Source: Deferribacterales bacterium | GTDB lineage: Bacteria; Chrysiogenota; Deferribacteres; Deferribacterales; Geovibrionaceae | NCBI GenBank assembly: GCA_050253335.1 | Contig: JBFWJG010000008.1 | Coordinates: 1-58,351 of the forward strand | Direction: 5' to 3' | Length of the DNA: 58,351 nt | In this document: positions 1 through 58,351 of the stretch, in pieces | Position numbering within the stretch: position 1 is the stretch's first letter | How the letters are laid out: each line of letters starts with the position of its first letter | Translations under genes and position numbers: made by a program | The notes under the pieces: model-generated | Seen by the model: only the letters and a program-made list of their open reading frames with translations | Databases searched by the model: none | Told to the model about the DNA's origin: nothing

Positions 1-1896
1 GTTTTTATATTCTGCTTCGAGGCAGTTCATCTTTTTTTTCATGACTTCCGGAAAAGAGCCGCGCTGAAGTTTCTGGAAGGTGAGTATCCATATATACTGC
101 TTGAGCCTGCCCCGTTCCTCCAGCCTGCGTTCGGTTTCAAAATCCCTGAGGGCAAACTCATTGAGGTCAAAATTAAGCTCACCTTTGGTAATCTGCATCA
201 GCGAGACGCAGTGCTTGCCCTCCTTACGGACATCCAGAACGTCAAGATCCCGCTGAGAGTAGCGCATCTGGTTGTGCATATCCGAGAGGGGGATCATCTC
301 CGGATCGGAAAGGGAGACTATTCTGGGATAATCCCCCTCCACACGGTTCACGGCTCTGGTTCCCAGCCCCATGACTATACGGAGCATCCCTGCTTCCGGG
401 TCTATATTCCTGTTCCAGACATAAGTGTTGTAGGAAAGACCGACCCCCGCCGCATGAGGATAGTAGTAATGATCCTGATAGCTGCCGGAAACCCTCTGCA
501 CAAGGAGCGACATCTGCTCATCCGCTTCCTCCAGACCTCTGTTGCGTCTGTATTCCAGAGCGTCCCTGCTCATGGCGCTGGCGTAAACCAGCTTCATACA
601 GCGGAAGAAATCCTCATATCTTTCCTCCGGCGAGCCCATGACGGAGCAGAAAAAGCTTTCGTATTTTCCGGCGAATGCGTTTCCGTATCCGTCCTCAAGG
701 AGGCTGCTTGAGCGTATGACTATGGGATACTGACCGAAATAGTCCAGCATCTCCCTTATCTTTGATTTGATTTCCGGAGGCAGTTTCCCTTCGGGAAAGA
801 GCTTTTCGAGCTTTCTGCCCGCCCGGAAATAGCCCTCAGGCGTTTTCTGCTCCATGAACAGATCCCACCAGCCGTTGTGCACTATGAAGGAGTGGAACAC
901 ATCGGAGCCTATATAGAATGAATCATGGGGCTCCATATATTTTTCAAAGGGCTTGCCCCGTTTGTTTTCGATAATTTTTCTGGCAAGGAGAAACCCCGCC
1001 GCTTTTCCGCCTATGAAACCTGTTCCTATCATTCGGCTTTTTATCTCCAGCATGTCCGCAAGGGTGAAGTGGCGGTTTATGAGATAAATTATGCGCTGAT
1101 CCCTTCCCATAAGCATACTGACCAGCTTTTCTTTCATGGCGTTTTTTTCTGTTTTCTTGTCAGTGCCCAGCAGAGACTCGGCTTTTATGAATTCCCTGTC
1201 CCATGCGTCCACGGAGCGTCTTATTCCTGCTCCGGGGGCTGTGCACAGGGTGCGGAAAAGGCTTGTCGCCTCAAGGCTGTTTTTTACGGGGGTGAAAATT
1301 TCAGCGCTGTCAAATCTGTGAGGGAGAAACATGGTCGGGCTTGAACGCTCAAAGACCTTCTGCGGATGCGCGTAAAGGTTGGTTCCGTCACTGTATGCCT
1401 CTATCATAACCTGAGTGGTTTCCCTGATGCGGTTGATGGTTTCGAATGAATGATGGTTTTTGTAAACCGCGAAGAAGGCGACAGTGTCCAGCTTATAAAG
1501 AAACGGGCAGATTATGCGGAAGAAATTAGCAACGGAGTTGTCCGATGCCCATGAAGAGAGGAGATACGACAGGCAGTCAAAAATATAGAAAACACGTTTG
1601 CCCTTTGATTTCACAATCCGGTAGGCGTGTTCGGCAAACTGTCCGAAGCCTGTGTCCGCCTCAAGGCTGAAAACCTCGGCTTCATTATCGTCAATAAGCG
1701 GGGGATGATCTGCAAAACGGATGTAGCAGAGCTTTCTGCCGTCTGCGAGTGCCTGACGGGCAAACGGGCGCACAAATGCCGCGTATTCCGCGAATGACGG
1801 AACATTCCACACAACATTGTCCCCGATGCGGAGACTGTCTATAACGGAGTCCAGGCCGCTGAGGCCGGTTTTAACCTTTTCCTGCTTAGCGTTCAT
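1..1896 (-). CDS. PEP/pyruvate-binding domain (PPDK_N / PEP-synthase-like) protein, 3' end outside the window
   Basis: Not in the ORF track because it has no stop in the window. Manual translation from ATG at 1896 (preceded by AAGGAAG): MNAKQEKVKTGLSGLDSVIDSLRIGDNVVWNV...; internal motifs IRSSSLLEDGYGNAFAGKYES and VYASAMS...EQMSLLVQRVSG are typical of the PPDK_N ATP-grasp domain. Only parts were translated by hand. Confidence 0.85.
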   Translation of the reverse strand, partial: MNAKQEKVKTGLSGLDSVIDSLRIGDNVVWNVPSFAEYAAFVRPFARQALADGRKLCYIRFADHPPLIDDNEAEVFSLEADTGFGQFAEHAYRIVKSKGKRVFYIFDCLSYLLSSWASDNSVANFFRIICPFLYKLDTVAFFAVYKNHHSFETINRIRETTQVMIEAYSDGTNLYAHPQKVFERSSPTMFLPHRFDSAEIFTPVKNSLEATSLFRTLCTAPGAGIRRSVDAWDREFIKAESLLGTDKKTEKNAMKEKLVSMLMGRDQRIIYLINRHFTLADMLEIKSRMIGTGFIGGKAAGFLLARKIIENKRGKPFEKYMEPHDSFYIGSDVFHSFIVHNGWWDLFMEQKTPEGYFRAGRKLEKLFPEGKLPPEIKSKIREMLDYFGQYPIVIRSSSLLEDGYGNAFAGKYESFFCSVMGSPEERYEDFFRCMKLVYASAMSRDALEYRRNRGLEEADEQMSLLVQRVSGSYQDHYYYPHAAGVGLSYNTYVWNRNIDPEAGMLRIVMGLGTRAVNRVEGDYPRIVSLSDPEMIPLSDMHNQMRYSQRDLDVLDVRKEGKHCVSLMQITKGELNFDLNEFALRDFETERRLEERGRLKQYIWILTFQKLQRGSFPEVMKKKMNCLEAEYKN

Positions 1897-1906
1897 CCGC
1901 TTCCTT

Positions 1907-1944
1907 AAAAAGTTTCGGGGAAGCCTGCTTAGGACTTCCCCGAA
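1907..1944 (-). terminator. Rho-independent terminator after gdhA
   Basis: Stem TTCGGGGAAG/CTTCCCCGAA followed on the minus strand by ACTTTTT. Confidence 0.65.
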
Positions 1945-1954
1945 GAATTCTTTG

Positions 1955-3304
<1,350 letters not shown>

Positions 3305-3599
3305 TCAAATACTCCTGTAGCCGTTACATTTGTTTTTAGGAAAACAATCAATAAATTTCCTGAATGATTTATTATACATAAAATTACGGAAATTGTAAGA
3401 AATATTGCAAAAAATAATTATTCATTATTATTAATATTTTATATAAATATCCTTAAAATAGTGCTGAAATGCGCTATTATAATATAAGGTCACTGCGGAT
3501 TATAAAGATATAAAGTAATGATTATTCGCTCTGTGCCTTATATAGTAATAAAATACTTTGGTGTTTATTTTCGGCCCCTTACGTTATATTCTGTATTCC

Positions 3600-6071
3600 A
3601 TGAAATTTTACAGCCTTCACAAAAAAGTTCTTATAGCCTTTCTGGCGCTGTCTCTGCTCCCTTTGGCGGTTCTCGGTTTTTATGCCGCCAGAAACCTCAG
3701 CTCGGTTGAGCAGTATCTGCGTAAAAGTGCCTCTTCCGCTCTGGAAGCGCAGGCTACCCGCTCCCTTGTTCTCAGCGCCCAGACAGTGGCGGACACTGTA
3801 TCCATATTCCTTCGGAGCATAGAGAACGACCTCAACAGCTTTGTTCTGCTTGAACCTCAGGAGAGCGAGTACAGGGATTTTTATGACAGGCACAGGGGAA
3901 CAGTTCGCTTCTGGGACAACGGCAGCGAGAAATTTCATGATGTGCCGCTTTACAGCGAGCTGGCTTTCATCAGGCCGGACGGAACAGAGCAGATCAGGCT
4001 TGTTGACGGCTTCCCTGTGAAGGAACTGCGCAATGTCTCGGTTCCGGCGAATACCACATATAAAACCGAAGACTATTTCATCCGCACTCTTGAACTTCCG
4101 GACGGCGAGGTTTACGTTTCGAGGGTAAGCGGCTGGTTTATCCATAAAAAAGAAGTCGAAAAAAAAGGGAGCGATACCCAGTATGACGGTGTTGTCCGTT
4201 TTGCCAGAGCAGTTTACGACAAAGACGGCAGTCTGAAAGGTGTGGCTGTTATTTCCCTTGATCATATGCACCTGATGGAATTCACCCGCCACATCTCCCC
4301 GGACGGAAAGGACAGCAGCAAAAAGGCGTCATATGAAAGCGCCGACTATTCTTTCATGTTTGATGACGAGGGATGGATAATAACCCACCCCAAGCAGTGG
4401 GACATAAGAGGCCACAACTCCGACGGAACACTCTCCGGCACAAGGGGTGAATACAGCGCGGCGAGGCTTCAGGAAGGGGACATCCCCTTTAATCTGTTTA
4501 AGACCGGATTCATACATGAAAACTATCCCGCCGCGGCTTCGGATGTTCTCGGAGGCGGCAGGGGAGTTGTGGATGTAACCAACGTGGGCGGCTCAAGGAA
4601 GATTATGGCATATGCTCCCATACGCTATTCCTCAGGGGTTTACGCGGAGCACGGAGTGTTCGGCGGAGTGACGATAGGCGCTGAGATAAGCCGTTTTCAC
4701 ATGCCCGCTGTGCGGATTTCTGATGTTATAAGGGGCGAGCTTGATAAGTTTATCAGCAGCATGGCTATATTTGTAACCATTATGGCGGTGGCGGTGCTTG
4801 CGGTTGCCTACAGGCTTTCATGGAGCATAACCAACCCCATCGAGCGTCTTAACCTCGCCATTAAAAGCGTAACCAGAGACGGCGCAGCGCCGAATGTGGA
4901 TGTTTCCGGCGGGGATGAGGTGGCTCAGCTCACAAGATCGTTCAATGACATGGCGCGCGAGCTTGAAAACAGGCGGGTGAGCCTCATGGAGTCCATGCAG
5001 AAGCTTGAGGCTTCCAGAGAGGCGGTTATAAGGGAACAGAATTTCAAAACCACAGTATTTGAGAATATAGAAACGGGCATCCTCACCCTTGATAAGGACA
5101 ACCGCATAACATTCATAAATAAACCCGCTATGACAATCCTCCGTCTGCCGAAATCAGCAGAGGGCGGTTTTCTGGATGAGGCTCTGGCTCACAAGTCGGA
5201 GGTTATAAACGTCATAAGGGAGTTTCAGTCTGAAGGGCGCACAAAGCGCTGGAGCCGATATATTGACTCCGAAGACGGCGGGCGCAACATGCACCTGAGG
5301 ATCGCGGGGCTGCCCATGGTGATGGAACATGCGGACGGCAATATCATCACGGTGGAGGATCTCACGGAAAGGGTGGGACTGCGCAGACAGATGGCCAGAA
5401 TGGACAGGTTCGCCTCAATGGGGAGACTCTCCGCCGGACTAGCCCATGAGATACGCAACCCGCTCACCGGAATAAGCCTCATGCTGGATGACCTGCACGA
5501 CAGACTCCTGAAAAACGATGCGGACAGACAGCTTATTCAGCGTTCCCTGAAGGAGATAGAACGCCTTGAGGGGCTTGTGGACGGTCTGCTTAACTTCGCT
5601 TCCGCAGTTCCCCCCAAGCTGCGCACTGCCAATATCGCCGATATTCTTTCGGACACGCTCTTTTTTGTGAAAAAGCAGTGCGAGAGGCAGAAAATTATCC
5701 TTGAGACAGACGTGGAAGCTGATCTGCCCATGCTGAATCTTGATCCGGATAAGATAAAGCAGGCGTTTCTGAACCTGCTCACAAACGCTCTTGACGCCAT
5801 GAAAAACGGAGGAAGCCTCCGTATCGCAGTGAAAAGGGCGGAAGGCGGCATCGAGCTTATTTTCAGTGATACCGGAGTGGGGATAAGCCCTGAGGATCTG
5901 CCGAACATTTTCGAGCCTTTCTACACCACAAAGGCAGAGGGCACAGGGCTGGGGCTTGCCATAACCCACAACATAGTTTCCGAGCACGGCGGAAAAATCG
6001 AGGCTGAAAGCAGGCACGGAGCAGGAAGCAGGTTCATACTGTTTTTCCCTTTTGAGGGGAATCCCGGGTAA
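3600..6071 (+). CDS. Membrane sensor histidine kinase (extracytoplasmic Cache-like domain, HAMP, PAS, HisKA, HATPase)
   Basis: Two TM segments, HAMP (DEVAQLTRSFNDM), H-box LAHEIRNPL, N/G boxes (NLLTNA, DTGVG, GTGLGL); ATG at 3600 preferred over the TTG at 3558. Confidence 0.92.
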   Translation: MKFYSLHKKVLIAFLALSLLPLAVLGFYAARNLSSVEQYLRKSASSALEAQATRSLVLSAQTVADTVSIFLRSIENDLNSFVLLEPQESEYRDFYDRHRGTVRFWDNGSEKFHDVPLYSELAFIRPDGTEQIRLVDGFPVKELRNVSVPANTTYKTEDYFIRTLELPDGEVYVSRVSGWFIHKKEVEKKGSDTQYDGVVRFARAVYDKDGSLKGVAVISLDHMHLMEFTRHISPDGKDSSKKASYESADYSFMFDDEGWIITHPKQWDIRGHNSDGTLSGTRGEYSAARLQEGDIPFNLFKTGFIHENYPAAASDVLGGGRGVVDVTNVGGSRKIMAYAPIRYSSGVYAEHGVFGGVTIGAEISRFHMPAVRISDVIRGELDKFISSMAIFVTIMAVAVLAVAYRLSWSITNPIERLNLAIKSVTRDGAAPNVDVSGGDEVAQLTRSFNDMARELENRRVSLMESMQKLEASREAVIREQNFKTTVFENIETGILTLDKDNRITFINKPAMTILRLPKSAEGGFLDEALAHKSEVINVIREFQSEGRTKRWSRYIDSEDGGRNMHLRIAGLPMVMEHADGNIITVEDLTERVGLRRQMARMDRFASMGRLSAGLAHEIRNPLTGISLMLDDLHDRLLKNDADRQLIQRSLKEIERLEGLVDGLLNFASAVPPKLRTANIADILSDTLFFVKKQCERQKIILETDVEADLPMLNLDPDKIKQAFLNLLTNALDAMKNGGSLRIAVKRAEGGIELIFSDTGVGISPEDLPNIFEPFYTTKAEGTGLGLAITHNIVSEHGGKIEAESRHGAGSRFILFFPFEGNPG

Positions 6072-6151
6072 AATATTATATATAGCGTTATTTCCCGCCC
6101 TGCTGTATATATCTCATTTTACGGCTTTTCAGGCGGGAGAGGCATAATAAC

Positions 6152-7537
6152 ATGGAAAAAATACTGATTGTGGATGATGAGGTTTTCATCTGCGAAAACC
6201 TGCAGAGAGTTCTCAGTGCGGACGGGTACAAGGTTTTTATTACCCACAGCGGAGAGGACGCTCTGGATATAGTTGTGGAAGAGGAGATCGACCTTGTTCT
6301 TCTGGATCTCAATCTGGGCTCCACCAGCGGGCTTGATGTCCTTAAAACCCTCAAAGAGATAGACCCTGAACTTCTTGTAATCATTATAACCGGATACGGA
6401 ACAGTGGAAAGCGCCGTGGAATCACTGAAAATGGGCGCTTATGACTATATAAAGAAACCTTTCAAAGCGGACGCCATACACCTTATTGTCCGACTCGCGC
6501 TGGAAACACAGGAACTGAGAAGAGAGGTGCGCCACCTCAGGAGAGGGAGCGGGGCTTTGTCCGCCTCTATGCAGATTATAGGCTCCAGCGAGGAGATGAA
6601 GCGTATCTACTCCCAGATTCAGGAAGTGGCGAAGCATGAGACGGCAACGGTTCTCATCACAGGTGAATCGGGCACCGGCAAGGAGCTTGTGGCGAAGGCC
6701 ATTCATAATCTTTCCCCCAGAAGCACAAAACCCTTTGTGGAGATAAACTGCGGTTCTCTTCCTTACAACCTGCTTGAATCAGAGCTTTTCGGCTACGAGA
6801 AGGGAGCCTTCACCGATGCGAAAACCCGCAAGATAGGCCTTCTGGAAGAGGCTTCCGGAGGCACGCTTTTTCTGGACGAAATAGGCGAAATGGATATGAG
6901 CCTTCAGGTGAAGCTTCTGCGTGTTATAGAGGACAGAAAATTCCGCAGACTGGGAAACACCAGAAACATAGATATAGACGTGCGGATAATCGCCGCCACA
7001 AACAGAGATCTTAAAAAAGCAATCGATGAAAAACAGTTCAGGGAAGACCTCTACTACAGGCTGAATGTTTTCCCCATACGCCTCCCCGCCCTCAGGGAGC
7101 GCAGGGAGGATATCCCAAACCTGCTGGATTTCTTCATAAAAAAATTCAGCACGGATTTTAAGAAGAAGGTCAAGGATATAGCCCGTCCGGCGCTCAATCT
7201 TTTCATGGAGTACCCCTGGCCGGGAAATGTGCGGGAGCTGAAGAACGTTGTGGAGCGCATCTGCATCATGACCGATGCGGAGGTTATCACGGAGGATGTT
7301 CTCCCGCAGGAGATCAGGGGCAGCAAAGTCAGAAAAGAGACGCCCGCGGGTATTGAAGTTCCCGCAGAGGGGCTGGTGCTTGAGGATGCTGTTTCCCGCT
7401 ATGAGGAAGGGATTATAAGAAAAGCTCTCATGATGACGGACGGCAACGTGGCGCAGGCCTCAAAACTGCTCGGCACTGCCCGCGGAACACTGCGTTATAA
7501 ACTGGATAAATATAAAATAGAGCATAATGACCATTAA
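6152..7537 (+). CDS. Sigma-54-dependent response regulator (NtrC/AtoC family)
   Basis: REC domain, GESGTGKE Walker A, GAFTDA loop, WPGNVREL, C-terminal Fis-type HTH. Confidence 0.96.
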   Translation: MEKILIVDDEVFICENLQRVLSADGYKVFITHSGEDALDIVVEEEIDLVLLDLNLGSTSGLDVLKTLKEIDPELLVIIITGYGTVESAVESLKMGAYDYIKKPFKADAIHLIVRLALETQELRREVRHLRRGSGALSASMQIIGSSEEMKRIYSQIQEVAKHETATVLITGESGTGKELVAKAIHNLSPRSTKPFVEINCGSLPYNLLESELFGYEKGAFTDAKTRKIGLLEEASGGTLFLDEIGEMDMSLQVKLLRVIEDRKFRRLGNTRNIDIDVRIIAATNRDLKKAIDEKQFREDLYYRLNVFPIRLPALRERREDIPNLLDFFIKKFSTDFKKKVKDIARPALNLFMEYPWPGNVRELKNVVERICIMTDAEVITEDVLPQEIRGSKVRKETPAGIEVPAEGLVLEDAVSRYEEGIIRKALMMTDGNVAQASKLLGTARGTLRYKLDKYKIEHNDH

Positions 7538-7630
7538 ATAGGTATTTTCATGTAATTTTCTTGCGCTTCCGTACAGACAAGCACGCAGATTTTACAACAA
7601 CAGGCTTTATTTGTTCTATTGTTTTAAAAA

Positions 7631-7726
7631 GGCGGAAATTTGCCACGGGGGATGAAAAAAACCGATTTTCCTGTACATATATATATTTATGATAGCTGCC
7701 GCAAAATCCTGTGGCAGTTTTCCGCC
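7631..7726. promoter_or_regulatory. Pair of inverted putative enhancer sites for a sigma-54 activator
   Basis: GGCGGAAATTTGCCA (7631-7645) and TGGCAGTTTTCCGCC (7712-7726); the same motif pair and spacing recur before the second transporter. Confidence 0.7.
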
Positions 7727-7861
7727 TTTAATCCCGTCTTTAATATGTCCGTATTCTATAACAAAATTATAACCCGAAGCAGGTTTGAAATTTATTAATC
7801 CCAGTAATCAAAGGGGTTTTAGCGGGCGTTCATATTATCTGCCGGAAAAAAATAAGCAAGC

Positions 7862-7877
7862 TGGTATGTGAGTTGCT
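7862..7877 (+). promoter_or_regulatory. Sigma-54 (-24/-12) promoter of DASS transporter 1
   Basis: TGGTAT-GTGAG-TTGCT matches TGGCAC-N5-TTGCW with correct GG-N10-GC spacing, about 45 nt before the start codon. Confidence 0.85.
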
Positions 7878-7922
7878 CTTAATATGACAGGTTTTATAAC
7901 TTTCATTTTAGGAGTGGCTTTT

Positions 7923-9677
7923 ATGATGGCAGCATTCTGGAACAAACTCTGGGACATGCACGACGACACCAAAGCTCTTGTGCTTTACAGCCCCAAAGCA
8001 ATGCTCAAAAAATTCATCAACACTCACTTCTCGTCTGCAACCGAGAAGGAGGAAAAAAGCGTGGATCTGGCGGACGAAATGTCAGACGCGCCGGCGGAGC
8101 ACGCCCGCAGGATCAAATCCGGCCCCGGAGGGGTGGAGGAGGGCGAGCCGAGAGAATATTCAATCAGGCAGAAAATAGGCCTGTTCCTCGGACCCGTACT
8201 GTTTTTTCTTATGCTTATTATCCCCACGCCGGAAGGGATGAGCCCCGAGGCTCAGAAAATGGCGGCAATCACTTTCCTCATGGCGACATGGTGGATGTGC
8301 GAATCTCTGCCAATTCCCGCAACAAGCCTTCTGCCCATCCCTCTTTTCCCCATAATGGGTCTTATGCCCACGGGCAAGGCTACGGCGCCTTACGCAAATG
8401 ACCTTATATTTCTCTTCATGGGCGGTTTCATAATAGCCCTCTCCATGCAGAAATGGAACCTTCACCGCAGAATCGCCATGAACATAGTTAAGGTTGTCGG
8501 CTTCTCCCCCAGCAGGCTTATCCTCGGCTTCATGGTGGCTACAGGGATAATCTCCGCCTTTGTTTCCAACACCGCCACGGCGGTTATGATGATGCCCATC
8601 GGCCTTGCCATAATCGCTCACGTTGTTGAGGAAGGCAAAAGGGAAGGGCTTGATAAAGTGATCGACTTCTCGCCTGAGAAATTCGCCTTCGGCCTCAACC
8701 TCATGCTCGGTATCGCTTACGCCGCTTCAATAGGCGGTATAGCAACCCTGATCGGCACTCCTCCCAACACAGTTCTTGCGGGCTATCTTTCCAAAACTTT
8801 CGGCTATGAGATAACCTTCGCAAAATGGCTTGTAGTGGGTGTTCCTCTGGTGGTTGTGACGCTCCCGATGTGCTGGCTCTGGCTGATAAAAGTCGCAAAC
8901 CCCATGAAGCTCAAGAAAGTTCCCGGCGGTAAAGACCTCATAGAGGCTGAACTGAAGAAGATGGGCAAAATGAGCGTCGGCGAACGCTGGACACTGCTTG
9001 TTTTCAGCATCACCGCTCTTGCATGGATATTCAGGGCGCAGATCAGCTTCCTTTTCCCCGATCCCAAAATGGTTACGGACGCGGCAATCGGCATGATCGG
9101 CGGATGCATACTGTTCCTTATCCCCATCAATCTTAAAAGAAACGAGTTCGTTATGGACTGGCACTGGGCGTCTAAAATGCCTTGGGGCGTTCTTATCCTC
9201 TTCGGCGGCGGCTTATGTCTTTCCGACGGGTTTAAGGTAACCAAGCTTGCGGACTGGATAGGCCTTCAGGTTGGGCTTCTTGAACATGCGCCCATACTTG
9301 TGCTTATTATAGCCGTGACAACTCTCATAATCTTCCTTACGGAGCTTACATCAAACACAGCGACCGCCGCTATGGTTATGCCCATTCTTTCCGCGGTTGC
9401 CATAGGCCTCGGCCAGAACCCGCTTCTGCTGGTTGTTCCCGCTGCCATAGCCGCTTCATGCGCTTTCATGCTTCCCGTTGCGACACCTCCGAACGCAATA
9501 GTTTTCGGCTCCGGTTATGTGACGATTCCGCAGATGGCAAAAAGCGGCTTCGGGCTGAACATCCTCTGCATAGTCATTACAGTGATAATAACTTATGTGC
9601 TTGTTATCCCCTTCTTCGGTGTTGAGATAGGCGTTCTTCCCGAGTGGGCTGTTCTGACAGAAGCTGTGACTAAATAA
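7923..9677 (+). CDS. SLC13/DASS family Na+:dicarboxylate (anion) symporter, paralog 1
   Basis: Two SNT motifs (FVSNTAT, LTSNTAT), GTPPN, PVATPPNA, many TM helices; start chosen at ATG 7923 after GGAG RBS and downstream of the sigma-54 promoter. Confidence 0.93.
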   Translation: MMAAFWNKLWDMHDDTKALVLYSPKAMLKKFINTHFSSATEKEEKSVDLADEMSDAPAEHARRIKSGPGGVEEGEPREYSIRQKIGLFLGPVLFFLMLIIPTPEGMSPEAQKMAAITFLMATWWMCESLPIPATSLLPIPLFPIMGLMPTGKATAPYANDLIFLFMGGFIIALSMQKWNLHRRIAMNIVKVVGFSPSRLILGFMVATGIISAFVSNTATAVMMMPIGLAIIAHVVEEGKREGLDKVIDFSPEKFAFGLNLMLGIAYAASIGGIATLIGTPPNTVLAGYLSKTFGYEITFAKWLVVGVPLVVVTLPMCWLWLIKVANPMKLKKVPGGKDLIEAELKKMGKMSVGERWTLLVFSITALAWIFRAQISFLFPDPKMVTDAAIGMIGGCILFLIPINLKRNEFVMDWHWASKMPWGVLILFGGGLCLSDGFKVTKLADWIGLQVGLLEHAPILVLIIAVTTLIIFLTELTSNTATAAMVMPILSAVAIGLGQNPLLLVVPAAIAASCAFMLPVATPPNAIVFGSGYVTIPQMAKSGFGLNILCIVITVIITYVLVIPFFGVEIGVLPEWAVLTEAVTK

Positions 9678-9710
9678 GGACTTTTCCGGCAATAAGCCGC
9701 ATCACCTTGT

Positions 9711-9736
9711 CCCGGAGCCGTCCACGCGGCTCCGGG
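9711..9736 (+). terminator. GC-rich hairpin after DASS paralog 1 (terminator or mRNA-stabilising stem, no U-tract)
   Basis: CCCGGAGCCG-TCCACG-CGGCTCCGGG perfect 10-bp stem. Confidence 0.5.
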
Positions 9737-9944
9737 CATCTCTTCCGGTGGCGGAAATCTGCACATGTGTAAAATAACAGATAAAAATAAGACGTAAAAG
9801 ACACCTTGTTATAAAAATTAAGCTAATAAAATAAAACAAAGAGCCTGTTTTTGCGTCATTTTCCTTAATTTCAAATTCATTTCTTATTTTCTTAGTTAAT
9901 TTTACAGATAAAATACACCCCCTTGTGTTCTATTTGATAAAATG

Positions 9945-10037
9945 GGCGGATTTTCGCCATTTATGGATTATTGGATAAAATTCAAGATTATTAACTATTT
10001 ATGTCTTGTTATGTAAGCTTATTGGCGGATTTCCGCC
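9945..10037. promoter_or_regulatory. Pair of inverted putative enhancer sites, second copy
   Basis: GGCGGATTTTCGCCA (9945-9959) and TGGCGGATTTCCGCC (10023-10037). Confidence 0.7.
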
Positions 10038-10170
10038 GCTTTTTTCAGTTTTAATATCCCTGTAATTTATAACGAGATTATAGTCCGTTATAAATTTAAA
10101 TTTTTCTATCTCTTTTTTATAAGGTGTTTATGGGGATTGAACCCGAAATATACTAAGATTATCAAGCAAA

Positions 10171-10186
10171 TGGTATGCTTGTTGCT
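10171..10186 (+). promoter_or_regulatory. Sigma-54 (-24/-12) promoter of DASS transporter 2
   Basis: TGGTAT-GCTTG-TTGCT with correct GG-N10-GC spacing. Confidence 0.85.
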
Positions 10187-10228
10187 TTTAAAGCGTCAGT
10201 TCATTAAGTTTTGTTTCAGGAGTGGTTT

Positions 10229-11977
10229 ATGATGACAGCTATTTGGAGCAGGCTTTGGGACTGGCACGACGAGACAAAGGCACTCGTGCTTTATAGTCCC
10301 AAAGCATTACTCAAGAAATTCCACAACCAGCACTTCTCATCCGCTGATGAGAGAGAGGAAAGAAGCATCGACCTCGCAGACGAGATGGAGGAAGCGCCCG
10401 CTGAACATGTGCGCAGACTTCAGACAGGCCCTGACGGTGTGAAAGAGGACGAACCCCGCGAGTACACCAAACGTCAGCTTATAGGTCTGATTCTCGGGCC
10501 TATTCTTTTTGTTCTCATGCTTATAGTTCCCACACCCGCAGGCATGGAGCCGACAGCACAGAAAATGGCTGCGGTTGCTTTCCTTATGGCCACATGGTGG
10601 ATGTGTGAGTCTATCCCGATTCCCGCCACAAGTCTTCTTCCCATACCCCTTTTCCCCGTGCTGGGCATTATGCCCACAGGAAAAGCAACAGCACCCTACG
10701 CCAGTGACCTTATCTTCCTTTTCATGGGCGGGTTTATAATCGCCCTTGCAATGCAGAGATGGAACCTCCACCGCAGAATTGCCATGAACATCGTGAAGGC
10801 GGTCGGCTTTTCGCCCAGCAGACTTATTTTCGGCTTCATGGCGGCAACCGCAGTTCTTTCCGCTTTTGTTTCCAACACCGCCACAGCGGTTATGATGATG
10901 CCTATCGGCCTTGCCATAATTTATCACGTTGTCGAGGAAGGAAAAAAAGAAGGTCTCGACAAGGTCATAGATTTCTCGCCCGAGAAGTTTGCCTTCGGCC
11001 TTAACCTCATGCTGGGTATAGCTTACGCCGCGTCAATCGGCGGCATCGCTACTCTTATAGGAACTCCGCCCAATACTGTTCTTGCCGGATATATGTCAAA
11101 AACATTCGGCTATGAAATAACTTTCGCAAAATGGCTTTATGTCGGTGTGCCCCTTGTTCTGGTCACGCTTCCCCTCTGCTGGCTCTGGCTTATAAAAATT
11201 GCGAACCCCATGAAGCTCAAAAAAGTTCCCGGGGGCAAAGAGCTTATCGATTCTGAACTGAAGAAGATGGGCAAAATGAGCACCGGCGAGCGCTGGACAC
11301 TCCTTGTATTTGCTCTCACTGCTCTTGCATGGATTTTCAGAACCAAGCTCGCGTTTCTTTTCCCCGATCCCAAGATGGTTACGGATGCGGCGATCGGCAT
11401 GATCGGCGGTCTTATTCTTTTCGTTATCCCCATCAATATGAAAAGAAACGAATTTGTTATGGACTGGCACTGGGCCTCAAAAATGCCCTGGGGCGTTCTT
11501 ATCCTTTTCGGCGGCGGTCTTTCTCTTTCCGCAGGGTTTAAGGTTACAAAGCTTGCTGACTGGATAGGCGGTCAGGTAGGGCTTCTTGAACACGCGCCCA
11601 TATTTGTATTGATCATCGCAGTCACAACACTTATCATATTCCTTACGGAACTCACCTCCAACACGGCTACAGCGGCTATGGTTATGCCTATTCTCGCGGC
11701 TGTTGCGGTAGGCTTGGGGCAGAACCCGCTTCTGCTCACTGTTCCCGCGGCGATTGCAGCTTCATGCGCATTCATGCTGCCTGTGGCTACGCCGCCGAAC
11801 GCAATAGTTTTCGGCTCGGGGTATGTCACCATACCGCAGATGGTTAAGAGCGGCTTCGGGCTTAATATCCTCGGCATAATTATCACTGTCGCGGTTACTT
11901 ATCTGATAGTTGTTCCCGTCTTCGGCGTGGAGTTCGGTGTTGTTCCTGAGTGGGCAAAAGTTATTACCGGTAAATAA
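10229..11977 (+). CDS. SLC13/DASS family Na+:dicarboxylate (anion) symporter, paralog 2
   Basis: Collinear and highly similar to paralog 1 with the same motifs; ATG 10229 after AGGAG. Confidence 0.93.
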   Translation: MMTAIWSRLWDWHDETKALVLYSPKALLKKFHNQHFSSADEREERSIDLADEMEEAPAEHVRRLQTGPDGVKEDEPREYTKRQLIGLILGPILFVLMLIVPTPAGMEPTAQKMAAVAFLMATWWMCESIPIPATSLLPIPLFPVLGIMPTGKATAPYASDLIFLFMGGFIIALAMQRWNLHRRIAMNIVKAVGFSPSRLIFGFMAATAVLSAFVSNTATAVMMMPIGLAIIYHVVEEGKKEGLDKVIDFSPEKFAFGLNLMLGIAYAASIGGIATLIGTPPNTVLAGYMSKTFGYEITFAKWLYVGVPLVLVTLPLCWLWLIKIANPMKLKKVPGGKELIDSELKKMGKMSTGERWTLLVFALTALAWIFRTKLAFLFPDPKMVTDAAIGMIGGLILFVIPINMKRNEFVMDWHWASKMPWGVLILFGGGLSLSAGFKVTKLADWIGGQVGLLEHAPIFVLIIAVTTLIIFLTELTSNTATAAMVMPILAAVAVGLGQNPLLLTVPAAIAASCAFMLPVATPPNAIVFGSGYVTIPQMVKSGFGLNILGIIITVAVTYLIVVPVFGVEFGVVPEWAKVITGK

Positions 11978-12024
11978 TTAAGTGCGCAACGCCGGAAGTT
12001 TATTCATCCGGTTTTGACCTCTAT

Positions 12025-12061
12025 AAAAAAAGGGCACCCTGAAGGGAGGGTGCCCTTTTTT
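12025..12061. terminator. Bidirectional Rho-independent terminator
   Basis: A7-GGGCACCCT-GAAGGG-AGGGTGCCC-T6. Confidence 0.85.
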
Positions 12062-12202
12062 AATGTGATTAAAGCGGGCAATGGGGTTTGTGAAAAGAGC
12101 AAACGCTCAGATCCGAACTTTGTGATGAAAATTTAAAATTAGCTTGTAAAAGAAAAACCTGACAATTTTGTTTCTATATTCAGGTATAAAGTCTTTATAA
12201 GC

Positions 12203-14212
12203 TTACGAAGACATATTCAAAGATTGAGCAAGGCTATTGACTCCTTGTTTAATTTTGTCTAAAGCTGATTGAATTAGAACAATTTCCTCCTCTGTAGGGA
12301 TGGATGCATGAGCATCAAAACGTCCTTGGTTATTTATAACATCCATAGCATTTATGAACAATTCTTGAGGTTTAAAATAATCAGTAAAAGCATCCCAATC
12401 ACTCAAGATCAGTGTTTTAAGACCTTTGAAGTAAATATTTGTTTTTCTTGAATCAAATAGTTCATCGTAAGTACAATCATTATCTTTTAGATTTAGCTTA
12501 TTTTGTACATGTTCTTTTGCTGTATGTATTTTTCCAAGCCTAATCTTTAACACTGTTTTGACCATCAAGCGTAAACGAATTTCCAAGTTTCCTCTTTCTG
12601 TGCAAAGGTACGTCCATTTTTCCTCTTTAGTTTTCAAGAATGGACGTTTAGATTTTTTTAACATATATTCTTTGATTGCATCAATCTTAAAATCATATTT
12701 ATTATCAACGCACTTTATTATTCCATACCCAATGAGATGTGCAATATAAGATTTATCTTCGTTAGCATAAAATTCAAAAGTTTCTGTATCACCATTTGCG
12801 AGTAATTCCAGCATTTCGTACTCATATTTATAAAATTGGATTAATACTTCAAGCAACATATCAAAATAACTAGTTTCATGATTAAATTCATCTTTGACTT
12901 GGTTGTACTTTAATCTATCAATTATTACAGGGCGTTCTTTAAACTTATGAGCAAGAGCACTACCGATTCGCCTTATCAAAAAAGGATGCCCTCCATAGTC
13001 TTCTGTAAGCTTAGAATATATTGTATCTTCAAAATTCATACCCATAGTTTTGCCAAGTTTTCTTACCATTTCTCGTGTTTGCTTTGCATCAAAACCGGGA
13101 ATATACTTAGGTCTAAAAATATTAAATATTGGATTATCTTTTCCTTTAATGGTTGCAATTTCAACACATCTAGGATTGGTTCCCAGAATACAAAAGCTAA
13201 AAACATTATCTGTACGCTGAAAAACACTACGAATTGTTTGCCAAAAGTATATAAAGTCTAGTCCATCACACCAATGGATAGAACTTGACTTATCAAAAGT
13301 AATATTTTCTATTTCATCAAAAAGTAAAAGAATGCTTTTGCCAATTCTTTTATGAAAATCAATTAAATATTTCTCAAATATTTGTGATGCGTTAGTTTCA
13401 GTAAACTCCGATTCTTTGATAGCTTCAATATTGAAATTAATTTTTTTTGCTACTTGTTGAATAACATAGCATAGAGCATGATTCCAAGTCTTCATATTAA
13501 ATGAAGTATCTTGGCAGTCAATAAATATCCCAATACCATCTTTTTGGGGAAGCTTTCTAACAACGTCATAAATAAGTGATGTTTTACCAGTTTTTCTCAA
13601 TCCAAAAATTCCAGAATTCAATTGAGACTTATGTTTCTCAATTATTTCCATTACTAAATCAGTTCTACCGAAAAAGTAATAATCTTTTTTAAGTGGATCA
13701 GAGTAATCAAATAAATCTCTTGAGTAAAAAAAATCTCGAAATCTATTTCTCAAAAAATGGTTATCACTTTTATTTTCTTGAAACTCATAATAATAAAACG
13801 GGATAATAATTTGAGCTTCTTGATTTGATGACAAATTTTTTAGTGAGTGAATGATATTGTTATCTTTGCTAACTAATACATAACATATTTTTTCAACTCT
13901 TGACTCCTGAAATAACTTTTGTACTTTATCATATGCGTCCAAAGAACGAGCTTCAAATTGTTTATAGGGAGTAAAAATTACGATAACTTCTTTGGCTAAA
14001 CTAAAAGCCTCCTCATAATTTTGTGTTGGTTTTATTAAAAGATATTTATATGAACTTTTAGGGCTAACTTGAGAAACACCAGCATTTGTTACGTACCATT
14101 CTCTGCTGAAATAGTTAGCTATATATTGTTCATCATTGTCAAATGAGTATTCTATTTCTCTTCTTGCTTCCTGATGGAAACCTGGTCTTACATTTTCATT
14201 CATAACCAACAT
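12203..14212 (-). CDS. STAND/AAA-like P-loop ATPase with putative C-terminal Swt1-like HEPN domain (candidate defence protein)
   Basis: 669 aa; FFGR, Walker A GLRKTGKTS, Walker B LLLFDEIE, GGHPFL; C-terminal ERGNLEIRLR...IYFKGL...W..F...F...INNQGRFDAH; low GC. Confidence 0.75.
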   Translation of the reverse strand: MLVMNENVRPGFHQEARREIEYSFDNDEQYIANYFSREWYVTNAGVSQVSPKSSYKYLLIKPTQNYEEAFSLAKEVIVIFTPYKQFEARSLDAYDKVQKLFQESRVEKICYVLVSKDNNIIHSLKNLSSNQEAQIIIPFYYYEFQENKSDNHFLRNRFRDFFYSRDLFDYSDPLKKDYYFFGRTDLVMEIIEKHKSQLNSGIFGLRKTGKTSLIYDVVRKLPQKDGIGIFIDCQDTSFNMKTWNHALCYVIQQVAKKINFNIEAIKESEFTETNASQIFEKYLIDFHKRIGKSILLLFDEIENITFDKSSSIHWCDGLDFIYFWQTIRSVFQRTDNVFSFCILGTNPRCVEIATIKGKDNPIFNIFRPKYIPGFDAKQTREMVRKLGKTMGMNFEDTIYSKLTEDYGGHPFLIRRIGSALAHKFKERPVIIDRLKYNQVKDEFNHETSYFDMLLEVLIQFYKYEYEMLELLANGDTETFEFYANEDKSYIAHLIGYGIIKCVDNKYDFKIDAIKEYMLKKSKRPFLKTKEEKWTYLCTERGNLEIRLRLMVKTVLKIRLGKIHTAKEHVQNKLNLKDNDCTYDELFDSRKTNIYFKGLKTLILSDWDAFTDYFKPQELFINAMDVINNQGRFDAHASIPTEEEIVLIQSALDKIKQGVNSLAQSLNMSS

Positions 14213-14374
14213 CCACTATTTTTTAAAGTAGCATATTTAACTTTTCTATCAGAAATTAAGTTCACATCGTGAAATATATTATTCGCATTGGTTACATATG
14301 TCAATATCAATGTACACTCTCTTTGCTAAATCAAAATCCATTGGCACCTGATACGTTGCAATATGCATTTATAT

Positions 14375-14581
14375 ATGATAGTCAGCTTTAAACATAAAGG
14401 ACTGGAAAAATATTACAGCACAGGCAGCAAGTCAGGGATTACTACCCAACATGAAAAAAGGCTGAGAGCTATTCTTGTCAGATTAGATTTTGCAATATAG
14501 GCAGAAGAGGTGAACCTGACGGGGCTGGTTCTGAATAAATTATCAGGGAATTCTGAAAGAAGGGTGCCCTTTTTTATTTAA
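14375..14581 (+). pseudogene. higB: HigB/RelE-like plasmid-maintenance killer toxin pseudogene
   Basis: Manual translation MIVSFKHKGLEKYYSTGSKSGITTQHEKRLRAILVRLDFAI*AEEVNLTGLVLNKLSGN...; internal TAG at 14498-14500; C-terminal third replaced by terminator-derived sequence. Confidence 0.8.
14545..14576 (+). repeat. Degenerate direct copy of the 12031-12062 terminator
   Basis: AGGGTGCCCTTTTTTA is identical at 12047-12062 and 14561-14576; 27/32 match over 12031-12062 vs 14545-14576. Confidence 0.7.
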
Positions 14582-14604
14582 TATACTGCCTGCCTTTTCG
14601 GTAT

Positions 14605-15003
14605 TTACGGCAGTTTTTCATATTTTTTTACCTTTTCCAGTTCATTATCCCAGTTCGCCTTGTGGGAATAAAAAATATGTCCCTGAGGGCTTATGGGCAC
14701 ATCCGTATCAAGGCTGCCCGCAGGAACGCAGAGCAGGGTTCCTTTCATCTGGAGATTCGGCAGTGCAGAGCCGCATTCGGGGCAGAAGCTTTTTATATGC
14801 CCGTCTGATTCATGGTCGTATGTTCTCACTGTGTCGGCTCCGGAAAGCCAGATAAGCTTCGCCTTGGCTGAAAAAAGGTTAGCCGCGTGTGCTGAGCCCG
14901 TGTCCTTGCGGCAGTATTCACAATGACAGAGATAAAAGCCTTCAAAGTGTCCTTCTATTTCAAATTTTACGCTTCCGCATAAACACGAACCGGAATGTTT
15001 CAT
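14605..15003 (-). CDS. GFA family (glutathione-dependent formaldehyde-activating / CENP-V) zinc protein
   Basis: GSCLCG, CHCEYCRK and FCPECGS Cys motifs. Confidence 0.92.
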   Translation of the reverse strand: MKHSGSCLCGSVKFEIEGHFEGFYLCHCEYCRKDTGSAHAANLFSAKAKLIWLSGADTVRTYDHESDGHIKSFCPECGSALPNLQMKGTLLCVPAGSLDTDVPISPQGHIFYSHKANWDNELEKVKKYEKLP

Positions 15004-15161
15004 ACTGTTTCTCCGTAATTTTTAAATATAATGCGCAGATTTTCAAATTCTATCATAAATTTAATGTATATAATATTTGATTTTGCATTATTTATGAAAG
15101 AAACAGTTTGGCATCTGCGGAAAAATATACATGAAAGAGGGAGGTTTTTTGATGGGGTTTA

Positions 15162-15234
15162 AGCGGGCGACGGGGCTCGAACCCGCCACCTACAGCTTGG
15201 GAAGCTGTCGCTCTACCTGATGAGCTACGCCCGC
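15162..15234 (-). tRNA. tRNA-Gly (anticodon CCC), CCA not encoded
   Basis: GCGGGCGTAGCTCATCAGGTAGAGCGACAGCTTCCCAAGCTGTAGGTGGCGGGTTCGAGCCCCGTCGCCCGCT folds as a cloverleaf with 7-bp acceptor stem, TTCG T-loop and U73 discriminator. Confidence 0.96.
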
Positions 15235-15402
15235 ATGTATTATTGATCTTTATACCTTATTTCAGAAAAAATCATCACAAAATTAAATAATTTTCAGAGA
15301 ATATGAAATGATTTGCAAGCGAAGCGCGGCAGTGATATAAGCGGATATGAAAACTTACAAAATCAGTCTCATTCTGCCTTCCGGCGAAATTTCCTTAAAA
15401 AT

Positions 15403-16275
15403 ATGAAACAGGCATTCATAGCACTCCATCTTTCCATATTCATAGCGGGTTTCACGGGGCTTTTCGGCCGTCTGATCACTCTGGATGCGGGTGCGCTGGT
15501 GTGGTGGCGTGTGTTTGTCGCCGCCCTTTGCTTCTGGCTTATACTGAAATTCAGCGGGAAATTCCGCCTCTACACCATGCAGGAGATAATGCAGTCGGCA
15601 ATTGTTGGCGCTGTGCTGTGCCTGCACTGGATTTTGTTTTACGGAAGCATAAAGGCATCAAACGTGAGCGTCGGCGTGGTCTGCTTTTCTCTGACAGGGT
15701 TCTTCACCGCCCTTCTGGAGCCCCTTATGCTCCGAATCCGTTTCAATTTCAAGGAGCTTTTCTACGGCTTTTTTTCCGTGGCGGGCATACTGCTTATATT
15801 CCATTTTGACAGCCGCTACAGGCTCGGCATAGGGCTCGGCATAGTCTCTTCCCTTGCGTGCGCGCTGGCGATTACCATGAACAAGCTTGTTATCCCCAAG
15901 TTTTCGTATATTCCCCTGCTCACCTTTTATGAGATAGCAGGAGGGCTTATTTTCCTTTCCGCCCTTGCTCCAGTGTATCTTTATTTCTCCGGTGCGGAAG
16001 CGGTGATTCCCGATGCGCGGAACCTGTTTTTTATTATCATCCTTGCAGTTTTCTGCACAATAGGGCTTCAGCTTCTGCAGATTTATGCCCTCAAGAGGAT
16101 CTCGGCTTTCACCGTGAATCTGTCATATAACCTTGAACCTATCTACACTATTATCCTCGCGGCAGTGATTTTCAGGGAGATGAGCGAGGTCAACGCCTCA
16201 TTCTTCGCGGGTCTGGGGATGATTATCCTTTCTGTTCTGCTCCAGATGCGGGATGTGGTGCGGAAGGCGAAATAA
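15403..16275 (+). CDS. DMT/EamA family transporter
   Basis: About 10 TM helices in two repeats, LHW.LFYGSIK and NLEPIY motifs; ATG 15403 is the likely start. Confidence 0.88.
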   Translation: MKQAFIALHLSIFIAGFTGLFGRLITLDAGALVWWRVFVAALCFWLILKFSGKFRLYTMQEIMQSAIVGAVLCLHWILFYGSIKASNVSVGVVCFSLTGFFTALLEPLMLRIRFNFKELFYGFFSVAGILLIFHFDSRYRLGIGLGIVSSLACALAITMNKLVIPKFSYIPLLTFYEIAGGLIFLSALAPVYLYFSGAEAVIPDARNLFFIIILAVFCTIGLQLLQIYALKRISAFTVNLSYNLEPIYTIILAAVIFREMSEVNASFFAGLGMIILSVLLQMRDVVRKAK

Positions 16276-16311
16276 ACGGAAGGCGGGTCAGCCTGCCGCC
16301 CGTAATTGTCA

Positions 16312-17394
16312 TTAATGTATAAAAGGAACGCTGAGCCTTGAAAGGGCGATGGTTTTCATAATTACATAAATCTCCATCCCTGTCCTTATGCCGAGTTCCG
16401 AAACCGCGGAGCGTGTTACGGTGGCGTAGACCGGAAGTCCGACATCCACAGTGACCGCAACCGCACCGTCATCACTCCTGTCCATGGCTGTTACAGTGCC
16501 TTTCATTATGTTTCTGGCGCTTAATCCTGTGGGCTTGGTTAATGCAAGGGTCACATCATCGGAATGCACAGCGACACGAAGCTCCGTTCCTGTTGCGTGT
16601 TTTGAAGTGGGGATGCCCAGTTTTCCGTTCTCGAACGTGATGATTGAGGGCTCACTTTCCGAAACGGCATAAGCCCGCAGAACACTCACCCGTCCGCTGA
16701 GGCTGAGTATCTCCCTGTTTGCCGGACGTGACACAACATCCTCCACAGAGCCCGAATCAGTACATTTTCCGTTATTCATCAGCACCACATTATCGCACAG
16801 GCTGAAAAGCTCATCTATAGAATGGGTCACATAAAGCACGGGAAGCTTGAAGGTCTGCACCATTTTGCCGATGAATGGGATAAGCTCCTCCTTTCTGTTG
16901 GAATCAAGGGCGGAAAGCGGTTCGTCCATAAGGAGAAAATCGGGCGAGGAGAGCAGGGCACGCCCGATAGCCGCCCTTTGCTTTTCACCGCCGGAGAGCC
17001 TGTGCGGTCTGCGTTTCAGCAGTCCGCCTATCCCAAGAAGCTCCACAACATCATCAAACTTCGCCTTGTGTCCGTTCTCTGCGCTTCTCTTCATTCCGTA
17101 GCGGAGGTTGGCCTCCACTGTCATATGAGGGAAAAGTCTGCCGTCCTGAAAGATGTAGCCTGAATTGCGGGATGGCGCAGGGAGGTTGATTTTATTTCTG
17201 CTGTCATAAAGAACTTTACCGCCGACGGAAACATATCCCTCATCAGGTTTAACAAGCCCCGCGGCTATATTGATTATGCTGGTTTTGCCGGAGCCTGAGC
17301 GCCCGAAGAGTCCCGTCACCATTCCTTCCGTTGTTTTGAATGAAACATCCAGAGTGAAAGCCGGATAGCGTTTTAATGCTCTGAATTCAAGCAT
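16312..17394 (-). CDS. modC: Molybdate ABC transporter ATP-binding protein
   Basis: GRSGSGKT, LSGGEKQR, LLMDEP, C-terminal TOBE domain. Confidence 0.95.
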   Translation of the reverse strand: MLEFRALKRYPAFTLDVSFKTTEGMVTGLFGRSGSGKTSIINIAAGLVKPDEGYVSVGGKVLYDSRNKINLPAPSRNSGYIFQDGRLFPHMTVEANLRYGMKRSAENGHKAKFDDVVELLGIGGLLKRRPHRLSGGEKQRAAIGRALLSSPDFLLMDEPLSALDSNRKEELIPFIGKMVQTFKLPVLYVTHSIDELFSLCDNVVLMNNGKCTDSGSVEDVVSRPANREILSLSGRVSVLRAYAVSESEPSIITFENGKLGIPTSKHATGTELRVAVHSDDVTLALTKPTGLSARNIMKGTVTAMDRSDDGAVAVTVDVGLPVYATVTRSAVSELGIRTGMEIYVIMKTIALSRLSVPFIH

Positions 17395-18091
17395 TGGCTG
17401 CTCCCCTGAGTTTAAGCGCGGCTCTTCTGGAGAGGTATTCGGACGCGGCTATGGCGGCTACGGAAAGCCCGATTGAGATAATGCAGAGCCGGAGCGCCGC
17501 CGCCTCGGTTCCCGGAGTCTGGGTAAGGTTATACAGCGCCACGGGGAGGGTTCTTGTCTCCCCGGGGATATTGGAAACGAAGGTTATAGTGGCTCCGAAC
17601 TCACCTAAGCTTCTGGCGAATGCGAGGACTGTTCCCGTTATAATACCCGGAACAGAAAGGGGAAGGGTGACCGTGAAGAATACCCGCCATCTTTTTGCGC
17701 CGAGTGTTTTTGCCGCCTCCTCAAGCCCTCTGTCTATGCCCTCTATGGAAAGGCGCACACTGCGCACAAGAAGGGGCATGGACATAACAACAGAGGCAAC
17801 GACCGCACCCCTCCATGAGAAGGCTATGCCCGCACCGAAGACGCTGTTCAGCAGCTTGCCGACGGGAGCATTGTCATTAAAAGTTATGAGAAGCAGGTAG
17901 CCAGTCACAACGGGGGGGATAACGAGGGGTACATGGATCAGCCCGTCCAGAAGCAGCTTGCCCGGAAAGTTCTTGCGGGCAAGAACATAAGCGGCGGCAA
18001 TGCCGGGGATAAGCCCGGCAAGCACCGCCCAGAGAGAAATTTTCATACTGAGAGAAATCGCCTCAATCTCTATCGGCGAGAGGTTAAACAT
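17387..18091 (-). CDS. modB: Molybdate ABC transporter permease
   Basis: PLVIPPVVTGY, EEAAKTLGA, FARSLGEFGATI. Confidence 0.96.
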   Translation of the reverse strand: MFNLSPIEIEAISLSMKISLWAVLAGLIPGIAAAYVLARKNFPGKLLLDGLIHVPLVIPPVVTGYLLLITFNDNAPVGKLLNSVFGAGIAFSWRGAVVASVVMSMPLLVRSVRLSIEGIDRGLEEAAKTLGAKRWRVFFTVTLPLSVPGIITGTVLAFARSLGEFGATITFVSNIPGETRTLPVALYNLTQTPGTEAAALRLCIISIGLSVAAIAASEYLSRRAALKLRGAANA

Positions 18092-18093
18092 GC

Positions 18094-18843
18094 TTACTTC
18101 ACCACAATAAATCCGTATTTCAGAAAAACTTCAGAAGCATAATCTGTTTTAAGGAAATTGTAAAACGCTTCTGTTTCGGGGGTGCGTTTTCCTTTTACTA
18201 TGCCCATAGGGTATATGATTTTCCCTGTGAGAGAATCATCCACCAGTGAAATAACCTTTACCTTACTGCTGACTGCGGCATCGGAGAAGTAGACAAAGCC
18301 GTAAGGAACAGCGCGTTCGACCATGGCGAGGGTGGCTCTCACATCCTGCATTCTGGCGGCCTGAGCTTCGATATCTTTCCATATTCCGAGGCCTTCAAGC
18401 GCCTTCTGGGTGTATTTTCCTGCGGGGACATGCTCAGGGTCGCCCATTGCGAATCTTCCGCTGCCGATGAGTTTTTTCACTGCGGCTCCGTCAAGATTTG
18501 ATATCTTCTCTGTTTTTGAGGAGACAGGGGCGATAAATGCGAGCTTGTTCGCGAGGTAGGGAATGTTTGTCCCTGCCTCTATTTTGCCTTTTTCAAGCAG
18601 ATAATCCATCCAGCTCATGTTCGCGGAGATAAAAATGTCCGCGGGAGCGCCGTTTTCGATCTGTTTCGCAAGGGGGCCGGAGGATGCGTAGGAGGCGATT
18701 ACATTAACGCCCTTTTCCTTTTTGTAAGCGGCGATAATTTCTTCCATAGCGTTTGTTACGGAAGCCGCGCCGAAGACAGTGACATCTTTAGCGAAGGCTG
18801 AAACACTGATAAATAAACATAATACAATAATAAGCGTTCTCAT
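18094..18843 (-). CDS. modA: Molybdate ABC transporter substrate-binding protein
   Basis: Signal peptide, AASV, SSGPLAKQIENGAPADIFISA, HVPAGKY; start ATG 18843 after AGAGG. Confidence 0.95.
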   Translation of the reverse strand: MRTLIIVLCLFISVSAFAKDVTVFGAASVTNAMEEIIAAYKKEKGVNVIASYASSGPLAKQIENGAPADIFISANMSWMDYLLEKGKIEAGTNIPYLANKLAFIAPVSSKTEKISNLDGAAVKKLIGSGRFAMGDPEHVPAGKYTQKALEGLGIWKDIEAQAARMQDVRATLAMVERAVPYGFVYFSDAAVSSKVKVISLVDDSLTGKIIYPMGIVKGKRTPETEAFYNFLKTDYASEVFLKYGFIVVK

Positions 18844-18862
18844 AAGCTTTACCTCTTTGGAG

Positions 18863-18889
18863 TCGTTATGTAGGAATGTATATAGCGAT
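18863..18889. promoter_or_regulatory. ModE binding site upstream of modA
   Basis: TCGTTATGTA-GGAATG-TATATAGCGAT matches the ModE consensus ATCGNTATATA-N6-TATATANCGAT, 20 nt before modA. Confidence 0.8.
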
Positions 18890-19007
18890 TCGCGGTTCAA
18901 GTCAATGTTTTTGATTTGCCTGGCTTATAGCCAGTGTAAAAAAATGTAATGGGTATTGAAAATATTAAAACATATGTGCATAGTTATAGTTTCGCATAGG
19001 TGATTGA

Positions 19008-20189
19008 ATGAGAGCAGTGATTGACATCAACAGACACAAAGGTCTTTACATAATTTTTCTGGCGATGATAGGCGCCACTCCGCCTCTGGCCACTGACATG
19101 TATCTGGCGGCGATTCCCGTCATAGCCGATGAGTGGAACGTGGGGGAGCATCTGGTGAATCTTTCCCTTGTGCTTTGGTTTGCGAGCTTCAGCACATCTC
19201 TCCTTTTTTACGGCCCCCTTTCGGATAAGTTCGGCAGACGCCCGGTTCTTCTCGGCGGTTTGTTTATGTTCGTGCTCTCCTCCGTTTTGTGCACTCTGAG
19301 CGCGAATGTCTGGCAGCTTATAGGCTTCCGCATTTTGCAGGGAGCGGGCGCGGCCGCGCCTTCCGCCATGGTTATGGCGATATGCAGGGACAAATACTCG
19401 GGAGAGGAGCGCAGAAAGGCGCTTGCGTATCTGGGAACTGTTCTGGCTGTCGCGCCTATGGTGGCGCCTATGATCGGGGCTTTTCTTCTCAGTCTGGGTT
19501 CATGGAGATACATTTTCCTCACTCAGGCTGCTATGGTGGCATGCACATTCGCTGTTTCGTTCCTTTTTCAGGAAACAATTCAGGAAAGGTTCAGCGGGGC
19601 GTGGTACAAAGTGTTTTTCAGATACCGCAATGTGTTCTCCAACCGTAAGTTTATGCGTACAAACCTTACTCTGAGCGTTTCGGCGGGACCGCTTTACGGG
19701 TTCATTGCCTTTTCTCCCATATACTACATAGGCATAAACGGCTTTTCAGAGGCTAAGTTCAGCTTTCTCTTCGCGTTCAATGCATTCGGCGCCATGTTCG
19801 GAGCTTTTGTCTGCTCAAGGCTTCTGAAATACTTTAACCCGAATACGCTCATAACCTTTTGTCTGGGGGGCACTCTGTTTGCCGCCTGCGGTCTGTGGCT
19901 TCTGAGCTTTTCCGCATGGTACTTCTTCACCTGCTTCACATTCCTTACCACTTTCTTCATCTGCATGAACAGACCCCTGAGCAACAACCTCATAGTTGAG
20001 CAGGTGAGCACGGACATAGGTTCCGCCTCGTCATTCATGGTTTTCACACAGCTTATGTTCGGCGCACTGTGCATGTTCGCTGTTTCCGGCACACACGCCC
20101 ACAGGCTTGCGGTGTTTAACCTGCTGTTTGCCTCTGTTGCGGTTTTTGTGATGATAAACTGGATTTTCCTGAGAAAGCGCCTGTCCTGA
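19008..20189 (+). CDS. Bcr/CflA family multidrug efflux MFS transporter
   Basis: TDMYLAAIP, GPLSDKFGRRPVL, 12 TM pattern. Confidence 0.9.
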   Translation: MRAVIDINRHKGLYIIFLAMIGATPPLATDMYLAAIPVIADEWNVGEHLVNLSLVLWFASFSTSLLFYGPLSDKFGRRPVLLGGLFMFVLSSVLCTLSANVWQLIGFRILQGAGAAAPSAMVMAICRDKYSGEERRKALAYLGTVLAVAPMVAPMIGAFLLSLGSWRYIFLTQAAMVACTFAVSFLFQETIQERFSGAWYKVFFRYRNVFSNRKFMRTNLTLSVSAGPLYGFIAFSPIYYIGINGFSEAKFSFLFAFNAFGAMFGAFVCSRLLKYFNPNTLITFCLGGTLFAACGLWLLSFSAWYFFTCFTFLTTFFICMNRPLSNNLIVEQVSTDIGSASSFMVFTQLMFGALCMFAVSGTHAHRLAVFNLLFASVAVFVMINWIFLRKRLS

Positions 20190-20199
20190 AGGGTTTTAA

Positions 20200-20973
20200 T
20201 CAGCTTTCGAACTCGGCGGTTATTCTTTTTTCCTCCTCCGGAGTGAGGAGGATCGGCGGCATGAGTGAATCTGGCTTTATTTTTCTGGGATTTTTAATCC
20301 ATTTAATCAGTATTTCCCTGTTCCATCTTCCGCCTTCCGCCTTTACGGCATCCGCGGGGTAATATTCGCTGAACAGTCCGGAAAGGTTCGGTGCGGTGTT
20401 CCCATGCCCTGTACCGCCACTTTTGCGGGTAAGCAGTCTGTGGCATCCGCCGCATTTTTCATCGAAAGCGCTCTTTTTCCCCTGAGTTATGAAGACAACA
20501 TAAGGGGCTGTTCCCGAAACCTTTTTTGCGCTTCCGCCCGCATTAAGGATGTACCTGACGGAATCTTCGGCGGTTTTGTCGTTCATGCGGAAATCAGGCA
20601 TGTAGTCCGTGGGTTTCATCAGCTTGTCTTTCAGTGTTTCTGCGGTTTTGCGTCTGCTTTCGGTATCAAGGTCAGGGGCAATGTCATTACCCTTGCCCCC
20701 AATGATGTGGCATCTTCTGCAATGGGCGTTTTCTATGGTTTTTCCGCCGCCGGAGACAGCCTGACGGTTTATGATGAAGTCAGCGTATTTCTTTGTTATC
20801 AGCCCGCTGTGGGCTATGTTTTTCCTGCTTGTTTCACTGTTTCCCCTGTGGCAGACAGTGCATGAGCCTGTTTTCTCATAATGGGGCTTGTGGCACTTCA
20901 CGCACATGGACGCAAAGGCGGGGAAAGCAGGAAGGCTGAGAAAAATCAGAAGTAAAAGGGCACGAGCGACCAA
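20200..20973 (-). CDS. extS: Tetraheme c-type cytochrome, ExtS-like
   Basis: Signal peptide and four CXXCH motifs (CVKCH, CTVCH, CRRCH, CGGCH), PNLSGL, W..NPR..KP...MPP; resembles the Geobacter ext-operon cytochrome ExtS from recollection, not from a search. Confidence 0.7.
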   Translation of the reverse strand: MVARALLLLIFLSLPAFPAFASMCVKCHKPHYEKTGSCTVCHRGNSETSRKNIAHSGLITKKYADFIINRQAVSGGGKTIENAHCRRCHIIGGKGNDIAPDLDTESRRKTAETLKDKLMKPTDYMPDFRMNDKTAEDSVRYILNAGGSAKKVSGTAPYVVFITQGKKSAFDEKCGGCHRLLTRKSGGTGHGNTAPNLSGLFSEYYPADAVKAEGGRWNREILIKWIKNPRKIKPDSLMPPILLTPEEEKRITAEFES

Positions 20974-21971
20974 TTCTCACCTCTGAAAAACATTGCAACT
21001 GCCGTGAGCACAAGAACAGCCGCGCACAGAAACAGCGTGAACCCCCAGACGGGAGCATCTTTTTTCGCAAACCAGACGGCTGTTTCCGGCTGATATTTCC
21101 TGCGGAAATCAGGCAGAAAGAAATACAGGATAAACAGCACCGCAAAAGGATTGAACAGCCATGCCTTCCAGCTTACTATCTCCTGAATCCACAGCAGGAA
21201 CCACGCGCTTTTCGCGGGGTTCGGGGGGAGCGCCGGATCTGCCGGTTCCTCAAGGGGTGCGCCTGAGACAACTGCCAGCACAGCAGGCAGCGCCGCTGCC
21301 GCAGCCGCAATAACCCATGTGAGGTTAAAGAGATAGGGCTCGCTCTTTGTTTTTGTTCTGTCATCTTTCGGGTGCAGACCGCCGTCCCTGCGGACATTGT
21401 AAAGATGGGCGGATATGAGAAACACGCACAGAAGCGGAATGAGGGCTATGTGCATGGCGAAAAACCTTATAAGTGAGAGCCTGCCCCCGACATCGTCCGG
21501 CGTGAGCAGTCTGCGGATGAAATCGCCGAAGGGAAGGACATTTACAAGCTCCATCCCTGTTTTGGTCGCCCAGTATGAAAGCTGATCCATAGGAAGAAGA
21601 ACCCCTGTGTAGGCCTCAAACACCAGAAGACCGAAGAGGATATAGCCCAGCTTCCAGTTGGAAGGCCTGACAGCGTATGTTCCGGTGAATATGGTGCGCA
21701 CCATGTGCAGGGCAAGGGCAATGAGCAGTATGTGTGAGCTCCAGAGATGCATGGCGCGGATGAAACGCCCGCCGAAAACCTTCTCCTCAAGATGGATTAT
21801 TGATGAATATGCGGCTGTGCTTTCCGGTGAGTAGTAGAAGAGAAGCAGAACTCCCGTTACGCACAGGCTGAGAAAGAGAGCGGTTATCAGCCCGCCCATA
21901 AAGAGAGTTCCGTTAACTGCCGCTTTGCTGAATGTTTTGGGATATAGATGAACAAGATAGCGCTTTATCAC
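20946..21971 (-). CDS. Cytochrome b (b6-like N-terminal part fused to subunit-IV/ExtQ-like C-terminal part)
   Basis: Heme b His pairs RAMHLWSSHILLIALALH and FFAMHIALIPLLCVFLISAH; LPMDQLSYWA; C-terminal APLEEPADP..PPNPAKSAWFL. Confidence 0.88.
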   Translation of the reverse strand: MIKRYLVHLYPKTFSKAAVNGTLFMGGLITALFLSLCVTGVLLLFYYSPESTAAYSSIIHLEEKVFGGRFIRAMHLWSSHILLIALALHMVRTIFTGTYAVRPSNWKLGYILFGLLVFEAYTGVLLPMDQLSYWATKTGMELVNVLPFGDFIRRLLTPDDVGGRLSLIRFFAMHIALIPLLCVFLISAHLYNVRRDGGLHPKDDRTKTKSEPYLFNLTWVIAAAAAALPAVLAVVSGAPLEEPADPALPPNPAKSAWFLLWIQEIVSWKAWLFNPFAVLFILYFFLPDFRRKYQPETAVWFAKKDAPVWGFTLFLCAAVLVLTAVAMFFRGENWSLVPFYF

Positions 21972-22384
21972 GCGTTCACCTGTCTGAATACGGTTATCAC
22001 GCCGTCTGCGGTTTCTGTTCTGTATGTGTCAAGCCTGCGTTCAGCCGGGCCTTTTATCACTGTTCCGTCAAGGGCAAATATGCTTCCGTGGCAGGGGCAG
22101 GCGAACCTGTCGCCGTCGAGGGCTATTGTGCAGCCCAGATGGGTGCATACCAGTGACATTGCGCTCACAGCGCCGTCCATCCGCATCACGGCTATGTTTT
22201 TATCTGGAAAGATAACCGCTCCCCCTTCGGGTATGTCGGCTTCCTGAGCCTGGATCAGTATTTCTCCGCCTGAATTCTCAGGGGTGAGGAACCTGTAAAT
22301 AAACCAGAGGGAAAAGGCGGAAACGGTCAGTGCCGCAAGTCTGCCCAGAAATCCCCTTCTGGAGATGCTTTTTTGTTCTGTCAT
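21968..22384 (-). CDS. Rieske [2Fe-2S] protein of a Rieske/cytochrome b complex
   Basis: Tat motif SRRGFL plus TM helix; CTHLGC and CPCHGS. Confidence 0.93.
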   Translation of the reverse strand: MTEQKSISRRGFLGRLAALTVSAFSLWFIYRFLTPENSGGEILIQAQEADIPEGGAVIFPDKNIAVMRMDGAVSAMSLVCTHLGCTIALDGDRFACPCHGSIFALDGTVIKGPAERRLDTYRTETADGVITVFRQVNA

Positions 22385-22407
22385 TCAAGTTATCCCGAAA
22401 AAAATGA

Positions 22408-22436
22408 TGCCGCAGGCGGGGTTAACCGCCCGCGGC
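22408..22436 (-). terminator. Intra-operon hairpin between the NrfD gene and the Rieske gene
   Basis: GCCGCAGGCGG/CCGCCCGCGGC stem followed on the minus strand by ATCATTTTTTT. Confidence 0.5.
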
Positions 22437-22446
22437 TTTTAAGGTT

Positions 22447-23370
22447 TCAATATTGAATCATAATATAGTCGGTAAATTTCTGTGTGTAAACACCTGCGTG
22501 GAGTATGAGATGACGCAGGAAGTAGCCTCCGGCGAGGACAAGCAGTTCGAAGAAAACAAGCTTGCCTCCGCTGATGTGGAGTTTGCCCGCCTCAACAAAG
22601 GCAAAAACAAACGCCGGAACCACAAGCCCGAGAAGCACAAGGAACACCCAGAACTCAACGGCGAACTCTCCTGTGAGGAGCGCAAGGGCGGAGAACCTCA
22701 TTTCAGGCACACCCTGAAGGGCTATGAGCATCATGCCTATGAGCAGAAGGATCTCAAGCATTATCAGGTAGAAATGCGTGGTCTCTATTTTCGCCAGATG
22801 AGCCTCCTCCTTGAAGAAGAGCTCCTTCACCACCATAGCGCCCGAAATCCCCGTGGATGAGGCGGATATGATGAAGAGTATGGGCAGTGCTGTCTGGTGC
22901 CAGAAGGGGATTGCCTTGAGCACGCCGAGAAGAACCGCCGTGTAGCCCGCTGTGAGTATGCCCGTGATGATCAGAGACCATCTCATAAAGCCGCTTGCGG
23001 CTATGGGTTTGAATATTTTCAGAATACCCAGTTTATCGAGAATGCCGAGGTTATAAGCACCGTAGACCAGCGAAAGTATTGTGAAGATAGTAAGTATAAG
23101 CGTACCCCACATGATCGCAGATGTCGGGTTAACAAACAGCAGCGCAAGGAGCCACGGCTTGTACATCCCCTGACCGAGGTCGATGTAAAGGAAGAATATA
23201 CCTATGGAAACAAGGGGCATGCCTATCACGCTTGCCGCTTTTATGAATGATATATATTTCTGTCTGTCGTACATATCCGCGAGGGAGGCGACAACTATGG
23301 AGCCCGCACCCACACCCGCGAGGAACAGATAAACCGCTATGTACCAATGGAAGCCTGTCTGAAATTCCAT
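22447..23370 (-). CDS. nrfD: NrfD/PsrC family membrane anchor (quinol oxidase subunit)
   Basis: W.IAVYLFLAGVGAG, DLG, S.IMWG, YTAVLL...IPFW, GGYFLR; about 8 TM. Confidence 0.92.
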   Translation of the reverse strand: MEFQTGFHWYIAVYLFLAGVGAGSIVVASLADMYDRQKYISFIKAASVIGMPLVSIGIFFLYIDLGQGMYKPWLLALLFVNPTSAIMWGTLILTIFTILSLVYGAYNLGILDKLGILKIFKPIAASGFMRWSLIITGILTAGYTAVLLGVLKAIPFWHQTALPILFIISASSTGISGAMVVKELFFKEEAHLAKIETTHFYLIMLEILLLIGMMLIALQGVPEMRFSALALLTGEFAVEFWVFLVLLGLVVPAFVFAFVEAGKLHISGGKLVFFELLVLAGGYFLRHLILHAGVYTQKFTDYIMIQY

Positions 23371-23379
23371 TTTGTCCTC

Positions 23380-23958
23380 CTACTTCTGGATGTAATAAAT
23401 GTTCGGCTCAGTGCCCAGATCCCTGCGGAGGGTCCAGACTCTGTACCTGTTGTCAGCGGCATCCTTCAGAGCCTTTGAGATCTCGCTTTCGGGATCGTTT
23501 ATATCGCCGAAGACTCTTGCCCTGCCCGGGCATGTGGTGACACAGGCGGGCATGAGGCCGTCATATATTCTCGGCAGACAGAAGGTGCACTTGTCCGCAA
23601 CGCCCAGTTCATTGTTGAAGAACCTTGCGTTGTAGGGGCAGGAGGGGATGCAGTAGCGGCAGCCCACGCATTTGCGGTTGTCGATGTCCACAACCCCGTC
23701 CTCTCTTTTGTGGCTTGCCTTTGTGGGGCATACCGTAACGCAGGGTGCATCGTCGCAGTGATTGCACTGATGCGGAAGGAAATGCATGCTGAGCCTTTCC
23801 GTTGCCGCGGGGGCTATGCCTGTGTCTATATGCGTGCGGAAATCGTTCTCCGGAACCTGCCACTCAGCCTTGCACGCTACCATGCATGCTTTGCAGTCCA
23901 CGCATCTGTCCACTATGTATGCCATTGCGAATTTTTTTGTTTTATCTGCTGTGCTCAT
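23380..23958 (-). CDS. psrB: 4Fe-4S electron-transfer subunit (PsrB/PhsB type)
   Basis: CVDCKACMVAC, CNHCDDAPCVTVCP, CVGCRYCIPSCPY, KCTFC, PACVTTCP; ATG 23958 after GAGGAG. Confidence 0.9.
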   Translation of the reverse strand: MSTADKTKKFAMAYIVDRCVDCKACMVACKAEWQVPENDFRTHIDTGIAPAATERLSMHFLPHQCNHCDDAPCVTVCPTKASHKREDGVVDIDNRKCVGCRYCIPSCPYNARFFNNELGVADKCTFCLPRIYDGLMPACVTTCPGRARVFGDINDPESEISKALKDAADNRYRVWTLRRDLGTEPNIYYIQK

Positions 23959-23971
23959 ATCAGGCTCCTCC

Positions 23972-26173
23972 CTAAGCGATCTCAATTTTCACGAAGCCGT
24001 TGTGAAAGCCTGCGGCGCCGCTTATGGGGTCTGTGAGGTCGGAGGTGAAGTCCGATGTTCTGGCTCCCTTGCCGGCTATCCTTGTGAGCCCTTTTGATTC
24101 ATGACCGAAGCCGTAGGGGAGGAATACCGCCTGCGGATGGATGTAGTCCACAACCTTTGCTGTACATGGGTTGCTTTTGAATCCTTCCTTAACAAGGCGC
24201 ACCTGCATTCCGTCTTTTATTCCCAGCGCCTTGGCTCTTTCGGTGTGAATCCACAGGGGCACTTCGGACTTATGAAGCGCAAGGAGCCATGCGTTGTTCT
24301 GCGTGCGCGCGTGGGTGTGGAAGCTTATTCTGCCGAAAAGAAGCCTGAACTCGCCTTCCGCCGGAACGGGGTTTTCCTCGTATGACGGCATGGGGGGGTA
24401 TGAAAAATGCTCGGCAAGGTTGCTGTAAAACTCGGCTTTGCCTGAAGGAGTTCTGAAAGAGGGTTCCTCTTCGTAGTCCTCCACAGGGTAGGGGGAGCTT
24501 TCGTTGCCTATGAATATGCCGTTTTTCTTCATATATTCCTCGTCAACGCCGAGGGATTCGAATGCCTGTCTGTTGTACTCGCTTATGTCCATGAACTTGT
24601 TTTCATAGCCCATGGTTTCAAGGAGTCTGCTTACCATATCCCAGCTTCCGAGAGTTTCAAAAACGGGATCGACAGCCTTTTCCCTGTACTGCACAAAACC
24701 CGCTCTGCGCCCTGTGGTGATCACAGGCTCAGTGCGCTCAAGGTAGGTGGATTCGGGAAGAATAACGTCGGAGTACCATGCGGTGTCCGTCATGTAGATT
24801 TCGCATGTTACTATCAGTTCAGTGTTTTCTATAGCTTTTCTGACAGTGTCTGTATTCCCGTGGTGGTGCAGCGGGTTGCAGCCGTATATAAACATTCCTT
24901 TAAGCGGGGAGGACTGTTCGGCTATGGCCTTGATTGTTCCGTTGGAAAAACCGAGGTTTTTGGGCCCGAGGGGGAAGTTCTCTCCGCCTGCGCCGTCTGC
25001 TCTGTCTGCGTAGGGTTTATCATACTCAATCATTGAAGGCGCATCGTATTTGAAGCCTATGGTACGGTAAAGACCGCCCCTTACCTCCCAGTTGCCCAGA
25101 AGCATGTTGAGACATGCCACAATTCTGGTGAACTGAGTGTCGTTTCCGTATCTGGTGAGCCTTCTGCCCGGGTGGACATAAGAGCGCGGAGCCGCTTTGC
25201 AGAGCTTTTCCGCAGCCTTTATGATCTCTTCCTGCGGGATTTCGGTTATCTGCGAGGCCCACTCAACTGTGTAGCCCGCCACATGCTTTCTGAACTGTTC
25301 AAAGCCGTAAGTGTAGCTGTCCACAAAGTCTTTGTTATAGATCTCTTTTTCTATTATGTAGTTAATCATGCCGAGAAGCAGAGCGGAGTCTGTTCCGGGT
25401 TTAATCATCATGTACTGGTTGGCCTTCGCCGCTGTTTTTGTGAAGCGGGGGTCAACATAGATTACGTGCGCGCCCTTTGCGACACCTTCCACAAAGTCCT
25501 GCATTTCGCCCACATGAAGCGCCTCGACTATGTTCCTGCCGAGCAGCATCATGCATTTTGAGTTCTGTGAGTCGACAGGCTCTTTGCCGCCCACAGGCTT
25601 TCCGAAGGAGAGCGCCCAGCCGATGTCGCGGCTGCCGGTACACTGTGAATATGAGGGCACGCATATGTTGGGTGAACCCATTATTTCCATCATCTGGATA
25701 AACGGATCCTGTCCTGAACCGTGGCAGAAAAGGCTGAAAGTTTCGGGGCCGTACTTTTCTTTAAGTTCGTTTGTTTTCTGTGCGACATAGGCTATGGCTT
25801 CTTCCCATGTGGCTTTTCTGAATTTGCCTGAGCCTCTTTCCCCGTCTCTGATCAGCGGGGTTTTAAGCCTGTCCGGATCATAGAGCTGAAAAACGCCTGC
25901 GTTCCCTTTCGCGCAGAGCTTGCCGTAGTTGCTGGGGCAGTCGGGCTGACCTTCCAGTTTTCTCACTTTTCCGTTGACCACTTTGGCTGTAAGCCCGCAT
26001 TTCCAGAAGCACATTTCGCACCAGTTCTGTGCGTATGTCACTCCCTGCTGGGGTTCCGCAACTGCGGATGAACCGCCGGTGAGCAGACGGAAAGATGACA
26101 TGGACGCTAATGCCGCGCCCACTGAAGCCGTTCCCTGAATAAAACGTCTCCGGGAGATTCTGCATTTTGTCAT
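23972..26173 (-). CDS. psrA: Mo-bisPGD oxidoreductase catalytic subunit, polysulfide/thiosulfate/selenite reductase (PsrA/PhsA/SrrA) clade
   Basis: Tat signal SRRRFIQ, FS0 cluster CEMCFWKC...LCAKG, putative Cys Mo ligand in SQCTGSR, DVILPESTYLER, HTHARTQNN. Confidence 0.85.
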   Translation of the reverse strand: MTKCRISRRRFIQGTASVGAALASMSSFRLLTGGSSAVAEPQQGVTYAQNWCEMCFWKCGLTAKVVNGKVRKLEGQPDCPSNYGKLCAKGNAGVFQLYDPDRLKTPLIRDGERGSGKFRKATWEEAIAYVAQKTNELKEKYGPETFSLFCHGSGQDPFIQMMEIMGSPNICVPSYSQCTGSRDIGWALSFGKPVGGKEPVDSQNSKCMMLLGRNIVEALHVGEMQDFVEGVAKGAHVIYVDPRFTKTAAKANQYMMIKPGTDSALLLGMINYIIEKEIYNKDFVDSYTYGFEQFRKHVAGYTVEWASQITEIPQEEIIKAAEKLCKAAPRSYVHPGRRLTRYGNDTQFTRIVACLNMLLGNWEVRGGLYRTIGFKYDAPSMIEYDKPYADRADGAGGENFPLGPKNLGFSNGTIKAIAEQSSPLKGMFIYGCNPLHHHGNTDTVRKAIENTELIVTCEIYMTDTAWYSDVILPESTYLERTEPVITTGRRAGFVQYREKAVDPVFETLGSWDMVSRLLETMGYENKFMDISEYNRQAFESLGVDEEYMKKNGIFIGNESSPYPVEDYEEEPSFRTPSGKAEFYSNLAEHFSYPPMPSYEENPVPAEGEFRLLFGRISFHTHARTQNNAWLLALHKSEVPLWIHTERAKALGIKDGMQVRLVKEGFKSNPCTAKVVDYIHPQAVFLPYGFGHESKGLTRIAGKGARTSDFTSDLTDPISGAAGFHNGFVKIEIA

Positions 26174-26400
26174 GGATTCCCTCGTTTTGAAGTTTATATG
26201 CGAATTAACGCATGTTTGAACTTTAAATAAACATTAACTGTAGATTAGTTCCGTGAGTAAAAAGTGTCAATAAAAAGTGACAAAAAAATCACTATTGGCG
26301 CGGGTGATAGGTGAGATTTGATGAACCTATCAATTGCTTCTATATTTCGTGTTTTAACAAAATAATTGACTCTCCTATATATATAATATATAGAAATTGC

Positions 26401-26715
26401 ATGGCATTGAGAGATCTTAACGACAAAGAACTTGAAGAAGTACTGGGAATATTCAAAGCGCTTTCCAATCCTGTGCGCCTGCGCATAGCCAAAATGGTGT
26501 GTGAAAGACCCAGATACGGGTATGAGATCGAAGAAGCCTTCGACTGTGAAAGAACCAACATTACAAAGCATATTAATCTGATGAAGGACGCCGGACTGCT
26601 GAAAGCGTACAAAGAAGGGAGAAAAACACTTTTTGTTCTCCAGACCGGCTACATTAAGAACAGCCTTCTTGGATGCGTTGACCACGACAAGCTGATTGAA
26701 AACTCAAAAGCTTAG
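26401..26715 (+). CDS. ArsR/SmtB family transcriptional regulator
   Basis: FKALSNPVRLRI, wHTH (ITKHINLMKDAGLL...KEGR); three Cys; divergent from psrA. Confidence 0.9.
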   Translation: MALRDLNDKELEEVLGIFKALSNPVRLRIAKMVCERPRYGYEIEEAFDCERTNITKHINLMKDAGLLKAYKEGRKTLFVLQTGYIKNSLLGCVDHDKLIENSKA

Positions 26716-27017
26716 TGATTTTATAGGTTTTTTTACAGACTGAGGTATTTCTTTTTTCTATAGGGCTGCATCTTTTTCAGCACTGAAATAGCATCCAAAA
26801 TCCGTCCTCCTCCGATCATCCTTTCTGTTCCCGATTTTACAGGGCATTTCGCATCACATCGGCTGAAAAGTTTTCTGTATCCTGATTCCGGTCTGCATCT
26901 TTTTTTTGTCCGTTTTATCAGTCCCATATGAAATATTAGTGAAAAAATAATCACACACGTGTTGACGCCCGCCGAAACAGCCGTATATACTTGTTTATGT
27001 TTATTCGGAGGTGTTTT

Positions 27018-27503
27018 ATGAAGAAGGTTTTAGTTGCCGCCGCCGCTCTCTCGGCGCTGCTCCTGAGCTTCACGGCATATGCCGCGGCTCCTGAGAATCT
27101 GGCCAAGGTGCGGGATGCAAAACTCGCGGAGGCAAGAAAGGCGATTACCGAGGTTTCCCCTGCTGAGGTGGCGGAAATGGCGGCGAAAGGCGAGTCTTTT
27201 GTGATTCTGGATATCAGAGAGGCAGACGAGCAGGGGATGGTTATTGCTCAGGGAACACTCAAAAAAATCCCCAGAGGGCTTCTTGAATGGGTGGCGGCAG
27301 GTCAGCTCGATGCTGATGACAAAATTGTGGTCTACTGCAAAACAGGTGCGCGTGGTGCTTTTGCAACCCAGCTTCTGAACGAGCTCGGCTACAAAAACGC
27401 GGTAAATATGAAAGGCGGCATAGTCGGCTGGCTTGAGGCCGGATACGCGGTGCAGACGTACATAGGCGAGATAAAGCCTTCCGACTACAAGTTTTCCAAC
27501 TGA
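27018..27503 (+). CDS. Exported single-domain rhodanese (sulfurtransferase)
   Basis: Signal peptide ending AYA, LDIRE, active-site loop YCKTGAR, MKGGIVGW; GGAGG RBS. Confidence 0.92.
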   Translation: MKKVLVAAAALSALLLSFTAYAAAPENLAKVRDAKLAEARKAITEVSPAEVAEMAAKGESFVILDIREADEQGMVIAQGTLKKIPRGLLEWVAAGQLDADDKIVVYCKTGARGAFATQLLNELGYKNAVNMKGGIVGWLEAGYAVQTYIGEIKPSDYKFSN

Positions 27504-27509
27504 TTTAAA

Positions 27510-27538
27510 CGGGCGGTCGAAAACAGGCCGCTCTTTTT
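27510..27538 (+). terminator. Rho-independent terminator after the rhodanese gene
   Basis: GGGCGGTC...GGCCGCTC followed by TTTTT. Confidence 0.55.
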
Positions 27539-27832
27539 GTTTTCATGCTTATTTGTGAGTTTTTTATAACTTATTTGCCCGCTATGTTTATTTCGGCTGT
27601 TTTATCTCCCTGAGGGGACAGATTCAATTTCTCTATTGGTATTAGTAATTAACTATCAGTTAGCTATGATTTCACCTGTGTAATGCTTTCCGGACTGCTT
27701 TATTCTGACCTAATCCGCATGGTTAATTTTTCATTAACAGTTTCCCTCTCTGAGAAAAAAAGTCAGTTATTGTATTGCACGGGAGTTTAATCACGTTATA
27801 ATCATCATACGATAAAGATTAAGGAGGGAAAA

Positions 27833-28351
27833 ATGATAGAACTGCTCAGAAAAAGACGAAGCGTAAGAAAATATACAGATACACCGATTGAGAAAGAGAA
27901 AAGAGATATTCTTTCCGAAGCTCTTCTCCGCTCTCCCAGCTCCAGAGGCAGAAACCCGTGGGAATTTATACTCGTTGACGACAGAGGAACAATAGCCAAG
28001 CTTTCCGAAGCGAAAAAGCACGGTTCCGCCTTCGCGAAAGGTGCTCAGCTTGTGTATGTTATCACAGGGGACAGGGATGTGAGCGATATGTGCATTGAAG
28101 ACTGCTCAATAGCGGCAGCCACTCTGCACTACACAGCCGCCTCCCTCGGCCTCGGAAGCTGCTGGATTCAGCTCAGGGAGAGGGAAAAGGACGACAGAAC
28201 AAAATCCGAGGATTATGTGCGCAGGCTTCTGGGCATTCCGGACAGCTACCTTGTGCTCGCTATGGTCGCAGTCGGATATCCTGCGGAAAATCCCGAGCCT
28301 CATCCTGACAACTATATGCAGAAAAACAAGATACGCCTCAACAGGTTTTAG
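27833..28351 (+). CDS. Nitroreductase family flavoprotein
   Basis: RRSVRKY, SPSS.G.NPW.F, LGLGSCW, VGYP. Confidence 0.93.
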   Translation: MIELLRKRRSVRKYTDTPIEKEKRDILSEALLRSPSSRGRNPWEFILVDDRGTIAKLSEAKKHGSAFAKGAQLVYVITGDRDVSDMCIEDCSIAAATLHYTAASLGLGSCWIQLREREKDDRTKSEDYVRRLLGIPDSYLVLAMVAVGYPAENPEPHPDNYMQKNKIRLNRF

Positions 28352-28402
28352 CGGAGAAAAACCGGCAGTAAATCCTGCGGGGCATCCTCTGCCCCGCTTA
28401 AT

Positions 28403-28603
28403 CTACTGTTTTTTACGCAGTTCCGTGACGGATTCCCCGCCAACTCCCCAGTTGTCTGTCTCCACCTCGTCTATTATGACGAAGGTTGTTTTCGGGTTTT
28501 TGCCCAGAACATCAACAAGCAGATCCGTCACTCCCTTTATGAGCTTCTCCTTCTGCTCCTTTGTGGCTCCTTCCCTTGTTATCCTGATATTTACGAACGG
28601 CAT
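28403..28603 (-). CDS. 4-oxalocrotonate tautomerase family protein
   Basis: Catalytic Pro-1 (MPFVNI), EQKEKLI.GVT, NWGVGG. Confidence 0.93.
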   Translation of the reverse strand: MPFVNIRITREGATKEQKEKLIKGVTDLLVDVLGKNPKTTFVIIDEVETDNWGVGGESVTELRKKQ

Positions 28604-29745
28604 TTTCTCCTCCTTATATATACTGTTCCGGCGAGTACCGTAAGCACTGCGCCGGCCGCTGCATTTGCTGATGAAAACATGAGAGGCACCGCGAAGCTGC
28701 CTGATTTATACGCCATGACTCCGCCTATCCACGGGCTTATTATCTGCCCGATGCCGTAAAACACAGTGAGGAAAGGCGCAGTGTTGCCTCTGGGAAGCAT
28801 AAGCCTTCCGCAGGCGAAGGCAAGGGCGACTGCGCCGAGGAATGTTCCGCCGAAAACCACCGCGAAAAGATATGCGGCAATGACGGAACCGCTGAAAGCC
28901 GGAAGAAGCATCGCGGCCGACTGAACTGCGAAAAGCAGGGCAAGCACTCTGAAAAGTCCGTATCTGTGACCTGCCCAAGACCAGAAAAAGTTTGAAAAAA
29001 CAGCGGCGAGACCGGCCAGAGCCCAGCCTGTAAATCCTGCGGACACTGAACCGGAGGATGATTTAATTATATCGACAAGAAATGTTCCGGCGATTATATA
29101 TCCTGAACCTTCAAGGAGATAGGCGAAAGCAAGCAGAATAAAGGGGAGGCTCCACAGTCCGGTGTTGTCTATCTCGCTCAGTTTTCTTGGGGATGCGGAG
29201 GCTCCGCCTGCCAGCCTGTATGAAAGAGCGGATGCGGCGACGCAGACAGCGCCGATGAAATACCATGAGGCTTCCCAGCCCCCGAAGGACGCGGCAAAAG
29301 GGACAGACCATGAGGAGAATGCTATCCCCGCCCCGACTCCGCTGAACAGCAGTCCGCCGAGATTCTGTCTGTTTGCGGCATAGAGCGCGGTGTAAACTTT
29401 TTCTGTTGCGCAGATGAAAACGGCGGCGCTGTAAAAACCGGAAAGAAAACGGATCAGGCCCCACCAGCCAAGTCCGCCGAAAAGAGGCATTGCGGCAGTG
29501 GTCAGCACGCTGAGCACGAGAGAGATTTCAAATGTGTGTTTTTTGGGCGCACGGAGAGTATAGAAAAGGGCTCCGGCCAGATAGCCCGCGAAATTTGCCG
29601 AGGCTATGAACCCTGCCTGAGCGGTGTTGAGAATACCCGCTTCCAGCATGAAAGTTATGGCGGGCGTGTACGCGAACCTGCCTATGCCCATTGCTGTGAA
29701 CATGGCGGCCGCTCCGCCAAGAAGAACCGCTTGGTAATGTTTCAT
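28591..29745 (-). CDS. YbfB/YjiJ family MFS transporter
   Basis: AMGIGRFAYTP, SANFAGYLAGA, FSGVGAGI, GYII..TF; start ATG 29745. Confidence 0.88.
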   Translation of the reverse strand: MKHYQAVLLGGAAAMFTAMGIGRFAYTPAITFMLEAGILNTAQAGFIASANFAGYLAGALFYTLRAPKKHTFEISLVLSVLTTAAMPLFGGLGWWGLIRFLSGFYSAAVFICATEKVYTALYAANRQNLGGLLFSGVGAGIAFSSWSVPFAASFGGWEASWYFIGAVCVAASALSYRLAGGASASPRKLSEIDNTGLWSLPFILLAFAYLLEGSGYIIAGTFLVDIIKSSSGSVSAGFTGWALAGLAAVFSNFFWSWAGHRYGLFRVLALLFAVQSAAMLLPAFSGSVIAAYLFAVVFGGTFLGAVALAFACGRLMLPRGNTAPFLTVFYGIGQIISPWIGGVMAYKSGSFAVPLMFSSANAAAGAVLTVLAGTVYIRRRKCRS

Positions 29746-29928
29746 CCCTTCTCCTGACAACTTTTGGGATATTATCATATGTCTGTATCAATACAATCAT
29801 TAAAGTCGCACGGCGGTATTAATGCGTATGCTGAATTTCATTTTTAAACCTCCCGCAGTGAAAACTTTTTGACTGAAACAGGCTGAATGTTGTTAAATAG
29901 AAACAGAATAAAACACACCGGAGAAGGC

Positions 29929-31767
29929 ATGGGCTACAGGAATCTTTCGGAATGCACGGCGGATCTTGAGAAGAAAGGAATGCTGGTAAGGATCAGCGCG
30001 GAGCTTGATCCGTATCTGGAAATAGGCTGTGTGCAGCGGCGGGTGTATGAGGCTGGCGGTCCCGCGCTTCTGTTTACAAATGTCAGGGGCAGCCGTTTTC
30101 CCATGCTGGGCAATCTCTTCGGCACCACAGAAAGAACGAGATACATCTTCAGGGACAGTCTGAAGGTTATTGAAGCCATGGTGAAACTGAAGATAAACCC
30201 TAAAGAGGGCGCCGCCGATTTTCCTTCACTTCTGAAGGCCGCTGCCGGAGCTTACAGGCTTCTTCCGGCGGGCAGTCGTTTTTCCCCTGTTCTGAAAAAC
30301 AAATGCCTGCTTAGCGATCTTCCCCGGCTTGTTTCATGGCCGATGGACGGCGGGGCTTTTGTGACCCTGCCGCTTGTATACACCGAAAATCCCGCTTCAA
30401 GAGGCTTCCGCTCATCAAATCTCGGCATGTACCGTGTGCAGATTTCAGGCAACGAATACCTTGAGAATGAGGCAGGGCTTCACTATCAGATTCACAGGGG
30501 CATAGGCGTTCACCACAGGGAGGCTCTGCGGCGGGGCGAGCCTCTTCCCGTGAATATATTCATAGGCGGTGCTCCGGCTCTGACCGTGGCCGCGGTGATG
30601 CCTTTGCCGGAGGGGATGCCGGAAGTCGCTTTTGCGGGAGTTCTCGGCGGAAGAAGAATATCATACGGCAGAACCCCGAACGGACTTCCTGTGCCTTCCG
30701 AGGCGGATTTCTGCATATCGGGGCATATTTACGGAAACGAAACCAAGCCGGAGGGTCCCTTCGGCGATCATATAGGATACTACAGCCTGAAGCATGATTT
30801 TCCTGTTATGAAGGTTGACGCCGTTTATCACAGGGACGGCGCAGTATTCCCATTCACCACTGTGGGCAGACCGCCGCAGGAGGACACAAGCTTCGGCGAG
30901 TTTATCCACGAGCTCACGGGCGGGCTGATACCGGAGGTTCTGCCCGGGATAAAGGCTGTTCACGCCGTGGACGCGGCGGGTGTGCATCCGCTTCTTTTTG
31001 TCATCGGCAGTGAGCGTTACGCCCCTTATGAGGATAACCCCCGCCCGAAGGAGCTTCTTACGCAGGCAAACGCCGTGCTTGGGCAGGGGCAGCTTTCACT
31101 GGCGAAATATCTGTTTATTGCAAACAGTTTTGATAATGAGGAGCTGGATATAAACGATGCGGAGGCCTTTCTCCGCCATATGCTTGAAAGAGCTGACTGG
31201 CGGCGTGATCTTCATTTTCAGACATCAACCACCATCGACACACTCGACTATTCCGGCAGCGGGCTGAACGAGGGCTCCAAGCTTGTTATTGCGGTATGCG
31301 GAGGAAAAATAAGGGAGCTTCCCCATGAGACCCCGAGCGGACTTGATCTTCCCGAGGGCTTTTCAGAACCGAGGATCGCAATTCCCGGCGTACTGGTTGT
31401 TAAGGGGAAAAAGGCAGACGCTCCCAGAGGCATGGAAGATGAGTGCATTCACAGGTTTGTGCGCAGTTTCAGTGCGGAGCATCCCATAAACCGTTTCCCG
31501 CTTATAATAGTGGCGGACGACAGCGAATTTACTGCGAGGAACACAGCAAACCTGCTCTGGGTAACCTTTACAAGATCAAACCCCGCGAGTGATGTTTACG
31601 GAATAGGGGCGGAAACCGTGAGCAAGCATTTCGGCTGCCGCGGTTCACTGGTGATTGATGCCAGAATCAAGCCGCACCACGCGCCTGCCCTTGAGATGGA
31701 CAAAGAAACGGAAAGAAGGGTGGATGCTCTGTTTTCAAACGGGGGCGTGCTGGCGGGACTGGGGTGA
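29929..31767 (+). CDS. UbiD family prFMN-dependent decarboxylase (possibly menaquinone/futalosine pathway)
   Basis: GPALLF, NLGMYRVQ, EGPFGDHIGYYS, GRPPQED, IDTLDYS, IDAR.K. Confidence 0.9.
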   Translation: MGYRNLSECTADLEKKGMLVRISAELDPYLEIGCVQRRVYEAGGPALLFTNVRGSRFPMLGNLFGTTERTRYIFRDSLKVIEAMVKLKINPKEGAADFPSLLKAAAGAYRLLPAGSRFSPVLKNKCLLSDLPRLVSWPMDGGAFVTLPLVYTENPASRGFRSSNLGMYRVQISGNEYLENEAGLHYQIHRGIGVHHREALRRGEPLPVNIFIGGAPALTVAAVMPLPEGMPEVAFAGVLGGRRISYGRTPNGLPVPSEADFCISGHIYGNETKPEGPFGDHIGYYSLKHDFPVMKVDAVYHRDGAVFPFTTVGRPPQEDTSFGEFIHELTGGLIPEVLPGIKAVHAVDAAGVHPLLFVIGSERYAPYEDNPRPKELLTQANAVLGQGQLSLAKYLFIANSFDNEELDINDAEAFLRHMLERADWRRDLHFQTSTTIDTLDYSGSGLNEGSKLVIAVCGGKIRELPHETPSGLDLPEGFSEPRIAIPGVLVVKGKKADAPRGMEDECIHRFVRSFSAEHPINRFPLIIVADDSEFTARNTANLLWVTFTRSNPASDVYGIGAETVSKHFGCRGSLVIDARIKPHHAPALEMDKETERRVDALFSNGGVLAGLG

Positions 31768-31888
31768 CGGCGGAACTGATGAAAAATATTTCTTCGGAGC
31801 AGATTGCTTCAACCTTTCAGCGTTCGCAATGACTGTTTCGTGAGCCGAACGCAGTAAGCTTCACAACGAACCCGCAGGGCAGTCTCAC

Positions 31889-32929
31889 TTACACATGTTT
31901 GTGGTTATTGTAAATCTCCACAACCCTGTCTATTCCGTCCATGAAAGCGTCAACCGCGCCGGGGTCGAAGTGTTTCCCTTTTTCCCCCATTATATATTCG
32001 ACCGCCTGCTCGAAAGGCCACGCCTGCTTGTAAGGGCGCTTGGATGTAAGGGCGTCAAAAACATCCGCCAGCGCCACGATCCTTGCCTCAAGGGGTATGC
32101 ACTGGCCTTTGAGTCCGTCAGGATAGCCTGAGCCGTCATATCTTTCGTGGTGATAGCGGGCTATGGCGGCTCCGCCTCTTATGTACGGGGAGTCAGCGTT
32201 TTTCAGTATATCGCATCCGAATATTGTGTGCTTTTTCATTATTTCAAATTCTTCAGCGGTGAGCTTGCCCTGTTTGTTGAGGATGGTGTCGCTCACTGCT
32301 ATTTTGCCTATATCGTGAAGGGGGGCTGTGTGGAGAACCTTTTCGCAGAAGTCGGAGTCGCACCCCATGCCCTCGGCGATTATTTTTGCATAATGCCCCA
32401 CACGGAGAATGTGTTCCCCCGTTTCCTCGTCTCTGTACTCCGCCACACGGCCGAGCAGGGCAAGAGCCTCAAATTCTCTGGCTCTGATGACCTCTGTGGC
32501 CTTTTCCACCTCCGCCTGAAGGTGGATGGCGCGTTCACTGAGCATTTTTCTGTATTTCCTGATAGTCAGAATATTGTTCAGGCGCGCCTTAAACTCTGTT
32601 GTGTCTATGGGTTTGGTGAGAAATTCAGTGGCGCCGGATTCAAACGCGCCGATTTTTACAGTGTTGTCATCACTCACCGCCGTAATCATTATTATCGGGA
32701 CATCCGGCTGAACTGTCTTGATCATTTTGGTGAGCTCTATGCCGTTCATCTTAGGCATCATATAGTCAACAAGGGCAACATCGATTTCATTGCTCTGGGC
32801 GTATGCCAGAGCCTCTTCCGGGTTGGAGAAGCTTTTAACCCTGTGGCCGATTGCCCCTGCGAGATGCTCAATGAGCATGAGATTAACTTTATTGTCGTCA
32901 ACAGCTATTATGTTAAAGAAAAAATCCAT
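31889..32929 (-). CDS. REC + HD-GYP cyclic di-GMP phosphodiesterase (RpfG-like)
   Basis: REC with DYMMP; EYRDEETGEH, LHDIGK, HHERYDGSGYP, RPYK. Confidence 0.93.
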   Translation of the reverse strand: MDFFFNIIAVDDNKVNLMLIEHLAGAIGHRVKSFSNPEEALAYAQSNEIDVALVDYMMPKMNGIELTKMIKTVQPDVPIIMITAVSDDNTVKIGAFESGATEFLTKPIDTTEFKARLNNILTIRKYRKMLSERAIHLQAEVEKATEVIRAREFEALALLGRVAEYRDEETGEHILRVGHYAKIIAEGMGCDSDFCEKVLHTAPLHDIGKIAVSDTILNKQGKLTAEEFEIMKKHTIFGCDILKNADSPYIRGGAAIARYHHERYDGSGYPDGLKGQCIPLEARIVALADVFDALTSKRPYKQAWPFEQAVEYIMGEKGKHFDPGAVDAFMDGIDRVVEIYNNHKHV

Positions 32930-33054
32930 ACAAGATTCCTAGTATTAATACTTATTAGACATTATAATCTATTATTGTTACATTTGAAGCGTGCTTTGAC
33001 AATGGTTTTATGCCTGCCGGCACAGCAAAAGATCAGACAGCCTTAGGGGATGGT

Positions 33055-36000
33055 ATGAAAGTTTTTAATTTAACCTGCAAGGACGCGGCGGAGCTGAGAA
33101 GGTTTACCGCCGGAATTGAGTTTTTTGAAAACGGCCGCAGGCTGGTTCAGATTTTCGGCGGAAGCGGAAACATCGATCAGATAATGGAGATAGCCGCGGA
33201 AGCGGAAAAAATAAAAAATTCATGCGTCATCGGCTGCACAAGCGCAGGAGAGGTGATAGACGGACGGATCCTTGAGGGGTCTGTGGTTGTCTCCATAGCG
33301 GACTTTGAGTTTTCCTCAGTGAAGTCGTTTTTCTATTCCGGCAGCGACATGGGCGAAGCGGCGGAGGAGATAACCCGAAATGTCATAGATGAAAACACAA
33401 AGGGTCTGATCGTCCTTTCCGACGGCCTCAAAAGCGACGGACAGAAGCTTATCTCCCGTCTGGCGGAAACCGCTCCCCATGTGCTGATTGCGGGCGGAAA
33501 GGCGGCGGACAACTATTCATATACCGAAACCTTTGTTTTTAACGGGAGCAGCAGGAGCGACTGCGGTGTTGTATGCGCTGCCCTGAGCGGCGATGAGCTT
33601 ATCCTTCATACAGACTATCTTTTCGGCTGGGAGCCCGTCGGCGAGCTTATGACAGTCACATCCTCCGAAGGCGGAAGGGTTTATACCATAAACGACACCC
33701 CTGTTTCAGAGGTGTACAGGCACTATCTCGGGCATGAGGTGGCTGAGGGTCTGCCGGACGCGGGAATAGAGTTTCCCCTGATTACAATCCGCGGAGGGAT
33801 AGAGGTCGCCAGATCCCCTGTGGCTGAATATGATGACGGCTCAGTCCTTTTTGCGGGGGATGTTGAGACCGGAAGCCGCGTAAGGTTCGGTTTCGGCAAT
33901 CTTGATTTTGCAGATTCCGGAGCTTACACGAAGTACGATTCCATGAGCGAGATCCCTGCCGAGTGCGTTTATATATACACCTGCTCCGGAAGGCGGTTTT
34001 TTCTTAAATACGGAATGGAGACAGAGCTCAGCCTCCTTGCCTCCATGGGCGGCAGTGCCGGTTTCTTTACCTACGGCGAGTATTTTCACAAGAACAGGTG
34101 CAACGAACTTCTCAACATAACCACCACATTCATGACCCTGAGCGAGTCAAAGGATGTGCGGAGGAGAAGCGCGGCGGAAAAAAAACGGGGCGCAAGCCGC
34201 TCTCTTAAAGCGCTTACAACCCTTGTGCGCACCACTTCGGCGGAGCTTAACTTTGAAAAGGAGCTCTCATCCGTCATTCTGGATAATCAGGAGAGCATAG
34301 TTATTCTCCGTTCCGATTCAGAAGGAGCCGTTAAGATAAACCGCACATTCTTTGATCTTTTCGGTTTCAGCGATCTGAAGGATTTCAAAAAGTCCCACAG
34401 GTGCATAAGCGAGCTTTTCATCACTCAGGACGGTTATCTGGAGAACGGGTGTTTTGATAATGTGGACATCATCATAAACGAGAAATGTAAAATGAGAGAC
34501 CCCAAAGGGATAGTCCGTGTTTACAAGGTGCGGGCAGCAAAGCTTAATTTCGGGGAACCTCCGTACATGCTGATAACCCTCAATGATGTCACGGATCTGG
34601 AAAATGCAGTCAACACGGCTGTTTTTGCTGAAAAGGCGAAGTCTGACTTTCTGGCGAACATAAGTCATGAGATAAAAACCCCTCTCGGCGGGATGCTGGG
34701 ATTTCTGGATATTCTTGGGCAGATGGAAACAGCACCGGAGAAAAAGGAGCTGATCTCTGTCATAAGGGAAAACGGCGCTGGGCTTCTTTCTGTTATCAAC
34801 GATATTCTTGACTATTCAAAAATAGACAACGGCCGCATGGAAATACGCTACATGCCTTTTAAACTTGAGTATGAGCTCAGGGCTGTCATATCCACCTTCA
34901 GGACAAAGGCGCGGGAGAACAGCATAGAGCTTACGCTCAGCAGGGATGAATCTCTGCCTGTTTACATGGTTTCAGACCCGCTCAGGCTGAAGCAGATCCT
35001 CTGCAATCTTATCAGCAATGCGCTCAAGTTCACTCCCGCCGGAGGCAGGGCGGAGCTTAGGGCGGAGTATGCCGAGGACGAGAAAAAGGTGCGGTTCACC
35101 GTAACCGACAACGGAATAGGCATTCCCCCTGAAAACCTCAGGAGGATATTCCGTTTTTATGTGGACACTGAGAACGATATTTCTGTGAAAAACCACGGCG
35201 GAAGCGGTCTGGGGCTTGCCATTGCTTCCAGTCTGGTGGACATGATGGGCGGCAGGCTTGAAGTTGAAAGTGAGCAGGGGAGCGGAAGCAGGTTCTTCTT
35301 CTCGCTGGATGTAAACGACTTCCTTCTTCCGGAGGGCTACGGCGGCACAAGGCTGAGCTCCGGTCAGGAAAAACCTGTGGGCGCCTTCAGGGGCAAGGTT
35401 CTTATAGCCGATGATAACGAAACTACGGCGAAGCTAGTGGAGCTTATTCTGGGCTCGTACGGGCTGGAATATATCTGGGCAAAAAACGGGAAAGAGGCTG
35501 TGACAGCTTTTTCCTCAGACAAGTTCAACCTCATTCTCATAGACGAAAACATGCCTGTTATGAGCGGATGCGAAGCAGTGGCAGAGATCCGCAAGCTGGA
35601 GGCTAGACAGAACAGGGAAAGAACGCCCATAGCGGCTTTTACGGCAAACATAGGCCTTTTCGTCGATGAAAATTTCCGCAAGTTCGGCATGGATGAGTTT
35701 CTTCCCAAGCCCCTCGACTTCGCGGAGCTGCACAGCCTGCTTCATAAATATCTTGACGAGTCCTCTGACGGAACGGAGGCGATGCGGCAGAAGCGGGCAT
35801 ACCCGACATCCGGAATGGGGGCGGGCGCGGAGCTTATTTCCGAAGTGATTGACGGCCTCCGTCTCAAAAAAGAAGACGTTATTTTACTGCTGGACAATTT
35901 TATCGAACAGTTTAAAGAACAGTACGAAAATCTTGAACATGCGCTTACTGAGCGGAATTACGCAAGGATCGGCGCAGTGGCCCACAGTATATACGGAGCA

Positions 36001-36153
36001 GCCAGCAACCTGCGCCTGAGGCGGATTGCGGAGAAAGCCAAAGAGATTTCAGAGTGCGCCAAAAACAGCCACGACTGCGAGTATCCCTTCCTTTTCGAAT
36101 ATCTCGCCCTGCAGGTGAAGTATCTGGAAGCTGCGTTGGGCTCGATCAGGTAA
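33055..36153 (+). CDS. Cytoplasmic FIST (NosP-like)-PAS-HisKA-HATPase-REC-HPt hybrid histidine kinase
   Basis: FIST/FIST_C (IGCTSAGE, IAGG.AAD, FGWEP.G, YTCSGR, GFFTYGE), SHEIKTPL, NLISNALKF, REC DENMP, HPt AHSIYGAASNL; no TM segment. Confidence 0.9.
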   Translation: MKVFNLTCKDAAELRRFTAGIEFFENGRRLVQIFGGSGNIDQIMEIAAEAEKIKNSCVIGCTSAGEVIDGRILEGSVVVSIADFEFSSVKSFFYSGSDMGEAAEEITRNVIDENTKGLIVLSDGLKSDGQKLISRLAETAPHVLIAGGKAADNYSYTETFVFNGSSRSDCGVVCAALSGDELILHTDYLFGWEPVGELMTVTSSEGGRVYTINDTPVSEVYRHYLGHEVAEGLPDAGIEFPLITIRGGIEVARSPVAEYDDGSVLFAGDVETGSRVRFGFGNLDFADSGAYTKYDSMSEIPAECVYIYTCSGRRFFLKYGMETELSLLASMGGSAGFFTYGEYFHKNRCNELLNITTTFMTLSESKDVRRRSAAEKKRGASRSLKALTTLVRTTSAELNFEKELSSVILDNQESIVILRSDSEGAVKINRTFFDLFGFSDLKDFKKSHRCISELFITQDGYLENGCFDNVDIIINEKCKMRDPKGIVRVYKVRAAKLNFGEPPYMLITLNDVTDLENAVNTAVFAEKAKSDFLANISHEIKTPLGGMLGFLDILGQMETAPEKKELISVIRENGAGLLSVINDILDYSKIDNGRMEIRYMPFKLEYELRAVISTFRTKARENSIELTLSRDESLPVYMVSDPLRLKQILCNLISNALKFTPAGGRAELRAEYAEDEKKVRFTVTDNGIGIPPENLRRIFRFYVDTENDISVKNHGGSGLGLAIASSLVDMMGGRLEVESEQGSGSRFFFSLDVNDFLLPEGYGGTRLSSGQEKPVGAFRGKVLIADDNETTAKLVELILGSYGLEYIWAKNGKEAVTAFSSDKFNLILIDENMPVMSGCEAVAEIRKLEARQNRERTPIAAFTANIGLFVDENFRKFGMDEFLPKPLDFAELHSLLHKYLDESSDGTEAMRQKRAYPTSGMGAGAELISEVIDGLRLKKEDVILLLDNFIEQFKEQYENLEHALTERNYARIGAVAHSIYGAASNLRLRRIAEKAKEISECAKNSHDCEYPFLFEYLALQVKYLEAALGSIR

Positions 36154-36739
36154 GATGTCAATTATGTTGACTTATTGTGGCTTTTTTCGTGAAACGTAAT
36201 ACGCATAAGCTTTTCCGTGTTACGTTCAAGGGCGCAGAATGGGTCTTTAATGACAATCAGTTGACCTATCTTTTACTTTCTAAATCCACGGTGAAGAAAA
36301 ATCGCGTTATAAGAAATTATCCTGATAAATTTTATTCAAAAATTTTACACATCATTCAATGACTGAAAAAATGGTCAGATGATTTAGAAGATTTAGTAAT
36401 TAATGATATTGTTTTTAATTTACACCGTTCAAAACTTCCTTCTCAATCCCGCCGATTAAAGCAGAAAGCACGATCCGCGGCTGAGAAGCGGCTAATATTA
36501 TTCCGTTCATAACTTAAAATCCAATGCTCATAATTAACCCGGGGCTGTTTCAGGGGCATTTGCTCAGAAAAAAATTAAAACATTATTATGGTGCGCTATA
36601 GGGTTAGTCTATGGCTTGCATCAAAAAAATTAGTATGCAAGTATATCGCGTTTTAATTCATTTATTTGGGTATTCTGTTACGCACTAGTAATTTGTACAG
36701 TGCTAACTTTAGGTTAGGTTTAAAGAATAGAGGTGTAGT

Positions 36740-37843
36740 ATGAGCAGAAACAGCCTTTTCGGGGCTAATGTCTCAAGACGTGACGTGCTGAAATTCAGCG
36801 TGGGTGTCACGGCTTTGATGGGACTTCCTTATTCAATGCATACGGCAATAGCAGATGCGGCAACGTCCGATAACCGTCCGCCTGTCATCTGGCTCCATTT
36901 TCAGGAGTGTACCGGTTGTTCAGAGTCTCTTTTAAGGTCTGACCATCCGACGCCTGCCGCTCTTCTTCTCGACATGATCTCTCTGGATTACCATGAAACA
37001 CTCATGGTCGGTTCAGGACATCAGGCCGAGAAATCGCTTCATGATTCAATGGAAGCGAACAAAGGTAAATATATTCTTATAGTTGAGGGAGCTGTGCCCC
37101 TCGCCGAAAACGGCATTTACTGCAAAGTCGGCGGCAAAACAGCCAAGGATTCTCTCCTTGAGGCAGCTTCAGGCGCCGCCGCTATAATCAACATAGGCAC
37201 ATGTTCATCCTTCGGCGGTGTTCAGGCAGCGGCTCCGAACCCCACGCAGGCGGTTTCCGCGGACAGCCTTATCAAAGACAAACCTGTGATCAACATTCCC
37301 GGCTGTCCTCCCAGCCCCTACAACCTGCTTGCAACTGTTCTTTATATCCTTACCCTCGGCAAGCTTCCTGAGCTTGACGACAAGAAAAGACCTGTTTTCG
37401 CTTACGGCAGAAAGATACACGAACACTGCGAAAGAAGACCCCACTTCGATGCGGGCAGATTCGCGGAAAACTTCGACGATGAAGGACACAGACTCGGCTA
37501 CTGCCTTTACAAGCTCGGCTGCAAAGGTCCCGCCACTTTCGCCAACTGCTCCGTGCAGAGATTCAACGATGTGGGCGTATGGCCTGTTTCCGTTGGCCAC
37601 CCCTGCATAGGCTGTACAGAGCCTGATGTTATGTTCCACCTTTCGATATTCGACAAGGTGCAGGTGCATAACCCCACTCCTCCCGATTTCTACCCCAATG
37701 CCAACCCTGAAAGCAGGGGCAAAGGCGCTGACCCGCTCACTACGGGTATAGTAGGTCTTGTAGGCGGTGCCGCGATAGGTGCCAGCGCAATGGTGGCTGC
37801 GAACCTTCCCAAGGAGGAGAATAATGAAGAAGACGAGGCGTGA
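36740..37843 (+). CDS. hybO: [NiFe]-hydrogenase small subunit (Hyb type)
   Basis: Tat SRRDVLK, ECTGCSES, GTCSSFGG, PGCPP, HEHCERR, CLYKLGCKGP, HPCIGC, C-terminal TM. Confidence 0.93.
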   Translation: MSRNSLFGANVSRRDVLKFSVGVTALMGLPYSMHTAIADAATSDNRPPVIWLHFQECTGCSESLLRSDHPTPAALLLDMISLDYHETLMVGSGHQAEKSLHDSMEANKGKYILIVEGAVPLAENGIYCKVGGKTAKDSLLEAASGAAAIINIGTCSSFGGVQAAAPNPTQAVSADSLIKDKPVINIPGCPPSPYNLLATVLYILTLGKLPELDDKKRPVFAYGRKIHEHCERRPHFDAGRFAENFDDEGHRLGYCLYKLGCKGPATFANCSVQRFNDVGVWPVSVGHPCIGCTEPDVMFHLSIFDKVQVHNPTPPDFYPNANPESRGKGADPLTTGIVGLVGGAAIGASAMVAANLPKEENNEEDEA

Positions 37844-38759
37844 GTTTATAAAACTCGCGGCTCTCAGCGGCGCGGGCATTGCTGCCGCTCCGCTGGCGGC
37901 GGAAGCTTCTGCTCCCATCGCCGCAAATGAAGAAGCCGTGGGTATGCTTTATGATGCCACGCTCTGCGTCGGCTGTAAGGCATGCGTTGCGAGCTGCAAA
38001 AATGTCAACGACATGGACGCCGCTCCTGCGCCTAATGATGAGGACAGGCTTTGGGATGCTCCCGAGGATCTGGACTACAGAACCAGAAACATAATAAAGC
38101 TCTATAAAGACGGTGAGGGCGATTTCTCTTATGTGAAGCATCAGTGTATGCACTGCATAAAGCCTTCATGTGTTTCCGCCTGCCCGGTTGCCGCAATGCA
38201 GCAGGAAAAGGACAGGGGAATCGTTTTTTACGACAAGGATATATGCATCGGCTGCCGCTATTGTCAGGTTGCCTGCCCGTTTAATATCCCCAAGTTTGAA
38301 TGGCCGAAGCCTTTCCCGAAAATAGTGAAGTGCGACCTCTGCAAGTTCACTAACCTCAAGGACAAAGGCATTCCCGCATGCTGCGATGTGTGCCCCACTC
38401 AGGCGGTGATATACGGCAAAAGGAACTTTCTCCTTGCGGAAGCGAAGAAGAGAATTGCTGAAAACCCCGGCAAATATCAGAAAGAGATATACGGCGAGTT
38501 TGAAGTCGGCGGAACAAACGTCATCTACATCGCCGGCGAAACTTTCGACAATCTCGGTTTCAGAGAGCTTGAGTTCGACTCGAACGCGGCTTTCTCCGAA
38601 AACATTCAGCACACGATTTACAAAGGCTTCGTAGCTCCTGTGGCTCTTTACGGTTTCCTCGCCTTCGTAGCGCTTAAAAACCGCAAAAACCACCACGGTC
38701 ACGGTCATGGACACGGACACGACGCCAAACACGAGGATAAACATGGTTCCGAAAAGTAA
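37824..38759 (+). CDS. hybA: Hydrogenase-2 Fe-S subunit HybA
   Basis: Tat TRREFIK, four ferredoxin Cys clusters, YGEFEVGGT, C-terminal TM and His-rich tail. Confidence 0.93.
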   Translation: MKKTRREFIKLAALSGAGIAAAPLAAEASAPIAANEEAVGMLYDATLCVGCKACVASCKNVNDMDAAPAPNDEDRLWDAPEDLDYRTRNIIKLYKDGEGDFSYVKHQCMHCIKPSCVSACPVAAMQQEKDRGIVFYDKDICIGCRYCQVACPFNIPKFEWPKPFPKIVKCDLCKFTNLKDKGIPACCDVCPTQAVIYGKRNFLLAEAKKRIAENPGKYQKEIYGEFEVGGTNVIYIAGETFDNLGFRELEFDSNAAFSENIQHTIYKGFVAPVALYGFLAFVALKNRKNHHGHGHGHGHDAKHEDKHGSEK

Positions 38760-39942
38760 TGAATATATGGCACTGCACCGTGAGAAGATTCTCACCCCGT
38801 CTTTCTGGGTGCTTCTTGCGTTCACGGTAATCGGCTTTTACTGCATCGGCCTCCGTTATGTAATGGGTATCGGCGCGGTGAGTAACCTTTCGGACGGTTT
38901 CCCCTGGGGTATCTGGATCGCCTATGACGTTGCGACAGGCACGGCTCTCGCCTGCGGCGGATACGCTCTTGCTATCGTGATTTACATCATGAACGGCTGG
39001 AAATACCACCCCCTTATCCGTTCCGCGATTGTTACATCTATGTTCGGTTATGCTCTTGCGGGCTTCTCCGTTATGGTGGATCTCGGAAGGTACTGGAACG
39101 CCTACAGCTTCTTCATACCTTCACGCTGGCAGGTGAACTCGGTTATGTTCGAGGTCGCTGTCTGCGTTATGGCATATAACGTGGTTCTTGCCATCGAGCT
39201 TCTTCCCGCGCTTCTGGAAAGGTTTGTGCACTCAACAAACCCCCGTTTCCCTAAGCTTAAAGAGTTTGCGAGAAAAATTTACCCGAAACTTGATAAAGTG
39301 CTTATCTTCTTCATCGTTCTGGGTATCACACTGCCTACAATGCACCAGTCCTCGCTGGGCTCTATGATGATAATTGCCGGTTCCAAGCTGAACCCCATAT
39401 GGCAGACAGGTTTCCTTCCTGTTCTTTTCCTCATAAACGCCATGTATATAGGCTACTCTGTCATCATTTTCGAATCCACACTGTCTTCAGTGGCGTTCGG
39501 AAGACCCTTTGAGAAGGAAGTAAGGATAATCGCAAAAGTTATCCCCTACCTCACTGCTGCGTGGCTGATAATCCGTTTTGCAGACCTCTACTACAGAGGC
39601 CACCTCTCAACGGCTTTCTCAGGGGACTACTACTCCAAGATGTTCCTCGCTGAAACCCTGCTTATCGCGGGCGGTGCGTACATGCTCACATGGAAGCATT
39701 TCAGAATGTCTCCCAGATGGGTCTTTGTTTCCGCTGTGATGCTCTGCGTAGGCGGTTCATGGTACAGGTTCAGTGTTTATATCATCGGCTTCAACCCCGA
39801 TAAGGGATGGTCATACTTCCCCTCACTGCCTGAGTTTTTCATAACCCTCGGTCTCGTGGCTTTTGAAATTCTCGGCTACATGGTGCTGGTGAAGATGTTC
39901 CCCATCATGCCCAACCTTGAAGGGCACAAGAAGAGCGCATAA
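38743..39942 (+). CDS. hybB: Hydrogenase-2 NrfD-like membrane subunit HybB
   Basis: PWGIWIAYDV, DLGRYWN, LPTMHQSSLGS; start after GAGGA (alternative 38767). Confidence 0.92.
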   Translation: MVPKSNEYMALHREKILTPSFWVLLAFTVIGFYCIGLRYVMGIGAVSNLSDGFPWGIWIAYDVATGTALACGGYALAIVIYIMNGWKYHPLIRSAIVTSMFGYALAGFSVMVDLGRYWNAYSFFIPSRWQVNSVMFEVAVCVMAYNVVLAIELLPALLERFVHSTNPRFPKLKEFARKIYPKLDKVLIFFIVLGITLPTMHQSSLGSMMIIAGSKLNPIWQTGFLPVLFLINAMYIGYSVIIFESTLSSVAFGRPFEKEVRIIAKVIPYLTAAWLIIRFADLYYRGHLSTAFSGDYYSKMFLAETLLIAGGAYMLTWKHFRMSPRWVFVSAVMLCVGGSWYRFSVYIIGFNPDKGWSYFPSLPEFFITLGLVAFEILGYMVLVKMFPIMPNLEGHKKSA

Positions 39943-39961
39943 ATTTTCAGGAGATTAAATA

Positions 39962-41644
39962 ATGGGAAAAAGAATAACTATTGACCCTATTACCCGTATA
40001 GAAGGACACCTCAGGATAGATGTAGAGGTTGACGGCGGGAAGGTTACTAAGGCATGGTCCTCCGCGCAGATGTGGAGAGGCATTGAAAAAATCCTTCTTG
40101 GGCGCGACCCCAGAGATGCGTGGGTTTTCACTCAGAGATTCTGCGGCGTCTGCACCACCGTGCACGCCATAAGCTCAATCCGCTCACTTGAAGCGGCCAT
40201 GAACGTTGACGTTCCCGTTAACGGCCAGCTTATCAGAAACATGATGATAGCTCAGCACTCCGTACAGGATCACATAGTGCATTTCTATCACCTTTCAGCC
40301 CTTGACTGGGTTGACATTGTGTCAGCGCTTTCAGCAGATCCCAAGAAAACCGCAGCCATTGCTCAGAGCCTCTCTGACTGGCCCGGCAACAGCGTAACTG
40401 AATTCGCCGCTGTTAAGGAAAAGCTCAAAAGCTTCGTAGCTACGGGCAAACTCGGTATCTTCGGTTCAGGCTACTGGGGACACCCCGCAATGAAACTCAG
40501 CCCCGAAGTGAACCTTCTGGCTGTTGCTCACTACCTTAAAGCCCTTGACTACCAGAGAAAAGCGGCTCAGGCTGTGGCTATCCTCGGCGGTAAAAACCCC
40601 CACATACAGAACCTCTGCCTCGGCGGTGTCGCAACTGCCGTTAACGTGGACAACATGGCAGCGCTCAACATGGAGAGATTCGCTCAGCTCCGCGCGCTCA
40701 TGACAGAAACAAGAGACTTCGTGAAAAAAGTTCTCTACCCTGATGTTGTGGCCATCGGCTCCATGTACAAAGACTGGTTCAAATACGGCAAAGGCGTGAA
40801 CAACTACCTTGCTGTGCCTGAGTTCCCTGTAGATGAAAAAATGACTCAGTTCGACATGAACGGCGGTATCGTTTACAACAGCGAATTCAGCAAAATGAGA
40901 GTCCTTAAAGATCATAAAGACGCATACCTCATTGACAACGTGACAGAGTCTGTCGCTCACGCGTGGTATGAGAACGGAGCTCCCAAACACCCCTACGAGG
41001 GCGTCACAGAGCCTCACTACACCGATTTTGACGAAAACGGCAAATATTCATGGTCAAAAGCGCCCAGACTTGCCGATAAACCCATTCAGGTCGGTCCCGT
41101 TGCTCAGATCCTCACTTCATACTACAACAAGGACAAAGAGGTTGTTGATCTTGTCAACTCAACGGTTAAGACTCTCGGCATAACAGTAGGCGACCTTGAG
41201 TCAACCATGGGAAGACACGTTACAAGAGCAATCCGCTCAGTTGTAATGGCAGACAAATCGCTCAAATACCTTGATATGCTCATAGACAACCTTGCAAAAG
41301 GCGAAACTGCATATGCCAACCATGTTGAAATGCCCATGGGCGAGTACAGAGGCGTGGGATTCCACGAAGCACCCAGAGGGACACTTTCACACTGGATCGT
41401 CATTAAGGACAAGAAAATCGCCAACTATCAGGCGGTTGTTCCCTCCACATGGAACGCAGGCCCCAGAGACGAGAAAGGACAGGCAGGCCCCTACGAGGCG
41501 AGCCTTGTGGGCAACCCCGTTGCGGACGCTCACCAGCCCCTTGAGGTTATCAGGACAATACACTCCTTCGACCCCTGCATTGCGTGCGCTGTGCACTCAA
41601 TCGACCCCGAAGGAAAAGAACTTACAAGCGTAAAAGTAAGATAA
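39962..41644 (+). CDS. hybC: [NiFe]-hydrogenase large subunit
   Basis: RIEGH, L1 QRFCGVCTTVH, L2 SFDPCIACAVH with C-terminal extension. Confidence 0.96.
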   Translation: MGKRITIDPITRIEGHLRIDVEVDGGKVTKAWSSAQMWRGIEKILLGRDPRDAWVFTQRFCGVCTTVHAISSIRSLEAAMNVDVPVNGQLIRNMMIAQHSVQDHIVHFYHLSALDWVDIVSALSADPKKTAAIAQSLSDWPGNSVTEFAAVKEKLKSFVATGKLGIFGSGYWGHPAMKLSPEVNLLAVAHYLKALDYQRKAAQAVAILGGKNPHIQNLCLGGVATAVNVDNMAALNMERFAQLRALMTETRDFVKKVLYPDVVAIGSMYKDWFKYGKGVNNYLAVPEFPVDEKMTQFDMNGGIVYNSEFSKMRVLKDHKDAYLIDNVTESVAHAWYENGAPKHPYEGVTEPHYTDFDENGKYSWSKAPRLADKPIQVGPVAQILTSYYNKDKEVVDLVNSTVKTLGITVGDLESTMGRHVTRAIRSVVMADKSLKYLDMLIDNLAKGETAYANHVEMPMGEYRGVGFHEAPRGTLSHWIVIKDKKIANYQAVVPSTWNAGPRDEKGQAGPYEASLVGNPVADAHQPLEVIRTIHSFDPCIACAVHSIDPEGKELTSVKVR

Positions 41645-41651
41645 TACAAAC

Positions 41652-41687
41652 AAAGCGGGGCAAGGTGCAGACCTGTCCCGCTTTTTT
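41652..41687 (+). terminator. Rho-independent terminator between hybC and hybD
   Basis: AAAGCGGGGCA...TGTCCCGCTTTTTT. Confidence 0.6.
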
Positions 41688-41727
41688 CTGTTGCGCTTCA
41701 CTGCGCAATGATTTATACGGAGCACTT

Positions 41728-42216
41728 ATGAACGTACTTGTATTCGGTGCAGGAAACATTTTGCTTGGTGACGAAGGCTTCGGCGTGCACATGATCCAGC
41801 ACATGGAGAAAAATTTCGAGGCATCCGAAAACGTGGAACTCTATGATGGGGGAACCATGGGCATTTTCGCCACTCACAAGCTTGAGGAAGCCGAGCATAT
41901 CATCATAATAGACACTCTCGACGCAGACGGCGAACCGGGGGAGATACGTACCTACGGCCTTGACGACATAAGGCTGAACAGGATTCCCGCCAAGATGTCT
42001 CCTCACCAGATAGGTTTGCAGGAAGTACTGCTTATCAGCGAAGTGCGCGGGAAAGTGCCCGAAAGCGTGAAGCTTCTGGGCATAATCCCAAAATCTCTGG
42101 ATGGCAGCTTAGAGCTCAGCCCTGAGCTTCAGGACAAAGTTGCTGTTGTTGAAAAGCTCCTTCTGGATGAATTAGGTTCTCATGGAATCACTCTGAAAAG
42201 GAAGCAGAACGGATAG
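41728..42216 (+). CDS. hybD: Hydrogenase maturation endopeptidase (HyaD/HybD family)
   Basis: GAGNILLGDEGFG, DGGT, SPHQIGL; start ATG 41728 after GGAG. Confidence 0.92.
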   Translation: MNVLVFGAGNILLGDEGFGVHMIQHMEKNFEASENVELYDGGTMGIFATHKLEEAEHIIIIDTLDADGEPGEIRTYGLDDIRLNRIPAKMSPHQIGLQEVLLISEVRGKVPESVKLLGIIPKSLDGSLELSPELQDKVAVVEKLLLDELGSHGITLKRKQNG

Positions 42217-42253
42217 TCCGGAAGCTTCCTTCGGGGAAAATCGAAGAATCATG

Positions 42254-42290
42254 AAACGGGCACTCCTGTGAGGGAAATGCCCGTTTTTTT
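42254..42290. terminator. Terminator between convergent genes
   Basis: AAACGGGCA...TGCCCGTTTTTTT. Confidence 0.6.
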
Positions 42291-42297
42291 GCGGAAT

Positions 42298-43041
42298 TTA
42301 TTGCTGATTTATTATCTGGGTCATGAGGTCTTTCATCTTCACCATTGTGAGCCCTTTCGGAAGCTGAAACTTATCCGCGGCTATGTTCCCTTTTGAAACC
42401 GCCGTAACTTCGGTTACATCCTCTTTGGTTCCGCCGCTGAAATCGGGCATACGGGTTTTTTCATAGAGGCTGAAACCCTTGGATGCATAAGCTGTGATCT
42501 CGTTCTCAACAACCTCTTCCGGACTCATGAAGAACGGGGGCGCGTTGTTGACGATGCTGAGGAAGGAGGCAATATCAACCTCTTTTGCAATCTCGTCAAG
42601 AAGCTGTTTGGAATAGCAGATCTCGGTGGAAATATTCAGGTTCGGGAGCGAAAGGAGAACCTTCTCGCAGGGGTAGCCTGCGTAGGTGCCTTTGCCTTTC
42701 GGCTCTGTTTTCACCTTGAGCTTCCTGATTTCCTCGTGCTGTTTTTTGTAGTAATCGTCCTTTGTGATATCCTGAATCTGCTCAGCGGCGAGCTTCTGCA
42801 TCTCCTTCATATCTTCAAAGGTTCCGAACATAATCATTTCACTTTCGTAGTCCACTGTATAGACAGTTTTTTTCCTGATATCTATCAGCGTGTCCAGTTT
42901 TCCGTCAGAAAAAGAGGCGATGAGGCCGTTCTGGAAGTAGCTCACTGACTGGCCGTCCGTGAGTTTCTCAGAAATGGTTATGCCCGCGTGGATCTGAAGG
43001 GCGGAAAAAAGCAGGAAAACAAGGAGCAGCGTTTTTTTCAT
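42298..43041 (-). CDS. Secreted hypothetical protein (DUF4412-like)
   Basis: Signal peptide; G..AGYPC.K and FQLPKG motifs reminiscent of DUF4412/GLPGLI-like proteins; GGAGG RBS. Confidence 0.65.
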   Translation of the reverse strand: MKKTLLLVFLLFSALQIHAGITISEKLTDGQSVSYFQNGLIASFSDGKLDTLIDIRKKTVYTVDYESEMIMFGTFEDMKEMQKLAAEQIQDITKDDYYKKQHEEIRKLKVKTEPKGKGTYAGYPCEKVLLSLPNLNISTEICYSKQLLDEIAKEVDIASFLSIVNNAPPFFMSPEEVVENEITAYASKGFSLYEKTRMPDFSGGTKEDVTEVTAVSKGNIAADKFQLPKGLTMVKMKDLMTQIINQQ

Positions 43042-43164
43042 TTTTATTCCTCCGCGAAAAAGAGCGCAATATTTCATCATATACTGCCGATTTTTGCTGT
43101 GCAAGAGGATTAATAATAATTTTTTCCGAAAAACTGCGGAAGAGGATGGGGAAATTGCCGTTTT

Positions 43165-44847
43165 TCAGTCCGCTGAGAAGCGGATTTTGTCAAAAGCTAT
43201 TTTTGACCCTGTTTCTCCGCCGAAGGTGAATCCTATTTTTATACTGTTCATTAAGGCGTCCGCTGATTTGACGCAAAGTTCTGCTGAAGGTGCTTTTCCC
43301 TTATAATCGGCAGACATTTCGGAGCAGGCGGTGCAGTCTGCCCATGCTTTTGCGAGTACATATATTCCGTCCGCGGACTTACTGCTGCATGTTTCATCAG
43401 CATATCCTGAGTGCAGTTCAAGGCGCATCGAAATATTTTTTTCATCCTCGAGCCAGTTGCGGGAGTCCGGTTCGGGTTCCGAACAGCTTTCAGAGGGGCA
43501 GGGGGGCATTTTTGCGTGAAGATGGCTTCCCATGCATATTTCGGAAGTTCCCGCGGGGTATATGCAGGGCATAAGCGCCAAATGGTTTGCTGACGGGGAG
43601 TTTTTGTAGTCGAAGTTTATGTTGGGATAAAGATCGGTTTCCAGAACAAAGCCTGCGCCTCCGAAATTCAGCCCGCCGTAGCCCAGACCGAAAGAGCCTG
43701 ATACGCCGCATTTAAGATCCCCTGAGTCGTAGCCGGAGGGGAAGACCGCTAGCCCGTATCCTCCGAAAGGGGAGCCTGTGCTGAGCGGGTCATTGTCGGT
43801 GTAGAGAGTTCTGACTTCATAATACATACGGAAAACGCCGCTGTATGTGAAAACTTTGTCAGACCAAAGGCATACGGATTCGGAGGAGTCTGTTTCATTG
43901 AGGACAAAGCCTTTCAGGCTGCCGTTTTCGTCCGTTTCTGTTTTAACAGCGTCTGTCTCACTGCCGTCAGCGTTCAGGACGGTGAGGTTGTCCCCGTCCA
44001 GATAAATATCACGGGCTGTGCTCTCTGCCGATGCATCAGGCAGGAAGGGGAGGGCGAATGATGCTGTTGTCTTTGTAGTGCCCTTTACCGCGTGCACTCT
44101 TACCTCCCTGACCGAGGAGGAGCTGAAAGAAGGAGCATAAGCGGTAATCTGCATTGACGGGCCGTTTCTGAAGTCTGAACTGTCAGCACATTCAGAACTG
44201 ATGCCGAGAAGGGCGGCAGTTTCCCCGTCCGCCTCAGCGCACCATTTATCGGCAGGCGGAACAGACTCTATCCCTGCGGTGTAGAGACTTCCGGAGTATA
44301 GGGCGGGCAGTCCGCGCGTAACGATTTTAAGGGGGGTTCCGCATCCGGCGTTCTGCATGGCTTCGTTGAATCCCGTCCAAACGGCTGAATCATCATTTGA
44401 AGCGGATGGGTGGAGGATAGTTACTGACTGATTGTCTGCCGTGGTATCAAACAGGCCGTTCTCCCCCGCGCTCAGCGCGACAACCGCCGCGCTTTTTCCG
44501 GAGTGCTTTTCGGAGCAGTCTGCATTCAGACATGTGATGATGCTTATTCCCCCTGAGCCGGAACACAAATCAGCGGAATCGGCGGTGATTATCCTTATGT
44601 TCCGCCCAAAGCCGTCCTTTATTTCACCGAAAAAAGAAACATCGGGAACCGCACCGGACGATGCTGTTTCGGCCGCCGCTTTCAGAAGGATTCCGCTGAG
44701 TGCTGATTCCGTGGCCTTCGAGCGGGAATAGCTCATGGCATTTTTAACCGCTCCGTAGCCGAGCGCGGCCAGAAAACCTGCTATAAACAGAACAAATGCC
44801 AGCTCTATCAGTGAAAAGCCCTTTTCAGAACGGACGGCGGGTTTCAT
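43165..44847 (-). CDS. Large type IV pilin-like (prepilin N-methylation motif) protein with Ig-like and lectin-like C-terminal region
   Basis: KGFSLIELAFVLFIAG N-terminus; Cys-rich; C-terminal LETDLYPN...NHLAL and IGFT lectin-like motifs. Confidence 0.75.
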   Translation of the reverse strand: MKPAVRSEKGFSLIELAFVLFIAGFLAALGYGAVKNAMSYSRSKATESALSGILLKAAAETASSGAVPDVSFFGEIKDGFGRNIRIITADSADLCSGSGGISIITCLNADCSEKHSGKSAAVVALSAGENGLFDTTADNQSVTILHPSASNDDSAVWTGFNEAMQNAGCGTPLKIVTRGLPALYSGSLYTAGIESVPPADKWCAEADGETAALLGISSECADSSDFRNGPSMQITAYAPSFSSSSVREVRVHAVKGTTKTTASFALPFLPDASAESTARDIYLDGDNLTVLNADGSETDAVKTETDENGSLKGFVLNETDSSESVCLWSDKVFTYSGVFRMYYEVRTLYTDNDPLSTGSPFGGYGLAVFPSGYDSGDLKCGVSGSFGLGYGGLNFGGAGFVLETDLYPNINFDYKNSPSANHLALMPCIYPAGTSEICMGSHLHAKMPPCPSESCSEPEPDSRNWLEDEKNISMRLELHSGYADETCSSKSADGIYVLAKAWADCTACSEMSADYKGKAPSAELCVKSADALMNSIKIGFTFGGETGSKIAFDKIRFSAD

Positions 44848-44935
44848 AAAAGCCTCATACAGGGTGACAGGGAATAAGAATTATTATAAAATTAAACATT
44901 ATCAGTCAATTAACGTTGCGGGAGCTTGGTTTTCA

Positions 44936-45886
44936 ATGTGTTCAGAAAAGAGAGGCTTTACACTTATTGAACTTGCTATAGTGCTTGTTATAATAGGCTT
45001 TGCTCTTGCTTCGGGGAGCAGTCTCCTTGCTCTGGCAGTGAAGAAGAAAACCGCCGAAACCGATTCCGCACGCCTTGTTTCTGCTAAAAACTCACTCTTT
45101 TCCTATACCGGAATAAACGGCGCCCTGCCCGCAGGCGATGGGTTTGCCCCTGCCGTGCCTTACTCCTCAGACTTCGGCGGCAGGTCTGTTGCGTATATAT
45201 ATGATGAATCACTGACATCGGGTGATGCGGTCTGCCGGAAGAGAACAGCATCCATTGAAATCAGGCAGTGCCGGAATATGGGGTGCACGGACTACTCGGC
45301 TGTGAGAAATATTGCCTTTGTCACCGTGAGCGGCGGCGCGAACGCCAATATACAGACCGGAAAAGACGGTGCTGGCATAGTGCGCATATATTCCCAGGGG
45401 GATAATGCAGATGACTGGCCCGCTGACGGAACAAGGACAGAAGGATATGACGACATTGCGGAGTGGGTCACCCTCGGCGAGCTTCAGGCGCGCAGCGGGT
45501 GCAGCGGGAACAGTCTTAAAATTCTGAATAATGAACTCCCGCAGGGATACGCCGGCAGGGCATACGGTGCGAAGCTTTTTGCGGACGGAGGCATTCCGCT
45601 GGAAAGCGGAGGGCGGTACAGGTGGTGTCTGGATGCTCTTCCGCTCAAAACATCCGGAGGGCTTGAGTTTTCCTCCGGCGGGGTAGGCGTGAGCACATCG
45701 GCGGATTGCCTTTCAGAAAGCGAATCATCATGGACAAAAGGTGATAATGTGAGCATCACGGGAACACCGCCGTCCGGAAGCGGCGGTTCATATTACGTCA
45801 GCGTCTGGGTGCGTGACGGCAACGATCCGGACGGGAGTGAAGACAGCATAGCGAACAAAAAGCTTGTGCTCACCATATCCGAGTGA
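44936..45886 (+). CDS. Type IV pilin-like protein with C-terminal Ig-like domain
   Basis: RGFTLIELAIVLVIIG; ELPQGYAGRAY and ITGTP...GSYYVSV.V.D Ig-like signature. Confidence 0.8.
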   Translation: MCSEKRGFTLIELAIVLVIIGFALASGSSLLALAVKKKTAETDSARLVSAKNSLFSYTGINGALPAGDGFAPAVPYSSDFGGRSVAYIYDESLTSGDAVCRKRTASIEIRQCRNMGCTDYSAVRNIAFVTVSGGANANIQTGKDGAGIVRIYSQGDNADDWPADGTRTEGYDDIAEWVTLGELQARSGCSGNSLKILNNELPQGYAGRAYGAKLFADGGIPLESGGRYRWCLDALPLKTSGGLEFSSGGVGVSTSADCLSESESSWTKGDNVSITGTPPSGSGGSYYVSVWVRDGNDPDGSEDSIANKKLVLTISE

Positions 45887-45979
45887 ATCCTGCCCTGCGC
45901 CTGAAGATTTCTGTTTATAAAATTTCCCTGCCATGATAAAAATCAAACAATAATTTAAATAAATGCCGGAGGAGCCAGT

Positions 45980-46972
45980 ATGAAAGCCGTACTTATGAAC
46001 GGATTCGGAGGAATTGATGTTCTCAGTGTCGGTGAGGCCGAGAAGCCTTCACCGAAAGAGAACGAAGTGTTGATAAAAGTCGCAGCCACATCCATAAACA
46101 GACCCGACCTTGTGCAGAGAGAGGGCAAATATCCCCCGCCTCCCGGAGATTCTGAAATCCTCGGGCTTGAAGTTGCGGGCGTAATCGAAGAGCTGGGCTC
46201 AAAGGTTACGGGCTGGAAGAAGGGCGACAGGGTTATGACTCTTGTGGGCGGCGGCGGTTACGCTGAATATGCCGTTGCATATGCTGAGCACCTTATGCCT
46301 ATTCCTGCGAACATGAGCTTTGAGCAGGCCGCATGTGTGTGCGAATCATATATTACCGCATTTCTGAATGTATTCATGATCGGCGGGTTTCAGGACGGCG
46401 AAACAGCTATCTTCCACGGCGGCGGCGGCGGAGTGAACACAGCGGCAATTCAGCTTTCAAACGCTCTTACTCCTAATTCAAAATATATAGTGACAGTCGC
46501 ACCTGATAAGGAAGCGAAGGTTAAGGAACTCGGCGCATCGCTCACGGTGAACTTCCGTGAGGTTTCAGATTTTTCCGAGATGGTGAAGGAATTTACCAAC
46601 AAGAAGGGGGTCAATCTCATTCTTGACCACGTCGGCGCGAAATATCTTTCTCCCAACATGAATTCGCTCGCCTACGCTGGCAGGCTGGTGATAATCGGCG
46701 TCACAAGCGGAATCAAGGCGGAGCTTAATCTTGCCCTGATGATGGTTAAACGCCAGCAGATAATAGGCTCTGTGCTCCGTTCCAGACCCGTCTCGGAAAA
46801 AGGGGAGATTGTTAAGGAATTCACAAGGAGAGCCCTTCCCAAATTCGCGGACGGAAGCATTGTGCCCATAATCTACAAAGTCTTCCCCATAGACGAAGCC
46901 GCGGAAGCCCACAAAACCATGGAAGAAGACAAGCATTTCGGGAAAATCGTTCTCAAAATAGCGGATCTGTAA
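45980..46972 (+). CDS. NAD(P)H-quinone oxidoreductase, PIG3/MDR family
   Basis: INRPDLVQREGKYPPPPG, LGLEVAG, GGGYAEY, HFGKIVL. Confidence 0.93.
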   Translation: MKAVLMNGFGGIDVLSVGEAEKPSPKENEVLIKVAATSINRPDLVQREGKYPPPPGDSEILGLEVAGVIEELGSKVTGWKKGDRVMTLVGGGGYAEYAVAYAEHLMPIPANMSFEQAACVCESYITAFLNVFMIGGFQDGETAIFHGGGGGVNTAAIQLSNALTPNSKYIVTVAPDKEAKVKELGASLTVNFREVSDFSEMVKEFTNKKGVNLILDHVGAKYLSPNMNSLAYAGRLVIIGVTSGIKAELNLALMMVKRQQIIGSVLRSRPVSEKGEIVKEFTRRALPKFADGSIVPIIYKVFPIDEAAEAHKTMEEDKHFGKIVLKIADL

Positions 46973-47190
46973 TTTCCGATACCGTGATATTCAGGCACAC
47001 GGATGTGCCCGCGGAGGGCGTACCGGAGCATATGCGAGGAACGCAAGCGAAGCCAGAGCAGCAAGAAGCTCTGCTTCGCAGGCTGCGAGTTCTTAAAAAC
47101 TGCATGGACGCAGGTTTTTACGAACTATAATAAGGACAGACAAGCATTTCGGGAAAATCGTTCTCAAAATAGCGGATCTGTAATTTCCGA
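46927..47190 (+). repeat. 158-bp structured insert flanked by perfect 53-bp direct repeats of the oxidoreductase 3' end
   Basis: AGACAAGCATTTCGGGAAAATCGTTCTCAAAATAGCGGATCTGTAATTTCCGA at 46927-46979 and 47138-47190; insert segment 47039-47125 is 74/87 identical to 58127-58213. Confidence 0.9.
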
Positions 47191-47202
47191 AATTTAATAA
47201 AC

Positions 47203-47223
47203 AGCCCCGTCACTCGGGGCTTT
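47203..47223 (+). terminator. Rho-independent terminator
   Basis: AGCCCCG-TCACT-CGGGGCTTT. Confidence 0.6.
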
Positions 47224-47241
47224 ATCTGTATAAGTTCACCC

Positions 47242-47320
47242 ATGCCCTTCTTTTAAAGGAGGGCATTTTCTTTTATGTTAAACAGCTTCCCCCTTTATAA
47301 AGGGGGACTGAGGGGGATTT
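47242..47320. repeat. REP-like palindromic repeats
   Basis: ATGCCCTTCTTTTAAAGGAGGGCAT (inverted copy at about 55745-55788) and CCCCCTTTATAAAGGGGGACTGAGGGGGATTT. Confidence 0.55.
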
Positions 47321-47379
47321 TACAGATATGAAAGCCTGTTGCCATGTTTCTCATCAGTCCGGCAGTCCCGGCACTGTTT

Positions 47380-49167
47380 TTACAAAACTATGGTGAACTC
47401 TGCTCCCTCAAATGTGTTCGCGGCAGTCAGTGTTCCCTGAATGTTCTTTTCTATGATTATTTTAGACATATAAAGCCCGATCCCCTGACCGTCCGGTCTG
47501 GTGGTGAAGTACGGCTCGAATATGCGTCCCATTGCCGACTGCTCTATCCCTCCGCCGTTATCTGCGATCCGTATCATTGTTCTGCCTTCTGCGGCGGCAA
47601 TATGTATCTCGATTCTGGGTTCAGGCACCCTGCGCATTGAGAGGATATCCTTCGCGTTCTGAATTATGTTAAGCAGAACCTGACAGAACTCGTTTCTGAA
47701 GGTTTTCAGGAATATGTTGTCCTGTGATTTTATAGTCAGCCTGATTCCGTGAAACCGTAAGTTGGGCTCAATTATTGAAACAACTTCGTTCAGGGCGCTG
47801 TTTATGCAGAATTCCTCAACCGGCTTTGAAGGGCTGAAGAAATTTTTGAAGTCGTCTATGGTGTGCGACATAAACTTGAGGGTGGAGAACGCTTCTTTTA
47901 TAAGTCCTTCGGCCTCGTCTTTATCCAGGTTGCCCTGTTTGATTCCCATTTCAAGGTTGGTGAGTATGCCTGTCATTTTGCTCAGGGGCTGACGCCACTG
48001 ATGGGCTATGTTTGAGATCATTTCCCCCATGGCCGCCAGTTTGGACTGATGAACAAGCATCTGTTCCTGTTCACGCTGTTTTCTTTCATTGGCAAGTCTC
48101 TGCGAGATGTCTCTGGCTACATCGATTGAAAATTTCCTTCCGTCTTCATTTATGACGGAGGCTGTGACTTCGGTGGGGACGATTTCCCCGTTCTTGTTCA
48201 GGAAATCAAGCCTCACTGTTTCCTTGAGGCCGAACTCCTCCCGCTTTCTTATTATATAATTGTGGATTTTCTCAAACTCATAGGACGGATGAAGCTGTTC
48301 GGGCGACAAACTGCGAAGCTCGTCGATGATATATCCTGTCATGCTCCGTGCGGCGGCATTTGCGTCAACAATGCGCTTTGTCCTCAGGTCACATATGAAA
48401 ATCGCGTCTGTAGCTGATTCAAAAAGGGTCTTGTATCTGGTTTCTATTCCGCGCAGAAGCTTTTCCTGCCCTTCCTTCTGGTCAGTGACGTCCCTTGCGA
48501 TGCCCTCTATGCCTGTTACTTCACCTTTTTTGTTTTTGATAAAGTGTGCGGATGTCGAAACCCGCCAGACACTGCCGTCTTTTCTGAAAAGTGAAGCGTC
48601 AAAGGAGGTCACCCTTCCGTTTCTGCCCAGCAGTTCCTTGAATATTTCTCTCTGCTCCGGAAAGACATACAGTTCTCCTCCGAGATTCTTGCCTATCATC
48701 TCCTCCGGCGTGAAGCCTGAGTAAATGAAGATGGAAGGCGAAACTGCTGTTATATTGCCATAAATATCTGAAGTGTAATATATGTCGAAAACATTCTCGA
48801 TAAATCCGGCAAATCTTTCGGAGTTTGCGCTGCAGCATGAAGCAGGGTTAAGGGAGGAGGTTCTGATTCCGGCTGAGCAGTCTTCAAGAGGGAAGGATTC
48901 TATCTCAACAAAACGCCACATTGAATCAGCACCGAGAATAAGACAGCTGTCTTTCCCTCCGTTTCGGAGAATAAGGGAGGTTCTTCCGCTGTATTCCGGT
49001 TTGATTAAATCGGTAAAAAGAGTTCCGCACACTTCCTGTCCGGAATAGCCGAACATTATTTCCGCTTCAGGGGAAATATCAAGTATGGATAAATTGCGGC
49101 CCAGTAAAAAATCATATTCTGTCATAACTGTACTGCACCGCCCCTCAGAAAGAAAATGCCCATACAT
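47380..49167 (-). CDS. Cytoplasmic multi-PAS sensor histidine kinase
   Basis: Three PAS-like domains, H-box IAHQWRQPL, NIIQNA, DNGGG, GQGIGLY; start uncertain (alternative 49125). Confidence 0.88.
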   Translation of the reverse strand: MYGHFLSEGRCSTVMTEYDFLLGRNLSILDISPEAEIMFGYSGQEVCGTLFTDLIKPEYSGRTSLILRNGGKDSCLILGADSMWRFVEIESFPLEDCSAGIRTSSLNPASCCSANSERFAGFIENVFDIYYTSDIYGNITAVSPSIFIYSGFTPEEMIGKNLGGELYVFPEQREIFKELLGRNGRVTSFDASLFRKDGSVWRVSTSAHFIKNKKGEVTGIEGIARDVTDQKEGQEKLLRGIETRYKTLFESATDAIFICDLRTKRIVDANAAARSMTGYIIDELRSLSPEQLHPSYEFEKIHNYIIRKREEFGLKETVRLDFLNKNGEIVPTEVTASVINEDGRKFSIDVARDISQRLANERKQREQEQMLVHQSKLAAMGEMISNIAHQWRQPLSKMTGILTNLEMGIKQGNLDKDEAEGLIKEAFSTLKFMSHTIDDFKNFFSPSKPVEEFCINSALNEVVSIIEPNLRFHGIRLTIKSQDNIFLKTFRNEFCQVLLNIIQNAKDILSMRRVPEPRIEIHIAAAEGRTMIRIADNGGGIEQSAMGRIFEPYFTTRPDGQGIGLYMSKIIIEKNIQGTLTAANTFEGAEFTIVL

Positions 49168-49221
49168 TCAGTTTACAGTAAAAAAATCAATAAGTCGCTG
49201 CTGTTCTATGACAATTGAAAT

Positions 49222-49257
49222 AAAAACGCCGCCTTTCACAGAGGCGGCGCTGTTTTT
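49222..49257. terminator. Rho-independent terminator after moeA
   Basis: AAAAACGCCGCCT...AGGCGGCG. Confidence 0.6.
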
Positions 49258-50437
49258 AAGGGATAAGTATCATGTCCGCTTCCGAACCTGCTGGAAGCGA
49301 ATTTGTGTCTTCATCAATAAGCACAAGGCCGTTCACCGTCGCAAAGTTGATGAAGTGGGAGGTAAGCTGTGAACCGGGATCTGCGGCGCAGTAGCGTCCG
49401 TTTTCCACTGTTACAACCGCTCTGTCAACATCCATGCGCCCCTTTCTTGCCTTCATCTCGGTTTTGAGGACTGCCTTGTGGATCTTGTTTTCAAAATCGG
49501 CCACGCCGAGAGCTTTCCTGAAAAGAGGCACAGCGTAGAAAACAAAGTTTGTGAGAAACGCCGCCGGATAGCCGGGCATACCGAGGAAGAGTTTGTTGTC
49601 CCTCTTGGCCACCATGAGCGGACTGCCGGGCTTGATGCGCGTTCTCTCTATAAAAAGTTCGAAGTCATGCTCTTTGAACACTTTTTTCACGAAGTCGTAT
49701 TTCCCCATGGAAACGCCGCCTGAGGATATGATTATGTCGTGATCTCTGCACATTTCCTTGAAAGCGTTTGCAACTTCCGCTTCCGTGTCCCCTATGGGGC
49801 CGAAGAAATCAGGGGTTATGCCCACGGAGTTCAGACAGCTTTCCAGAATCCGCCTGTTGGTGTCAAAAACCATTCCCTCGGTGAATTTCTCTTCCACTTC
49901 AAGGATTTCATCACCTGTGACGAATGCAGCCACACGGGGTTTTTTGTATACCTCAACCTCGGCCTTGCCCAGATAAAAAAGGGCAGGGTAAAGTCCCTTG
50001 TCAATGACTGCGCCTTTTCTGATTACGGCTTCGCCTTTTCTGGCTTCTTCTCCGGCGAGGTTTACGGAATCTCCCGCGGGGATGCTTTCGGGGATGGAGA
50101 CAACTCCGTCTTTTTCCTCGCAGTCTTCAACACGGGCAACGGTGTCCGCGCCGTGGGGGACGGTTCCTCCGGTCATAACAAATATGGTTTCATCATCCTT
50201 TACGGACGGGCCGCTTTTTTCTCCGGCGGCTACTTCCCCCGTGAGCCTGTATGTTTTCCGGCCGTGCCTGAAGGCATAGCCGTCCACTGCGGATTTATTT
50301 ACATCCGGGTAGTCTCTGGGCACAGTTATATCTTCCGCCAGAGTTCTGCCCCAGCTTTCCCTCACTGAAACCTTTTCTGTTCCGTAGGTTGTCACAAGGC
50401 TGTTAAGTATGGATTTTGCTTCCTGCCAGCTTATCAT
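49256..50437 (-). CDS. moeA: Molybdopterin molybdotransferase MoeA
   Basis: SAVDGYA, TGDE, SSGGVSMGKYD, KPG.P, GMPGYP; ATG overlaps the upstream TGA (ATGA). Confidence 0.93.
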   Translation of the reverse strand: MISWQEAKSILNSLVTTYGTEKVSVRESWGRTLAEDITVPRDYPDVNKSAVDGYAFRHGRKTYRLTGEVAAGEKSGPSVKDDETIFVMTGGTVPHGADTVARVEDCEEKDGVVSIPESIPAGDSVNLAGEEARKGEAVIRKGAVIDKGLYPALFYLGKAEVEVYKKPRVAAFVTGDEILEVEEKFTEGMVFDTNRRILESCLNSVGITPDFFGPIGDTEAEVANAFKEMCRDHDIIISSGGVSMGKYDFVKKVFKEHDFELFIERTRIKPGSPLMVAKRDNKLFLGMPGYPAAFLTNFVFYAVPLFRKALGVADFENKIHKAVLKTEMKARKGRMDVDRAVVTVENGRYCAADPGSQLTSHFINFATVNGLVLIDEDTNSLPAGSEADMILIP

Positions 50438-51459
50438 AAGCCGCCCCTCCCGAACGGACAGACGGGATAATGGCACTTCTCGCAGAAGTGGCACAGGCCG
50501 CCGTGACCGGAATTTGCTATGAATTCTCTGGTTATCTTTTCTTTTGCAAGTATTTTAGGCAGATAGATGTCCAGCGCCGTGGCATGGAAAAACAGAGCCG
50601 CCGCAGGCACGCAGACCACGGTTTTTTCCCCGATGTAGCCTATGGAGCAGTTGTTTCCCGGCTGGATAGGGTTGCCCTTGCAGACTATCTGCACTCCTGC
50701 GTCCTTTATGGCGTCTGTGGTGACATCGTCAGGGTCAACGCTGGTTCCACCTGTGGTGAGCACAAGGTCTGTGAGTTCAAGCATTTTTTTAAGCTCACGG
50801 GTTATGTGCTCTCTTTCGTCAGGGGCGACAGCGGTTGCGACAACTTCAACGCCCATTGCCCTGAGTTTTGCGGAAAGCTTGGGTATGAAGCCTTCTTTGA
50901 TGCGCCCTTCGTAAACCTCATTCCCTGTCACCAGAATGCAGGCTGTTTTTATTTTGTATGGATTAACGCTTAATATGGGTTTGTCGAGGATGCTTCTGAC
51001 AGAGTCCATAAGCTCCTCGGTGCAGACGAGGGGAATTATTCTGAAAGCTGCCACCTGAGCGCCTTTTTTCACGGGGAAACCGTCATGCAGGGTGGGCATG
51101 GAGGGGATCTCAAGGCTGTTTACCGCCAGCAGTTTTTCCCTGTCCACATGGAAAACCCCGTCAACTTCAGCATAGAAAGAAACTTTTCCTTCGCTGGTCT
51201 CCTTGTCGTAGGTGACATTTTCACCTGCGGCGAGGGGTGCGGCTATCTTTGCCGCGTCATCCTCGTGAACATCCGTGTCATTGCCGTCCATGACAAAAAT
51301 GTTTCTGCGGCCGAGGTTTTTCATGTATTCTATGTCATCCGCGCAGATTAAGTGCCCGCGCTTGAACGCACGGTTCTTTATTTTCTTCTCCAGGCTTACT
51401 TCTGTGATGTCGTATGCGAGAACCTGACCTTCCGCATTGTCAATACTGATTTTTTTCAT
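50434..51459 (-). CDS. Molybdopterin-binding (MoCF_biosynth) domain protein, MoeA-like
   Basis: VHEDDAA, TGNEVYEGRI, TGGTSVDPDDVT, C-terminal GGLCHFCEKCHYPVCPFG. Confidence 0.88.
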   Translation of the reverse strand: MKKISIDNAEGQVLAYDITEVSLEKKIKNRAFKRGHLICADDIEYMKNLGRRNIFVMDGNDTDVHEDDAAKIAAPLAAGENVTYDKETSEGKVSFYAEVDGVFHVDREKLLAVNSLEIPSMPTLHDGFPVKKGAQVAAFRIIPLVCTEELMDSVRSILDKPILSVNPYKIKTACILVTGNEVYEGRIKEGFIPKLSAKLRAMGVEVVATAVAPDEREHITRELKKMLELTDLVLTTGGTSVDPDDVTTDAIKDAGVQIVCKGNPIQPGNNCSIGYIGEKTVVCVPAAALFFHATALDIYLPKILAKEKITREFIANSGHGGLCHFCEKCHYPVCPFGRGGL

Positions 51460-51636
51460 TGCGACTCCGCTGTGTGTTCAATAAAATGTAGATGTACGGA
51501 ATGTTTTTGTCAAGCAGACCGATTGCGGTGGAACTTGATTCTGCATTCTGGTATATTTTCTTATGACTTAAATGATAATTGCCAAAAGGTAAATCTGAGG
51601 TAAATCCCCGGAGTATGCTTTTTTGGAGGTACGGAT

Positions 51637-52329
51637 TTGGACAGGGAAGAGCTGAGCAGGTTTGACGGCAAAGAAGGGCGCAGGGCGTATATAGGCTACA
51701 AAGGCCACGTTTATGATGTTACGGAGAGCAGACTGTGGAAGAACGGTCAGCACGTTAAGAGGCACTTTGCCGGAAGGGATCTCACTGAGGATCTGGACAA
51801 AGCGCCGCACACTGACGAAGTTTTCGCCAGAATAAAGCCCGTTGACGTGCTTACGGAATCTGTTGCGAAGATTGAAATATCTCCGTCCGATGAGTTTAAG
51901 GCGATGCTGAGGGATGTTTACAGAAAGCTCCACCCGCATCCCATGTTCATACATTTCCCCATGGGGCTTCTCAGCTTTGCGGTGTTTATGCAGATCATGT
52001 TCCTGTTCACGGGGGAGCCGAGCTTTGAGACCACAGCCTTTCACTGCATGGTGGCAGGCGGCGTTTCCCTCATTCCCACAATAGCCTCCGGCTTTTTCAG
52101 CTGGTGGGTGAACTATCACTACGCAACATCCAATGTCTTTGTTACGAAGATAGCCTTCTCGGCGCTGCTGTTTCTTATGTGCATGGCGGAAATGTGGCTG
52201 AGGTTCAGCGATCCGTCCATCTCGGCTGCCGGAACCGGCGTTTCAAACCTGTATAACGGTCTTCTGCTTCTTAATCTGCCTGTTATGGCGGTGATAGGGT
52301 TTAACGGCGGCAAGATCACTTGGGGTTGA
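51637..52329 (+). CDS. Cytochrome b5-like heme/steroid-binding domain fused to a DUF2231-like membrane domain
   Basis: EELSRFDGKEG...VYDVT...W..GQH...HFAGRDLT...APH; HP..IHFP plus 4 TM; TTG start after GGAGG. Confidence 0.85.
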   Translation: MDREELSRFDGKEGRRAYIGYKGHVYDVTESRLWKNGQHVKRHFAGRDLTEDLDKAPHTDEVFARIKPVDVLTESVAKIEISPSDEFKAMLRDVYRKLHPHPMFIHFPMGLLSFAVFMQIMFLFTGEPSFETTAFHCMVAGGVSLIPTIASGFFSWWVNYHYATSNVFVTKIAFSALLFLMCMAEMWLRFSDPSISAAGTGVSNLYNGLLLLNLPVMAVIGFNGGKITWG

Positions 52330-52371
52330 AGTTCTGTAAATTATAAGGGGGCAGGGGAATACGTCTGCCTC

Positions 52372-53526
52372 CTAGTCCTCTTCTGCGGTGTCTGTGCTTA
52401 TTTTCTCCAGACCGAGTGAATCCAGTTTCTCGAGGGGCTTGTCAAGCATTCTGCGGCGGGTTCCGCTCAAAAGCTCGTATTCCTTTGCCGCGTCCTCTAT
52501 CTTTTTGCCGAGGGCTTCCATCTTCCCCGTGAAGAGATCCCACTGCTTGCGGAATGTGCCCATGATTGTGAGTATCTCCGATGATGTCTGCTCAAGGCGG
52601 AAATTCTCCGCCGCCTGCCTGATCACCGCAAGAACGGAGAAGAGCGACACAGGAGATGTGAGTGCGACCTTTTTTTCAAAGGCGAAGTCCAGAACATCAG
52701 GGCACTTTTCCATCATGAAGCCGAAAATCTGCTCATTCGGTATGAAAAGCATGGCGAAATCCAGCGTATTCTCAGCGGGGTCTATGTAATCCCTGCCGGA
52801 AACCTCCTTAATCCGCTCCTTAACATCCTTGGCAAATGCCGATGCGCGCGTTTTTGCCGCCGCTTCTTCTGTTTCATCCAGATATTTCAGATAGTTTTCC
52901 AGCGGAAACTTCACATCCATATTAAGTATCGCGCCGTTTGGCATTATGAAGGTGTAGTCCGGCCTGCTGCCGGAGGTTTTCAGAGTTTTCTGTCTGTAGT
53001 AGTTTACGTTTTCCATGAATCCGGCGGATTTCAGTATATCCTCCGCCATGCGTTCGCCCCAGCGGCCGCGTTTGCCTGTGGAGGAGAGGGCTTCCTTGAG
53101 GGATGACGTGACCCTGAAAAGCTCTTCGGCGTTTCTGGATGTGTGGCGTATCTGCTCGGAGAGGGCGGAGAATTTTGATTCCCTGTCTTTCTCAAACTCT
53201 TTTACAAGCTTCTCGACCTCGGTGAGTTCCTTGGTCATTTTATCAAGCTGGGCATCGATCAGCGCTTTTTTTCCGTCAAGCTGTGCGGCGCCTGCCTTGC
53301 GCTCATTTTCTATGTGCTTCATGAGCTCTGCCGTGGTTTTGGAGAGCGCCTCAAGTGAGAGACCGGAGAAGCTTAGTTTAAGCTGTTCCGCCATCTGCGA
53401 AACAGTTTTTTCCGCATCGAGCCGGAGAGCCTCCTGCTTCCGTGAGAGCACGGTGAAGAAAACCGCGCAGACACCTGCGCCCGCGGCGAAACCGAAAAGA
53501 AAGATAACTATTGATGAATTTTCCAT
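52372..53526 (-). CDS. rmuC: DNA recombination protein RmuC
   Basis: N-terminal TM and coiled coil; RGRWGE, RPD, MDVKFP, FAMLFIPNE. Confidence 0.92.
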   Translation of the reverse strand: MENSSIVIFLFGFAAGAGVCAVFFTVLSRKQEALRLDAEKTVSQMAEQLKLSFSGLSLEALSKTTAELMKHIENERKAGAAQLDGKKALIDAQLDKMTKELTEVEKLVKEFEKDRESKFSALSEQIRHTSRNAEELFRVTSSLKEALSSTGKRGRWGERMAEDILKSAGFMENVNYYRQKTLKTSGSRPDYTFIMPNGAILNMDVKFPLENYLKYLDETEEAAAKTRASAFAKDVKERIKEVSGRDYIDPAENTLDFAMLFIPNEQIFGFMMEKCPDVLDFAFEKKVALTSPVSLFSVLAVIRQAAENFRLEQTSSEILTIMGTFRKQWDLFTGKMEALGKKIEDAAKEYELLSGTRRRMLDKPLEKLDSLGLEKISTDTAEED

Positions 53527-53623
53527 GATCAGAATTTAGCAGAAAGCGGATATGGGGGCAATATGGTTTGTTCTTTTGCCGATTCTGTTTTAAATTATAT
53601 TCAGCGAGTTTCGGAGTGTTCCA

Positions 53624-54811
53624 TTGGTTTACAAGGGTTTTACTTTTCTTATATGCGATGCGGGCGGGCTGATCCCCCTTGCCGCTGTTCTTCGCAGGCT
53701 GACTGCGGGCGGGGAAACTGTTTTTCCGTTTGTCCCTGTCCCTTTTTCCCCCCGCATGTCTCACACCCTCTGCGGTGCGGGAGCTTCTGCGGATGCTTAT
53801 ATGCTGGCTCTTGCGTGCGGAATAAATGCCTCTTATCTCATGTCTCTCAGGGTGAAGGCGGGAAGCGTTCCGGATTCCGAAACCTATGAAAACGCCGCGG
53901 CAAGGCTTGAGGAAATATCTGCAAGCGCAGCCTATGACCGAATAGCCCTTGTTCTGGATGCCGACTGCGGCGAATGGGGCGAGGAACTGGCGGGGCTCAT
54001 ATGCGGCGGTGTTTATCTATGCGGAGGCAGTGCGTCTGTTAAGGCAGTCTGGGACGGAGCATCGGACGAACTGAGGGCGCTTATGAAGGGTGCTCTGCTT
54101 TCGGAGAAGAGCTGGAGCTTTCTTGCTAAACCGCCTCTGCCTGTGATTGCCGCTGTGCCGGAAAGCCTGCCGGAGGCGGAGATTCTGCCGGATTTATGTA
54201 TTTTCGGCAATGCGGACGGCGTGAAAACAGGGGTGATCAACCTCCCTTCCATGGCGGACTGTGATGATGCAGTGCCGTTTCTTATGTCCATGGATTTCAG
54301 TGTATCGGTGATAAACGAACCGCACGAGGCCGATGACTGCGGCATACTGATCCTCCCCTCCAGCGAAAATCCGAGGAGCGATCTCCGCTTTCTCGAAAAA
54401 AGGGGATTTGATGCCAAGCTTAGGGAAATTTTCGGTCATAAACCTCTTATAGCATTCGGAACAGGCTTTTCCATGCTCGGTTCGAGGTTCAGCTTCGAAA
54501 GCGGAACGGAGACGGGGATCTTCTCAGGGCTTGGGCTCAGTGATTATGAATCGGTTGTGCGGGGAGGCAGGAGGCTTGTCTGTTCCAAGTTCCGTTTCAG
54601 CGGTGAGAAGTGGCTTTTCCACCCGATCAGCGTCAGTGAGGAATATCTTTTTGCGGGCATTCCTTTCCACGGGGAGACGGCAAGCGAACCTGTGCGCAAC
54701 CTTCTGCATATGGCGCTAAAGATTAAGCCTGATTTTTCCGAATATATCATAGCGGCGCGCGCACTTGGTGTTCTGGCCGATAAATGCATAGTGAAAAATA
54801 ATATCTTCTGA
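53624..54811 (+). CDS. Degenerate cobyric acid synthase (CobQ/CbiP)-like protein
   Basis: GVINLPSMADCDD, ILILPSSENPRSDL, PLIAFGTGFSMLG and FHG align with CobQ GATase motifs but the catalytic Cys is missing. Confidence 0.6.
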   Translation: MVYKGFTFLICDAGGLIPLAAVLRRLTAGGETVFPFVPVPFSPRMSHTLCGAGASADAYMLALACGINASYLMSLRVKAGSVPDSETYENAAARLEEISASAAYDRIALVLDADCGEWGEELAGLICGGVYLCGGSASVKAVWDGASDELRALMKGALLSEKSWSFLAKPPLPVIAAVPESLPEAEILPDLCIFGNADGVKTGVINLPSMADCDDAVPFLMSMDFSVSVINEPHEADDCGILILPSSENPRSDLRFLEKRGFDAKLREIFGHKPLIAFGTGFSMLGSRFSFESGTETGIFSGLGLSDYESVVRGGRRLVCSKFRFSGEKWLFHPISVSEEYLFAGIPFHGETASEPVRNLLHMALKIKPDFSEYIIAARALGVLADKCIVKNNIF

Positions 54812-54824
54812 CAATGGGAGGCCT

Positions 54825-55232
54825 ATGGTTCCGTTTATCTTCAACCTTACTGATAAAAAAATTCTGGTGGCGGGCGGAGGTGCGGAGGCCGAATCCCTGC
54901 TTGTTAAGTTTCTGGGGCATGACCCGCACATCAAGGTTATCTCACCCGCATACACCGAAAATATCAGACTCTTTCACAGATTCGGGCGCATCGAGCTTGA
55001 AGAGAGATGGGCGGAGGAGACCGATGTGGATTCTTCCTTCTACTTTGTTTTCGCCGTTACAGGGGACGCTGAGGTGGACGCAGAAGTCGGAGCATGGGCA
55101 CGCAGAGCGCATGTGCCTGTCTTCGTGCTGAATAATCCGCAGATGTCTGACTTTTCAACTGAAAAGGATGAAAAGAACGAGGCCGGTGATTTTGACAGAA
55201 TAAAGGAGCTTCTTCAGACAAGGCGGGGCTAA
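54825..55232 (+). CDS. Precorrin-2 dehydrogenase/SirC (CysG N-terminal)-like NAD-binding protein, short
   Basis: P..FNL..KKILVAGGG.EA, VISP, FAVTGD, NNPQMSDF; lacks the usual C-terminal domain. Confidence 0.75.
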   Translation: MVPFIFNLTDKKILVAGGGAEAESLLVKFLGHDPHIKVISPAYTENIRLFHRFGRIELEERWAEETDVDSSFYFVFAVTGDAEVDAEVGAWARRAHVPVFVLNNPQMSDFSTEKDEKNEAGDFDRIKELLQTRRG

Positions 55233-55588
55233 TCCCGAAACGTGGGCAGGCTGAGGATATACCATGTCACGCCTGCTCCTGCGGCGGTGAGGACTAGGAA
55301 TACAATGATACTGCCCGAAATAGCAGACGAAAAAATAAGCGAAAACCAGAGCAGGCCGAGGGCGCGTATTTTTATTCTGCGGCTTATGCCCAGCCCGTTT
55401 TCATAATTTCTGATTATATCTCCGAAGTGCTTGTTGTTCAGGAGCATTTTGTGAAATTTCTCCGAACTGCGGGCAAAGCAGGCCGCCGCCAGCAGTATAA
55501 ACGGAGTGGTGGGCATTACCGGAAGAAAGATTCCGACTATGCCCAGAAAAAGTGATATAAAACCAAGAACAATAAGGATTATCTTCAT
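55229..55588 (-). CDS. YbaN/DUF454 family membrane protein
   Basis: LGIVGIFLPVMPTTPFILLAAACFARSS. Confidence 0.92.
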   Translation of the reverse strand: MKIILIVLGFISLFLGIVGIFLPVMPTTPFILLAAACFARSSEKFHKMLLNNKHFGDIIRNYENGLGISRRIKIRALGLLWFSLIFSSAISGSIIVFLVLTAAGAGVTWYILSLPTFRD

Positions 55589-55860
55589 CCGCTCTCCTGA
55601 GTATGCTCCAATATAAAAACATAAGCCGGATAATGCAATTAAAGTTTATTTGAAACTTAAAACTTTCCAGGGAAGAAAGCTCACCGCTATATAAAAACCA
55701 GTCCTATTCCGAATCCTGTCAGGAAGAGGGAAGGTGAGTGCAGTTAAAAGAAAAATGCCCTCCTTTACAGAAGAAGGGCATCGGGTAATTTTTTGAAAAT
55801 GTGCACGACTTTAATTAAAAAGAGCTCTGCCTGCGTTAATGAAAGGCAAAGTCCTTTATC

Positions 55861-57831
55861 TCAGTATTTGAATTTTTCAATTGACTGTCTTAAAGATTCC
55901 GCTGTGGACTCAAGGTCGCTCAGGGTTTCTGCTATCTCGTTTACAGCCGCCGCACTCTGCTCAATTCCGGCGGATATTCCGGTTGTGCTGTGTCCTGTGT
56001 GCTGAATCGCTTCGGACTGCTCATTAATAGAAACGGTTATGATGCTGTTTTTCTCGGCGACATCGGCGACTGCGCTGTTGATACGGTCGAAGGCGCTCTT
56101 TGTGCTTTCGGACTGAATAACGCATTTCTCAACATTTCCGGAGGCGGCCTGTGCGCCTTTTACAGCGTTTTCGGTTTCTGTTTTGAAAAGGGTTACAATG
56201 CTGATTATCTCCCCTGTTGATGACTGAGTTTTTTCAGCGAGTTTCCGCACTTCGTCCGCGACAACCGCAAAGCCTCTGCCCGCTTCTCCGGCTCTTGCCG
56301 CCTCTATGGCCGCATTGAGCGCCAGCAGGTTTGTCTGGTCGGCTATTTCGTTTATAACTTTGACAATATCGCCTATCTCGTGAGAAGTTTCGCCAAGCTT
56401 CTTGATTGTTCTCGCCAGACTGTCACTGTCGTTCTTTATGGCAGTAATCAGGCGGACTATGCTTTCCAGCTCAGCACGTCCGTCAGCAATGCTTTTTGTT
56501 GCTGACTGCGCCGCATGCTCAACTTCTTTGATGTTTCCTTCAATGGAAACTGCGGTGGCACTCATTTCGCTCATAGCCGCCGCAATGCCTGTGACCTCTT
56601 TTGACTGCTCGCCGAACGTAACTGAGAGCTCCTCCACCGCCGCGGCGAGCTGGGTTGTGCCCGATGCGACAACGGATACGGATTTCGCTGTCCCGCCCAC
56701 GAGAAACTGGATGTTCTCTATGAAGCAGTTAACATTTGCTGCAAGTTCGCCTATTTCATCGCGGTTGGATACGTTTATGCGCCTTGTAAGGTCGCCGTCA
56801 CCTTCATTGAGCTGGGCTGTGAGGTTTATAAGCAGGCGGATATTCCCTATTACCGACTTCAGGAGAACAAGGATGAGCGAGACAAAGGCTACAAAGCCCA
56901 CAGCGGCCATTAATCCCGTGAGGGAAAGCTGGCTTTTTGCCGCTGCTATTTTGGAATTCATGTAGTCCGTCATGCTGAGCGCTATGAGGTCTTCCGTTTC
57001 TTTCATAGAGTTTATCTTCCGGGTCATCAGGCTGAACCACTCCTCGGCACTTATGCCGAAACCGCCTTCGGAAGCTTTTGCAGCAGCGGTTTTTTCCATT
57101 TCTGCCGCTTTTATGCTGTTGTCGGAGTTTTCTGCTTTTTCAGAGCTGAGAACAAATTCACTTCTGGCGGTCCACTCAAAGGATGAAAGGTATGCTTTTC
57201 TTTCACTGGCAAGACGGAGATATTTCTCATACATCCCGCCTGTGAAACGGTCATCCGCGAAGACGGATGCGAGAACAGCGCACATAAGCCCGGTCTGTTC
57301 CTTGGCGCTCATATAGTTGGTGTATGCGATGATGTCTTTTGCAAGCTGAGGGTCGCTTACATCAGCCGCAATACGGGAAACAGCGCTGAGAAACAGCCTG
57401 TTTATTTCGGTGTAGTAGTTTATAACCTCAGCGGGTTCGGCTGTTCTGTCCGCTGTGTCTCTGCGTATTTTCGCAAGCCTGCCAAGCCCGCTCATAGCCT
57501 GAGTAATGTCTTCTGATTTGAAGGATGCCTCTTCAACAGCTTTTCTGACTTTTTCCAGAGCTTCGTCAGTTGCAGTGTGCTGAGTGCTTAAACTGCTGAG
57601 GAAGGACTTGTCCCCTCCGGAAAGATAGCCTGCGGAAAGCCCGCGCTCTTTCTGGAGCTCATGCACGAGGGCGCTGGAGGAAACAGAGAATTCCACAAAC
57701 TGCCGGAGCGCCTTTGTTCTCATGAGTATGCCAGCATCCTGAAAAAGGCCGGAAACTGTGTAGAACGTTAGCATAATAAACGGGATTAACAGTGCCGAGA
57801 GTACTTTTGTTTTTATTGACATATTTTTCAC
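55861..57831 (-). CDS. Methyl-accepting chemotaxis protein with NIT (nitrate/nitrite-sensing) domain
   Basis: TM-NIT ([16 protein letters not shown])-TM-HAMP-MCP signal ([38 protein letters not shown]). Confidence 0.93.
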
Positions 57832-57890
57832 GGCGTCACCTTTATCAGAGAGAATTGTTTGTAATATATATTACAATGCAAAAAAAATAA

Positions 57891-57904
57891 TTGATCAACA
57901 TCAA
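57891..57904. promoter_or_regulatory. FNR/CRP-family box upstream of the NIT chemoreceptor
   Basis: TTGAT-CAAC-ATCAA, exact FNR consensus TTGAT-N4-ATCAA, 60 nt upstream of the start. Confidence 0.6.
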
Positions 57905-57958
57905 TTTAAAAAAATAAAGGGTTTGAGCGATTTTACTGCACATTTTTGGAATAAATGT

Positions 57959-58351
57959 CAAGGACGCAGGTTTTTCTTAATAATGTGGATTAACAGGATA
58001 TTCAGTTTGATGTTTTTGCAAACAACTCCAAGGACGGAGTTTCACCGTGTGAAGCGAAGCCGAACCGAGTTCGGCGCGAGCGTGTACAGAAAAGGGACAG
58101 GATGTGCCCTTTTCTGCGGCAAAACAGAACGCAAGCGAAACCAGAGCAGCAAGCAGTTTTACTGCGCAGGCTGCGAGTGAAGAAAAACTGCAAGGACGCA
58201 GGTTTTTCTGAACAATATAAATTAAGACAGGATGTTCAGTTTGATGTTATTAAACAGTCCCAAGGATGGGACTGCGCCGTGCGAAGCGAAGCCGAACTGA
58301 GTTCGGCGCGAGCGTGTACATCAAACTGACAGGATGTTCAGTTTGATGTTA
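57959..58351 (+). repeat. Tandem array (~232-bp period) of a hairpin-rich element with GGA loops; runs off the window
   Basis: 57959-58088 is repeated at 58191-58320; eight A(N)GGA motifs, mostly in stem-loops; 58127-58213 is homologous to the 47039-47125 insert. Confidence 0.85.

Follow-up and report, generated by a model that had tools for sequence, protein, structure and literature searches.

Why is a polysulfide reductase-type operon that encodes a quinone-reactive membrane anchor of its own followed, on the same strand, by a second module predicted to react with quinone? This question is raised by a locus in a 58,351-nucleotide stretch of DNA from a Deferribacterales bacterium (hereafter, the window). 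On the minus strand, psrA (23972–26173), psrB (23380–23958) and psrC (22447–23370) are followed, after a gap of 62 nt, by genes for a Rieske protein (extO, 21968–22384), a cytochrome b (extPQ, 20946–21971) and a tetraheme cytochrome c (extS, 20200–20973). The extO and extPQ genes overlap by 4 nt, and extS overlaps the end of extPQ by 25–28 nt, depending on the start codon chosen. The coordinates confirm this arrangement as described in an earlier note on the same DNA, as well as the divergent genes (plus strand) for an ArsR-family regulator with three Cys residues (26401–26715) and an exported rhodanese (27018–27503). The modABC genes, to which the same note had drawn attention, are indeed present (16312–18843), past a convergent MFS gene at 19008–20189, but they adjoin the locus in only 3 of 31 loci, all from the window's genus, and were dropped as a conserved feature of the system. 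The ArsR/rhodanese pair is confined at this locus to part of the window's family. The arrangement of the locus is not a matter of chance, since the gene order is kept across families.

The predicted catalytic subunit, PsrA (733 aa), carries a TAT signal, an N-terminal 4Fe-4S motif and the Pfam domains PF00384, PF04879, PF01568 and PF10518. Its best NCBIfam model is PhsA (NF012032; 456 bits, below the cut-off of 694), followed by the models of Fdh (288 bits), DmsA (243), ArrA (128) and TtrA (55). Among PDB entries, the best match is 2VPW (505 bits; E-value, 3 × 10−150), whereas the next one scores 193 bits and ArrA 127 bits. A cysteine of PsrA aligns in the same motif as that of 2VPW, which we take to be the Mo ligand in Thermus, and is a candidate Mo ligand. 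According to the literature, ligation of Mo by Cys characterises the PsrA/PhsA/SrrA lineage (PMC7331816). By these sequence features, PsrA is assigned to that lineage, and its scores place it nearer Psr/Phs than Arr, Ttr, Dms or Fdh. PsrB (192 aa, counted from the ATG start) is a four-cluster 4Fe-4S subunit with a Pfam Fer4_11 domain, TtrB/NrfC-like by NCBIfam, and PsrC is an NrfD-family membrane anchor (PF03916, 122 bits) with eight hydrophobic segments in a hydropathy scan, for which a PDB sequence search returned no match.

The ABC gene order and the eight-helix NrfD anchor, which define the Psr type in PMC2500031, are shared with PsrABC of Thermus thermophilus (2VPW family) and Wolinella succinogenes, the latter accompanied by Sud (1QXN); the TAT-exported Mo subunit aligns with that of Thermus over residues 33–732. 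The Rieske/cytochrome b/tetraheme module, in contrast, lies outside the three-gene psr operons of these two organisms as PMC2500031 describes them. The rhodanese (PF00581, single domain, signal peptide) matches 1QXN with an E-value of 5.7 × 10−13 and has the active loop CKTGAR where Sud has CKTAAR, which bears out the earlier suggestion that it is Sud-like. Residues Cys34, Cys49 and Cys92 of the ArsR-family protein are retained in its five close orthologues, and its position suggests that it may regulate the operon. Salmonella PhsABC and Bacillus selenitireducens SrrA belong to the same catalytic lineage (PMC7331816), and polysulfide, thiosulfate and selenite reductases are inseparable by sequence (PMC2500031, PMC7331816). 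The enzyme could be a selenite (or thiosulfate/tetrathionate) reductase, with the ext chain passing electrons to a higher-potential oxyanion and conserving energy by an ordinary Q cycle, a reading which we consider rather unlikely. In one family of relatives (f7), the anchor is of the cytochrome b561 type, like PhsC, but that of the window is of the eight-segment Psr type, whereas PhsC has five helices, and the rhodanese points to Sud.

The second module was analysed with the Ext protein models, a check which the earlier note had proposed. ExtS, an exported cytochrome c with exactly four CxxCH motifs, matches NF040971 with 266 bits (cut-off, 100). The extPQ product consists of fused cytochrome b6-like and subunit IV-like parts; its top matches are ExtP on residues 2–200 (173 bits; cut-off, 290) and ExtQ on residues 209–337 (114 bits; cut-off, 150), both below the cut-offs, as are the split forms of relatives. 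The three extra genes are best read, as the earlier note had suggested, as the distal ext genes, with extP and extQ joined in the gene that the note listed as cytochrome b. The claim of two quinone-reactive membrane modules, an NrfD anchor and a Rieske/cytochrome b module, is upheld as well. ExtO has a twin-arginine leader, a Rieske 2Fe-2S domain (PF00355) and the S-F signature CPCHGSIF; the pattern CxxHGSxF is found in 91/91 aligned homologues and indicates a potential of about 150 to 260 mV (PMC4122944). ExtPQ retains the heme b ligands H75, H89, H174 and H189, and both Rieske boxes are present too. The Qo motif is SAWF instead of PEWY (SAWF in 82, AAWF in 13 and SGWF in 2 of 97 aligned homologues), and the heme cn cysteine is missing. 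The complex is thus not a canonical bc1/b6f complex, as there is no P[E/D]W[Y/F] motif and ExtS takes the place of cytochrome c1/f. ExtS appears to combine an N-terminal close heme pair with two class I-like domains, in which M125 and M238 are invariant. Its structure model is weak (pLDDT 61.5), and in a fold search it matched nothing but class I cytochromes c, weakly and in no case at E ≤ 0.001. By its motifs, ExtO-ExtPQ-ExtS is predicted to be a cofactor-complete Rieske/cytochrome b complex, and motif and lineage make extPQ a putative member of cytochrome bc subfamily L. In the accessible part of PMC5600118, this subfamily (e.g., Dacet_1797) shares the SxWF for PxWY replacement, and its long fused form is without the CxGG cysteine, whereas short forms have CLGG. 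The same part states that the electron acceptors of the new cytochrome bc subfamilies are not addressed there, and no link of subfamily L to Psr or MccSep was found in it.

In Geobacter sulfurreducens, the ext cluster is extHIJKLMNOPQS (PMC5877670, PMC2825233), and the order extO, P, Q, S is identical in the window. The earlier note had described the porin and multiheme genes as absent. They are in fact present in the genome holding the window: tblastn located extH, I, J, M and N on another contig, C31, at 4736–10755 (32–67% to the genes of a relative, whose ExtI, ExtM and ExtN exceed their cut-offs, while ExtH, with 119 of 200 bits, does not). The locus is therefore not a one-off hybrid, but one half of a complete ext cluster that is split in this genome and its genus and undivided in many relatives; in a single-contig genome (G003), the two halves lie 527 kb apart. 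In both Geobacter and the window's organism, the cluster is associated with an S–S reductase. Unlike Geobacter, the window's genome gave no match to an MccSep (ExtKL) protein query and instead encodes PsrABC, a Mo-dependent enzyme anchored by an NrfD protein of its own; furthermore, ExtP and ExtQ are fused here, the heme cn cysteine is lost, the cluster is in two parts, and a terminator-like hairpin precedes extO.

Lack of conserved linkage of the two modules in other genomes had been named, together with lack of co-transcription across the hairpin, as what would refute the earlier proposal, but such linkage was found: of 31 ExtS loci of relatives, 24 have a Psr/Phs-type operon immediately upstream. 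The PsrA clade of the window (at least 47% identity and at least 754 bits; the next hit scores 425) occurs in 18/34 ExtS-positive and 0/34 ExtS-negative genomes, counts in which related genomes are not independent and adjacent genes may go in one deletion. Two genomes that lack ExtP as well as this Psr clade (G024 and G037) were not counted as cases of independent co-loss, because the genes lost are neighbours and each case resembles a single deletion.

The identity of the catalyst was compared in 49 fetched ext loci of the class Desulfuromonadia: 22 contain MccSep, 12 a Psr-type operon upstream, 15 neither, and none has both upstream. In L070, MccSep (NF040886, 595 bits; five CxxCH motifs and an in-frame TGA at codon 332) is encoded between extJ and extM, and in L087, L143 and L082 this very slot is occupied by Psr-type ABC genes. 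MccSep exceeds the cut-off in 0/12 of the Psr genomes and in 9/15 of the genomes with neither type; five of the remaining six have a Psr-type gene elsewhere, and the sixth has no Rieske or cytochrome b gene adjoining its partial extS. MccSep was not found in the 41 ExtS-negative genomes of the class, and in the phylum to which the window belongs, none of the 34 genomes with ExtS gave an MccSep-like match. Psr, on the other hand, is independent of Ext (a Psr-type gene occurs in 10/41 ExtS-negative genomes of the class), and 3/31 MccSep genomes also hold a Psr-type gene (at least 350 bits) elsewhere. Within ext loci, the distributions of MccSep and Psr-type enzymes are mutually exclusive. On the ExtPQS tree, the catalyst label changes about seven times, against a shuffled mean of 25. 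The ext-linked A subunits fall into several deep lineages in a quick, long-branched tree without characterised PsrA, PhsA or SrrA references, and their anchors are NrfD-type, cytochrome b561-type or absent, as in L107 and L109, which have PsrAB without C. We did not find this catalyst swap in print, while each of its parts is already known.

The accessible part of PMC13510729, published in 2026, presents MccSep as the enzyme by which Geobacter reduces sulfur. This polysulfide reductase, without which there is no growth on S0, also reduces selenite; it has an about sevenfold preference for polysulfide and shows no activity towards thiosulfate or tetrathionate. The same part names no electron donor to MccSep, and in its main text Rieske, quinol, menaquinone and operon are not mentioned. 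Since PsrABC stands in the place of a polysulfide reductase, the sulfur part of the earlier proposal of a role in sulfur or selenium oxyanion redox is retained, and the weight shifts away from selenium. The substrate range of MccSep also bears on the oxyanion reading: its selenite reduction agrees with it, as do a mid-potential Rieske protein suited to such acceptors and the impaired selenite and tellurite reduction after extI deletion (PMC6148476, accessible part), but its polysulfide preference and its inactivity with thiosulfate and tetrathionate do not.

The two modules are separated by a G+C-rich hairpin (22409–22436, minus strand), a terminator-like or RNA-stabilising element of 11 pairs, 10 of them G–C, with a U run 4 nt later. 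None of 200 shuffles was equally good (z = −3.97), so the hairpin that had been reported between psrC and the Rieske gene is real. A similar hairpin is found at this junction in 10/10 same-family loci examined, which makes full co-transcription doubtful. A short contig from four metatranscriptome runs (one study, contigs only, possibly library DNA) covers 22389–22597; it spans the hairpin and stops 5 nt short of extO, only about 10 nt beyond the U run, which is not far enough to join the two modules, and a further contig piece covers extPQ/extS at 20865–21161. A promoter-like match at 22490–22462 (10/12) was rejected, because its position is ahead of the hairpin and 9 sites came up where 7.0 were expected. 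The conserved hairpin, the cluster split and the genomes in which Psr is found on a different contig or at a distance of about 10 kb (G042 and G022) would fit modules that are co-regulated but mechanistically separate, ExtOPQS serving as a general complex III in Fe(III)/Mn(IV) respiration and lying beside the sulfur genes only because one niche calls for both; PMC2825233 proposed the cluster as a general quinol-oxidation site of Geobacter. This we regard as very unlikely, given that unrelated S–S reductases were repeatedly recruited to one place, that MccSep was not seen without ExtS in the Desulfuromonadia sample, and that in 5/9 loci of f7 the stop of the anchor gene and the start of the Rieske gene share 1 nt.

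We give a probability of about 60% to the reading that this is an ext cluster serving the respiration of elemental sulfur as polysulfide, of which the window holds the half with the catalyst and the inner-membrane components. The ext cluster as a whole is best read as a chassis for sulfur (polysulfide) respiration with interchangeable catalysts, in which two membrane modules share menaquinone. Judging by family knowledge, polysulfide would enter via the porin ExtI and be held by the rhodanese ExtH, encoded on C31, and the Sud-like protein. PsrA would split the S–S bond at a Mo-Cys site, menaquinol supplying the electrons by way of PsrC and PsrB, and PsrABC would probably fill the role of the selenium-heme protein MccSep in Geobacter. 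ExtO-ExtPQ-ExtS may connect the menaquinone pool that PsrC uses with a periplasmic chain of hemes in ExtS, ExtN and ExtM. For the window's organism, the most likely arrangement is two membrane modules that operate in parallel and communicate by way of a common pool of quinone, not a fixed supercomplex, and the hairpin may lower the expression of extOPQS relative to psrABC.

Physiological reports point both ways. In Deferrivibrio, an nrfD gene beside a porin and a rhodanese gene (a putative counterpart locus) is nitrate-repressed, and the strain reduces sulfur and does not oxidise it (PMC11896075). Denitrovibrio acetiphilus, which has psrABC and, according to the accessible part of PMC5600118, a subfamily L cytochrome b, is listed together with Calditerrivibrio and Seleniivibrio as a non-reducer of S0 (PMC6896113, Table 2); that some carriers are reported unable to reduce sulfur counts against sulfur respiration. 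Sulfide oxidation in series, in which Psr runs in reverse from sulfide to menaquinol and an ExtOPQS Q cycle oxidises the quinol and hands its electrons, by way of ExtS and ExtN/M, on to the reduction of nitrate or Fe(III), seems unlikely to us, although it is the reading with every cofactor downhill. Wolinella Psr does show reverse activity. Ext proteins of Geobacter increase on Fe(III) oxide (PMC5877670); but inability to oxidise sulfide is reported for Deferrivibrio V6Fe1 and Deferribacter autotrophicus, nitrate represses the Deferrivibrio nrfD gene, and the demonstrated role of MccSep is reduction.

For polysulfide respiration, the potentials call for an explanation. Polysulfide is reduced at about −260 mV, and with a Rieske protein at about 150–260 mV and Met-ligated ExtS hemes, an ordinary high-potential chain would be unable to reduce it. 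In clusters with anchor-less catalysts (MccSep, and PsrAB of L107 and L109), ExtOPQS is the sole quinone link, so feeding an S–S reductase, paid for with proton motive force, was most likely its ancestral job. More tentatively, and less likely than not, ExtO-P-Q-S could be a dedicated energy converter of sulfur respiration, in which proton motive force or the bifurcation of quinol raises electrons of menaquinol to the polysulfide potential, and a plug-in socket for whichever S–S reductase is recruited: selenium-heme MccSep, NrfD-anchored Psr, Phs-like enzymes or anchor-less PsrAB. In the variant driven by proton motive force, quinol would be oxidised at the inner site and electrons pushed outward along the b hemes of this altered-Qo relative of complex III.

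One Rieske/cytochrome b module thus accompanies two unrelated polysulfide reductases in three phyla, which suggests that the label "selenite/tellurite reduction operon" understates the sulfur role of the ext genes. The swap joins two questions, the electron donor of MccSep and the role of subfamily L cytochrome bc complexes, and linkage to ext helps to tell which of the several Psr paralogues found in Deferribacterales is the true sulfur reductase. If ExtO-P-Q-S does convert energy as proposed, it would supply the connection from quinone pool to sulfur reduction that is still missing for sulfur reducers that oxidise acetate.

The genes lie on the minus strand, at the positions assigned to them in an earlier note made from the sequence alone: psrA (23972–26173), psrB (23380–23958) and the NrfD anchor gene psrC (22447–23370) are followed, 62 nt later, by the Rieske gene extO (21968–22384), which overlaps the cytochrome b gene extPQ (20946–21971), which in turn overlaps extS (20200–20973), coding for a cytochrome c with four CxxCH motifs. 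Genes for ArsR and an exported rhodanese resembling Wolinella Sud (PDB 1QXN) are found on the opposite strand. The likeness to ext genes, proposed in that note, was borne out by the ExtS model (266 bits; cut-off, 100); the cytochrome b is an ExtP (residues 2–200) fused to an ExtQ (209–337), both matches being below cut-off in the family scan. The best family model for PsrA is PhsA (456 bits; cut-off, 694), and its best solved structure in the PDB sequence search is Thermus Psr (2VPW; 505 bits; runner-up, 193). PsrA shares 57–59% identity with that of named Denitrovibrio loci, which would place the organism in the Deferribacterales; lineage definitions for its relatives follow PMC7331816. The anchor has eight hydrophobic segments, which is the Psr type by the criterion of PMC2500031. 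A selenite or thiosulfate reductase system is considered unlikely.

Elsewhere in the window, modABC (16312–18843, minus strand) lies past a convergent MFS gene and adjoins the operon only in the window's genus. A Hydrogenase-2-type operon (36740–42216, plus strand; small, Fe-S, HybB-type membrane and large subunits), about 10 kb from psrA, is likely to feed electrons into the quinone pool. A 669-aa ATPase-like ORF (12203–14212, minus strand) with a GLRKTGKT motif, which had no NCBIfam match at 1e-40, lies in a low-GC stretch (30% vs about 50%), possibly a defence or mobile island. The same genome carries a second Psr-type operon, broken across contigs (C111:190–1329 and C68:8–2012), with about 40% identity to the window PsrA and no ext neighbours within these contig pieces.

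The cytochrome b keeps all four heme ligands, and both boxes of the Rieske protein are intact. The Qo position of the window cytochrome b reads SAWF, and the 97 aligned homologues have SAWF (82), AAWF (13) or SGWF (2). According to the accessible text of PMC5600118, SAWF marks cytochrome bc subfamily L, which includes a Denitrovibrio protein and whose acceptors are not addressed there. Short cytochrome b forms retain CLGG and fused forms have lost the cysteine, in agreement with the description of subfamily L in that text. The Rieske S-F signature, present in 91/91 aligned homologues, is that of the 'Mid+' class (about 150 to 260 mV; PMC4122944). ExtS has two invariant Met following class I-like heme sites. 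Because the ligands and boxes are kept, the Rieske protein is of the S-F type and ExtS has these Met residues, the module is predicted to be a functional high-potential chain. Such a chain alone cannot take electrons from menaquinol (about −80 mV) to polysulfide (about −260 mV), which is the main puzzle of the locus. A series chain oxidising sulfide is considered quite unlikely.

The hairpin noticed earlier between psrC and extO is indeed strong (22409–22436), and all 10 of 10 same-family loci sharing this junction have a comparable hairpin 3' of psrC, in most cases accompanied by a U run. Since just 24 nt lie between the window hairpin and the start of extO, leaving little promoter room, extO is probably reached by read-through at a lower level. 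In five of nine loci of another family (f7), the stop codon of the anchor gene and the start codon of the Rieske gene share 1 nt. A small gene lies between psrC and extO in the three loci of families f3 and f4 (L037, L038 and L041), where a hairpin of this kind is absent from the gap; its product is conserved, exported, 112–114 aa long and matched no family tested.

The porin and multiheme genes, which the note described as missing here, are present in the genome: extH, I, J, M and N (porin, large rhodanese, 10- and 11-heme genes) sit on its contig C31. As extM and extS are ~527 kb apart in the single-contig genome G003, the split of the ext cluster is genuine in the window's genus. In G003, extH consists of two ORFs (245 and 161 aa; L063:13838–15158), possibly through a frameshift. 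NCBIfam NF040968 'FeS_ExtO' (416 positions) scores the 10-heme ExtN at 477 bits (L045:6860–8206) and not the Rieske protein; the model looks to be built on the wrong gene, so that ExtN is mis-named ExtO.

ExtS exceeded the cut-off in 34 of the 68 genomes covered for the phylum, and the extS regions of 31 ExtS-positive relatives were fetched, that of G067 being left out. The joining of the Psr and Rieske/cytochrome b modules recurs in 24 of the 31 loci. The note would have been refuted by missing co-transcription together with missing linkage, and the latter is contradicted by this recurrence. NrfD-type psrABC lies upstream on the same strand in 15, directly before the Rieske gene in 13 (three with one small gene between) and before extMN in two; a divergent Phs-like enzyme (838–863 aa) with a cytochrome b561 anchor directly precedes the Rieske gene in nine. 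The remaining loci are on too-short contigs (three), are deleted clusters (two) or have a distant Psr gene, ~10 kb off or on a different contig (two). Many loci have the order extH-I-M-N-psrABC-extO-PQ-S; in G063, from another family, the psr operon and rhodanese genes converge on extHIJMNOPQS. Decayed clusters were seen in G024 (L042:5567–9017), with an insertion-sequence-like block in place of the extN end to extP, and in G037 (L040:4339–5622), where extN continues into an extQ remnant. The window PsrA clade (47% identity or more; score gap, 754 to 425 bits) occurs in 18/34 ExtS-positive vs 0/34 ExtS-negative genomes, counts to which no P value is attached because kin are non-independent and neighbouring genes can go together; 13/34 ExtS-negative genomes carry other Psr-like paralogues. 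That the modules are co-regulated without a mechanistic link is considered very unlikely.

The Geobacter sulfurreducens ext cluster is extHIJKLMNOPQS (PMC5877670), of which ExtKL, now called MccSep, is a polysulfide reductase with five hemes and selenocysteine that is required for S0 growth (PMC13510729). None of the 34 ExtS-positive genomes of the window's phylum matched an MccSep protein query, which gave a single weak hit (20.5 bits) in an ExtS-negative genome. A scan of named genomes gave 24 loci, the two from Denitrovibrio being excluded from every tally. L070 (Trichloromonas) and three Vicinamibacteria loci have MccSep between extI/J and extM; L087 (Desulfuromonadales) and L082 (Vicinamibacteria), whose genomes have no MccSep above the cut-off, have a Psr-type ABC operon at that position. 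From the Desulfuromonadia class, 91 genomes were sampled, 50 had ExtS, and 49 loci (all but that of G068) were fetched: 22 clusters contain MccSep, 12 have a Psr-type operon upstream, 15 have neither and none has both upstream. Three of the 12 Psr-type operons are strictly between extI/J and extM or extO, the others before extM or extH; a tetrathionate-reductase-like gene lies downstream in two of the MccSep loci. Genome-wide, MccSep occurs in 0/12 Psr-locus and 9/15 'neither' genomes, and 5/6 'neither' genomes lacking it have a Psr-type gene elsewhere, as do 3/31 MccSep genomes (350 bits or more). Among the ExtS-negative class genomes, MccSep is found in 0/41, by a model that gave matches in the other scans, and a Psr-type gene in 10/41. 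Thus, MccSep was not found apart from the Ext module in these genomes, Psr can occur alone, and almost all intact Ext modules have one or the other.

On a concatenated ExtP+Q+S FastTree of 75/77 loci (L087 and L143, with truncated ExtS, left out), the catalyst label changes seven times, against a shuffled mean of 25 and minimum of 16, with midpoint rooting and weak deep supports. A quick tree spreads the recruited Mo subunits over several deep lineages, and their anchors are NrfD, cytochrome b561 or none. In L107 (5959–14765) and L109 (6257–14783) the order is extI, extJ, chaperone, psrA, psrB (268 aa), extO, P, Q, S, and both loci lack a C subunit and extMN; G159 has no NrfD match genome-wide, although incomplete genomes cannot prove absence. 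In L116, L120, L121 and L129, a 460–470 aa three-domain rhodanese with one CxxCH is encoded 5' of psrA, and the psr order is A-C-B instead of A-B-C.

Composition, cofactor motifs, conserved linkage and mutual exclusion with MccSep are direct observations; the window locus is probably, at about 60%, a sulfur-respiration system. Polysulfide would enter through ExtI, be carried by rhodaneses and be reduced by PsrA, with electrons passing from menaquinol through PsrC and PsrB; ExtOPQS may connect the same quinone pool with ExtS, ExtN and ExtM. As the clusters with MccSep or with the anchor-less PsrAB encode no further quinone link, the favoured role of ExtOPQS is to feed the S-S reductase via an energy-dependent step, for which the pmf-driven reduction by Salmonella Phs is a precedent. 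Against the sulfur reading, PMC6896113 lists several psrABC-bearing Deferribacteres as S0 non-reducers, including the species with the subfamily L cytochrome b.

Separate descriptions already exist in print for the ext cluster, its bc-like core (PMC2825233), MccSep, subfamily L and the Psr clusters of Deferribacterales. A psr-like operon adjoins porin and rhodanese genes in Deferrivibrio and D. desulfuricans (PMC11896075, whose accessible text mentions neither Rieske nor ExtI); that of PMC13186404 and PMC12142623 has no match for Rieske, and that of PMC6148476 notes replacement of ExtH and does not mention that of ExtKL. Searches of the open literature, to which most subscription papers do not belong, gave no account of a linkage of Psr to the ext bc module or of its exchange with MccSep; Fig. 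S1 of PMC5600118 (gene neighbourhoods) may already picture the linkage, and data S1/S2 of PMC13510729 may bear on it. The feature is real and conserved, and no single part of it is new. Its meaning lies in two unrelated polysulfide reductases being exchanged on one conserved chassis, which gives an uncharacterised complex III subfamily a testable job.

What the first reader, a model, noticed from the sequence alone, without database searches (positions are those of the whole stretch)
46927..47190. The same structured element sits between perfect 53-bp direct repeats of a gene 3' end
Seen: the last 46 nt of the quinone oxidoreductase gene plus 7 nt downstream (46927-46979) are exactly repeated at 47138-47190. 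They enclose a 158-bp insert with no recognisable coding function or terminal inverted repeats, containing hairpins GGCACA-CGGA-TGTGCC and AAAAACTGC-ATGGAC-GCAGGTTTTT. The insert ends in TAAGGAC and the duplicated DNA follows immediately. In the right-edge array the homologous element ends in TAAGAC and is also followed by a diverged repeat of upstream sequence (from 58229, matching 57995 onward). Established: DDE transposase target duplications are usually about 2-14 bp. Inference: a recent insertion by an unusual mechanism (nick-primed or target-primed copying, template switching, or att-like integration) that leaves a long duplication and does not disrupt the gene.
Basis: partly seen in the sequence, partly recalled or inferred. 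Interest (0 to 1): 0.82.

Follow-up and report, generated by a model that had tools for sequence, protein, structure and literature searches.

The report
Hairpin element duplicates neighbouring gene ends
A small non-coding hairpin element with loops like binding sites for the RNA regulator CsrA sits at over a hundred places in these bacteria and is often flanked by two copies of the neighbouring gene's last 18-76 letters, which points to an insertion route with no known enzyme and to copies that are kept identical long afterwards.

Summary
The exact 53-bp repeat and 158-bp insert are real; three congeners have one gene end and no insert here. The insert is one copy of a genus-wide hairpin family (109 loci here) with ANGGAN/AGGAN loops; an earlier scan note described the family on this same window. 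New here: duplicated gene ends occur at 42 of 170 gene ends followed by a same-strand element, against 0 of 84 opposite-strand and 0 of 918 repeat-free, and the element's 3' tail meets the duplicate through short microhomology. 'Recent' is not supported: no near-identical source copy exists, and at 10 orthologous loci the junction is shared between species while both copies carry each species' own variants (29 sites against 0), so perfect repeats are homogenised, not young. No reverse transcriptase was found in three of four congeners, and no Y1 or DDE transposase in any. Best reading: old one-step, tail-primed copy-in insertions, later homogenised and sometimes popped out. Closest known: Yersinia YPAL (3-26 bp duplications) and TwoAYGGAY RNAs.

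The parts
45980..46972 (+). Host gene, NAD(P)H quinone oxidoreductase of the PIG3 family, 330 aa, intact
   Evidence: orthologues 82-88% identical in DNA in three congeners
46927..46979 (+). Upstream copy of the 53-bp repeat: last 46 nt of the gene plus 7 nt
46980..46991 (+). 12-nt lead, not conserved among copies of the element
   Evidence: alignment of 15 copies
46992..47137 (+). Type A structured element (core about 146 nt), same strand as the gene
   Evidence: 17 of 41 predicted pairs show a two-sided change
46994..47009 (+). Hairpin 1 with ACGGAT loop (CsrA-site-like)
   Evidence: consensus in PMC7652899
47088..47126 (+). Last hairpin, long stem with ATGGAC loop at 47104-47109 (CsrA-site-like)
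47127..47140 (+). 3' tail; its last three letters are shared with the start of the downstream repeat (microhomology)
   Evidence: a contig of another run joins 47140 back to 46996
47138..47190 (+). Downstream copy of the 53-bp repeat, non-coding here
47203..47221 (.). Terminator-like hairpin, similar hairpin follows the stop codon in two congeners with an empty site
57959..58351 (+). Right-edge array of the same family (type B, truncated type A, type B), cut by the contig end; its internal repeat is element-derived

Best explanation
A non-autonomous, strand-specific element entered this site in one step: a break or free 3' end about 50 nt upstream of the insertion point paired with the element's 3' tail over 2-4 nt, the element was copied in, and the other end was joined just after the stop codon, so the stretch between was duplicated (target-primed copy-in). 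Shown: geometry, strand rule, tail microhomology, empty orthologues. Inferred: the one-step event, and that a host polymerase or a since-lost enzyme did it; whether the template was RNA or single-stranded DNA is open. Most insertions are older than the species splits; this one probably arose in the lineage of this species. Afterwards recombination or slippage between the two copies expands the unit into arrays, keeps the copies identical (shown as concerted evolution) and sometimes removes the element exactly. The element itself most likely works as a two-site CsrA-binding structure in mRNA (inferred from loops, covariation, orientation and a csrA gene; binding not tested), and selection for that would explain why it survives between perfect repeats.
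For: Duplicated gene ends at 42 of 170 gene ends with a same-strand element, 0 of 84 opposite-strand, 0 of 918 without repeats, 1 of 35 with CGTC-type repeats, 0 of 33 with CCCCCTT-type repeats (Fisher p 1e-8 for the strand contrast; orthologous loci count twice). After the last duplicate, 22 of 48 loci show no element remnant; lengths 18-76, median 36. 27 of 58 junctions start with GA or AGA against 10.6% background, matching the tail. Two loci duplicate a gene START with the element after codon 13-14 (smc and one other), which would cut the gene unless duplication came with insertion. One clean filled/empty pair with an intact native junction, 23 bp. Between same-strand genes elements are sense 47 of 55 and 64 of 84, on both replichores (49 of 61, 15 of 23). 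Concerted evolution 29:0 sites over 10 loci. csrA present.
Against: No enzyme: RVT_1 absent from G000, G002, G003 and present once in G001 without a match in G000 or the fetched part of G003; Y1_Tnp, DDE_Tnp_1 and DUF772 not found in 4 of 4. Most loci have no duplicate. Loci empty in the other species carry a duplicate less often (9 of 29) than shared loci (34 of 62; p 0.04), the opposite of what fresh duplications predict, unless many empty sites are losses. 25 of 48 loci have part or all of an element after the last duplicate, which fits plain tandem duplication. Empty sites can be secondary, so the three empty congeners do not prove a gain. The insert folds as well as DNA as it does as RNA. 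No RNA data were examined.
Confidence: 0.5

Rival explanations
1. Two-step, enzyme-free route: the element arrives without a duplication; its hairpins promote slip-back during replication so the tail rejoins upstream by microhomology, giving (gene end + element) tandem arrays; the last element is later deleted.
For: Arrays ending in a full or partial element are common (25 of 48; 27 of 33 junction loci in G003 were array-type); no enzyme found; duplicates are not enriched at lineage-specific loci.
Against: Gene-start cases need an intermediate with a cut gene; the clean pair keeps an intact native junction after the second copy; right edges of clean duplicates cluster at the stop codon rather than at the element start; other hairpin repeats in the same genomes almost never have such duplicates (1 of 68). 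It does not explain arrival at new loci.
Confidence: 0.22
2. Homing by homologous recombination: a donor allele with gene end + element + gene end converts an empty allele, using the gene as left arm and the duplicated end as right arm; pop-out and re-homing keep the copies alike.
For: Differences between the two copies are 24 synonymous to 15 non-synonymous codons over 45 loci, above 26% (neutral) or 41% (both copies mutate; p 0.007); repeat edges coincide with coding edges; at one locus the downstream copy matches another species' allele and its element remnant; ComEC is present in 5 of 5 genomes tested.
Against: Cannot create the first copy at a locus; polarising the differences gave 10 changes in the gene copy against 18 in the downstream copy in a partial run (crashed after 21 loci), no clear excess; edge artefacts are among the counted codons. 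Compatible with the best explanation as a maintenance route.
Confidence: 0.15
3. A decayed MITE moved by a DDE transposase of the long-repeat kind (IS1549/IS1634), now lost from the genus.
For: Such elements make 8-514 bp repeats with no mechanistic model (PMC2266710); a sister-genus genome holds 22 DDE_Tnp_1 matches.
Against: No terminal inverted repeats, ragged ends, stems vary with compensation instead of conserving an end sequence, strict strand rule, no transposase in 4 of 4 congeners; the DDE-rich genome G008 has no match to either element type.
Confidence: 0.1
4. Assembly artefact.
For: Short-read draft in 142 contigs; many contigs break at these arrays.
Against: Separate assembly of the likely source run holds both junctions; the same architecture and the same junctions occur in a one-contig congener.
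Confidence: 0.02

Closest known systems
YPAL / RU-2 repeats of Yersinia (review PMC2229807, section 11; sequence in PMC2759123 Table 1b; the primary paper PMC1636318 was not held)
   Same: About 160-170 nt, intergenic, internal inverted repeats, variable-length target duplications, co-transcribed with upstream genes, no known mobiliser. By eye the printed RU-2 sequence has two hairpins with AAGGAT and ATGGAT loops.
   Different: Duplications here are 18-76 bp against 3-26; YPAL's two GGA hairpins are adjacent, here they cap the two ends; YPAL is described as recently mobile, these copies are old and homogenised; sequence homology was not tested.
TwoAYGGAY RNA motif (Rfam RF01731; bioRxiv 10.64898/2026.09.22.753630)
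   Same: Multi-copy intergenic structured motif with two AYGGAY-type loops (both loops of this copy fit), proposed Csr/Rsm binding, mobile-like expansion called unresolved.
   Different: No covariance-model match; hairpins are not neighbours on a common basal stem; copies here are tandem and sense, not divergent doublets; 'target site' does not occur in that preprint's main text.
IS1549 and IS1634 (IS1634 family)
   Same: Long, variable direct repeats of host DNA.
   Different: Those are transposase-coding elements with terminal inverted repeats; this has neither.
REP/REPIN with RAYT
   Same: Vertically inherited palindromic repeats that form arrays and multiply very slowly (10.1101/2024.07.17.603846).
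   Different: No Y1 transposase found in the genus; long host duplications are not a REP feature as far as I recall.
Non-LTR retroelements / SINEs (recalled)
   Same: Variable target duplication, 3' microhomology, defined 3' end, transcription-linked orientation.
   Different: No reverse transcriptase in three of four genomes, no poly(A), 5' ends mostly complete, RNA intermediate not shown.

Membership tests
TwoAYGGAY (RF01731) | Covariance-model score at or above 43 bits | tested here: not met
   No match in the window, in 12 loci at E up to 1 or in 21 genomes; no control genome rang, so that search lacks a positive control
TwoAYGGAY (RF01731) | Two hairpins with AYGGAY loops | tested here: met
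   This copy has ACGGAT and ATGGAC loops; family-wide the loops are broader, ANGGAN or AGGAN
TwoAYGGAY (RF01731) | The two hairpins are sequential on a common basal stem | tested here: not met
   Consensus fold puts them at the two ends, about 95 nt apart, with no enclosing stem
CsrA/RsmA-binding RNA | GGA unpaired in a hairpin loop closed by C-G | tested here: met
   GGA unpaired in 118 of 118 first and 187 of 196 last hairpins; stems fold at -9.2 and -12.2 kcal/mol against -3.4 and -4.3 with arms permuted
CsrA/RsmA-binding RNA | Transcribed and bound by CsrA | not testable with these tools
YPAL / RU-2 | Variable-length target duplication, intergenic, downstream of co-oriented genes | tested here: met
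   size range differs
YPAL / RU-2 | Sequence homology to the 168-nt unit | not tested
   Only looked at by eye in the paper's table
MITE of a DDE transposase (IS1549/IS1634 type) | Terminal inverted repeats and fixed ends | tested here: not met
MITE of a DDE transposase (IS1549/IS1634 type) | Partner transposase in the genome | tested here: not met
   DDE_Tnp_1 and DUF772 not found in 4 of 4 congeners; no multi-copy transposase-like protein in 2.6 of 3.0 Mb of G003; other DDE families not searched
REPIN/RAYT | Y1 (HUH) transposase in the host | tested here: not met
   0 of 4 in the genus, 13 of 31 relatives overall
Target-primed retroelement (SINE-like) | Variable target duplication with 3' microhomology | tested here: met
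Target-primed retroelement (SINE-like) | Reverse transcriptase available in trans | tested here: not met
   RVT_1 in 1 of 4 congeners only; divergent RTs or host polymerases not excluded
Target-primed retroelement (SINE-like) | RNA intermediate | not testable with these tools
   needs a marked-element assay
Integrase att-site element | One specific attachment sequence | tested here: not met
   Duplicated segments are unrelated gene ends and starts

The most novel reading that the evidence does not exclude
A bacterial SINE-like RNA: a CsrA-binding module that is copied from transcript 3' ends into the chromosome by target-primed synthesis with a host polymerase and no dedicated reverse transcriptase, rebuilds the gene end it lands in, and then uses that duplicate as a homology arm to re-enter empty alleles, so wiring over a hundred mRNAs into the Csr network.
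Probability: 0.18. Interest if true: 0.9.

Novelty: new variant of a known kind. Interest (0 to 1): 0.63.

Why it matters
How GGA-loop repeats such as TwoAYGGAY multiply is called unresolved in a 2026 preprint, and long variable target duplications had no mechanistic model as of the 2008 survey read here. This family gives about fifty readable junctions with a strand rule and a defined 3' end, in genomes where the usual transposases were not found, so the mechanism becomes testable. It also warns that a perfect flanking repeat does not date an insertion: here the repeats track each species' own gene sequence across about 15% divergence.

Tried and rejected
Rfam scans found no family for the insert. 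A first orientation count that mixed convergent regions (81 against 16) was dropped for the tandem-gene test. The first count of flanking repeats, 29 of 95 loci against 6 of 1136 control windows, includes element-derived half hairpins; one search is the cleaner test, and the same scan on G003 gave 13 of 135 against 0 of 1184. Leading-strand bias does not explain orientation. An inverted copy of target sequence beside the element at two loci looked like twin priming but at the one checked it lies in native upstream DNA shared with G003; not pursued. The smc site first looked like a clean fresh insertion; the outgroup leader matches the sequence before the second copy, so two of the empty sites there are probably losses. 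A DUF559 nuclease gene in G002 and G003 is flanked by a different repeat class and absent from G000 and G001, so not the partner. The only GIY-YIG match in G000 lies in a 615-aa frame. Only 5 of 66 relative loci showed a flanking repeat under the strict single-flank test. Lower contig depth over the insert (7.4 against 12-13) is not taken as evidence of empty alleles. Literature searches found no description of this family or of homogenised gene-end duplicates; most subscription papers are not searchable, the primary YPAL paper was not held, and preprint supplements were not seen, so this is not proof of absence.

Full report
Observation. The 53-nt stretch at 46927-46979 is repeated exactly at 47138-47190 and occurs nowhere else in the genome. 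It is the last 46 nt of an intact PIG3-family quinone oxidoreductase gene plus 7 nt. The 158-nt insert has no terminal inverted repeat and no convincing ORF and folds better than all 200 shuffles as RNA and as DNA. The window is a whole contig (C8) of a 2.58-Mb draft genome. A separate assembly of the run that may be its source holds the insert with 30 nt of each repeat and no differences.

Empty site. The orthologous genes of all three congeners held (82-88% DNA identity) are followed by the same convergent gene, have a single gene end and no insert. A contig from another study with 14 differences in 240 nt crosses the gene-to-insert junction, so the insertion is shared with a diverged strain.

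The family. The insert (type A) matches 24 places here and 9, 28 and 15 in the congeners, and none in 27 other relatives. A shorter type B shares the end hairpins; its DNA matched 4 of 4 genomes of the genus, 2 of 4 of a sister genus and none of the other 62 of 68 genomes searched in the phylum. Records titled Deferribacterales and Denitrovibrio carry the motif. Profiles give 109 loci in this genome and 135 in the 2.6 of 3.0 Mb of the one-contig congener G003 that I held; genes were called with my own simple caller. Of 301 distinct type B units, 212 first and 274 last hairpins have a C-ANGGAN-G or C-AGGAN-G loop; stems vary with compensation. These loops match the CsrB repeat, the SELEX consensus and the RsmE-bound hexaloop described in PMC7652899 (passages), and csrA is present. 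An earlier scan note (e1-7660909) had described this family and its loops on the same window and pointed to TwoAYGGAY.

The duplication is a family trait. Gene ends are duplicated downstream at 42 of 170 gene ends followed by a same-strand element, 0 of 84 with only an opposite-strand element, 0 of 918 without repeats, 1 of 35 with CGTC-type and 0 of 33 with CCCCCTT-type repeats (two genomes). Among loci within 80 nt of a sense stop codon, 26 of 45 here and 22 of 60 in G003 carry a duplicate; after the last copy 22 have no element remnant, 13 a part, 12 a whole element and 1 a contig end; clean duplicates are 18-76 bp, median 36. Elements start within 25 nt of a sense stop more often than uniform placement predicts (28 of 73 against 12.4; 40 of 99 against 20.5). 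Between same-strand genes they are sense in 47 of 55 and 64 of 84 cases, on both replichores. Of 87 tail-to-upstream junctions, 58 were kept as host-derived; 27 of them begin with GA or AGA against 10.6% background, continuing the tail consensus. Orthologous loci count twice in these totals.

Age. No two different loci hold near-identical elements apart from contig-break twins and rRNA operons; the median best match is 0.84-0.86 for the large sets and 0.82 for this copy. Of 65 loci comparable with G003, 56 are filled there too, with flanks about 85% identical; 44 had no orthologue in the part held. At 10 orthologous loci with duplicates in both species the left junction is the same within 5 nt, yet over 329 sites both copies share species-specific letters at 29 and copy-specific letters are shared across species at 0. 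The duplicates are therefore homogenised long after they arose. One gene-start duplication is present in three species with the same right edge and missing from the closest congener; at smc the leader before the second copy resembles the outgroup's, so precise loss happens. For this window's site one gain is simpler than up to three losses, but not proven.

Mechanism. In favour of one-step insertion: two gene-start cases with the element after codon 13-14, a clean 23-bp filled/empty pair with an intact native junction, the fixed 3' tail with microhomology, and the lack of duplicates beside other hairpin repeats. Against: lineage-specific loci carry duplicates less often (9 of 29) than shared ones (34 of 62), half of the arrays end in element sequence, and no enzyme was found: RVT_1 in one of four congeners, Y1_Tnp, DDE_Tnp_1 and DUF772 in none. 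Differences between copies are 24 synonymous to 15 non-synonymous codons over 45 loci, hinting that alleles from other strains take part; a partial polarisation was not decisive. I put 0.5 on tail-primed copy-in followed by homogenisation, 0.22 on slip-back duplication after a scarless arrival, 0.15 on recombinational homing as the main source, 0.1 on a lost long-repeat DDE transposase. RNA against DNA template, transcription and CsrA binding are inferred, not shown.

Comparison with the known. YPAL of Yersinia is closest in behaviour: about 168 bp, internal inverted repeats, 3-26 bp duplications, co-transcribed with upstream genes (PMC2229807, section 11 and passages); its printed sequence shows two GGA-loop hairpins by eye (PMC2759123, passages). 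TwoAYGGAY is closest in loop motif; the 2026 preprint (abstract, outline and passages; supplements not seen) calls its mobility unresolved and PMC2864571 gave only a table row; the model does not match here. IS1549 and IS1634 make 8-514 bp repeats (PMC2266710, passages). PMC3733652 (term search) had no passage on duplications. REPIN background comes from passages of 10.1101/2024.07.17.603846. SINE features are recalled.

Verdict. Real, family-wide and strand-specific; an old structure, not a fresh scar; a new variant of the YPAL/TwoAYGGAY kind of element with longer, concertedly evolving duplications and no mobilising enzyme in sight. Interest 0.63.

Noticed in passing
L295:1450-2370 and L294:1100-2000 (G003, G002): A 118-aa DUF559 endonuclease gene is embedded in arrays of CCCCCTT-type palindromic repeats at the orthologous site in two congeners; not found in G000 or G001, although G000 has the repeats. 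A RAYT-like partner of that repeat class is possible.
   Followed up: partly
G003:C1:2287150-2287856 and 2848388-2849094 (L035, L039): Three element copies lie in the 16S-23S spacer of both rRNA operons, around the spacer tRNA genes, two sense and one antisense.
   Followed up: partly
L037, L299, L300: The duplicated start of one gene gives a 15-codon upstream frame that ends at the element's first letters in three species; it could be a translated leader peptide.
   Followed up: partly
L023:1433-1717 (G003): The first 13 codons of smc are duplicated around a type A element; the leader before the second copy resembles the outgroup's leader, the other two congeners keep the first leader.
   Followed up: yes
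L053 (G001:C3:114810-115451): A 501-aa reverse transcriptase-domain frame found in only one congener; class not determined.
   Followed up: no
window 47223-47330 and genome-wide: Two further palindromic repeat classes (CCCCCTT-type, and CGTC-type elsewhere) share intergenic regions with the element and are often captured inside its tandem units.
   Followed up: partly
type B core, e.g. window 58272-58290: A conserved GCGNAGC motif with a free middle base resembles the stable DNA mini-hairpin with a GNA loop (recalled), which could point to a single-stranded DNA stage.
   Followed up: no
PMC2759123 Table 1b: The YPAL/RU-2 unit shows by eye two adjacent GGA-loop hairpins, the TwoAYGGAY layout; if they are the same family, a target duplication for TwoAYGGAY has been in print since 2006.
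   Followed up: no

Follow-up and report, generated by a model that had tools for sequence, protein, structure and literature searches.

The stretch of DNA that we analysed (the window: 58,351 nucleotides of contig JBFWJG010000008.1) breaks off inside a tandem array, and the units of that array belong to a large family of interspersed mosaic repeats, ~90–165 nt long, found throughout the genus Geovibrio. Our comparison of orthologous copies shows that the stems of these repeats are locus-specific and that, at any one locus, purifying selection and compensatory change maintain them; by the same comparison, most copies are not decaying but are old and subject to purifying selection. Since they are kept intact copy by copy, the repeats probably have a function. 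Interspersed structured repeats are common, and their function is rarely clear. Here, the combination is unusual: loops that follow the rule for CsrA sites, an invariant core, locus-specific stems with compensatory evolution across species and insertion footprints that suggest copy-choice more than a transposase. What could such a repeat be for? Our answer, offered tentatively and at somewhat less than an even chance, is that the repeats are transcribed CsrA-binding modules that spread by copy-choice.

Each unit consists, in order, of a hairpin with an A-N-GGA-X hexaloop (HP1), a near-invariant GC-rich core around a second hairpin (HP2), a second A(N)GGAX hairpin (HP3) and an A/T-rich tail. 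The HP3 loop is AGGAX or ANGGAX; both loops sit on a C-G closing pair, with free choice of A, C or U at N and X. Two related repeat types make up the array at 57959–58351, which reads B-A-B plus partial copies (Table 1); the contig end falls within it, so that the window stops inside the array. A first-pass annotation of this DNA had claimed a 232-bp period, and it is there: direct repeats found by repeat search pair 58020–58112 with 58252–58344 (93 nt, 81%) and 57959–57993 with 58191–58225 (35 nt, 86%), both at a spacing of 232. The stem swaps that it quoted, with pairing kept, can be read at 58024–58041 versus 58255–58274 and at 58087–58116 versus 58318–58349, and the GAAGC-TCT-GCTTC and TAAAAA/TTTTTA variants of its distant copy lie at 47042–47128. 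Both genes next to the array lie antisense to it, and its sequence is 94–99% identical across three species. Past its end, where a gene for an HUH/Y1 transposase, reverse transcriptase or endonuclease had been envisaged, a congener has a citrate synthase gene.

Table 1. Repeat units, hairpins and insertion footprints in the window
Positions	Strand	Feature	Basis
46927–46979	+	Left copy of 53-bp target duplication: last codons and stop of upstream gene	Alignment with three congeners
46980–47137	+	Lineage-specific insertion of complete A-type unit, 158 nt between direct repeats	
46994–47009	+	First hairpin of that unit: GGCAC/ACGGAT/GTGCC	
47042–47128	+	A core and last hairpin of that unit	
47138–47190	+	Right copy of 53-bp target duplication, then original terminator hairpin of upstream gene	Alignment with three congeners
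57959–57993	+	Partial A-type unit: loop and 3' arm of last hairpin (CAAGGAC GCAGGTTTTTC), and tail	86% direct repeat of 58191–58225, spacing 232
57993–58013	+	Partial B-type HP3: loop ACAGGAT and 3' arm only	88% to 58226–58249
58024–58041	+	B copy 1 HP1: AACTCC / hexaloop AAGGAC / GGAGTT	Sequence; helix 1 of family alignment
58042–58059	+	B copy 1 core part 1: TCACCGTGTGAAGCGAAG, slightly diverged	nhmmer match 58027–58108; family alignment
58060–58074	+	B copy 1 HP2: CCGAAC CGA GTTCGG	Helix 4 of family
58075–58085	+	B copy 1 core part 2: CGCGAGCGTGT	Invariant columns in family alignment
58087–58116	+	B copy 1 HP3: CAGAAAAGGG / ACAGGATGT / GCCCTTTTCTG	Inverted repeat; helix 5
58127–58227	+	A-type unit without first hairpin, core GAACGCAAGCGAAACC, and tail	nhmmer A match 58130–58216, 78.9 bits; sequence
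58146–58150/58170–58174; 58153–58157/58161–58165	+	A-type unit, nested hairpins: outer GCAGC/GCTGC; inner GCAGT/ACTGC	Sequence
58182–58208	+	A-type unit, last hairpin: GAAAAACTGC / AAGGAC / GCAGGTTTTTC	Sequence
58226–58249	+	Partial B-type HP3: loop and 3' arm	Reference copy of its repeat group
58255–58274	+	B copy 2 HP1: CAGTCCC / hexaloop AAGGAT / GGGACTG	Sequence; fold
58275–58291	+	B copy 2 core part 1: CGCCGTGCG-N-AGCGAAG, with 58284 as its free N	Family alignment; substitution counts
58292–58306	+	B copy 2 HP2: CCGAAC TGA GTTCGG	Sequence; family alignment; covariation
58307–58317	+	B copy 2 core part 2: CGCGAGCGTGT	Sequence; family alignment
58318–58351 (hairpin 58318–58349)	+	B copy 2 HP3: ACATCAAACTGA / CAGGATGT / TCAGTTTGATGT; contig end 2 bases later	Inverted repeat, 12 nt, 100%

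Pairing is maintained while the letters change. Across 54 distinct copies, 94.2% of 1507 pair cells hold standard pairs versus 68.4% in shuffles, and cells changed on both sides number 399 versus a shuffled mean of 117; in neither case did any of 500 shuffles reach the observed value, and sliding the partner by 1–3 columns, as a control, left only 33–45% paired. Helix 4 (HP2) has double changes in five of its six pairs, with 99.1% of cells paired, and RNAalifold finds double changes in 21 of 28 pairs. Mean hairpin energies are −8.9 (HP1), −10.3 (HP2) and −12.8 (HP3) kcal/mol. Both strands fold equally well (z −5.3 and −6.9), and the stems are ~98% Watson-Crick on both, with G-U in 60 of 2714 pairs. 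When counted by strand in HP2 and HP3, leaving HP1 out, G-U pairs show a slight excess on the top strand (46 versus 31 in the genome studied here, 62 versus 36 in its congener G003). HP1 gave 35 versus 94 in G003 and 14 versus 7 in the genome studied here, where tighter segments were used; because of that second result, we take the G003 skew to be an artefact of pairs formed within the complementary loop. The flanks form no basal stem in 129 copies, the own-flank duplex standing at −2.08 kcal/mol and permuted partners at −2.47 (sd 0.16). Neither a K-turn nor any other named motif fits the core by eye, and as the core is invariant, its fold is not decidable by covariation. Nor does a coding reading work in the copies that we read by eye: the frame with the core N as third codon position meets stops in HP3, and another forward frame has TAG at that position whenever N is T. 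The earlier claim that the element is selected for structure rather than coding is supported: stems covary, and orthologous loci retain them even as the free positions change.

Orthologous sites tell how long the copies have been kept. For 50 of 62 arrays in the genome studied here, G003 has a B copy at the syntenic site, usually with the same stems; the other 12 have none there, and in the other direction 35 of 93 lack a counterpart. Substitutions were counted in 23 orthologous pairs under an 85% identity filter: the core changed at 3 of 598 positions versus 10 of 23 at its one free position N, GGA at 1 of 159, loop X at 11 of 53 and loop N at 6 of 53. Stems changed at 70 of 1144 positions, with 14 compensatory doubles and 17 single-side changes, only one of the 17 giving a wobble pair. 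The flanking genes of these pairs are 86% identical.

The family is far larger than the first look at the window had suggested. nhmmer gives 170 matches for the B type and 22 strong matches for the A type in the 2.58-Mb genome, ~190 copies in 109 arrays, none of which mixes strands (no inverted doublets); the repeats explain the break-up of this assembly into 142 contigs. All three other genomes of the genus have the family, and G003 carries 287 B copies in the 2.8 Mb counted of its 3.0 Mb, the last 197 kb being left out; arrays of 5–8 copies are among its largest. At least 60 covariance-model matches were found in each of the four genomes of the genus, only 5–6 strong ones in two of four genomes of a sister genus and only weak ones (E 1e-4 to 1e-7) in other genera. 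Searches of Rfam (CsrB, RsmY and RsmZ included) matched no family, whether the window was run at the gathering threshold, 57850–58351 with E values up to 10 or 10 loci (30.7 kb of arrays) with E values up to 1. Among the matches listed by literature searches on Geovibrio repeats (by title or the start of the abstract), on REP with CsrA and on intergenic GGA-hairpin or Csr repeats, the family is undescribed.

Where do the units sit? Mostly just downstream of genes and in sense, ~3:1, many starting 3–12 nt past the stop codon or abutting it. Arrays in G003 occupy 81 co-directional, 38 convergent and 8 divergent gaps, where the background is 784, 214 and 288; 60 are sense and 21 antisense there, and 31 sense and 10 antisense in the genome studied here, with some error in these orientation classes because the genes are crude longest-ORF calls. 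Roughly one array in four runs antisense to its neighbours, and the copies in these arrays are as intact as the sense ones (mean score 56.2 versus 59.4; 1.78 versus 1.83 of two GGA loops) and as well retained (8 of 9 versus 22 of 27). Copies favour the leading strand (86 versus 41 of the 127 arrays in G003), a bias that partly competes with the sense bias: beside lagging-strand genes, 10 are sense and 8 antisense.

New insertions are rare. The A-type insertion of Table 1, whose 47042 copy lies between stop codon and terminator, has an empty site in all three congeners (G001, G002 and G003). Five verified lineage-specific gains carry flanking duplications of 23, 27, 39, 51 and 53 bp, and direct repeats of 18–82 bp flank at least 35 of 90 arrays. 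The 5' boundary of new insertions is variable; the 3' tail (AAGGACAG) is fixed and has microhomology to the target. Arrays grow, shrink and recombine, with duplication and deletion breakpoints in hairpin loops and cores, and hairpin modules are exchanged between copies. In one copy (G003 1162549), a recombinase gene's native start region has been duplicated and forms the 3' arm of HP3, a stem found nowhere else in the 2.8 Mb of G003 or in the genome studied here.

According to Duss et al. 2014 (PMC4005645, as excerpted), the high-affinity site for CsrA/RsmE is an ANGGAX hexaloop that sits immediately atop a stem, its variable N and X being looped out. The fixed and free loop positions of our repeats match this rule. 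The leaders of both flagellins contain this same hairpin, as C-AAGGAA-G with GAC/GTC and GCGC/GCGC stems, together with a GGA at the ribosome-binding site, and csrA is single in the genome, directly after fliW. TwoAYGGAY elements, multi-copy and mobile-like, have been proposed as Csr/Rsm sponges (excerpt of preprint 10.64898/2026.09.22.753630). For the Geovibrio repeats, we propose that units would be transcribed within 3' UTRs or intergenic RNA and that the two loops of each would bind the single FliW-linked CsrA, so that single copies could tie CsrA to particular mRNAs and tandem arrays could act as CsrB-like multivalent decoys; the invariant core might serve as a scaffold or as the site of a second factor. 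Spread would come from host replication errors, by copy-choice or template switching at hairpins and by tandem duplication, without an enzyme of the element's own.

The same sequences also give reasons to hesitate. Antisense copies, the array at 57959–58351 included, are as intact and as retained as sense copies, which counts against the CsrA reading; so do the near-pure Watson-Crick stems, which would be unusual for selection at the RNA level. An sRNA from this array, antisense to both neighbours, would need its own promoter: one weak promoter-like site flanks it, where 0.8 are expected by chance, none is convincing, and no top-strand terminator was found in the flanks. Contigs from four metatranscriptome runs, which carry no strand information, give no cover over 57880–58125. 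They cover a close relative's chemoreceptor gene and include short fragments of other copies of the repeat, with no link to the array; top-strand transcription of the units is putative. The Csr-type sponge first suggested for this array is putative too: the loop anatomy (ANGGAX on a C-G-closed stem, N and X free) and the flagellin leaders lend it real support, but it belongs to neither CsrB/RsmY/RsmZ nor another Rfam family, and the antisense position and the lack of a convincing promoter do not favour it. Campylobacter FliW-type CsrA works without antagonising sRNAs (excerpt of PMC4894983), and we infer that a system of that type would be heavily burdened by several hundred strong decoy sites. 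The core, the best conserved part of the unit, is not explained by CsrA.

The main rival, which we rate as unlikely, works at the level of DNA. The repeats would be elements of the REP/BIME kind whose palindromes extrude (as hairpin or cruciform) or fold on the single-stranded lagging-strand template, with core and loops bound by a DNA-handling protein (a nucleoid, topoisomerase, replication or recombination factor); the likeness to CsrA sites would then be secondary or coincidental. This fits stems that are ~98% Watson-Crick and fold equally well on both strands (z −5.3 and −6.9), antisense copies as intact and retained as sense ones (among them the array 94–99% identical across three species), a top strand that, in 86 of 127 arrays, lies on the leading strand (equivalently, the lagging-strand template), breakpoints in hairpin loops and cores, and placement downstream of genes that avoids divergent promoter gaps, as REP/BIME placement does. 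It leaves unexplained why the loops fix A, GGA and the closing C-G while freeing N and X, just as CsrA/RsmE would have it, and why the flagellin leaders carry the same hairpin; it has no candidate protein, and it does not predict the 3:1 sense bias or the small top-strand excess of G-U pairs. Stable 3'-UTR hairpins could instead act as RNA with no part for CsrA, shielding upstream mRNAs from 3' exonucleases or, near stop codons, modulating termination and ribosome release, effects that have both been described for REP elements. Units that begin 3–12 nt after stop codons or abut them, the sense bias and the very stable hairpins (−8.9, −10.3 and −12.8 kcal/mol) would all suit such a role, yet it needs neither conserved loops nor an invariant core and sits badly with antisense copies that are equally conserved, and we hold it to be improbable.

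Could the repeats simply be selfish? A mobile element that is non-autonomous (in the manner of MITEs, REPINs or PATEs), lacks a host function and is served by a trans-acting enzyme that recognises its folded ssDNA or RNA would account for the high copy number, the contig ends within repeats, the presence/absence polymorphism between species (12 of 62 and 35 of 93), the five gains flanked by direct repeats and the mosaic exchange of hairpin modules. Such an enzyme did not turn up: Y1 transposase (PF01797, a search that was positive in six known control genomes) and reverse transcriptase (PF00078, RVT_1) each gave 0 matches in the 99.94% complete genome studied here, and in G003 the one transposase seen in multiple copies is IS3-like. 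There are no terminal inverted repeats, the flanks are not complementary and inverted doublets occur in 0 of 109 arrays; duplications of 18–82 bp and an unfixed 5' boundary do not suit a transposase with defined ends, and most copies appear ancient, orthologous and under strong purifying selection. The earlier proposal of a non-autonomous mobile element is thus only partly right, as lineage-specific insertions exist but no Y1 transposase or RVT_1 was found, and we think a purely selfish origin improbable. Also improbable to us is a bolder form of the CsrA reading, a self-propagating CsrA decoy that spreads by replication template-switching, borrows or adjoins local sequence as one arm of an outer hairpin and is then kept by selection as genome-wide 3'-UTR CsrA tethers and multivalent sponges. 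Borrowing of this kind would explain why the stems are locus-specific, as at G003 1162549.

Were our preferred CsrA reading true, the repeats would be, to our knowledge, the first RNA antagonist or tether layer for FliW-type CsrA; we know of no such layer of CsrA control in FliW-type systems. Were the DNA reading true, they would make up a BIME-like chromosome element of a new sort, one whose recognition core is very sharp. Geovibrio species can be cultivated, and a small genome with a single FliW-linked csrA makes directly testable the question raised for TwoAYGGAY: Csr sponge, mobile DNA or both?

Among known systems, SINE-like retroelements differ in that the genome studied here has no reverse transcriptase (PF00078). 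MITEs such as Correia elements are small, non-coding, high-copy, intergenic, co-transcribed with their neighbours and polymorphic between relatives. The Geovibrio repeats share small size, lack of coding, high copy number, intergenic position and polymorphism; they differ in having no terminal inverted repeats, a 5' boundary that varies between insertions, duplications that are long and variable (18–82 bp) rather than short and fixed, and no cognate transposase found. REP/BIME elements of enterobacteria and pseudomonads, with their RAYT transposases, occur by the hundred as extragenic palindromes that follow genes and seldom lie between divergent ones; they are module mosaics with compensatory stem changes and form clusters of variable copy number. 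Our repeats resemble them in copy number, 3'-end position, mosaic build, compensatory stems and variable clusters, but the units are longer (three hairpins and a core), every array has its copies in direct orientation, without inverted REPIN doublets, the genome has no Y1 transposase, and loops rather than stems are conserved.

CsrB/CsrC/RsmX/Y/Z RNAs share with the repeats the hairpin loops of the high-affinity CsrA/RsmE form, A(N)GGA (PMC4005645, as excerpted), here 4 to >12 per tandem array. They are single-gene sRNAs, in contrast to ~190–290 dispersed copies mostly in the 3' regions of other genes, with no Rfam match, no recognisable promoter or terminator of its own at the array and a host CsrA of the FliW-partnered type. 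From TwoAYGGAY (RF01731) the repeats differ in lacking a match to its model (at E up to 10 in the region and up to 1 on 30.7 kb) and a common basal stem enclosing both hairpins, in the invariant core and third hairpin that separate the two loop hairpins, in loops that are ANGGAX rather than strictly AYGGAY (hexaloop or pentaloop, second and last positions free), in direct tandem arrays rather than divergent doublets and in their host phylum, Deferribacterota. Broadly like the repeats, TwoAYGGAY has two GGA-centred hexaloop hairpins, and the excerpted preprint (10.64898/2026.09.22.753630) describes multiple copies, large differences in copy number, association with other repeats and a proposed Csr/Rsm binding joined to mobile-element-like expansion, all of which the Geovibrio family recalls.

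The array at window 57959-58351, the extreme end of its contig, lies upstream of a chemoreceptor gene (NIT sensor domain), with which it is divergent, and is assembled from whole and partial copies of two related repeat units, A and B (see the table). A B unit comprises three hairpins, with a nearly invariant GC-rich core on either side of the second. HP1 has a stem of ~7 bp, its two innermost pairs mostly C-G, and a hexaloop A-N-GGA-X, with N and X free; core part 1, CGCCGTGCG-N-AGCGAAG, leads into HP2 (stem 6-7 bp, loop 3-5 nt), and core part 2, CGCGAGCGTGT, into HP3, a 10-12 bp stem with the loop C-AGGAX-G (often ACAGGATGT) or C-ANGGAX-G, followed by a tail, TATNAA..., that frequently ends in AAGGACAG. 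A units keep this plan with a longer core. The flanks of the units are not linked by a basal stem. Since stem variants reappear in varied combinations, the units are mosaic.

Coordinates of the array, its surroundings and other sites (G000, source Geovibrio genome; G001 to G003, other genomes of the genus; C, contig or sequence)
Feature	Position	Remark	Flanking repeat	Corresponding site
Chemoreceptor gene	window 55861-57831 (-)
Palindromic blocks	window 57852-57909	TTTGTAATATATATTACAA, TTGATCAACATCAA
Partial A unit	window 57959-57993
Partial B hairpin	window 57993-58013
B copy 1	window 58024-58116	plus tail
A unit	window 58127-58227	without first hairpin
Partial B hairpin	window 58226-58249
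B copy 2	window 58255-58351	interrupted by contig end
Candidate gain 1	window 47042	A	53 bp	empty in G001, G002, G003
Candidate gain 2	G003 563743	B	27 bp	unit absent in G000
Candidate gain 3	G003 2649681	A	39 bp, over gene start	unit absent in G000
Candidate gain 4	G003 1162549	B	23 bp	unit absent in G000
Candidate gain 5	G000 C29:15042	B without own HP1	51 bp	unit absent in G003
Flagellin leaders	G000 C10:8300-8400; C10:19680-19735 (-)	ribosome-binding site CAAGGAGGATG
IS3-like element	G003:C1 965631-966904; 2484681-2486940; 2498013-2499288	1.27 kb
Second repeat family	window 47224-47368	CCCTCCTTT..AAAGGAGGG and CTTCCCCCTTT..AAAGGGGGA
Third repeat family	G003:C1 about 2407960-2408500 (handles L084, L033); around G000 C30:24352-24529, C43:17524	GTCATTCTGAG..(loop)..GAAGAATCTC / GAGAGATTGCTTCACCC..GGGTTCGCAATGAC
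Contig ends within A/B units (examples)	G000 C8:58351; C43:2-198; C64:1-309; C80:1-138; C5:70-293

The first-pass annotation had described a 232-bp period and quoted a set of stems, all of which are indeed in the sequence; covariation of the stems, which it proposed, is overwhelming in a larger alignment: of 1507 cells 94.2% pair, compared with 68.4% after shuffling, and 399 are altered on both sides where shuffles average 117 (none of 500 shuffles reaches either value), while sliding the partner by 1-3 columns drops the paired cells to 33-45%. The commonest HP2 variants carry in their 5' arm GCCGTG, a copy of GCCGTG in core part 1 (window 58275-58310, and family-wide), so that the 3' arm (CACGGC+GC) can pair with either; for the window copy, RNAfold prefers such a pairing between the two core parts over HP2.

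How far does such a unit extend? Further copies, which the first pass had led one to look for, are plentiful: BLAST gives 81 matches in the source genome, G000, and the family is present in all three other genomes of the genus. Iterated nhmmer raises the G000 count to 170 B and 60 A hits (22 of the latter above 60 bits, the remainder cross-hits to B), or 190 hits combined in 109 arrays, none with mixed strands, and the 2.8 Mb read of the complete genome G003 holds 127 arrays of 1-8 copies each, with 287 B copies above 40 bits in total. Searched against 68 genomes of the phylum, a covariance model derived from 54 copies finds at least 60 matches in each of the four genomes of the genus; in the sister genus, two of four genomes have 5-6 hits at E ~1e-12 and a third has 2 (E 4e-4), and the remaining genera give weak hits alone, 1-11 each. 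Many G000 contigs begin or end within A/B units, which are probably a main cause of the assembly's 142 contigs. Two further repeat families keep them company: one of paired hairpins, matched dozens of times in G002 and G003, often adjoins A/B units, and another, interleaved with B copies, contributes to a 145-nt tandem unit in G003.

These are old copies, under purifying selection. Of 62 G000 arrays with flanks syntenic in G003, 50 are matched there by a B copy at the orthologous position, often in unequal number and usually with identical locus-specific stems; mean identity is 0.79, 0.77 and 0.72 for the best orthologous HP1, HP2 and HP3, against 0.49, 0.44 and 0.37 for random pairs. Among the 23 orthologous pairs that match in length and are 85% or more identical, a filter that favours conserved pairs, changes touch 2 of 368 positions in core part 1, 1 of 230 in core part 2 and 1 of 159 in GGA, as against 70 of 1144 in stems (including 14 compensatory doubles and 17 single-side changes), 10 of 23 at the free N of the core, 11 of 53 at loop X and 6 of 53 at loop N; the flanking genes are 86% identical. 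The window array behaves likewise: its stems are identical in G000, G002 and G003, apart from one HP1 pair that is T-A or C-G depending on the species, and its B copies are 94-99% identical across species versus 75-86% for the neighbouring chemoreceptor gene. Two palindromic blocks upstream of that gene, which may be operator or promoter sequences, are conserved in the same three genomes; the remaining spacer is not. The identity of the repeats as a new family of structured, mosaic elements, found throughout the genus and subject to purifying selection, is secure.

Five loci look, from comparison with sites that have no unit, like lineage-specific gains, although for two (candidate gains 4 and 5) the alternative may be deletion between repeats in the other species. 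At gain 4 the 3' arm of HP3 is provided by the second copy of the repeat, which is the native start region of a gene, and nowhere else in the G003 sequence read, or in G000, is this stem matched over its full length; at gain 5 the flanking repeat holds a GGA-loop hairpin, found at the G003 site too. At gain 3, compared with G000 C15:30037-30077, the unit sits at the initial 39 nt of a gene; this gene start is duplicated, and the sequence natively upstream of the intact copy has been replaced; the product, putatively SMC-like by its look, begins MRFKSITLQGFKSF. Inserted DNA varies by case in its 5' boundary and ends 3' with the tail, and the flanking repeat opens, as judged by eye, with a GACAG-like word resembling the end of the tail. 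Direct repeats of 18-82 bp flank at least 35 of 90 arrays, many being edges of tandem duplications that take in flanking gene sequence; partial copies start or stop in the HP1 loop, the HP3 loop or the core, and some hybrid hairpins have their junction in common loop sequence. We infer that template switching at stable hairpins, with microhomology-guided re-entry upstream, would produce new copies (copy-choice), and that ordinary tandem duplication and deletion would lengthen or shorten arrays.

Placement was read from crude ORF predictions of our own, covering 91% of each genome. In G003, 81 arrays lie in co-directional gaps, 38 in convergent and 8 in divergent ones, against 784, 214 and 288 among all gaps longer than 20 nt; in co-directional gaps, 60 are sense and 21 antisense. 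G000 has 31 sense, 10 antisense, 25 convergent and 5 divergent arrays, with 23 at contig ends, and in many cases a unit starts 3-12 nt past a stop codon. By the GC-skew turning points of G003 (~0.15 and 1.61 Mb), the top strand is leading in 86 arrays and lagging in 41; among arrays with lagging-strand genes, 10 are sense and 8 antisense, which suggests that the directions of both transcription and replication count. The window array is of the antisense class, its G003 counterpart sitting between citrate synthase and chemoreceptor genes on one strand, with its B copies on the other.

What, then, are the repeats for? Our tentative first choice, to which we give somewhat less than an even chance, is that they are CsrA-binding RNA modules spreading by copy-choice. 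Duss et al. 2014 (PMC4005645) conclude, in the text available, that CsrA/RsmE binds with high affinity to an ANGGAX hexaloop seated directly on a stem, with N and X looped out and variable and affinity dropping without N, and the repeat loops obey that rule in which positions are fixed and which free. HP1 has the high-affinity form, HP3 mostly the N-less one. The single csrA follows immediately after fliW and a gene for a flagellar hook-associated protein, and both flagellin leaders carry a look-alike hairpin, with the hexaloop C-AAGGAA-G, which stands 30-40 nt ahead of a ribosome-binding site that contains GGA. CsrA-controlled flagellin mRNAs have just this two-site layout, a hairpin loop site plus the GGA of the ribosome-binding site. 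The sense bias, the positioning of units within transcription units and a modest top-strand G-U excess in HP2 and HP3 (46 vs 31 in G000, 62 vs 36 in G003) also favour RNA; a role for the same units in 3' UTRs independently of CsrA would share the first two of these, but needs no conserved loops, and we consider it the least probable of the readings weighed here.

Against an RNA role, G-U pairs are scarce (60 of 2714), just one of 17 single-side changes yields a wobble pair, antisense copies match sense copies in intactness and retention, the core is unexplained, and the window array has no convincing promoter. The two strands fold about equally well. Matching metatranscriptome contigs carry pieces of other repeat copies without strand information and weigh neither for nor against transcription. 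A DNA-level, BIME-like role, which we regard as less likely but as the main rival, would sit easily with the almost purely Watson-Crick stems, the equal folding of both strands and the intact antisense copies, but not with the CsrA-type loops. As to a purely selfish mobile element, the apparent gains speak for it; the first pass had suggested looking for an HUH/Y1 transposase, reverse transcriptase or endonuclease gene behind one, but neither a Y1 transposase nor RVT_1 was found, the sole multicopy transposase seen in G003 being IS3-like (3-4 nearly identical copies), and we hold this improbable. A decaying transposon relic is unlike the observed orthologous retention, kept stems and near-invariant core.

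The likeness to CsrB/RsmY proposed at first pass does not extend to membership, as no Rfam 15 family matches the units, and our literature searches turned up no description of the Geovibrio family. REP/BIME elements are alike in placement and mosaic build, but the Geovibrio units have no RAYT and no inverted doublets. The closest analogue, though the units do not match its model and are without its basal stem, is the TwoAYGGAY motif, which, as far as the available text of a 2026 preprint goes (10.64898/2026.09.22.753630), is multi-copy in Pseudomonas, tied to REP arrays and akin to mobile elements, and has been put forward as a Csr/Rsm sponge.
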